Under the pieces are notes generated by a model. That model did not search any database, had not been told where the DNA came from, and worked only from the letters and a program-made list of their open reading frames with translations. A DNA stretch of 20,000 nucleotides from Psammoneis japonica (taxonomy: Eukaryota). The DNA is taken from assembly GCA_008632985.1 (NCBI GenBank), contig QPGO01000203.1, positions 107,366-127,365 of the forward strand, written 5' to 3'. The position numbers and the translations under genes were made by a program. Shown piece after piece: positions 1 through 20,000 of the stretch. Position 1 is the first letter of the stretch. Every line of letters begins with the position of its first letter.

Positions 1-113
1 TCAAATCACTACACAAATGAGTCACATCGATACGAAAATCTGACTTCATCGGGTCCATCTGCGGCACAGCTATTTCCATCTGGCTTTCTCGTGGCGCCCA
101 CATTGTCCACCAC

Positions 114-946
114 TCATCCACCATCCAGCAGTGTGACATTGTTTTCTAGTTGTTTGATTTGTGCTGCATCTAGACTTGAGTTACAGCGCAATCTCGTTTT
201 GAATCGACACAGCAATCCAACACAGTCGTTTCCGTCATTCAGGTAAAGCGTGCTGCGTCTTGTTGGGTAGAAATGTAGTTGCATCAAAATGTGGCTCAAA
301 TCGATCGTCCTTGTCCGCATCATATTTGAGTACCCGTAACTTTGGATTCAGACCACAAGGCTTCTTTCCAAATCGTTTCGTCAGAACAGCATCCAGATGC
401 TCTAGATTCTTGAGTTCATGCCACAGCAAATTGAGCATGGATGGGTTATGGGTTGTGAAAGACTGCCAATTGATGGGGATTCGGATTCTGAATCTTTACA
501 GTATACTTGTACCCATCCATGGCTGTATGAGTAGCCTCCGTCACGTACTGAAAACCGGCTTTCGATGCCAACTTTAGTAGTTCTCTACACGTTTGCGCTG
601 ACACAAAACTGCTCACAGAAAACGCAATAGAATCACTAGGGTTCTTCAAATATCTCGAACATCTTGCTGGAACCTGTATACTATCCCAACCGCGTGCCCT
701 TTCTTCTTCTTCTTCGTTTTCTTCTTCGTTTTGATCATGAGTAGAAGTCAGCGGACACGTTAAATTCAGCAGCTTCATCAAGGCGTCATGGGTGTTCACC
801 GACGTGGCACTGCTGATTGTACTTGACGATTCCTCGCCAGTCGACGATGACCTATCCTTTAAATTCTCTCTATCTCCATTGACAACTCTTATATTTTCAA
901 CCACGACGCAATCTCTTCTTGCGCTTTCGAGATGTTTTTCCACCAT
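114..946 (-). pseudogene. Disrupted prolyl 4-hydroxylase-like 2OG-Fe(II) oxygenase
   Basis: ORF 446..946 joins ORF 235..438 in frame if one copy of the 7-bp tandem duplication ATGGGTT (441-447/448-454) is removed. The product has GLNPKLRVLKY...FEPHFDATT (HxD). The following LYLNDG motif is in another frame, and the distal His and RxD motifs are not visible, implying a further frameshift or deletion. The 3' end is uncertain. Confidence 0.7.
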
Positions 947-1394
947 GGTTGATCTCCAGAAATCGTCGGGAAAAAATGAGTGGAAGCGCAGAAAGAGCGA
1001 GCGAGCGAAAGGGTGGACGGACCGTGAAGCACGCGAACCTAATATGAATGGTACACTCTACATACAATACTAAGCACCCCCGAACCCCCGCGAATAACTT
1101 GGTCCTCTTCTTCCCGTCCACTCTAGACTTCTCAGCAGCTCTAGAGACCTAGACCCTACTTCTAGACATACAAACTTTGCGGACATCTTTAGCAGCTACA
1201 ATACTACAGCTGGAATAAGGCTAAACAACATTTACACAGCCACCCTTCTGCCTAGATTCTTGGATAATGTCTAGAGGCCTGCTGCGTCGCTCGAGAAGAC
1301 AGTGCTGTCGGGGAAAGAAAGGCACGTCGGGTCGCAGAACTAGACCCCGGTTCTGGTTATAGAGAAACCTCCTATCGCGTCTTGGATGCCATCC

Positions 1395-2091
1395 TTACCA
1401 TCCAAACTTCCACCATGCCTTTTTAGGACCTGTCTTCTCCGCCGTGACTGGTATCTCCCTTGACTTTGCTTGTTCGTTTCGAGCTTTGCGTTTTTCAAAC
1501 TCATCCCGAACCTTCTGTCTGTATTCCACAAAGTCAGCTTTTCTCTTTGCTGCTTCTTCCGACATGTTTCCTCTTGCCGCTTCTAATCTCTTTTGCAGGA
1601 TTTCTAGCTTCTCTTTTCCCAGCTTCTCTGCAGCTTTGTCTCGTTCGCTAAGGTGCCAATCTTCCATGCAAAACATGAGTTCCAATTTTGTATCCAAACA
1701 GTCACGAAGTAAATTAGGATTGTGTTGTTCCTGAAAGAAGATGTCAGAAATACGCATTGAACATTACAAAAGAATGAGTAGACATGAAAACGACCGGAAG
1801 AACAGCGAACGCCGCTCCAAGATAACTTACCATGCCATTGAGGAAACATGTGTAGTACGCTCTCGCGGCGTATTCACATGATTCAGGCGAAGATGTCTTT
1901 ATATGTTTAGCAGCGCTTAGTTTCATTTCTCGAATCTTTTCTTCCGACGGCCATTCTGACATTCCAAGAGGAATCGAGCCAGGAGGTTTATCCGGTATCT
2001 TGTCTGGATCCAGCACGGGCCTTTCATTCTTGTCAAACTGAGCCGTTTCCCAAAAATTTTTGGGTTTAGCTGTTGACTCCTCTTTAGCCAT
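1395..2091 (-). CDS. Twin CX9C (CHCH-like) protein, probably mitochondrial intermembrane space; 2 exons (2091-1831, 1730-1395), 198 aa
   Basis: A phase-0 intron 1830-1731 (GTAAGT...CTGAC...TTTCAG) joins ORFs 1744..2091 and 1395..1757. The product has C-EYAARAYYT-C and C-LDTKLELMF-C, a charged helical tail and ends WWKFGW. Confidence 0.75.
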
Positions 2092-2261
2092 CCTGCTGCG
2101 AACCAGCCAATCTCAGCGTCGTTGACAACGGCGATGACATTGTGAACGCGAGAAACGCGAAGGAAAAAGAAAATTGACAATTTGCCTCCGAGCCCATAAC
2201 CTACTCACGTCATCCCTTTGTGGGCGCGGTAGGTGAAGCGCAGACGCTTCCTCTCTACTTA

Positions 2262-2583
2262 CTACAAATTGCAAAACAATTGCGCGATACACGTGCCCGA
2301 AGGTCGAATATCGTTGCCCGAAGCAACATTCCTCCTTCGCGCAGATGTCTATTCTACATAGTTAGTATATGGTATTGAAAATCTCATTGTAGTCGCATGA
2401 GTCGTTGAAGTAATTTCATCAATGACCTCTGTGGTACTGTGCTACGTGATCTACACAAATCGGACATTCTCGAATGCTGGTATATTTTCTACGGTCTCTA
2501 CGTGCGCGAAGCTCGAATTTCGTGCCCGAAGCAACAATCACCCTTCGGGCACGTGTATCGCGCAATTGTTCAGCAATTCGTAG
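2262..2583. mobile_element. MITE (non-autonomous Tc1/mariner-type), 322 bp
   Basis: 42-bp terminal inverted repeats at 2262-2303 and 2542-2583 (CTACAAATTGCAAAACAATTGCGCGATACACGTGCCCGAAGG, 3 mismatches), flanked by TA at 2260-2261 and 2584-2585. Internal repeats of TGCCCGAAG; no coding capacity. Confidence 0.85.
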
Positions 2584-2604
2584 TAGCTAAAATCGCTCTC
2601 CATC

Positions 2605-2712
2605 ATCTTACTCTACTCTACTCTAGCTAGAGTAGCTAGTAGTAGAGCTAGCTAGCTAGAGAGTAGTGAGAGTAGCTGGGGCCCCACTCTAGTTAGTAGA
2701 GGCTATAGAGAA
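2605..2712. repeat. Low-complexity CTAG/TAG/CTAC-rich tract
   Basis: CTCTACTCTACTCTAGCTAGAGTAGCTAGTAGTAGAGCTAGCTAGCTAGAGAGTAG...; similar tracts lie at ~1121-1170 and ~11908-11940. Confidence 0.7.
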
Positions 2713-3717
2713 AGAGCTCTCCCTGTGTGCGGCATGTAGAGAGTAGAAGGCCACCGACAGTGGCCCTGGCAGCCCCAACTGCTCTAGCTCTGCTAGCCAG
2801 AGGCAATTGTTTCCTAAACTCGGGCTTGAGTGACTGAAGACGCGTCGCCAGAATGCCAAGGTCAGGACCTTGCCTCCTGCCTCGGTGCCCCCACTTCCAG
2901 CATGGCCAATGAGAGCGCAAGCTCAACTCCAGTGATGAATCATCTACAATGAAACAGACGCTGCTCGTGTGCTGTAGAATCGGACACCCTGTCCAAGTGA
3001 CGTATTATACATAGACTAGACAGACGAAAATTCAAGTAGCATCCCATGGTGTGCCCCCCAAAGAGAAAACTCTCCAATCCGCATTCCCCACACTATTGGG
3101 AAGAAGCAGTTGCATCTCAATGCCCTGACAGATCCTAATCGCAGACAACAAGTCGATTATTCGATGATGCATTGGGGCTTTCACGTAGACCCCGGCGTTT
3201 TTGCCATTGCGGTAGCAAGTCTTCATAATGAGTAGCTCTACTAGACGGGAGCGTACTCTATGTAGGACCCAGTGGCAGCATTCGAGTCGTGATGAGCCAT
3301 GCCTACATCTTGCTGTGAACACTTTGATTTGGCGGACAGTTTCAAGTCACCCGCGTCCAGTCACAAGCATAACGTGCAATAAGCTGAGTAGTAGATTGCC
3401 AACAAGTCGAGCCGTGGATGCCGGTGCATCAGTCGCTGCTGCAAGGATGGTCGGAACTAACGAGAACCAAGCCAACGAAGACATCTCTGGGGAGGTGTCG
3501 GGAAGTAGCTGGCGCAACCCATTCTGCAGAGAATAAGTGTTTCGGACAAGGAACACTTCTATATTGAGGCGCAAGTCTGACCAAAATTTTAATAATACCA
3601 ATCTTTCATCGCAGTCCTCTCTAGTAGAGAATAACTGGCACTAGAAGAAGATCCGAACCTTGTGGATTTAGTGGAAATGGAACTGCGTGATTGAATCGTT
3701 CTTTCGTGAAAGCAATC

Positions 3718-4620
3718 TTACCCCTTGCTACTCAAAATCAAGTCCTTCAACACCTCTTCAACAATATTTGAATCACTCTGTGATATCCGAAAGCCAGAAG
3801 ATGTCAAGCTTTCCGGACGCTGAGCGAGTGCCTTGCGACAGATTTCGGACACCACACGAGACCAACATGGTGAACGCTCGTCTTCGCCATTACTACTGCC
3901 GAAGGACGACGCATCTTGGCAAACATCCACGGGAATCTTGAAAATATAAACGACAACATGACTTGTAGGTTTTGACTCGGAATCATCATCCATGTGACTT
4001 ATTGGTGCATGCAACCATCCCACTGCCTTCCCACCATTGCTGGGGATTAAACGTGCTTCACCACTAGTCCAATTTACAACGCTTCGAGTGCTTTCTTCGT
4101 TTCTCGAACCAACGACACCTTCCCCTATCGATAGTATCTTCGATCCCTTCCAAGATTTGTTTCAGAAATGTACAATAGTGCACCAAAAACGTTACATTAG
4201 CCCCGGCAGAACGGGAGTAGGTATTTGCGGCATCACACACAGAGAACCGTGCAGGTGACATAAACTTACTTCGCTAAGCGTCCGGATAAAGACAATCCGA
4301 TGACTGCTACCAAATTCAATCAAAGGCTCCGCATCGACCGGCATGGTAAGTCTCCACAAGGATACTTGCTGCTCCCTCGCCACCAACGTTCTATCTTGTG
4401 TTCGTCGGACGGGTGTTTCCATCAACTTTTGTCGTTTGTGTTTTGCAACAGCATCTCGGATAGTGGCAGGCAGTCGGACGCTACCATTACCGACAAAACA
4501 TTCATCACAATCACAATCTCGATAGCTACTTCCACCAACGGCAAACGTCATGGAACGGAGAAAAGGATCTTCTTCCACATCTTTCTCCAAAGACAAGTCG
4601 TTCGTGTCGTCTTTATTCAT
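3718..4620 (-). CDS. Hypothetical protein, 2 exons (4620-4270, 4146-3718), ~259 aa; 5' end uncertain
   Basis: A phase-0 intron 4269-4147 (GAA|GTAAGT...GGAAG|GGA) links ORF 4192..4680 to the frame of ORF 3718..4023 (RTLSE|GSKILSIGEG...). It contains a DCDCDEC motif; no family recognised. An upstream exon via intron 4713-4632 is possible. Confidence 0.6.
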
Positions 4621-5020
4621 TCTCTCTATTTCTGGAGGCGCAGAATTATGTATGTGCAGTTTGCAAGTTGCAGCCGACAAACCGAGCCCTTTGATGCTTT
4701 ATCTCGCAGTTACCGACAAGGAAGCGATACACTCTCCAGCAACAGCACCGTTGTACAGCATCAAACCGAGGACAGCAGTTAGTAGTTAGTACAAGTGCCG
4801 ACCACTGCTGGTTACGCTGTGCAACCAAACCTCTTGCGTCATGGTCGGTGATGGTCGGTGGTCGGTGTTCGGTGCAGTCGCGGGAGTCGGGTCGGTCGTC
4901 AACGAGGTACGAGCTCCAAAATATCATAGCGTGCTCAATTTTCTTCCCAGTTTCAGTTGTTGCTGGCTGCGGTATGCCTTTCAATAGTTGACTGCAATAA
5001 CACCCTCTTTTATATCTATC

Positions 5021-5424
5021 ATGTCGAGTGGAAAGATTGTTGTTGAGGTTTCCAAAAAAGCCATTGCAAAGGTTCGATGGGACGTCTTTGGGGAATTACC
5101 AAATCTCAACATACGAACCGGCAACAAAATTTTAAAGCGAACGCACAAAGGTACTTATTATGCTCGGTATTATCCTGATTCGATAGACAGCGCGGCTCGA
5201 AAGGTGAGATTATTTTCGTGAGAGTATTTGATTGGTGTTGGATATTTTCTTAGTCTTGCTAACATTTTTTGTTGTGCCACTTTCTCTTTGCCATTCTGCT
5301 TCAGACCATGCCCGAATATCAATCGGAACAAGCGGAACGGAGACTAGAAAAACTTCAATTGCTTCGACGCAGAGGAAAAGGCCCGCCAAAGAAGGGTTCT
5401 GGAAAGCGCAAGCAGAAAAAGTAG
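5021..5424 (+). CDS. MRPS33: Mitochondrial small-subunit ribosomal protein mS33 (Rsm27/MRPS33 family), 2 exons (5021-5203, 5305-5424), 100 aa
   Basis: Intron 5204-5304 (GTGAGA...GCTAAC...TTCAG). The spliced protein has VFGELP..N.RTGNKILK...G.....YYP and the C-terminal RRRGKGPPKKGSGKR typical of mS33. Confidence 0.9.
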
Positions 5425-5560
5425 GATATCAGAAAATGCAAAAGAGGTATGGCAGAGTTTGCAGTAGAGATTGGAATTGCTTTTCAGAGCTTTACAAAAA
5501 CAATACTTCTAGAAAAGACGATGTTACTTTCATTCGAAACTCGTCCTAAACTCGCTCTGG

Positions 5561-7273
5561 CTATATCTTGTTTGTGGCCTCAAATAATGAGGAGTCGCCT
5601 ACCCTTTGATTTCCATTGTTGTTTATACTCTTTGGTCCAAAATTGCAAAACCCCGGTCCAACCGGGCTGGCTGAAATGTTCCGTGCAAGCATTTGACATC
5701 GGAATTTAGCCACACGGTCCAATACAAGGGTACTGTTGTTGTCGTCCCCCACAATATGGTCACCACTCCATAGTCGTTCAGCTGCAGCCGATGCACGTGG
5801 CCATACGCGGCTGACGAAATTACTAGCATCCACCCGTTCTCCCCACATGCTGGCATGTCCGCCAATCACCAATTGCTTTTGCCGCAATGATGCTGCCGTA
5901 AAGTTTCGAGGCAAACATTGATGAAAATCCAAGTACCGCTTGTCTAAATGATCCAAGTACCAGCAACCCGATATCAGTACTTGGAACGAAGAACTTGTAG
6001 CTCGCTGAATCGTGTCGACATTGTAACCTTTCCAAACGTCCACAATGGCGCCGTTACTATTGGAGAGCAGACCCAGATCGAACACCTCTTGCCACACAAT
6101 TACGCTTTTCTTCTTGGAGGCAACAATCTTCAAGAACTCTTGTTCAAAATATTCGTAGAGTTGTGTTTCGTTCGTCATGTTGTGCTGTTGCATCCAGGAT
6201 TGGATGGTTGGATCATACTCCCAACAATGAAAATCAACTTCATCTCCACCCAAGTGAACAATACTATCCGGAAAGAGCTCTACAATCTCGTCATATAGCC
6301 GAGAAATAAAGCCATAAACCTTGGGTGACGTAGGATTGAGCGGTGTTGATGGTTGTGGACAGCGTGACATGAGTTCTGGATGGGACATGGCAATGGCTTG
6401 TGTATGTCCGGGCATGTCAAACTCTGGAATGACACGAATCCCTCGAAAGTAGGCTTCTTGAACCACTCGGCGAACGTCATTGGGTGTATAGACAAGGCTA
6501 GGACTAAAACTACCCTTGTCGGCCAGCTCTGGAAAATTCGACGAACGAAACGGAAACGATTGGTCGTCCGTCATGTGCCAATGCAACACGTTCATCTTGT
6601 TCATAGCCATGGCGTCCAGGGTAGTGTCCAAGATGAGTTCCAAAGGCAAAAAGTGACGAGCCGCATCAATCATGAGACCACGATGTGGATATTCCGGCTT
6701 GTCCTTGATGGCAAGTGGCGTAAAGGAAATCACAAACACGTCGTCGTGATTGCCATCATTATCACTGTTCCATCCGTACTTTACCAGCTGACCAAACGAT
6801 TCAAATCCACGAAGCATTCCAAAGACAGACTTGGACTCTAGAACTGCATTTCCAACTTGTGGTATTGTCAAAGTATATGATTCATCCATTCCTTGCTTCA
6901 ATTCCACGTTATTCGTCGACACGTAAACGTCAAGTCTTTCGAGAGCTTCCAGGGTTGTTGTTGCATTATTGTCAGGAGCAATGTTGTTGGGAGGGTTTTC
7001 GTTTGCTGATGGTATGCCCATGAACCAAAATCCCATGTATCTTTGCCGCGCCTTTTCAACAAATTCCTTTACTAAATCATTTTCTTCTGGTGCGTGAAAT
7101 TGAATCGTAAAGTGGTTTCGATCCAAGGTACGCAACAGGAAATCATTGCCAAACGTGTATTGCTCGTACCGAGCTGCAGGAAAGATTTGATGGTAGTTAC
7201 AATTATCCGTCTGGGAAATTGCTCTTGTTATGAACAGCAACACGATCCCTACAAGCATCAGGAGAGGAACCAT
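5561..7273 (-). CDS. Beta-N-acetylhexosaminidase, glycoside hydrolase family 20 (HexA/HexB-like), secretory pathway, 570 aa
   Basis: N-terminal signal peptide, then DESYTL, PHRGLMIDAARHF, NKMNVLHWH, IPEFDMPGHT, catalytic HLGGDE, WYLD and GGHASMWGE...WPRASAAAERLWS. Intronless. Confidence 0.95.
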   Translation of the reverse strand: MVPLLMLVGIVLLFITRAISQTDNCNYHQIFPAARYEQYTFGNDFLLRTLDRNHFTIQFHAPEENDLVKEFVEKARQRYMGFWFMGIPSANENPPNNIAPDNNATTTLEALERLDVYVSTNNVELKQGMDESYTLTIPQVGNAVLESKSVFGMLRGFESFGQLVKYGWNSDNDGNHDDVFVISFTPLAIKDKPEYPHRGLMIDAARHFLPLELILDTTLDAMAMNKMNVLHWHMTDDQSFPFRSSNFPELADKGSFSPSLVYTPNDVRRVVQEAYFRGIRVIPEFDMPGHTQAIAMSHPELMSRCPQPSTPLNPTSPKVYGFISRLYDEIVELFPDSIVHLGGDEVDFHCWEYDPTIQSWMQQHNMTNETQLYEYFEQEFLKIVASKKKSVIVWQEVFDLGLLSNSNGAIVDVWKGYNVDTIQRATSSSFQVLISGCWYLDHLDKRYLDFHQCLPRNFTAASLRQKQLVIGGHASMWGERVDASNFVSRVWPRASAAAERLWSGDHIVGDDNNSTLVLDRVAKFRCQMLARNISASPVGPGFCNFGPKSINNNGNQRVGDSSLFEATNKI

Positions 7274-7638
7274 CGTGGACTCTAGCTACTAGTGTTTGAA
7301 TGGATTGTAACAACAAGCGCAGCGAATGCAAAATCTTCGGTGGCGCGCAAAAACCTTGGGGCCCATTCGGGCACTGTGAGAACAGCACACGCCGCCACTG
7401 CTACCGGTATCATCAAGCCCTAAAAAATCATAACCGAATCATCACTCTTGGGCGATGCGATGCATGTTCGGTGTGCGATGCTGCTTTCATCCTCTTGCCA
7501 TCAGAGCAGCAGAGCAAGGCATACATACCGTGATCAGAGGCTGAGTGATGCGACATTACTGAACGCACCTCGAAAACGACAGGTCATCTTTCCGTCCGTC
7601 CCTGTCACGCCCACAACAGCCAGAATCCCCGGTTGGCA

Positions 7639-8889
7639 ATGAAGGCTCGTTATTGGAACCACGGAATAAGCGTCGGAATGTGGTACCATAAGCGACAATA
7701 TAAAGTTGCTGCTGTTGTTGGCCTGTTTTTTCAAGTCTCCTCGGCGCTTCACGTTGGCACCACCGCCCGCAGCGGGTATCGTTTCAAGCGTGTGGTGAAT
7801 GAGAACGAACGCAAGTCGTTGGATTCGTTTTATCGACAGCACTTTAGGAATCAAAAGAGGGTGGCCCCTCCAGCTCCAAAGGCGAGAGATGAAGTATACA
7901 GTCTCATGGATAACGAATGTTCCATCGTGGCGGCCGTCCGACTCTGCCCAGCCAGATCTCAATTTGTATTTCTGCGGTCCCTCTGTGTATCAAGGAACCA
8001 CCGACGTCAAGGTGCAGCACTGCTCTTGATACAAGAAGCTCTACACGACTACAACATGCGGCAAAGGGATGCATACTCTTGCTTTTGTTTTGCTGAGAAC
8101 AGGCTGCGCCCTCTCTATGAAAAAGCTGGCTTTTCCATCATCATGAACAAAGATTGTGTTCCTGAATGGATGTGGAGGTCGTATGAGCTTGTGGCGAAGC
8201 GCATGAAACGCAAGCATCAGGATATGCGGCTTTTTATCAAAGACGCAACAAAACAGCCGACTATCGCCATGCAAGTGGTTCTACTGCAGCATTCCAACGA
8301 AGTGAAACGACCAACTTCGACAGCGCGATTGTTCTTTGCGGCGGCGGAGGGGTACAACGAACGCCGCCAGGATCCACTGCTATCTGAGCATGTTACTGTT
8401 GACAAATGGATATGGTCCGGACGAAACGATACGAAAACAATTGAAAACAATTTGAAACAAATAATTGAACGACAAGGAATGTATCCCGTATTGGTTTGGA
8501 CCGGTGCTGGCAACACGACCTTTCAAAACAGCGACACTAAGACGGCTATTGAGGCTAGTACCCCCCTCTTTATCGTTTTGGATGGTACTTGGCAAGAAGC
8601 TCGGGGGATGTTTCGAAAGTTGTATTGTCTTCAAAAACTGCCCCGCCACACAATCATGTCCCAATCGCCATCCCAGTATCGTTTACGAAAGGATTATTCT
8701 GGTTGGCGATATCGCTTTGACGGCGGTAACCATGGCGAAAACCTGTTGTGCACGGCTGAGGTCATTGCAGCACTACTCAACGACAATGGTAACAAAGTGG
8801 GCGGAACATTGGTTCTAAATCGTCTTGATAAGTTCCAAGACGCCTTCAAAACAAGAGAAGGCGCGAGGTTGGGTTCTTATGAAGACTAA
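7639..8889 (+). CDS. GNAT acetyltransferase fused to a DTW domain (TapT/DTWD2-like tRNA acp3U transferase)
   Basis: GNAT motifs LRSLCVSRNHRRQGAALLLI and LRPLYEKAGF. DTW motifs LLQHSNEVKRPTSTARL, IVLDGTWQEARGMF, SQYRLRK and LCTAEVIA. Start is ATG 7639 or 7678; a hydrophobic leader ends VSSA-L. Confidence 0.85.
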   Translation: MKARYWNHGISVGMWYHKRQYKVAAVVGLFFQVSSALHVGTTARSGYRFKRVVNENERKSLDSFYRQHFRNQKRVAPPAPKARDEVYSLMDNECSIVAAVRLCPARSQFVFLRSLCVSRNHRRQGAALLLIQEALHDYNMRQRDAYSCFCFAENRLRPLYEKAGFSIIMNKDCVPEWMWRSYELVAKRMKRKHQDMRLFIKDATKQPTIAMQVVLLQHSNEVKRPTSTARLFFAAAEGYNERRQDPLLSEHVTVDKWIWSGRNDTKTIENNLKQIIERQGMYPVLVWTGAGNTTFQNSDTKTAIEASTPLFIVLDGTWQEARGMFRKLYCLQKLPRHTIMSQSPSQYRLRKDYSGWRYRFDGGNHGENLLCTAEVIAALLNDNGNKVGGTLVLNRLDKFQDAFKTREGARLGSYED

Positions 8890-9633
8890 GTCAGAAAATG
8901 TTGTTCCGAAAACCTTCGTTCGGAAGTGAAGTATGGTCACGCCTACAATGCTACATACCGGTATTGTAGGACGCCTTGGCGGAAAGGTACTCTCACGTTT
9001 CATACTTCTCAACGGTATGTACAGCGCAGAGTCGAACGTTTTGCTTGCGCCTTTGCTTATGTTCACTTTGGTCCTTGCAGTTTATAATCTGTTCTTTTTT
9101 AGAGAATAACATGCATCGACGCATTTGGAGCCTACAAGGAGCAATACTGAGACCGAAGAGGAAGGGCATTGCGCTAATGAGAAAATGGAGCATGGAGCAA
9201 CTGTTGGTATTATTGCTGGGATGAGGAGCTTCGATAAAACGGCACGCACGTATAGATAGAGTTGTAAGGGCTTGTCGGCCACGAGTCGGCTGCAACGCCA
9301 TGTCTGAATCAGAGAAGAAGAAGACACGACAACAAACTCAGCGGCCGATGCTGATGACGCTGACATGCCGACACTGCTCAACATGGTGACGGCTTCTTGC
9401 ATTCCAAAAACATGCTCTGTAATAGCATTCAATATTCAGTTACATCTCACGTTGACTAGCATAGTACTCTACAAATAAGGCTAGCAAAGTAGATGACAAG
9501 GGAACCGCCGACTATTACAAATTACTCTCCCTCGTGCTCATCGAGGGAGTATTAGTATTCCTAGTTTCAAACAAACACACATAGTCGATTGCAGCTCTAC
9601 CGGTACGAGCTTGATGGACGTCGACATCGCGAC

Positions 9634-10639
9634 TTACGCAAGACGGTCCTTGCGTTCATCGCTATCGCGAAGCCGCTGCTTTAGCTCCGCAATGCGCTTG
9701 TAGATGGAAGCACGATCCTCCAGCTCTGCGTCCTCCTCGCCGGGAGCCATCGTGCGAGCTCGCTTGGAAGTCTTGCGAGGCTTGACAGGGGTGGGAGGCA
9801 CAGGCCTGCCCCAAGCTAGGAGCCCAAGGTAGGTTGCAAGACGCTTGGCGAGCTCCCAATGGGTTTCGTCTTTGCGACGCCAGGTGATGATTCCACGTGG
9901 ACCGAAGCGAGCGACGAACTCAGGGTCGTCAAAAGGGAGCGACTTGAAGACATCGGTGTTCTCCCAACCCCAGTTCTTCAGAATGTAGAAAAGCCTCTCG
10001 ATCGCTTCGACATGGAACTTGTCAAAAACGTCCTTCGGCGAGGCAACTTGAAGCAGAGCAGGGAAATCCGATGGATGAATCCGTTCCAGCAACGACAGCA
10101 GCTCTGCGCCGAGTGGAGCCACCCCCAAAAAGAAGACCTGCTCGTTCCACTCGCGAAGCAAGGCCTTGTGCTTCTCCTCCCACCTTTTCTCTGCCTCCTC
10201 GCCGAGACGAAGAGCTTCCTCGTCGCCCCTCTTCGACTCCTCCAGCCTCGTCTCCACAGACAAAGCGCGTGCCACTTCCTCTCGCGCGGCGGCCCACAAT
10301 GCCTGCTTGTTTTCGAGAGCCAAGGCACATCCCGTCTTAGCCTTGCTCAAACGTTTCCCTTCGGCCTCGCTTTCCCTGCGATGCAACGTCAAAGAGCAAC
10401 GACAAGAGGTGAGTGTCGAAAGCACAGTGCAAAAATTGATCTTAATTACAGCCAAGCACAAAAACTCACGCGATCTTCTTCTCGTACTCTCGTCGCACGG
10501 TCTTGGGGTTTCTCGACGCGTTCTCCAGCACGACGTTCTTCGACCGATCCTCGTGATCAAGCTGGACATGATCGCAGATAGCGAGGAGATAACCCTGCTT
10601 CTTCTCGTCCAAAGCACGAAATGCGGCGCTCAACTTCAT
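9634..10639 (-). CDS. Orphan coiled-coil-rich hypothetical protein, 2 exons (10639-10470, 10375-9634), 303 aa
   Basis: ATG in a CCACCATG context (MKLSAAFRALDEK...). Intron 10469-10376 (GC|GTGAGT...CTCAC...CGCAG|G) joins ORF 10466..10672 in frame to ORF 9634..10617 (...EKKIA-ESEAEGKR...). Splice sites are kept in the second copy. Confidence 0.7.
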
Positions 10640-10852
10640 GGTGGATGATGATTGTACGGATATGATGTGCAATGGACTCGTCGCAAAGCGAAAATTATGA
10701 GGGCAAGGAATGAGCAGACTGAATGAGCAGTCACGGGAAATTTGCCGACATGAGCAGTCTTCTTCCGTAGAACTTGTACCCGCTTCTACGAATTCCTATC
10801 TCAACTGACATTTTTTGCAGCGACCGTTTCATTCCAGCAATTCAAATCTTTT

Positions 10853-11137
10853 GTACTGGAAGCTACGTGATTTTCACGGATTCCTACTGAAACGGCAGGT
10901 TTTTCACGGTAACGGCAGCTCGAGTGCATTGTACTGAAAGTCACGTGAATGCCACGGATTCCTCTTCCTAAAACGGCAAGTTTTCTCGATGGTAACGGCA
11001 GCTGAGGTGTGTTGTATTGGAAGCCACGTGAACGCCACGGATTCCTACGGAAACGGCTGCTTTGGAAGGTAACGGCAGCTCGAGTGCATTGTACTGGAAG
11101 CCACGTGAATGCTACGGATTCCTATTGAAACGGCAGT
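10853..11137. repeat. Tandem array of ~3.6 units of ~80 bp upstream of the orphan gene
   Basis: Units start at 10853, 10931, 11014 and 11091 (GTACTGGAAGCCACGTGAATGCCACGGATTCCTA...AAACGGC...GGTAACGGCAGCTCGAGTGCATT). Confidence 0.9.
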
Positions 11138-11853
11138 GTTGCTGGCAGTATGAAACCACCAGGACGCGTCTCCTTTTTTCCCTCCGACGTTTGTCGCGGA
11201 CAGAATGCAAATCGGGAGTGTGTTTGATGTCATTGATTTTTGTGCTGCAGAACTTGCACTCGTCCTTTCTCCTACCCTTTGGTTTTGACTGGAGAGCACG
11301 GCGGTGGTTGATTGCCACGGGGCTGATTGATTCAAATACACCTGTCGTGGATTCGAGATATTCAAAAGCTGACGCCCACCAGCTTGCTTGCCAATGCGAT
11401 AATATTGTCTGGGTTGCTGGTTTGCTTGGGGTGTGCTGTACGCCAAACCGTGGGAGGCGAACTAGAGTACAGTAGTAGTAAGGCATTTACAAGAGCGTGA
11501 CCAGTCTAAGTCCGTATCGTGATCAATGGTATTTCTTCATCGGAACAAATGTAAGTCAAAGTGCAGGACTCAGATGTTTAAAAAAGAGCTATTCTTTGCG
11601 TTGAGGCCTTCTTTGGCATGCATGGTGTGCTGGACGGGTTTTGGAGATACCGTTCATGTCTTCAAACTGGCTACTTGGCCACGTCTGTGCAACTACAGTA
11701 GCGCACTGTCTTGCGGTCATTTGCACTTTTCCACTACATAAGCCCCCCGCTCTTCAAACTTCACGACGGTTGCAGTAGATCACCGGTATCCCAGCCGACT
11801 GTATCTACAAGCGGATCAAGACCGTTGCTATCAACACGCAATTTTCAATCGGC

Positions 11854-11870
11854 TCTGTGTGTGTGTGTGT
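11854..11870. repeat. (TG)n microsatellite
   Basis: CTGTGTGTGTGTGTGTT run. Confidence 0.7.
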
Positions 11871-13464
11871 TTGCTCGCGATTGTCGCGGCATGCACCTTT
11901 GATTCGCTATAGAGTCTAGCTACTAGCTCGCTACTAGATAAGGTGGTTAGTCTCATTGTGTATGTTTCCGCCGCAGATTCACAATTGTCGAGTAGATCCC
12001 AACATTACACCGTGGAGAACGTTCTTGAATAACGTCGTCTCGGGGATGGGTTCCATTGCAAAATGGTCGTTGCATCCATAATCACCATTCTCAGATGGAA
12101 CAATAGATGAATCCCTTTTTTAAAATGGTAGATACTTCGTTGGACTTTAGAAAAACTGGGTCTTGACGTCTTCAATGGATACTTTGTCCGGTACGTCTTC
12201 CTTCGATGCCTGCTTTGGTTCAGACAACGACCCGCTAGAGACAAAAAGGGATACCGTAGTGCCAAATAGCAAGATTCGCTCGAACTCTTTCGACCTTCCA
12301 TGCAGGTCACATGTGCTCAACTCTCTCCAAGCTGAGCCGTTTATGCATGGAGGTGGCTTTCTTGCGTGAATCATTGCCTGCGTTTTGAGATGGTTCCAAA
12401 GGCGAGGCGGTGCCGAGAGGCAGATATGGCGGAGCCTTACTTGTCGCTGAGTTGCGTCACCTTTGCCTCTGTTCTCTGCTCCCCTTCACGGTAAACTTCA
12501 TAAGCCTGGTCCAAGTAAGACGTTGCCTAGTCCCTGTCTCCCTGGCGCAGAGAGAATGCAACAGCCAGTTCGAAAGCAAGGGCTGTACCCTGAAGGAAAC
12601 CAGACCTCTGAGCGGTGAGCGGTGCGTGTTGAGTTTTCATAGCCCTAAATACTTGCTTGCTTTATTTGCGGGGCTCTCCTCTGCACCACTCACCACGCCT
12701 TGAACCTTCATGCTTCACTTTCACGGTTCGAGGGACACTTCTGTTAGGGTAATGGTCATTGTCATGTCACGTTTTGTGTCTGTTGACACTATTCCCATGG
12801 ATCCCCATGGTTTCCCATGTGTACATTCTACGTCGAAATTGGTACATTGGTCATTGTGCAAAAAGTCATTGTTCAATACTGCAGCTTGCCTGTACAATGG
12901 ATAGAAAATAGTCAATCAAATTTTCAAAAATGGTCATTCTCAGGTCATCTCACCTGCCCTCATCATTTTTTGGACATTTTGTCCATGGGATTCCATGGGA
13001 CGGCGTGGGAAGAGGTGAGAGAAATACTCCCCAGCGATCCACGAATGAATTTTATGTACTGACTGCTTGCAGTATTCCCGAAAGCTGGGGAGAGAATCTC
13101 CCATGAAGCGGATCATCGCAAAAATCCCGATTCAAAGATTTTATCAAGGTTACATACACAGTAATATATAATACCGGTCTCAGGCGTTGTTTGCGTGTTG
13201 CCGGTTGCCGCTGATGATGGCGATGGGCGATGCCGATGGCAAGATAAAAAACACAAAACAAACAACAAGCAGCAAGTGGCAAGTTATACAGCAGTACGTA
13301 GTCATCGTGCGACTGAATATACAGCGTCTTGAACAAGTCAACTCGGAAGCAAGTAAGCTTTGTGGAAGAGTGAACAGACCAGGAATTTGTGTCTGTGCAG
13401 CGCGGAAGCACAGAGGACGGGATAGCTCATCAATAATGTTGCCTCGCCGTCGGAATCATCAACT

Positions 13465-13780
13465 ATGTCTTGTCCCAATTGTGGCTCCAGAGACGTTGAG
13501 CAGCATGGTGCGTCCAAAGCATCTATTGCACATGATGCGGCGTTGTCGTTGAGGAAATCCCGCGATTATTTCGTCGGTGGATTTCGTAGAGGGAGCGGGA
13601 GGTTCGTTTACTTTCGTGACGCAGTTTGTGTCTGCAACCAGTTCAAAGGTTTGAACTGAAGGCAGCAGCGGTTGATTTGGCCTTGACTCAAGATAAGCGA
13701 CGCTAGCAAATGATCGTAGACGAATTCAGGAAGTGGCTAGCAGACTTCGAGTGGGGTCACACTATGTGGATGCTGCTCAC
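13465..13780 (+). pseudogene. BRF1: 5' fragment of TFIIIB subunit BRF1 (Zn ribbon and start of first cyclin fold)
   Basis: Across two frameshifts and several stops it reads MSCPNCGSRDVEQHGASKAS/CT*CGVVVEE/AIISSVDFVEGAGG...QFVSATSSK...DSR*ATLANDRRRIQEVASRLRVGSHYVDAAH, which matches the BRF1 N-terminus. Confidence 0.85.
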
Positions 13781-13927
13781 ATACTCTCCAGGACATATGG
13801 TAGAAACGCTGTGTGGTCGTGGCGCCTGATTTTCTTTGATCATATTTTTGGGCTATGCGGAAAAGGTCACAATGAGAGTTGGAGATGTCAGTGTGGTGTT
13901 GGTGGCCTTCGTTGTTGTGGGCTTGGG

Positions 13928-14130
13928 TTGCGGAAGGATTATTTTGGTTGGCGATATCGCTTTGGCGGCAACAAAGCGAAAACCCATTTTACACGGCTGA
14001 GGTCGTAGCAGCACTACTCAACAACAATGGTAACAAAGCTGGCGGAGCATTGGTTCTGAATCGTCTTTCTAAGTTCCAAAACACGTTGAAAGCAAAAGAA
14101 GACGCGAGGTCGGGTTCTTATGAAGACTAA
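13928..14130 (+). pseudogene. 3' fragment of the GNAT-DTW gene
   Basis: LRKDYFGWRYRFGG/ENPFYTAEVVAALLNNNGNKAGGALVLNRLSKFQ...GSYED* matches 8683-8889, with a frameshift and no 5' part. Confidence 0.85.
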
Positions 14131-14890
14131 GTCAGAAAATGCTGTTCCGAAAAAACCTTCGTTCGGAAGTGAAGTATGGTCACGCCTACAATGCTACATA
14201 CCGGTATTGTAGGACGCCTTGGCGGAAAGATACTCTCACGTTTCATACTTCTCAACGGTATGTACAGCACAGAGTCGAACGTTTCGCTTGCGCCTTTGCT
14301 TGTACTCACTTTGGTCCTTGCAGTTTATAATCTGTTGTTTTCTAGAGAATAATATGCATCGACGCATTTCGAGCCTACAAGGAGCAATACTGAGACCACC
14401 TTAGGAACTGAAGAGGAATGGCATTGCGCTAATGAGAAAATGGAGCATGGAGCAACTGTTGATATTATTGCTGGGATGAGGAGCTTCGATAAAATGGCAC
14501 GCACGTATAGATAGAGTTGTAAGGGCTTGTCGGCCACGAGTCGGCTGCAACGCCATGTCTGAACCAGAAAAGAAGAAGAAGACACGACAACAAACTCAGC
14601 GGCCGATGCTGATGACGCTGACATGCCGAGACTGCTAACATGGTGACGGCTTCTTGCATTCCAAAAACATGCTCTGTAATAGCATTCAATATTCAGTTAC
14701 ATCTCACGTTGACTAGCATAGTACTCTACAAATAAGGCTAGCAAAGTAGATGACAAGGGAACCGCCGACTATTACAAATTACTCTCCCTCGTGCTCATCG
14801 AGGGAGTATTAGTATTCCTAGTTTCAAACAAACACACATAGTCGATTGCAGCTCTACCGGTACGAGCTTGATGGACGTCGACATCACGAC

Positions 14891-15635
14891 TTACGCAAGA
14901 CGGTCCTTGCGTTCATCGCTATCGTCAAAAGGGAGCGACTTGAAGACATCGGTGTTCTCCCAACCCCAGTTCTTCAGAATGTAGAAAAGCCTCTCGATCG
15001 CTTCGACATGGAACTTGTCAAAAACGTCCTTCGGCGAGGCAACTTGAAGCAGAGCAGGGAAATCCGATGGATGAATCCGTTCCAGCAACGAAAGCAGCTC
15101 TGCGCCGAGTGGAGCCACCCCCAAAAAGAAGACCTGCTCGTTCCACTCGCGAAGCAAGGCATTGTGCTTCTCCTCCCACCTTTTCTCTGCCTCCTCGCCG
15201 AGACGAAGAGCTTCCTCGTCGCCCCTCCTCGACTCCTCCAGCCTCGTCTCCACAGACAAAGCGCGTGCCACTTCCTCTCGCGCGGCGGCCAACAATGCCT
15301 GCTTGTTTTCGAGAGCCAAGGCACATCCCGTCTTAGCCTTGCTCAAACGTTTCCCTTCGGCCTCGCTTTCCCTGCGGTGCAACGTCAAAGAGCAACGACA
15401 AGAGGTGAGTGTCGAAAGCACAGTGCAAGAGTCGATCTTAATTACAGCCAAGCACAAAAACTCACGCGAACTTCTTCTCGTACTCTCGTCGCACGGTCTT
15501 GGGGTTTCTCGACGCGTTCTCCAACACGACGTTCTTCGACCGATCCTCGTGATCAAGCTGGACATGATCGCAGATGGCGAGGAGATGACCCTGACTCTTC
15601 TCGTCCAAAGCACGAAATGCGGCGCTCAACTTCAT
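14891..15635 (-). CDS. Second copy of the orphan gene with an in-frame 87-codon deletion; exons 15635-15466 and 15371-14891, 216 aa; possibly a pseudogene
   Basis: Same ATG context and intron (15465-15372) as copy 1. The frame is open through the junction ...LPFDD-SDERKDRLA*. Confidence 0.55.
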
Positions 15636-15845
15636 GGTGGATGATGATTGTACGGATATGATGTGCAATGGACTCGTCGCAAAGCGAAAATTATGAGGGC
15701 AAGGAATGAGCAGACTGAATGAGCAGTCACGGGAAATTTGCCGACATGAGCAGTCTTCTTCCGTAGAACTTGTACCCGCTTCTACGAATTCCTATCTCAA
15801 CTGACATTTGCAGCGACCGTTTCATTCCAGATATTCAAATCTTTT

Positions 15846-16130
15846 GTACTGGAAGCTACGTGATTTTCACGGATTCCTACTGAAACGGCAGGTTTTTCAC
15901 GGTAACGGCAGCTCGAGTGCATTGTACTGAAAGCCACGTGAATGCCACGGATTCCTCTTCCTAAAACGGCAAGTTTTCTCGATGGTAACGGCAGCTGAGG
16001 TGTGATGTATTGGAAGCCACGTGAACGCCACGGATTCCTACGGAAACGGCTGCTTTGGAAGGTAACGGCAGCTCGAGTGCATTGTACTGGAAGCCACGTG
16101 AATGCTACGGATTCCTATTGAAACGGCAGT
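15846..16130. repeat. Second copy of the ~80-bp tandem array
   Basis: Near-identical to 10853-11137. Confidence 0.9.
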
Positions 16131-16375
16131 GTTGCTGGCAGTATGAAACCACCAGGACGCGTCTCCTTTTTTCCCTCCGACGTTTGTCGCGGACAGAATG
16201 CAAATCGGGAGTGTGTTTGATGTCATTGATTTTTGTGCTGCAGAACTTGCACTCGTCCTTTCTCCTACTCTTTGGTTTTGACTGGAGAGCACGGCGGTGG
16301 TTGATTTCCACGGGGCTGATTGATTCAAATACACCTGTCGTGGATTCGAGATATTCAAAAGCTGACGCCCACCAG

Positions 16376-17110
16376 AGTAGAACGTTAGACAATAAACAGA
16401 ATAGCCAACGCATAACAAATGGCGTACTTACTGTCTCCATGAGCCTAGCGGTACTGGCACAGCCATTGGTAGTTCTCGTTCCAAGAGCAGTCGAGAACAT
16501 CCCAAACAAACCCGATGTCCTCTAGCTTTTAACGTCGTTCCGCTGACATGCCGTCCTTGTTTTGCCTCTGTGTATTTACCCATGACCCAAGAACCGTCCT
16601 GGTGGGAACCAACGCTACAATACCATAAAAACGAAATGCATAGAGTAGAACATTAGACAACTAAATCAGAATGGCCAAAGTATAACAAATGGCGACACTT
16701 ACTGTCTCCATGAATCTCTCGGTGCTGACACAGCTGTTGGAATTTTTCATTCCAAAGGTAGTCGGAAACATCCCAAACAAATCCAACGTTGTCTAGCTTT
16801 TGACGTCTCTCAGAAGGCATAGTGTCCTTCTCCTGCCTCTGTCGTAACACCCGTGGCCCAAGACTCGTCTCATCCACACTAGGAACTAACGCTGCCAGCA
16901 AAGCGCAGAAAAATGAAAAGATACTTAGATCATTGTGACAAGAGAAGAAACGAATCGAAGCACAACAAGTCGCAATACTTACTGTCTCCATGAACTACAA
17001 TGTAGAGCAACAGATTCTCATAATGTTTCTCCCACAGAAAACATCCCAAACGAAGCTCCTTTTTCCCAATTCTATTTTTCTGTCGTTGGGCCACAGGCTC
17101 AGATATTGGG
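16376..17110 (-). pseudogene. Helicase-associated (HA) repeat protein pseudogene, three exon/intron modules
   Basis: Repeats such as LVP....LG.WV..QRQ....M..ERRQKLDNVGFVWDV...WNEKFQQLCQHREIHGD. Introns 16982-16892, 16702-16615 and a truncated one from 16431 all fall at HGD-A|GTAAGT. There is a frameshift in the first module and TAA and TAG stops in the last. Confidence 0.85.
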
Positions 17111-17209
17111 CAATGCGTCAAGTCGGTACCGGCACTGTAGGGGCCCTAACAGCTGTACTGTTGGAAATGGTGAATTAAAAGTTCAAACACCGAAATCAGA
17201 TAGCACGAA

Positions 17210-20000
17210 GAAGACGCATGCGTCAGCGCTCATCATGTGCTCCACGTGAAGCACTAAAACTGCCGATGGAAGCAGTCATGTTGTTCTCTTTTAACTCTTA
17301 GAAAGCATTGTGATAACAAGCTTGTCTATTTTAGCCTCAGGATCAGACCTTAGAGGACTGAGGTGGCTCTGGAATGGTCACCAGAAGGACAAATTACAAC
17401 AGTTGAAAGAGAACAATCCAGCTGAGAGCTGTGAAAAGAAAGCAAGAAAGAAAAGAGTCGCTCTCACGGTGTGTGAGACATTTTGCTGCTTTGCCTTTTT
17501 TATCATGAGTGGAAGAGGCAGAGGAAGAACTGGCAACAGAAGCCAAGGAAGAGGACCCTCAGGAAGGGGAAACAAGAGAGCGGCAAGCAAAGCCACAAGG
17601 GCATCAATCATTGTGTCTGCTGTGTTGGAAGTGCCAAGCAAGCATCTGATTTTCAGATTGCTGCTGAGTTCATCATCAACTACATTAAGAAGACTTGTGA
17701 GTTTGGAAATGACATTGCAACTGCACTCAACACTTGCACTCCATGCGACATGAGTTCCAAGAAGCCGACTTTGCAGGTCAGCTTGGCTGGAGAGGACAAG
17801 GCAGAAGAGGTGTTGAGCAAACAGTGTGAAATTGAATTTAAGACAGAATTTGATGCTCACATTAAGAGGACCCAGACTCATGAGAACAACCTTGTCAAGG
17901 CTTGTGCTTTGCTCTGGGAGAGATGCTCCAAGGCCATGAAGAACAAGATTCAAGCAAGAACCGAGTTCCAAACCAAAATTGAAAACGATCCCATCGAATT
18001 GCTCAAGGCCATTGAGGAGCATGCATTGAACCATCAAGAGCACAGGTGTGACATGGCCATCATCTCAGATTCAATGAGAGCTGTGCTGGAAACCAAGCAG
18101 AAGGAGAAGGAGAGTCTCCGAGATCACACCAAGAGATTCAGGGTTGCAAGAGACATCATAAAGTCTCACATTGGAGGACCAATTGTCCTTACCAAGGCAG
18201 TGCAAAGCATGTCAGAACATGACGAGCACAATGCAGATGCCATCAAGAAGTGTCAAGAAAAGGCGTTCAGCCAATTGATGGGTTACGTGCACTTTGAGAA
18301 TGTAGACCAGTGCAAGCATGGATCAATTCTGACAGGATTGAACACCCAGCAGTCCCTCAAGAATGACCAACATCCCAAGTCTGTTGCAGAAGCCAACACG
18401 GTGTTGAGCAACCACACTTTTGACTGCATTGGTCAGCCTGATGACAACCGCGACAGGAACAATTGAAGCAACAACTCTGACTCCAAGAAACAAGAAGAAA
18501 GCCAAGAAATCATGATGTCCTTTGCTCAGTTAGAAGGCAAGTGTTGTTGCTGTGGCAAGGCCAGACACAATTCCAACAAGTGCTGGGAAAGGCCAGGAAA
18601 ACCTCAAGCAGAATGGGCCATCAACAAGGCCAAAGCTGAGCAAGAAACAAGCAATGCTCAAGCAAGTGACAATGTCAGCACAGCCAACTCTTCTGCCAAA
18701 GAATCCACTGGAACAAAATCTGCTGTTTCAGGATGGGCTGGCATGCACATCGACGCATCTCTCTGCCAGGATCAATCTGGCAGCATGAGAGACTGAATTT
18801 TGTTGGACAACCAGTCCACAACCATGATCTTCTGCAATGAGAAGCTTGTCACAGACATCTGTCCATTGGATGAAGTCACGCGTTTGCACGCCAAGGGCGG
18901 AGTCCAATCACAACACACAAGGCCACAGTGCCAGGGTTTGGCGAGACTTGGTTTAACCCAGATGAAATCACCAACATTTTTGCTCACTCCAACATGAAGA
19001 AGAAGCACAGGATTGCAAGTGATTCCTCACAAGACAGCACATTCACCGTTCATCTGCCTGACAAGAAGGTCAGGTTCGAGGAGGACAGAAAAGGGCTGCA
19101 CGTTTACAAGCCCAAGATTGACGACACTGGAGCTCAGCTCCAATTTGTGCAGAGTGTGGAAGAGAACAAGAAGTTCTGCACTCCACGACAGTTTGAGAAA
19201 GCCAAGAGAGCTGGGGAATCATTGCATGCATTGGGAAACCCAACTGTGAATGATCTGAAGGCCATCATTTGCATGAACAGCATCAAGAACAATCCCGTCA
19301 CAACGGAGGATGTAGATTTGCCCGAGAAGATTTTTGGACCAGACATTGGAAGTCTAAAAGGCAAGGTCACAAGGCAGAAGCTGGAGCCAGTTGCAGAAGA
19401 CTGTGTGGAGATCCCAAAGGAGCTCATTGCAGCACAGCACAAGGTTGCTCTTTGCCTGAACGGCCTCAAGGTGAATGGACTGCCATTCCTCACCACGGTG
19501 TCACAAAACATTTTTTGTTGCACTGCACAACTGCTCAAGGACTTGACAAGAAGCTCTGGAAGGTGTGCTGTGAGTCTGCAACAAGGCTGATTTGAAGGTC
19601 ATGCACATTTGTTGCGACAACAAATTCAGGCCCATTGGGAATGCACCAGAAGACAAGTTCAATCTCAAGATGAATTGCACAAATGCTCAGGAGCATGTCC
19701 CGGAAGCTGAAAGGAACAACCAAGTTATTCAAGAATGCACCAGGGCAGTCCATCATCTGCTGCCATTCAAGTGTCTGCCAAAACTCATGGTCAAAGTCGT
19801 GGTCACTGAAGCTGCTAAGAAGCTCAATTGTTTTCCAGCCAAGCACGGCATTTCCAAACATTGCAGTCCAAGAATGACTCTCCATCAAAAGAATCTGGAC
19901 TGTGACAAGAGCTGCAAGACAATGTTTGACACTCATGTGCAGGCTCACAACAACCCAGACCCCAAGAACACCCAAGAGTCACGGACTTTGGATTGCATCA
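17210..20000 (+). mobile_element. Degenerate Ty1/copia LTR retrotransposon, diatom CoDi-like (gag, Zn knuckle, protease, integrase); continues past the window end; left boundary approximate
   Basis: gag ATG at 17505 (MSGRGRGR...). CX2CX4HX4C at 18542-18583. Protease D*ILLDNQST at 18791. Pre-integrase IFGPDIGSLKGK, then integrase core CDNKF...EHVPEAERNNQVIQE...LNCFPAKHGIS. The protease-then-integrase order is copia-type. Several frameshifts, and TGA stops at 18464, 18794 and 19571. Confidence 0.93.

Follow-up and report, generated by a model that had tools for sequence, protein, structure and literature searches.

The open reading frame at positions 7639-8889 on the forward strand of the window (the whole 20,000-nucleotide stretch of Psammoneis japonica DNA that was analysed) encodes a GNAT-DTW fusion protein behind a hydrophobic leader. 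We propose that the gene is nuclear and specifies a diatom enzyme with two tRNA-modifying activities. The DTW domain would make acp3U by moving the 3-amino-3-carboxypropyl group from SAM onto N3 of a uridine in tRNA, and a GNAT domain of the AcpA family would go on to acetylate the free alpha-amine, with acetyl-CoA as the donor, to give acacp3U. The leader, read as a signal peptide with cleavage at ...SSA|L followed by a basic, hydroxylated stretch, would direct the protein to the four-membrane plastid, where its targets would be plastid-encoded tRNAs. We put the probability of this whole explanation, a nuclear-encoded, plastid-targeted, bifunctional acacp3U synthase, at about 0.6; the coupling of acp transfer to N-acetylation on an RNA, taken by itself, appears fairly probable. 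What the analysis shows are the domain identities, the conserved motifs, the family membership and the recurrence of fusion and gene adjacency; which reactions take place, in which sequence, on which substrate position and in which compartment is what we infer.

The frame runs without a stop for 416 codons from the ATG at 7639 and ends in a TAG/TAA-type stop. A second in-frame ATG (M14, 7678..7680) also lies 5′ of the hydrophobic core of the leader, and a start there would give a classic signal-peptide n-region, MWYHKRQYK; a TTG at 7633 is the sole in-frame start between the upstream stop and the ATG at 7639. The protein has 25 relatives at E<=1e-3 in a word-indexed search and 257, including 43 at E<=1e-30, in an exhaustive search of cluster representatives, and the ORF is thus not a chance one. 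It is colinear with 33 fused relatives from the leader through the C-terminus, so that no intron need be invoked and the gene is apparently intronless. The continuous translation, the Pfam matches to both domains and the colinear relatives bear out the original prediction of an intronless ORF joining a GNAT domain to a DTW domain with a DGTW motif. Eight other ORFs in the window were tested and gave no Pfam match, and no tRNA gene was found in it.

The fusion is conserved among relatives. Precomputed Pfam annotation places both domains in 17 of the 25 relatives from the first search, including Cyclotella and one MMETSP transcript that carries the two domains in a single ORF typed "complete". 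A scan of 58 further relatives gave 35 with the order GNAT-DTW, 4 with DTW-GNAT and 1 with DTW-GNAT-DTW, the uncultured sequences showing the two domains fused in both orders; among the relatives, Cyclotella, Fragilaria crotonensis and MMETSP/EukProt entries are the only ones that bear names. The catalytic motif sets of both halves are retained throughout, with DGTW, T372, E221 and Y160 each present in 34/34 fused relatives. For the reversed fusion P0164, a search sensitive to close relatives only returned none from bacterial and archaeal genomes. Some related DTW proteins are fused to GIY-YIG nuclease domains.

The GNAT half occupies about aa 46-202 (7774..8244, forward strand). Pfam recognises only part of it, with matches to Acetyltransf_10, Acetyltransf_7 and Acetyltransf_1 over aa 88-170 (E 6e-7 to 3e-6, each above cut-off), and in NCBIfam the protein matches no specific family, the GNAT models giving only weak scores far under their cut-offs. 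The AlphaFold2 model (mean pLDDT 81.8), however, predicts a complete GNAT fold across about aa 46-202, which aligns with the whole small GNATs 5jq4_B and 5jph_A at TM 0.79-0.80 on the target, and the claim of a complete GNAT domain is therefore upheld at the level of the predicted fold. Near its N-terminus lies the family motif SFYRQHF (7825..7845), where bacterial stand-alone members have FYK or FYR; F64 and Y65 are each kept in 33/34 fused relatives. The segment RRQGAA (8002..8019) corresponds to the R/Q-x-x-G-x-A/G acetyl-CoA-binding loop of GNATs and is conserved among fused relatives (R122 in 33/34, G125 in 32/34, and either A or G at position 127 in 33/34). The segment LYEKAGF (8113..8133) holds Y160, where GNATs usually have their general-acid tyrosine; Y160 is present in 34/34 fused relatives and is invariant over the bacterial and eukaryotic members in alignment A2. 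In the same alignment, the AcpA-family motifs FY(K/R), LRxLCV, CYCF and P..(W/L)...Y span the full length of the GNAT.

The family of this GNAT was determined with two profiles, A2, built from bacterial and fused members, and A3, built from the eukaryotic fusions only. The Vibrionaceae compared were V. mimicus, V. furnissii, V. harveyi, V. atlanticus and Parasalinivibrio. Profile A2 found exactly one strong full-length match per genome in 5/5 Vibrionaceae (103-117 bits, runner-up <=50), each time between murB(-birA-coaA-tuf-secE-nusG-rplKAJL-rpoB) and pssA. With A3, the murB-pssA GNAT likewise ranked first among the GNATs of 4/4 Vibrio genomes at 43-61 bits, the runner-up reaching 35.6 bits in one Vibrio genome and <=27 in the others; the GNAT half and the Vibrio protein are thereby reciprocal best hits in all 4. 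Alignment of the GNAT half with the Vibrionaceae proteins of this slot by hhalign gave a probability of 99.6% and an E value of 3e-24 over 114 columns. Published locus tags of V. cholerae place tuf-secE-nusG-rplKAJL at VC0321-0327 and rpoBC at VC0328-0329 (PMC12993453, PMC13220821). Counting down from tuf at VC0321, murB, birA and coaA would be VC0318-0320 and the murB-pssA slot would be VC0317. VC0317 is AcpA, whose deletion abolishes acacp3U and raises acp3U (bioRxiv 10.1101/723049). By synteny and published locus numbers, the murB-pssA GNAT is thus presumably AcpA.

On these matches we assign the GNAT half of the fusion to the AcpA family rather than to GNATs in general, the same small family as V. 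cholerae AcpA, which narrows the proposed chemistry considerably. The original prediction placed the GNAT in no particular family and cited AcpA as an enzyme apart from it; by our assignment the GNAT half is itself an AcpA-family domain. Short stand-alone GNAT relatives did not score in the word-indexed search with aa 45-195 and were recovered by the exhaustive search of cluster representatives. A search of the named protein collection with A2 gave 23 matches, the only names among them being Pseudoteredinibacter, Cellvibrionaceae, Thiomicrospira and Thiomicrorhabdus; the absence of Vibrio from these matches reflects a limit of the word index.

The hydrophobic leader ending in VSSA-L that had been claimed is indeed found, as VAAVVGLFFQVSSA at aa 23-36 (7705..7746, forward strand) followed by L37. 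Read by eye in a leader that AlphaFold2 models with low confidence, the core covers aa 23-33, with the small residues S34 and A36 at -3/-1 of a putative cleavage site after A36 and before L37; in the model, the leader forms no more than one short helix (aa 21-29), with pLDDT <50 over aa 1-20 and 27-43. The site is followed by a short transit-peptide-like stretch, LHVGTTARSGYRFKRVVN, at aa 37-54 (7747..7800, forward strand), recognised by sequence reading under the criteria of PMC4329603, which is basic and hydroxylated (3 S/T, 4 R/K, 0 D/E). Under the ASAFind rule (PMC4329603), the first residue after cleavage is F, W, Y or L, and here it would be L37, provided that cleavage falls after VSSA. 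Only about 12-18 residues separate the putative cleavage site from the start of the GNAT fold; transit peptides of 12 residues are on record (PMC4329603).

In the leaders of relatives, the site is for the most part A|F, A|Y or A|L. A first heuristic, which took the earliest -3/-1 site beyond the hydrophobic core as the cleavage site, gave F/W/Y/L at +1 in 12/38 relatives (p 0.06) and F/W/Y in 4/38 (p 0.26), neither of which is significant. This heuristic was dropped in favour of a motif-versus-shuffle test because it frequently stopped at a site that lay ahead of an obvious A|F one. In the latter test, a -3/-1 site followed by F/W/Y past the hydrophobic core occurred in 22/42 relatives' leaders, against a shuffle mean of 12.7 and with 0/2000 shuffles reaching 22, where the leaders, being those of related proteins, are not independent samples. 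Targeting of the fusion protein to the plastid is thus plausible and no more than moderately supported, the leader of this protein itself giving weak evidence, with the leucine at +1, the enrichment of A|aromatic sites and the report of acp3U47 in land-plant plastid tRNAs (PMC6895100) on one side, and the non-significant first heuristic and 12/70 relatives with no clear hydrophobic core on the other; we consider a plastid location to have a little better than an even chance.

The alternative that the enzyme is bifunctional but works outside the plastid, on mitochondrial, periplastidial or cytosolic RNAs, or from a start that omits the signal peptide, is unlikely in our judgement. The L instead of F at +1, the very short transit-like stretch, the outcome of the first heuristic and the coreless relatives all speak for it, as do the N-termini of the Cyclotella proteins, which are rich in R/S/T/H and resemble a mitochondrial or ambiguous presequence; acp3U47 has moreover been reported in land-plant mitochondrial as well as plastid tRNAs (PMC6895100). 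However, M1 and M14 both precede the hydrophobic core, it is not evident what an RNA-modifying enzyme would act on in the ER or the secretory lumen, relatives show an enrichment of A|F-type sites, and the ASAFind rule also allows L.

The DTW half (8257..8886, forward strand) is a DTW (TDD/SPOUT-like) aminocarboxypropyltransferase domain that has no N-terminal zinc finger. Its match to Pfam DTW PF03942 over aa 207-386 (E 1.3e-24) scores 87.5 bits, where the cut-off is 33.7, and covers profile positions 23-176 of 195; its PDB match is to E. coli TapT (YfiP/TuaA), the acp3U47 synthase of entry 9kyt (E 5e-8). The DTW/SPOUT-like fold is common to both proteins, Foldseek aligning the AlphaFold2 model with TapT-SAM (9kyt_A) at E 6e-6, 25% identity and TM 0.60 on the target. 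The residues of TapT that have conserved equivalents in the fusion fall into three segments. First, LLQHSNE...TSTARL (8281..8331) contains E221 and T228, which align with TapT E63 and T70 and are present in 34/34 and 33/34 fused relatives, respectively; T70 contacts the SAM carboxylate (PMC12630136). Second, DGTW (D315-W318, 8581-8592), kept in 34/34, aligns with TapT D137-G-T-W140 and is followed by EARGMFRK (the two together 8581..8619), which corresponds to basic patch 2, the tRNA-binding patch formed in TapT by R144, R148 and K149 (PMC12630136). R326 and K327, the equivalents of R148/K149, are found in 32/34 fused relatives. In the D/E-x-S/T-W motif the Asp is catalytic and the Trp caps SAM (PMC12630136, PMC7704012). 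Third, LCTAEV (8746..8763) holds T372, equivalent to TapT T182, which adjoins the SAM sulfonium (PMC12630136); C371, T372 and E374 are present in 34/34.

The fusion differs from TapT in several respects. The CxxC..CxC zinc finger (C31/C34/C41/C43 in TapT) is absent from the window protein and from all fused relatives (0/34), and basic patch 1 is missing as well, whereas both are required for tRNA binding by TapT (PMC12630136). TapT P111, which stacks on the SAM adenine and without which the E. coli enzyme does not bind SAM properly (PMC12630136), is replaced by T288; over the 34 fused relatives this position is T in 26, A in 4, K in 2 and V in 2, and never P. The fusion also has an additional SGWRYRFDGGNHG loop. 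The GNAT takes the place of the zinc finger and the N-terminal basic patch and thus probably has a part in gripping the tRNA as well.

The same two families occur side by side as separate genes in gammaproteobacteria. At 8 of the 30 best AcpA-family loci a DTW gene is directly adjacent, 5 of these 8 pairs being co-directional with overlapping ends and 3 divergent, and the adjacency recurs in two further genomes and one MAG. The pair in Pseudoteredinibacter (L002, 7258-7938 and 7935-8417) is an example of this unfused counterpart, for which we found no paper and which appears to be uncharacterised. The adjacent bacterial DTWs keep the CxxC..CxC zinc motif (8/8 order-sample pairs), unlike the fusion, and 9 of the 10 compared are closest to the p3/C5 lineage rather than to the fused clade. 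GNAT-linked DTWs form several separate lineages on the DTW tree, so that the coupling of DTW to GNAT is a recurrent and independent one.

These pairs bear on a second alternative, which we regard as quite unlikely, that only the DTW half is catalytic and that the GNAT is a tRNA-docking or structural module in place of the zinc finger, the product being plain acp3U, such as plastid acp3U47. The GNAT indeed sits exactly where TapT has its zinc finger and basic patch, and the report on land-plant plastid tRNAs in PMC6895100 is of acp3U, not acacp3U. However, the acetyl-CoA loop and the tyrosine are those of active GNATs (R122, G125 and Y160 in 33/34, 32/34 and 34/34), and the domain belongs by our assignment to the family of the Vibrio protein on which acetylation depends. 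Since the bacterial GNAT adjoins DTWs that have their own zinc finger, docking alone does not explain the pairing.

On the DTW tree, the fused proteins form a separate, long-branched lineage (branch 0.86, SH-aLRT 88) with family-specific changes, namely LWTGG in place of FP and an SGWRxRF insertion, and E. coli TapT groups with the Vibrio paralogue p2 (SH-aLRT 89), apart from this clade. By HMM score, the fused DTW is nearest to the Vibrio paralogue p1 (87-110 bits), followed by p2/TapT (59-73) and p3 (49-58). The tree singles out no bacterial paralogue as the source of the fused clade, and an identification with p1, favoured by these scores, was not retained. Equating p3 with VC1980 and p1 with VC0131 would rest only on rough chromosome positions and is not relied on. 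A different substrate or chemistry (an rRNA uridine or pseudouridine, another acyl donor or another amine) is suggested by the long branch with its LWTGG and SGWRxRF changes, by the joining of related DTWs to GIY-YIG nuclease domains and by the presence of the rRNA enzyme Tsr3 within the DTW superfamily (PMC4275035, PMC6895100), but seems improbable to us given that the best bacterial matches are tRNA-type DTW paralogues and TapT rather than Tsr3-like proteins and that AcpA, the sole characterised member of the GNAT family, acts on acp3U in tRNA.

The reading we prefer, that the fusion makes acp3U and then acetylates it, accords with the original prediction, which gains support, all of it comparative, from the AcpA-family GNAT, the recurrent linkage and the retained motifs. 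In V. cholerae the DTW paralogues VC1533 (TapT), VC0131 and VC1980 are unlinked to acpA, and the two-step chemistry, acp transfer and then N-acetylation, would be expected to be alike in the two systems. The arrangement differs, the Vibrio acetyltransferase being a stand-alone protein of 141-148 aa unlinked to DTW genes, whereas the diatom has one polypeptide with an organelle-type leader. To our knowledge, acacp3U has so far been reported from Vibrio only, and AcpA, in Vibrio alone, is the only genetically identified enzyme of its synthesis, for the acetylation step. Which enzyme writes acp3U at the positions that Vibrio acetylates (20b and 46) is a matter of guesswork in PMC6895100.

Human DTWD1 and DTWD2, Arabidopsis DTWD2A and AT1G03687 are likewise eukaryotic DTW proteins for acp3U in tRNA, among whose features, as described in the relevant sections of PMC6895100 and PMC7704012, an acetyltransferase domain does not appear. 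AT1G03687, a TapT-like protein predicted to be chloroplastic, has been proposed for plastid acp3U47 (PMC6895100, PMC7704012), a nucleoside reported in land-plant plastid tRNAs (PMC6895100). A GNAT fusion is not mentioned in PMC4275035, PMC7026641 or PMC6895100 by term search of their text, and we found no description of a GNAT-DTW fusion in the literature searched on DTW, GNAT and acp3U, and no paper on acp3U in diatoms. We know of almost no study of tRNA modification in diatom organelles.

Taken together, the GNAT-DTW fusion, the fusions of reversed or triple architecture and the paired genes of bacteria tie AcpA-type GNATs to particular DTWs in the manner of a "Rosetta stone", a link that yields testable bacterial candidates and predicts acetylated acp3U in diatom organelles. 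A wider scenario, which we hold tentatively and rate somewhat short of an even chance, is that acacp3U extends beyond Vibrio, made by a dedicated DTW and AcpA module that is widespread among gammaproteobacteria and was welded together in diatoms and uncultured eukaryotes, where the GNAT would have replaced the zinc finger and the product would be handed between the active sites on plastid tRNAs. If so, non-TapT DTW paralogues would be the missing writers of the acetylated positions, and acetylated acp3U in plastid tRNAs would be the first such nucleoside in a eukaryote. The fusion also offers a system for studying how a SPOUT-type enzyme swaps its RNA-binding module, and a single polypeptide for both steps, if it is one, would be a handy tool for writing acacp3U in vitro. 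In other respects the gene is that of an ordinary housekeeping-type enzyme.

The gene at window 7639–8889 (+) is one uninterrupted frame of 416 codons; between the upstream stop and the first ATG the only further start is a TTG at 7633, and an additional in-frame ATG (M14) follows at 7678. Pfam places GNAT acetyltransferase models at aa 88–170 (E ~6e-7) and the DTW domain PF03942 at aa 207–386 (E 1.3e-24), all above the curated cut-offs, with the DGTW motif at aa 315–318. With 34 aligned fused relatives as input, AlphaFold2 gave a model of mean pLDDT 81.8 in which both domains are confident and aa 1–43, at the N-terminus, are of low confidence. Foldseek pairs the N-terminal domain with whole small GNATs (TM 0.79–0.80 on target); for the C-terminal domain it gives the E. 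coli TapT–SAM structure 9kyt (25% identity), and TapT was also recovered by a PDB sequence search (E 5e-8). The leader VAAVVGLFFQVSSA occupies aa 23–36 and is followed by L37. Given this evidence from the ORF, domains, fold, DGTW motif and leader, the original prediction, i.e., a single frame with a GNAT and then a DTW domain behind a hydrophobic leader ending in VSSA-L, was correct in every particular.

The fusion also recurs in relatives. A word-indexed search returned 25 relatives with a top identity of 54%. Precomputed Pfam annotation places both GNAT and DTW in 17 of them, among which is an MMETSP transcript whose ORF is typed as complete. Those relatives that have names are diatoms: Cyclotella, Fragilaria crotonensis and MMETSP/EukProt entries. 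When 1.84 billion cluster representatives were searched exhaustively, 257 matches reached E ≤ 1e-3, a low figure for a DTW query, which marks a distinct subfamily. Among the 58 listed matches taken into a Pfam architecture scan, GNAT precedes DTW in 35, the order is reversed in four (P0056, P0074, P0153, P0164), and one (P0064) reads DTW-GNAT-DTW; the others are DTW alone (six), DTW with a GIY-YIG nuclease domain (three) and GNAT alone (nine, partly fragments and partly true small proteins). Automatic annotations already carry the architecture, e.g., the JGI name 'DTW domain-containing protein YfiP/predicted GNAT family N-acyltransferase'. The three GIY-YIG proteins (P0116, P0117, P0128) belong to the same large DTW clade, with the nuclease domain C-terminal (E 1e-14 to 2e-15), and form their own branch (SH-aLRT 98) beside the GNAT-fused sequences. 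P0064 (755 aa) and P0175 (816 aa), which share a cluster, combine a full-length zinc-motif DTW, an AcpA-type GNAT and then another DTW, zinc-less and of the fused type; such a protein could make acp3U at two sites and acetylate both.

The GNAT half could be assigned to a known family. Along their whole length, three GNAT-only relatives (148–157 aa) have motifs in common with the diatom domain, namely FY(K/R)…, LRxLCV, R/QxxGxA/G, CYCF, FY…GF and a C-terminal P…Y, and one such stand-alone relative led to gammaproteobacterial genomes. Named Vibrionaceae loci were located with a PCR primer, and five genomes (V. mimicus, V. furnissii, V. harveyi, V. atlanticus and Parasalinivibrio latis) were then searched with the GNAT family profile. 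Each contained exactly one strong full-length match (103–117 bits, the next GNAT at ≤50), in all five between murB and pssA, and two regions read whole have the order rpoB-rplLJAK-nusG-secE-tuf / coaA / birA-murB / GNAT / pssA. In V. cholerae, VC0321–VC0327 are reported as tuf-secE-nusG-rplKAJL and VC0328–0329 as rpoBC (PMC12993453, PMC13220821). Carrying the order over from the other Vibrionaceae and these locus numbers, we infer that VC0318–0320 are murB, birA and coaA; counting downward from tuf (VC0321), the GNAT slot is therefore VC0317. This locus was named acpA in a 2019 preprint reporting that its deletion abolishes acacp3U and raises acp3U (bioRxiv 10.1101/723049). In the reverse test, a profile from the 34 eukaryotic fusions alone ranked the murB-pssA GNAT best in four of four Vibrio genomes (43–61 bits), with the runner-up at 35.6 bits in one and ≤27 in the others, and hhalign of the eukaryotic profile against the five Vibrionaceae proteins gave 99.6% probability (E 3e-24, 114 columns). 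Since the single matches, the slot count, the reverse test and hhalign agree, the N-terminal domain is filed in the AcpA family. As a side observation, E. coli K-12 (2719223–2724082) has tapT, then patZ (an acetyltransferase with a GNAT domain), then pssA; the Vibrionaceae GNAT likewise lies directly beside pssA, and thus a DTW or acetyltransferase gene adjoins pssA in both. The trxC-DTW-patZ-pssA-yfiM operon was treated in another context by a 2025 paper (PMC12419801).

Stand-alone family members are repeatedly found next to DTW genes in bacteria. In Pseudoteredinibacter, the GNAT gene (7935–8417) overlaps the end of a DTW gene (7258–7938) by four bases. The stand-alone profile matched 27 of 400 sampled gammaproteobacterial genomes at E ≤ 1e-5, about seven of the matches being full length, and of the four best loci, three have a DTW gene immediately next to the GNAT (one co-directional, two divergent). 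When another 301 genomes from the same gammaproteobacterial order were sampled, 48 had one family GNAT at E ≤ 1e-15; among the best 30 loci, eight have a directly adjacent DTW gene (five co-directional with overlapping ends, three divergent) and 22 have none within 1.5 kb on either side, nor does any DTW gene adjoin the murB-pssA GNAT in the five Vibrionaceae genomes. Because DTW genes number only one to three per genome, this adjacency is, on an informal estimate, far above chance. By BLAST, the nearest lineage for nine of ten GNAT-adjacent bacterial DTWs is that of Vibrio DTW paralogue p3 (p3/C5), and for one it is p1/TapT, and CxxC..CxC is kept in all eight adjacent DTWs checked from the 301-genome sample. 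Pseudoteredinibacter itself has two DTW genes, the canonical p3/C5 type scoring 155 bits to Pfam and the GNAT-adjacent one 125 bits, much as Vibrio has several DTW paralogues.

On a tree of 139 DTW domains (IQ-TREE quick search, with SH-aLRT as the sole support measure), GNAT-linked DTWs sit in several places. The large fused clade comprises 108 rows (88); reversed fusions of the P0164 type are sister (92) to a lineage containing the gene pairs of two bacterial genomes (G332, G268) and Vibrio p3 (95); Vibrio paralogue p2 and E. coli TapT fall together (89); and the DTW of the Cellvibrionaceae pair falls near TapT (85), its exact place not being fixed by the tree. That the pairing recurs, in varied arrangements and lineages, is the best reason to think that both activities act on one substrate. 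In a rival reading, rated unlikely, the pair would use a different substrate or a different acyl group; against it stands the kinship with AcpA, which acts on tRNA acp3U.

The catalytic residues are well conserved. Across the 34 fused relatives, DGTW, T372, E221, H218 and C371 of the DTW half are invariant and R326 and K327 are kept in 32, while the GNAT half retains Y160 in all 34, R122 in 33, G125 in 32 and an A/G at position 127 in 33. In an alignment, the equivalents of TapT E63, T70, D137–W140, R144, R148/K149 and T182 are kept in the diatom protein. In contrast to TapT, however, it has neither the zinc finger (present in 0/34 fused relatives) nor the N-terminal basic patch, both implicated in TapT tRNA binding (PMC12630136); it carries an extra loop, SGWRYRFDGGNHG; and Thr replaces TapT Pro111, whose mutation was reported to abolish SAM binding (PMC12630136). 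The GNAT domain stands where TapT carries the N-terminal module lost from the diatom DTW, which suggests that it may also dock tRNA. A rival reading goes further, taking the GNAT as a docking module only and plain acp3U as the product; against this stand the conserved GNAT residues and the AcpA kinship.

The analysis shows which domains are present, the families they belong to, that their motifs are conserved and that their genomic coupling recurs; from this we infer both reactions, their order, the target RNA and position, and the compartment as follows. Once the protein is imported and its leader removed, the DTW domain would bind SAM via D315, T317-W318, T228 and T372 and alkylate a tRNA uridine at N3. 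The AcpA-type GNAT beside it would then bind acetyl-CoA via R122–A127 and, with Y160, acetylate the newly made alpha-amine. The diatom gene is best described as encoding a fused, probably organellar, likely two-step acacp3U synthase, a variant of known enzymes. AcpA, TapT and DTWD1/2 were each characterised as separate proteins, whereas here a single polypeptide is encoded; full-text literature searches, and the main texts of PMC4275035, PMC7026641 and PMC6895100, brought up no account of GNAT fused to DTW or of paired DTW and AcpA genes.

The leader's hydrophobic core is followed by small residues at −3 and −1 and then by L at +1, where F, W, Y or L is the ASAFind condition for plastid candidates (PMC4329603). 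The 18 residues after the putative cleavage site include three S/T and four R/K, acidic residues being absent; a 12-residue transit peptide is documented (PMC4329603). Many relatives have clearer sites (SFA|FP, SWA|FS, VHA|FS, CQA|FS, CFA|YS, SFA|LQ). A heuristic taking the first −3/−1 site, which plainly misplaced several sites, gave no significant result (F/W/Y/L at +1 in 12/38, p 0.06; F/W/Y in 4/38, p 0.26). A −3/−1 site followed by an aromatic occurs in 22 of 42 leaders against a shuffle mean of 12.7, and none of 2000 shuffles reaches 22, although the effective sample is smaller because several leaders are close relatives. Among 70 Met-starting GNAT-DTW relatives, 18 leaders are shorter than 25 residues and 12 are without a clear hydrophobic core, and those of the Cyclotella group look ambiguous. 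Plastid targeting of this protein is rated slightly better than even, the rival being that the same enzyme works in another compartment. A plastid location would be biologically sensible, since acp3U47 is reported in land-plant plastid and mitochondrial tRNAs (PMC6895100).

Across the gene, GC is even at ~0.47–0.49; no tRNA gene was found in the window, and eight other long window ORFs gave no Pfam match. Two long ORFs overlap on opposite strands at 9634–10617 (−; 311–327 aa) and 9859–10581 (+; 240 aa), in the GC peak of the window (0.555 at 9501–10500), and no Pfam match was obtained for them, the 311-aa product being the one scanned. At ~17000–20000, where the Pfam scan of ORFs was likewise without matches, AT skew is strong and sustained (maximum +0.27 at 17501–18500), unlike the remaining window. 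The upstream neighbour, at 5561–7273 (−), encodes a 570-aa GH20 beta-N-acetylhexosaminidase (Glyco_hydro_20 E 5e-90, with an N-terminal b2 domain) that is transcribed divergently across a 365-bp spacer and has its own secretory-type leader, MVPLLMLVGIVLLFITRAISQ|T.

Follow-up and report, generated by a model that had tools for sequence, protein, structure and literature searches.

The 3' end of the window (the whole stretch of 20,000 nucleotides analysed here) raises the question of how a mobile element can lose nearly all of its TA dinucleotides while AA stays undepleted. An earlier note on this DNA had proposed TpA-directed transitions on both strands of a copia element, and the counts behind that proposal were reproduced, with 16 TA in 17400-20000, 22 in 6001-6600 and abundant AA in the element (o/e 1.02). 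The 16 TA compare with 172 expected from base composition (o/e 0.09). The host part of the window has an o/e of 0.62, which would correspond to about 106 TA in this interval (Poisson P(X<=16) = 1.4e-27). In 17400-20000, CA is 1.65-fold and TG 1.69-fold enriched, and TA is depleted to the same degree in all three codon phases (0.08, 0.12 and 0.10).

Judged from its homologues, the element on the forward strand at 17081..20000 is a Ty1/copia (CoDi-like) LTR retrotransposon, now dead, of which the window contains the 5' part; the genome is diatom-like. Its assignment as Ty1/copia-like, already made in the earlier note, is borne out because the homologues carry a copia-type RT. RVT_2 was found downstream of the window-matching segment in three of 11 scanned long homologues (P0026, P0015 and P0017), with the segment at residues 294-505 and RVT_2 at 967-1194 in P0026; the window itself stops before the RT. 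The order is that of copia-type elements, with gag and a CCHC knuckle followed by an integrase-like region upstream of the RT, as read from the homologues. By description, the element resembles the diatom copia-type CoDi elements with their gag CCHC knuckle, as presented in the available text of Maumus et al. 2009 (PMC2806351). Pfam searches with the window's own ORFs gave no match, including no zf-CCHC for the knuckle ORF. Neither a tRNA gene nor a primer-binding site was found in the window.

The element opens with an LTR-like repetitive leader, a candidate 5' LTR without hypermutation, at 17081..17401 (+). Its start is uncertain, either 17081 TGTCGTTGGG or 17160 TGTTGGAAAT, and its end is ...ATTACAACA at 17401. 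The hypermutated internal region follows at 17402..20000 (+) and is cut on its 3' side by the window end inside pol. Within it, a gag-like ORF (17483..18466, +) encodes 327 aa with 14 Cys, 16 His and 3 Tyr, the Cys and Tyr counts being those given earlier, and ends with TGA at 18464. A zinc knuckle of the CX2CX4HX4C type was read from the translation inside KCCCCGKARHNSNKC (18542..18583, +). An in-frame TGA at 18794..18796 (+) occupies a column that is most often Trp in homologues (14/41) and is of the TGG>TGA type, involving neither TpA nor CpG. The conserved ILLDNQST... segment in frame 2 (18797..18906, +) is common to the homologues and is presumably the protease region. Homologue alignments switch from frame 2 to frame 1 in a frameshift zone at 18895..18907 (+), and the conserved pol segment in frame 1 extends over 18907..19546 (+; ORF 18928-19590, 220 aa). 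This pol segment, the query for our searches, has 4227 relatives at E<=1e-3 and sits upstream of RVT_2 in long homologues. A further frame change lies at 19546..19547 (+), where one other copy in run X1 is longer by 14 bases; measured against that copy, 14 nt are deleted here. The integrase-like segment in frame 2 (19547..20000, +; ...CDNKF...EHVPEAER...SKHCSPR...) is cut off by the window end and contains no Tyr, in agreement with the Tyr-less integrase end noted earlier (last ORF 19592-19999, 136 aa, 0 Tyr). An in-frame TGA at 19571-19573 (+) lies on an Arg column (Arg in 19/36 homologues) and is of the CGA>TGA type. The three TGA stops mentioned in the earlier note were recovered, at 18464, 18794 and 19588. 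Altogether, the window copy carries three in-frame stops and two frameshifts.

Comparison with relatives gives the direction of change. Ancestral TA sites were defined as those with TA in at least three and at least half of eight TA-normal relatives, which yielded 63 sites. The window copy has TG at 22 of them, CA at 22, TT at eight, other dinucleotides at eight and TA at three. The excess of TA changes over other A:T sites that had been predicted was found, since in this site comparison 5% of TA is kept vs 55% of AA, 53% of TT and 46% of AT; over all dinucleotides other than TA, 37-65% is kept. Pairwise codon alignments gave a similar picture, with 3-4% of TA kept in the window copy vs 27-45% between TA-normal pairs. 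In Tyr codons, two of 30 TA are kept (~93% lost). None of the 17 consensus Tyr columns in the homologue alignment retains Tyr in the window copy (His in eight, Cys in seven); other residues with at least eight consensus columns are kept at 62-100%, with 80% for Lys and 93% for Asn. The direction of change, from TA to TG or CA, can thus be regarded as established, and it is by comparison with relatives, not by watching mutations occur, that the transitions are found to be confined to TpA.

The two products are balanced. TG and CA outcomes are intermingled along the sequence (32 runs vs 30.4 in shuffles, P = 0.70), and in a hand count the change in outcomes along the element, from more CA in its 5' part to more TG in its 3' part, was not significant (14:8 vs 8:14). 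Since TpG and CpA products are equal in number and intermingled, the A of 5'-TA-3' would have been changed to G on either strand. The proposal that both strands were hit is therefore sustained, and the argument that editing of the RNA alone would be strand-biased agrees with the 22:22 balance.

The earlier note had also relied on a presumed Tyr consensus, which we compared with real homologues. The presumed Tyr held for most motifs, namely KACALL (12/19 homologues), LNHQEHRCDM (10/20 and 15/21 at two columns), DHTKRF (13/22), KHGSIL (21/26), DQHPK (23/27), the second residue of the zinc knuckle KCCCCGK, which is Cys in the window (16/30), and ISKHCSPR (16/32 and 16/29 at two columns). It did not hold for KKTCEFG, where Phe occurs in 8/13 homologues, or for KQCEIEF, with Tyr in only 2/13. 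For HCVCCVGS only seven homologues aligned, and the Tyr columns of the gag-like ORF rest on 12 to 27 aligned homologues each.

The excess of Cys, His and TGA had been attributed to TpA change. This holds for the Tyr columns; part of the excess, however, comes from CpG decay of Arg codons, with Arg replaced by Cys at three of 16 consensus Arg columns and the TGA at 19571. CG is observed 37 times in 17400-20000 (o/e 0.26), and of 34 consensus CG sites two are kept, eight are TG and four are CA. Compared with the consensus in this way, ordinary CpG-to-TpG/CpA decay is superimposed on the TpA loss and would account for the CG part only. In its low CG, its Arg-to-Cys changes and its TGA on an Arg column the internal region resembles a product of 5mC deamination; unlike such a product it shows TpA loss, which 5mC deamination cannot produce. 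The two losses also occur separately among related loci. CG o/e falls to 0.14 and 0.04 in L040 and L073 without TA loss, and the TA-poor locus L008 has a CG o/e of 0.75; therefore, TA loss can occur without CpG loss. In the diatom P. tricornutum, LTR retrotransposons are reported to be CpG-methylated (available text of PMC2806351). A TCG-specific CpG loss, sought with an amphioxus ADAT2 or Microbotryum-type pattern in mind, was not detected among residual CpGs (5' T in 27% vs 38% in relatives, p = 0.19).

The bases around affected sites suggest an extended motif, in small numbers. In Tyr codons alone, YTAY gave TG and CA in a ratio of 23:8 and RTAY in a ratio of 4:9 (Fisher p = 0.015). Among the TA that survive, YTAR is overrepresented (12/32 vs 18% background, p = 0.009) and RTAY nearly missing (1/32 vs 28.5% background, p = 0.0003). 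There thus seems to be a preference for a 3' pyrimidine (TAY) in these sequences. The rule assumes that A is the target; with T as the centre, it would equally well be a rule for a 5' purine. RTAR, with a ratio of 0:12, had appeared to be the strongest flank class and was downgraded, as ordinary synonymous divergence gives a bias in TA-normal controls too. Surviving TA are present as TTA/TAA in 13 of 16 cases in the window copy, an enrichment that L008 (five of 16) does not share.

The leader is spared. At 17081-17401 it has 15 TA (o/e 0.67) and 11 CG (o/e 0.63), and its TA density differs from that of the internal region (Fisher p = 1.8e-7). Depletion begins sharply at ~17400, directly after the leader, and its border falls inside the element, between the LTR-like leader and the body. 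The summed contig depth in run X1 rises from ~300 to 2800-4600 from bin 17085-17201 onward. LTRs of relatives begin with TGTTG and that of L061 ends with CAACA; the leader has ends of this TGTTG...CAACA type, and of the element only the 5' side is inside the window. LTR pairs of relatives lie 5.2-6.0 kb apart, and the distance from the start at 17160 to the conserved pol segment (~1770 nt) is close to those in L059 (1765) and L032 (1778). Alignment of the LTR with those of relatives was uninformative, the sequences being too diverged. A spared leader is not predicted by a region-wide or whole-element DNA process without an extra assumption. The spared leader, the CpG decay and the apparent TAY preference are features that the earlier note had missed.

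With the eight-row alignment as query, 79 related metagenomic loci were found, and the same query on viral contigs gave no relative. TA o/e is at least 0.55 in 69 of the 79 loci, and only L008 is as low as the window copy (0.13). L008 has the same Tyr-to-Cys/His pattern and an open frame of >560 codons, and five of the six TA it keeps at inferred ancestral sites are in Tyr codons. When Tyr, Cys and His were masked, the tree placed the window copy with the TA-normal loci L002, L004 and L005 (SH-aLRT 88) and L008 in another position. On this placement the two events appear to be independent, with L008 a second case of TpA hypermutation. No copies of the same family came from the protein search, in which the 220-aa ORF reached at best 55% identity over most of its length and up to 64% in partial matches; one relative is annotated from Fragilaria crotonensis.

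Other copies of the family occur in run X1, whose Logan contigs contain 39% of the sampled words. Read support for the bases called in the window, which the earlier note wanted confirmed, is partial, with one run X1 contig of 341 nt identical to 19416-19756. The sampled words are all but missing from runs X2 and X3, and the runs listed include no RNA run with these words. Variation among copies in 657 contigs of run X1 is dominated by transitions (A>G 112, G>A 102, C>T 81 and T>C 95, with transversions at 7-16 each). A total of 490 places are variable among these copies, 40 of them listed. At the 34 listed internal places where nearly all other copies differ from the window, ~17 differences are CpG-type and ~2 TA-type, along with five other transitions and eight transversions. 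The ~17 CpG-type places include two adjacent TG-versus-CA pairs with an ambiguous ancestor. At the listed places, TA loss before amplification of the family fits the copy differences as well as loss in place.

The closest known system is that of Bigelowiella natans. In its mutation-accumulation lines, two integrated viral regions received 231 of the 302 new mutations; almost all of the 231 were A>G or T>C, and these were invariably at TpA, as given in the available text of a 2026 bioRxiv preprint (10.64898/2026.01.13.699255). The same text describes integrated NCLDV and virophage DNA as the targets (Rho 0.45 in the NCLDV region), reports TpA-poor CDS enriched in RT, DDE and zinc-finger domains, and proposes an ADAT2-like adenine deaminase. 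By analogy, the process recorded in the window is of the same signature, with changes at TpA only, TpG or CpA products depending on the strand, foreign or mobile targets and a footprint of low TpA with high CpA and TpG. A sharp border of the B. natans type is found as well, between host DNA with a TA o/e of 0.62 and the element interior with 0.09; its position within the element, at ~17400, has no counterpart in the description of the B. natans system. On the basis of that text, the systems differ in their host (a chlorarachniophyte vs a diatom-like stramenopile), in the target, here an LTR retrotransposon, and in the near-saturated depletion here (o/e 0.09 vs Rho 0.45). The spared LTR-like leader, the superimposed CpG decay and the suggested 3'-pyrimidine preference are also peculiar to the window copy. 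De novo mutations were measured in B. natans, whereas the window copy was compared with relatives. Neither diatom nor retrotransposon is mentioned in the available preprint text, and CpG, flanking and trinucleotide are likewise absent from it; its supplementary tables may give flanking bases.

The TpA signature itself is thus already known. The earlier note knew of no described diatom pathway, and literature searches likewise returned no report of the signature in diatoms. The P. tricornutum mutation-accumulation paper (PMC6604790) reports a GC>AT bias and, in its available text, does not mention hypermutation or TpA; a 2025 diatom TE preprint does not mention RIP, hypermut-, dinucleotide, TpA or deaminase. 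One DNA-editing ADAT2 with a described context prefers GAA for adenine and not TA, according to the available text of PMC10354150, which counts against such an enzyme here. Like the ADAR/APOBEC-edited retroelements fixed in genomes (for example PMC4866542), the window copy has a transition cluster in an LTR retroelement of a kind that a deaminase drives; unlike those one-strand footprints of G>A or A>G, its strands are balanced and AA is untouched. Fungal RIP resembles the pattern seen here in that its footprint consists of transitions only, is dinucleotide-specific, affects both strands and ruins repeated mobile elements, leaving long open frames or recognisable homology. RIP changes C to T mainly at CpA and enriches TpA. 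The internal region is the opposite, with a TpA o/e of 0.09 and a CpA o/e of 1.65, and does not have the composition of a RIP product. ADAR also edits after a 5' A. RNA hyperediting of the ADAR type fixed in DNA was therefore rejected as a candidate, given balanced strands, undepleted AA and the retention of Lys and Asn.

We consider a host-driven, TpA-specific hypermutation of integrated element DNA, with CpG decay superimposed, to be the probable explanation. Near-saturating, context-specific transitions would have converted ~90% or more of ancestral TpA into TpG or CpA, with the A of 5'-TA-3' becoming G on either strand, and would have turned practically every Tyr codon into Cys or His, with no stop created. 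The process would act in place on integrated DNA and be driven by the host, with silenced mobile DNA targeted as a defence. Its chemistry is most likely that of a polynucleotide adenine deaminase of the TadA/ADAT2 type, which apparently prefers 5'-TAY-3'. During retroviral reverse transcription, the LTR is the first part to become double-stranded, and it is spared by editing of the APOBEC3G type. The spared leader thus favors editing coupled to retrotransposition, in which a deaminase would edit UA in genomic RNA (TA>TG) and TA in single-stranded minus cDNA (TA>CA) so that insertions are born hypermutated, and the abundance of the family with its transition-dominated variation points the same way. 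However, the intermingled 22:22 outcomes would need two substrates edited equally, the loss of ~93% of Tyr-codon TA far exceeds one editing round, a Tyr-less element cannot cycle on its own, and the B. natans precedent, in the available preprint text, concerns integrated single-copy DNA without reverse transcription. We regard this route as unlikely. An in-place TpA process with another chemistry appears more improbable again. It could involve oxidation of T at TpA (5hmU/5fU, by a TET/JBP enzyme) or a modified adenine that is deaminated; 5-formyluracil can pair wrongly with G, and 5hmU occurs at TpA in dinoflagellates. T>C on one strand is A>G on the other, and the attacked base is not readable from sequence; the apparent 3'-pyrimidine rule was itself derived assuming that A is the target.

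The remaining explanations dispense with a TpA-specific mutator. An active lineage could avoid TA (and CG) adaptively, escaping a UpA-cutting RNase, a TA-specific nuclease or an editing system, as the open frame of L008 and its Tyr codons among the retained TA would suggest. Outcomes are also mostly synonymous, with TG 10 : CA 1 at NTA codons and CA 15-17 : TG 2-5 at NNT-ANN junctions. This synonymous bias is largely present in TA-normal controls (phase 2-3, TG 26% vs CA 7%; phase 3-1, CA 33% vs TG 4%), where it arises from ordinary synonymous divergence, and it was downgraded as an indicator. The open frame is not evidence of function because TA>TG/CA changes cannot create stop codons, and the window copy, with 0/17 consensus Tyr, its stops and its frameshifts, argues against an active lineage. 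Adaptive avoidance is accordingly very unlikely. Least credible of all are unspecific processes (GC-biased gene conversion, pol-eta WA mutagenesis, ordinary decay) or an artefact of assembly or base calling. A slight overall drift of the A:T>G:C kind does exist, with AA>AG at 20% in the window copy vs 6-11% in controls, and the incomplete coverage by run X1 would be compatible with an artefact. Against these stand the retention of 5% of TA vs 46-55% of AA, TT and AT with AA at its expected frequency, the presence of the family in the independent run X1, including the 341-nt exact match, and the same signature in L008, an unrelated metagenome contig. Polymerase eta, which the earlier note had named as a candidate, is disfavored by the AA o/e of 1.02 and by the 80% of consensus Lys and 93% of consensus Asn that are kept.

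If the hypermutation reading is true, a mutational defence that runs against both the usual GC>AT bias and the direction of RIP would extend beyond one chlorarachniophyte to diatoms, which are dominant phytoplankton with tractable model species, and the enzyme and its choice of targets would become testable questions. For this purpose the window offers a saturated substrate with a sharp LTR/body border and the candidate extended motif TAY. More speculatively, and with somewhat more doubt than confidence, TpA editing of integrated mobile or viral DNA may be an old defence common to Rhizaria (B. natans), stramenopile diatoms and at least one further organism, that of L008, a defence that reads a strand-local 5'-TAY-3' and tells a retrotransposon body from its LTR. 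Its victims would persist as long Tyr-less, Cys/His-rich 'ghost' ORFs in genomes and metagenomes, which could be mined to map the system and find the enzyme. Hypermutated copies keep long open frames and may be mis-annotated as intact genes, and TA-poor, GC-shifted repeats bias estimates of composition and element age. Cases can be sought by a protein-level footprint, the replacement of consensus Tyr by Cys or His without stops. The window copy has 4 Tyr, 39 Cys and 35 His among its 838 codons, and the means over 150 homologues are 3.2% Tyr, 1.7% Cys and 2.7% His.

The interior of the Ty1/copia-like element (17400-20000 in the window) is strongly depleted of TA dinucleotides. Altogether we counted 16 TA against 172 expected from base composition, corresponding to an observed/expected ratio (o/e) of 0.09, and against ~106 expected from the host background (Poisson P = 1.4e-27). 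The o/e is raised for CA (1.65) and TG (1.69) and normal for AA (1.02). In the host part of the window (1-17085), the TA and CG ratios equal 0.62 and 0.99. The three codon phases of the element are depleted alike (TA o/e 0.08, 0.12 and 0.10), so that this is a mutational effect at the dinucleotide level and not one of codon choice. CG is also short in the interior (37 observed, o/e 0.26), and both depletions start abruptly at ~17400; these two features were overlooked in the earlier note. Its counts were reproduced, namely ~16 TA in 2600 nt of the element, 22 TA in the stretch 6001-6600 of the hexosaminidase gene, and a gag ORF that contains 14 Cys and 3 Tyr, while the reported absence of Tyr from the last integrase codons holds for the last 136 codons.

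At the protein level, the best 150 homologues contain on average 3.2% Tyr, 1.7% Cys and 2.7% His; the conceptual product of the window (838 codons) has 4 Tyr, 39 Cys and 35 His. Consensus columns were defined as those with one residue shared by half or more of the homologues, and retention was calculated for residues with at least eight such columns. These residues are kept in 62-100% of their columns with the exception of Tyr, which is kept at none of 17 and is replaced by His (8), Cys (7), Phe (1) and Ser (1). When all 35 columns with Tyr as the commonest homologue residue are taken, the window has Cys at 11, His at 12, Phe at 4, Tyr at 2 and other residues at 6. At the DNA level, 3-4% of the codon-aligned TA of a TA-normal relative (a locus without TA depletion) are still TA in the window and 51-57% are TG or CA, whereas pairs of TA-normal loci keep 27-45% and show TG or CA at 12-27%. 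We took 63 sites as presumably ancestral TA, because three or more of eight TA-normal relatives, and no fewer than half of them, carry it there; the window now reads TG at 22 of these, CA at 22, TT at 8, TA at 3 and other dinucleotides at 8. Retention at consensus AA, TT and AT sites is 55%, 53% and 46%. The TG and CA outcomes are interspersed along the element (32 runs over 59 sites versus 30.4 when shuffled, P = 0.70). Taken together, these data indicate transitions of TA on both strands that were very highly specific and came close to saturation. Since TA>TG/CA changes are unable to produce a stop codon, long frames persist. The observation made in the earlier note is thus confirmed. Its central reading, in which both strands of a copia element underwent TpA-directed A:T>G:C hypermutation, is well supported; beyond it, action in place on the DNA, a role in defence and the nature of the enzyme are inferred.

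The Pfam scan of the ORFs of the element in the window gave no match. Its 220-aa ORF at 18928-19590 has 4227 relatives at E<=1e-3 in a library of 1.84 billion proteins, including one annotated from Fragilaria crotonensis, and the copia-type reverse transcriptase domain RVT_2 lies downstream of the matching segment in three of the 11 long relatives scanned. The metagenomic DNA relatives are LTR elements in which 5.2-6.0 kb separate the paired repeats, and their LTRs begin with TGTTG (that of locus L061 ends with CAACA). In the window, the leader starts with TGT(CG)TTGGG or TGTTGG at 17081 or 17160 and ends with ACAACA at 17401. The contig depth of the independent sequencing run X1 climbs from ~300 to 2800-4600, starting in the bin 17085-17201, and the distance from the leader to the conserved pol segment agrees with the related loci L059 and L032. 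On the basis of the depth jump, the TG...CA-like ends and this distance, 17081-17401 is read as a putative 5' LTR, with an uncertain start. Next come gag, which has a CX2CX4HX4C knuckle, and the start of pol, inside which the window ends. This copy is dead: in-frame TGA codons occur at 18464, 18794 (a column with Trp in 14 of 41 homologues) and 19571 (Arg in 19 of 36), and the frame changes near 18900 and at 19546, a site with 14 additional bases in another copy. The three in-frame stops of the earlier note, all TGA as it stated, were found at 18464, 18794 and 19588.

The loss of CG forms a layer separate from the loss of TA. Only two of 34 consensus CG sites persist and 12 have become TG or CA, while Arg is replaced by Cys at three of 16 consensus columns. 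Consequently, the excess of Cys, His and TGA, previously ascribed to Tyr codons, is explained in this way only in part: the Tyr to Cys/His changes stand, but the Arg to Cys columns and the TGA on the Arg column at 19571 assign another part to Arg codons. Related loci can show either depletion by itself, which shows that CpG decay in this family is a process distinct from TpA loss. For instance, L008 has TA o/e 0.13 and CG o/e 0.75, whereas in L040 and L073 the CG ratios are 0.14 and 0.04 and the TA ratios 0.78 and 0.89; overall, L040, L073 and L051-L053 combine strong CpG depletion (0.04-0.29) with normal TA (0.50-0.89). In a diatom, LTR retrotransposons have been described as methylated at CpG (Maumus et al., PMC2806351).

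L008, a copia relative on a 2351 nt metagenome contig (1-2351, GC 0.53), is the only other locus with a comparable TA depletion: the next lowest ratios are 0.41 and 0.42, and 69 of the 79 metagenomic loci that encode relatives have at least 0.55. Its conversion is like that of the window (TA kept 7%, TG+CA 48-51%), with Tyr replaced by Cys or His throughout (HRITCDS, LHVCTP, QLCHALG, SKCCSPR), and its open frame exceeds 560 codons; 'ghost' ORFs of this kind could pass for intact genes. When every Tyr, Cys and His is masked before tree building, the window clusters with the TA-normal loci L002, L004 and L005 (SH-aLRT 88, not a strong value), and L008 is placed elsewhere, closest to L009 and L003. 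This separate placement suggests that the two events were independent. Of the 113 family proteins in which five or more consensus Tyr columns are covered, one (P0050) has Cys or His at half or more of these columns, three (P0145, P0036 and P0052) at 25-50%, and 109 at less than 25%. These four public predicted proteins and P0022 are rich in Cys and His with Tyr absent or nearly absent (P0145 has no Tyr at 18 consensus Tyr columns, P0050 0% Tyr overall) and may be more hypermutated copies in other organisms.

Other copies were also compared through 657 X1 contigs that align to the stretch at >=80% identity. Since these contigs differ from the unique flank of the window at 16531, 16853, 16865 and 17004, they represent a different haplotype or strain. 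Variable places are mostly transitions (A>G 112, G>A 102, C>T 81, T>C 95, with 7-16 for each transversion type). No excess of places with G/C in the window and A/T in other copies was found among the X1 contigs, so that the other copies as a group are not less GC-shifted. Among the 40 listed of 490 variable places, 34 are internal, and at these nearly all other copies are unlike the window: 10 have CG in the window versus TG or CA elsewhere, five show the reverse, and the others include two adjacent TG-versus-CA pairs, five other transitions and eight transversions. TA-type differences number two (18190 and 19220), with one more in the leader (17197). The listed differences would be compatible both with TA loss in each copy and with a single loss before amplification of the family.

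Tyr codons offer the cleanest test of flanking context, as both outcomes alter the protein and the background of TG and CA is 3% each. In these codons the base before TA influences the outcome: when the window and L008 are pooled, the TG:CA ratio is 23:8 in YTAY and 4:9 in RTAY (Fisher p = 0.015; singly, p = 0.033 for the window and 0.21 for L008). Surviving TA are over-represented in YTAR (12 of 32 versus 18% background, p = 0.009) and nearly missing from RTAY (1 of 32 versus 28.5%, p = 0.0003). Read on the edited strand, these three results are suggestive of a preference for A before a pyrimidine (5'-TAY-3') but do not establish it. For the pooled RTAR class (0:12), controls show an inflation caused by ordinary synonymous divergence, and an excess of TTA/TAA among survivors occurs in the window (13 of 16, p = 0.002) and is absent in L008 (5 of 16). 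The invariant U33 lies directly before A34 in tRNA, and bacterial TadA edits UACG; both fit TAY.

The leader (17081-17401) is spared, with 15 TA (o/e 0.67) and 11 CG (o/e 0.63) versus ratios of 0.09 and 0.26 in the interior (Fisher p = 1.8e-7 and 0.016; for the shorter leader 17160-17401, p = 2.6e-5 and 0.095). In TA-normal relatives, the LTRs have TA o/e 0.53-1.23 and the interiors 0.56-0.70, so that their LTRs are not TA-rich enough to account for the contrast and the border is a real feature. It is also the main fact that a simple model, in which the whole integrated element is edited, does not predict. Possibly, targeting tracks transcripts, small RNAs or chromatin of the element body, or the LTR was renewed through recombination or gene conversion. 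Editing during reverse transcription is another possibility, given that LTR DNA is then single-stranded for the shortest time.

Among known processes, fungal RIP runs in the opposite direction, as the earlier note held and as the TA and CA ratios bear out. Footprints of the ADAR or APOBEC type are strand-biased, and the bias expected from editing of RNA alone is indeed not seen in the intermingled TG and CA outcomes. The polymerase-eta candidate of that note is disfavoured, because a WA process would strike AA too and AA is untouched. The closest match is Bigelowiella natans, where mutation-accumulation lines were reported to carry 231 of 302 new nuclear point mutations within two integrated viral regions; 230 of these 231 were A>G or T>C, all at TpA, at rates of ~6e-7 per site per generation (bioRxiv 10.64898/2026.01.13.699255). 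The same preprint reports 324 TpA-poor CDS with an excess of DDE, RT and zinc-finger domains, and its proposed enzyme is a deaminase like ADAT2. The signature is like that of the element and was measured there as it happens, on integrated DNA, which makes action on DNA in place the most economical reading for the element. An ADAT2 with a TA(Y) preference is still hypothetical, since the DNA-editing ADAT2 of amphioxus prefers GAA for adenine and TCG for cytosine (PMC10354150). The words diatom, retrotransposon, CpG, flanking and trinucleotide are absent from the available text of the B. natans preprint. Our literature searches found no report of the signature in diatoms, and it is unmentioned in the accessible parts of two diatom TE papers and of a P. 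tricornutum mutation-rate paper. The element represents a new host lineage and a new target type for a kind of hypermutation first described in 2026. It adds three features worth pursuing: the near-saturated conversion, the sparing of the LTR and a possible TAY motif.

The remainder of the window contains an intron-free 570-aa ORF for a GH20 beta-hexosaminidase (5561-7273, minus strand), all close relatives of which have PF14845 and PF00728. Its best named relatives are from Cylindrotheca, Nitzschia, Fragilaria and Seminavis (43-55% identity); together with the Fragilaria crotonensis relative of the element, they mark the host as diatom-like. The protein library contains no identical copy of this host protein, which means that the annotated genomes it covers do not include the source. 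A 418-aa ORF on the plus strand (7633-8889) combines GNAT acetyltransferase (residues 90-172) and DTW (209-388) domains. A direct duplication of ~2.4 kb (8683-11113 and 13928-16106) has copies ~5.0-5.26 kb apart with 88-100% identity by block, and the Pfam scan of its overlapping long ORFs gave no match. Within it, 10001-11000 and 15001-16000 have GC 0.52 and TA o/e 0.33-0.34, but the ratios for CG (~1.15) and CA+TG (1.02) indicate that the hypermutation signature is not carried there. A 44-nt inverted repeat (2260-2303 and 2542-2585, 93% complementary) has arms 238 nt apart, and a 173-nt direct repeat (16426-16598 and 16697-16869, 74% identity) lies just upstream of the element. A contig of sequencing run X2 omits 100 nt at 16602-16703. 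An X2 contig of 791 nt, from the same sample, tracks the unique flank to ~17091 and continues with 255 nt of unlike sequence; it may be an allele without the element insertion or another arrangement.
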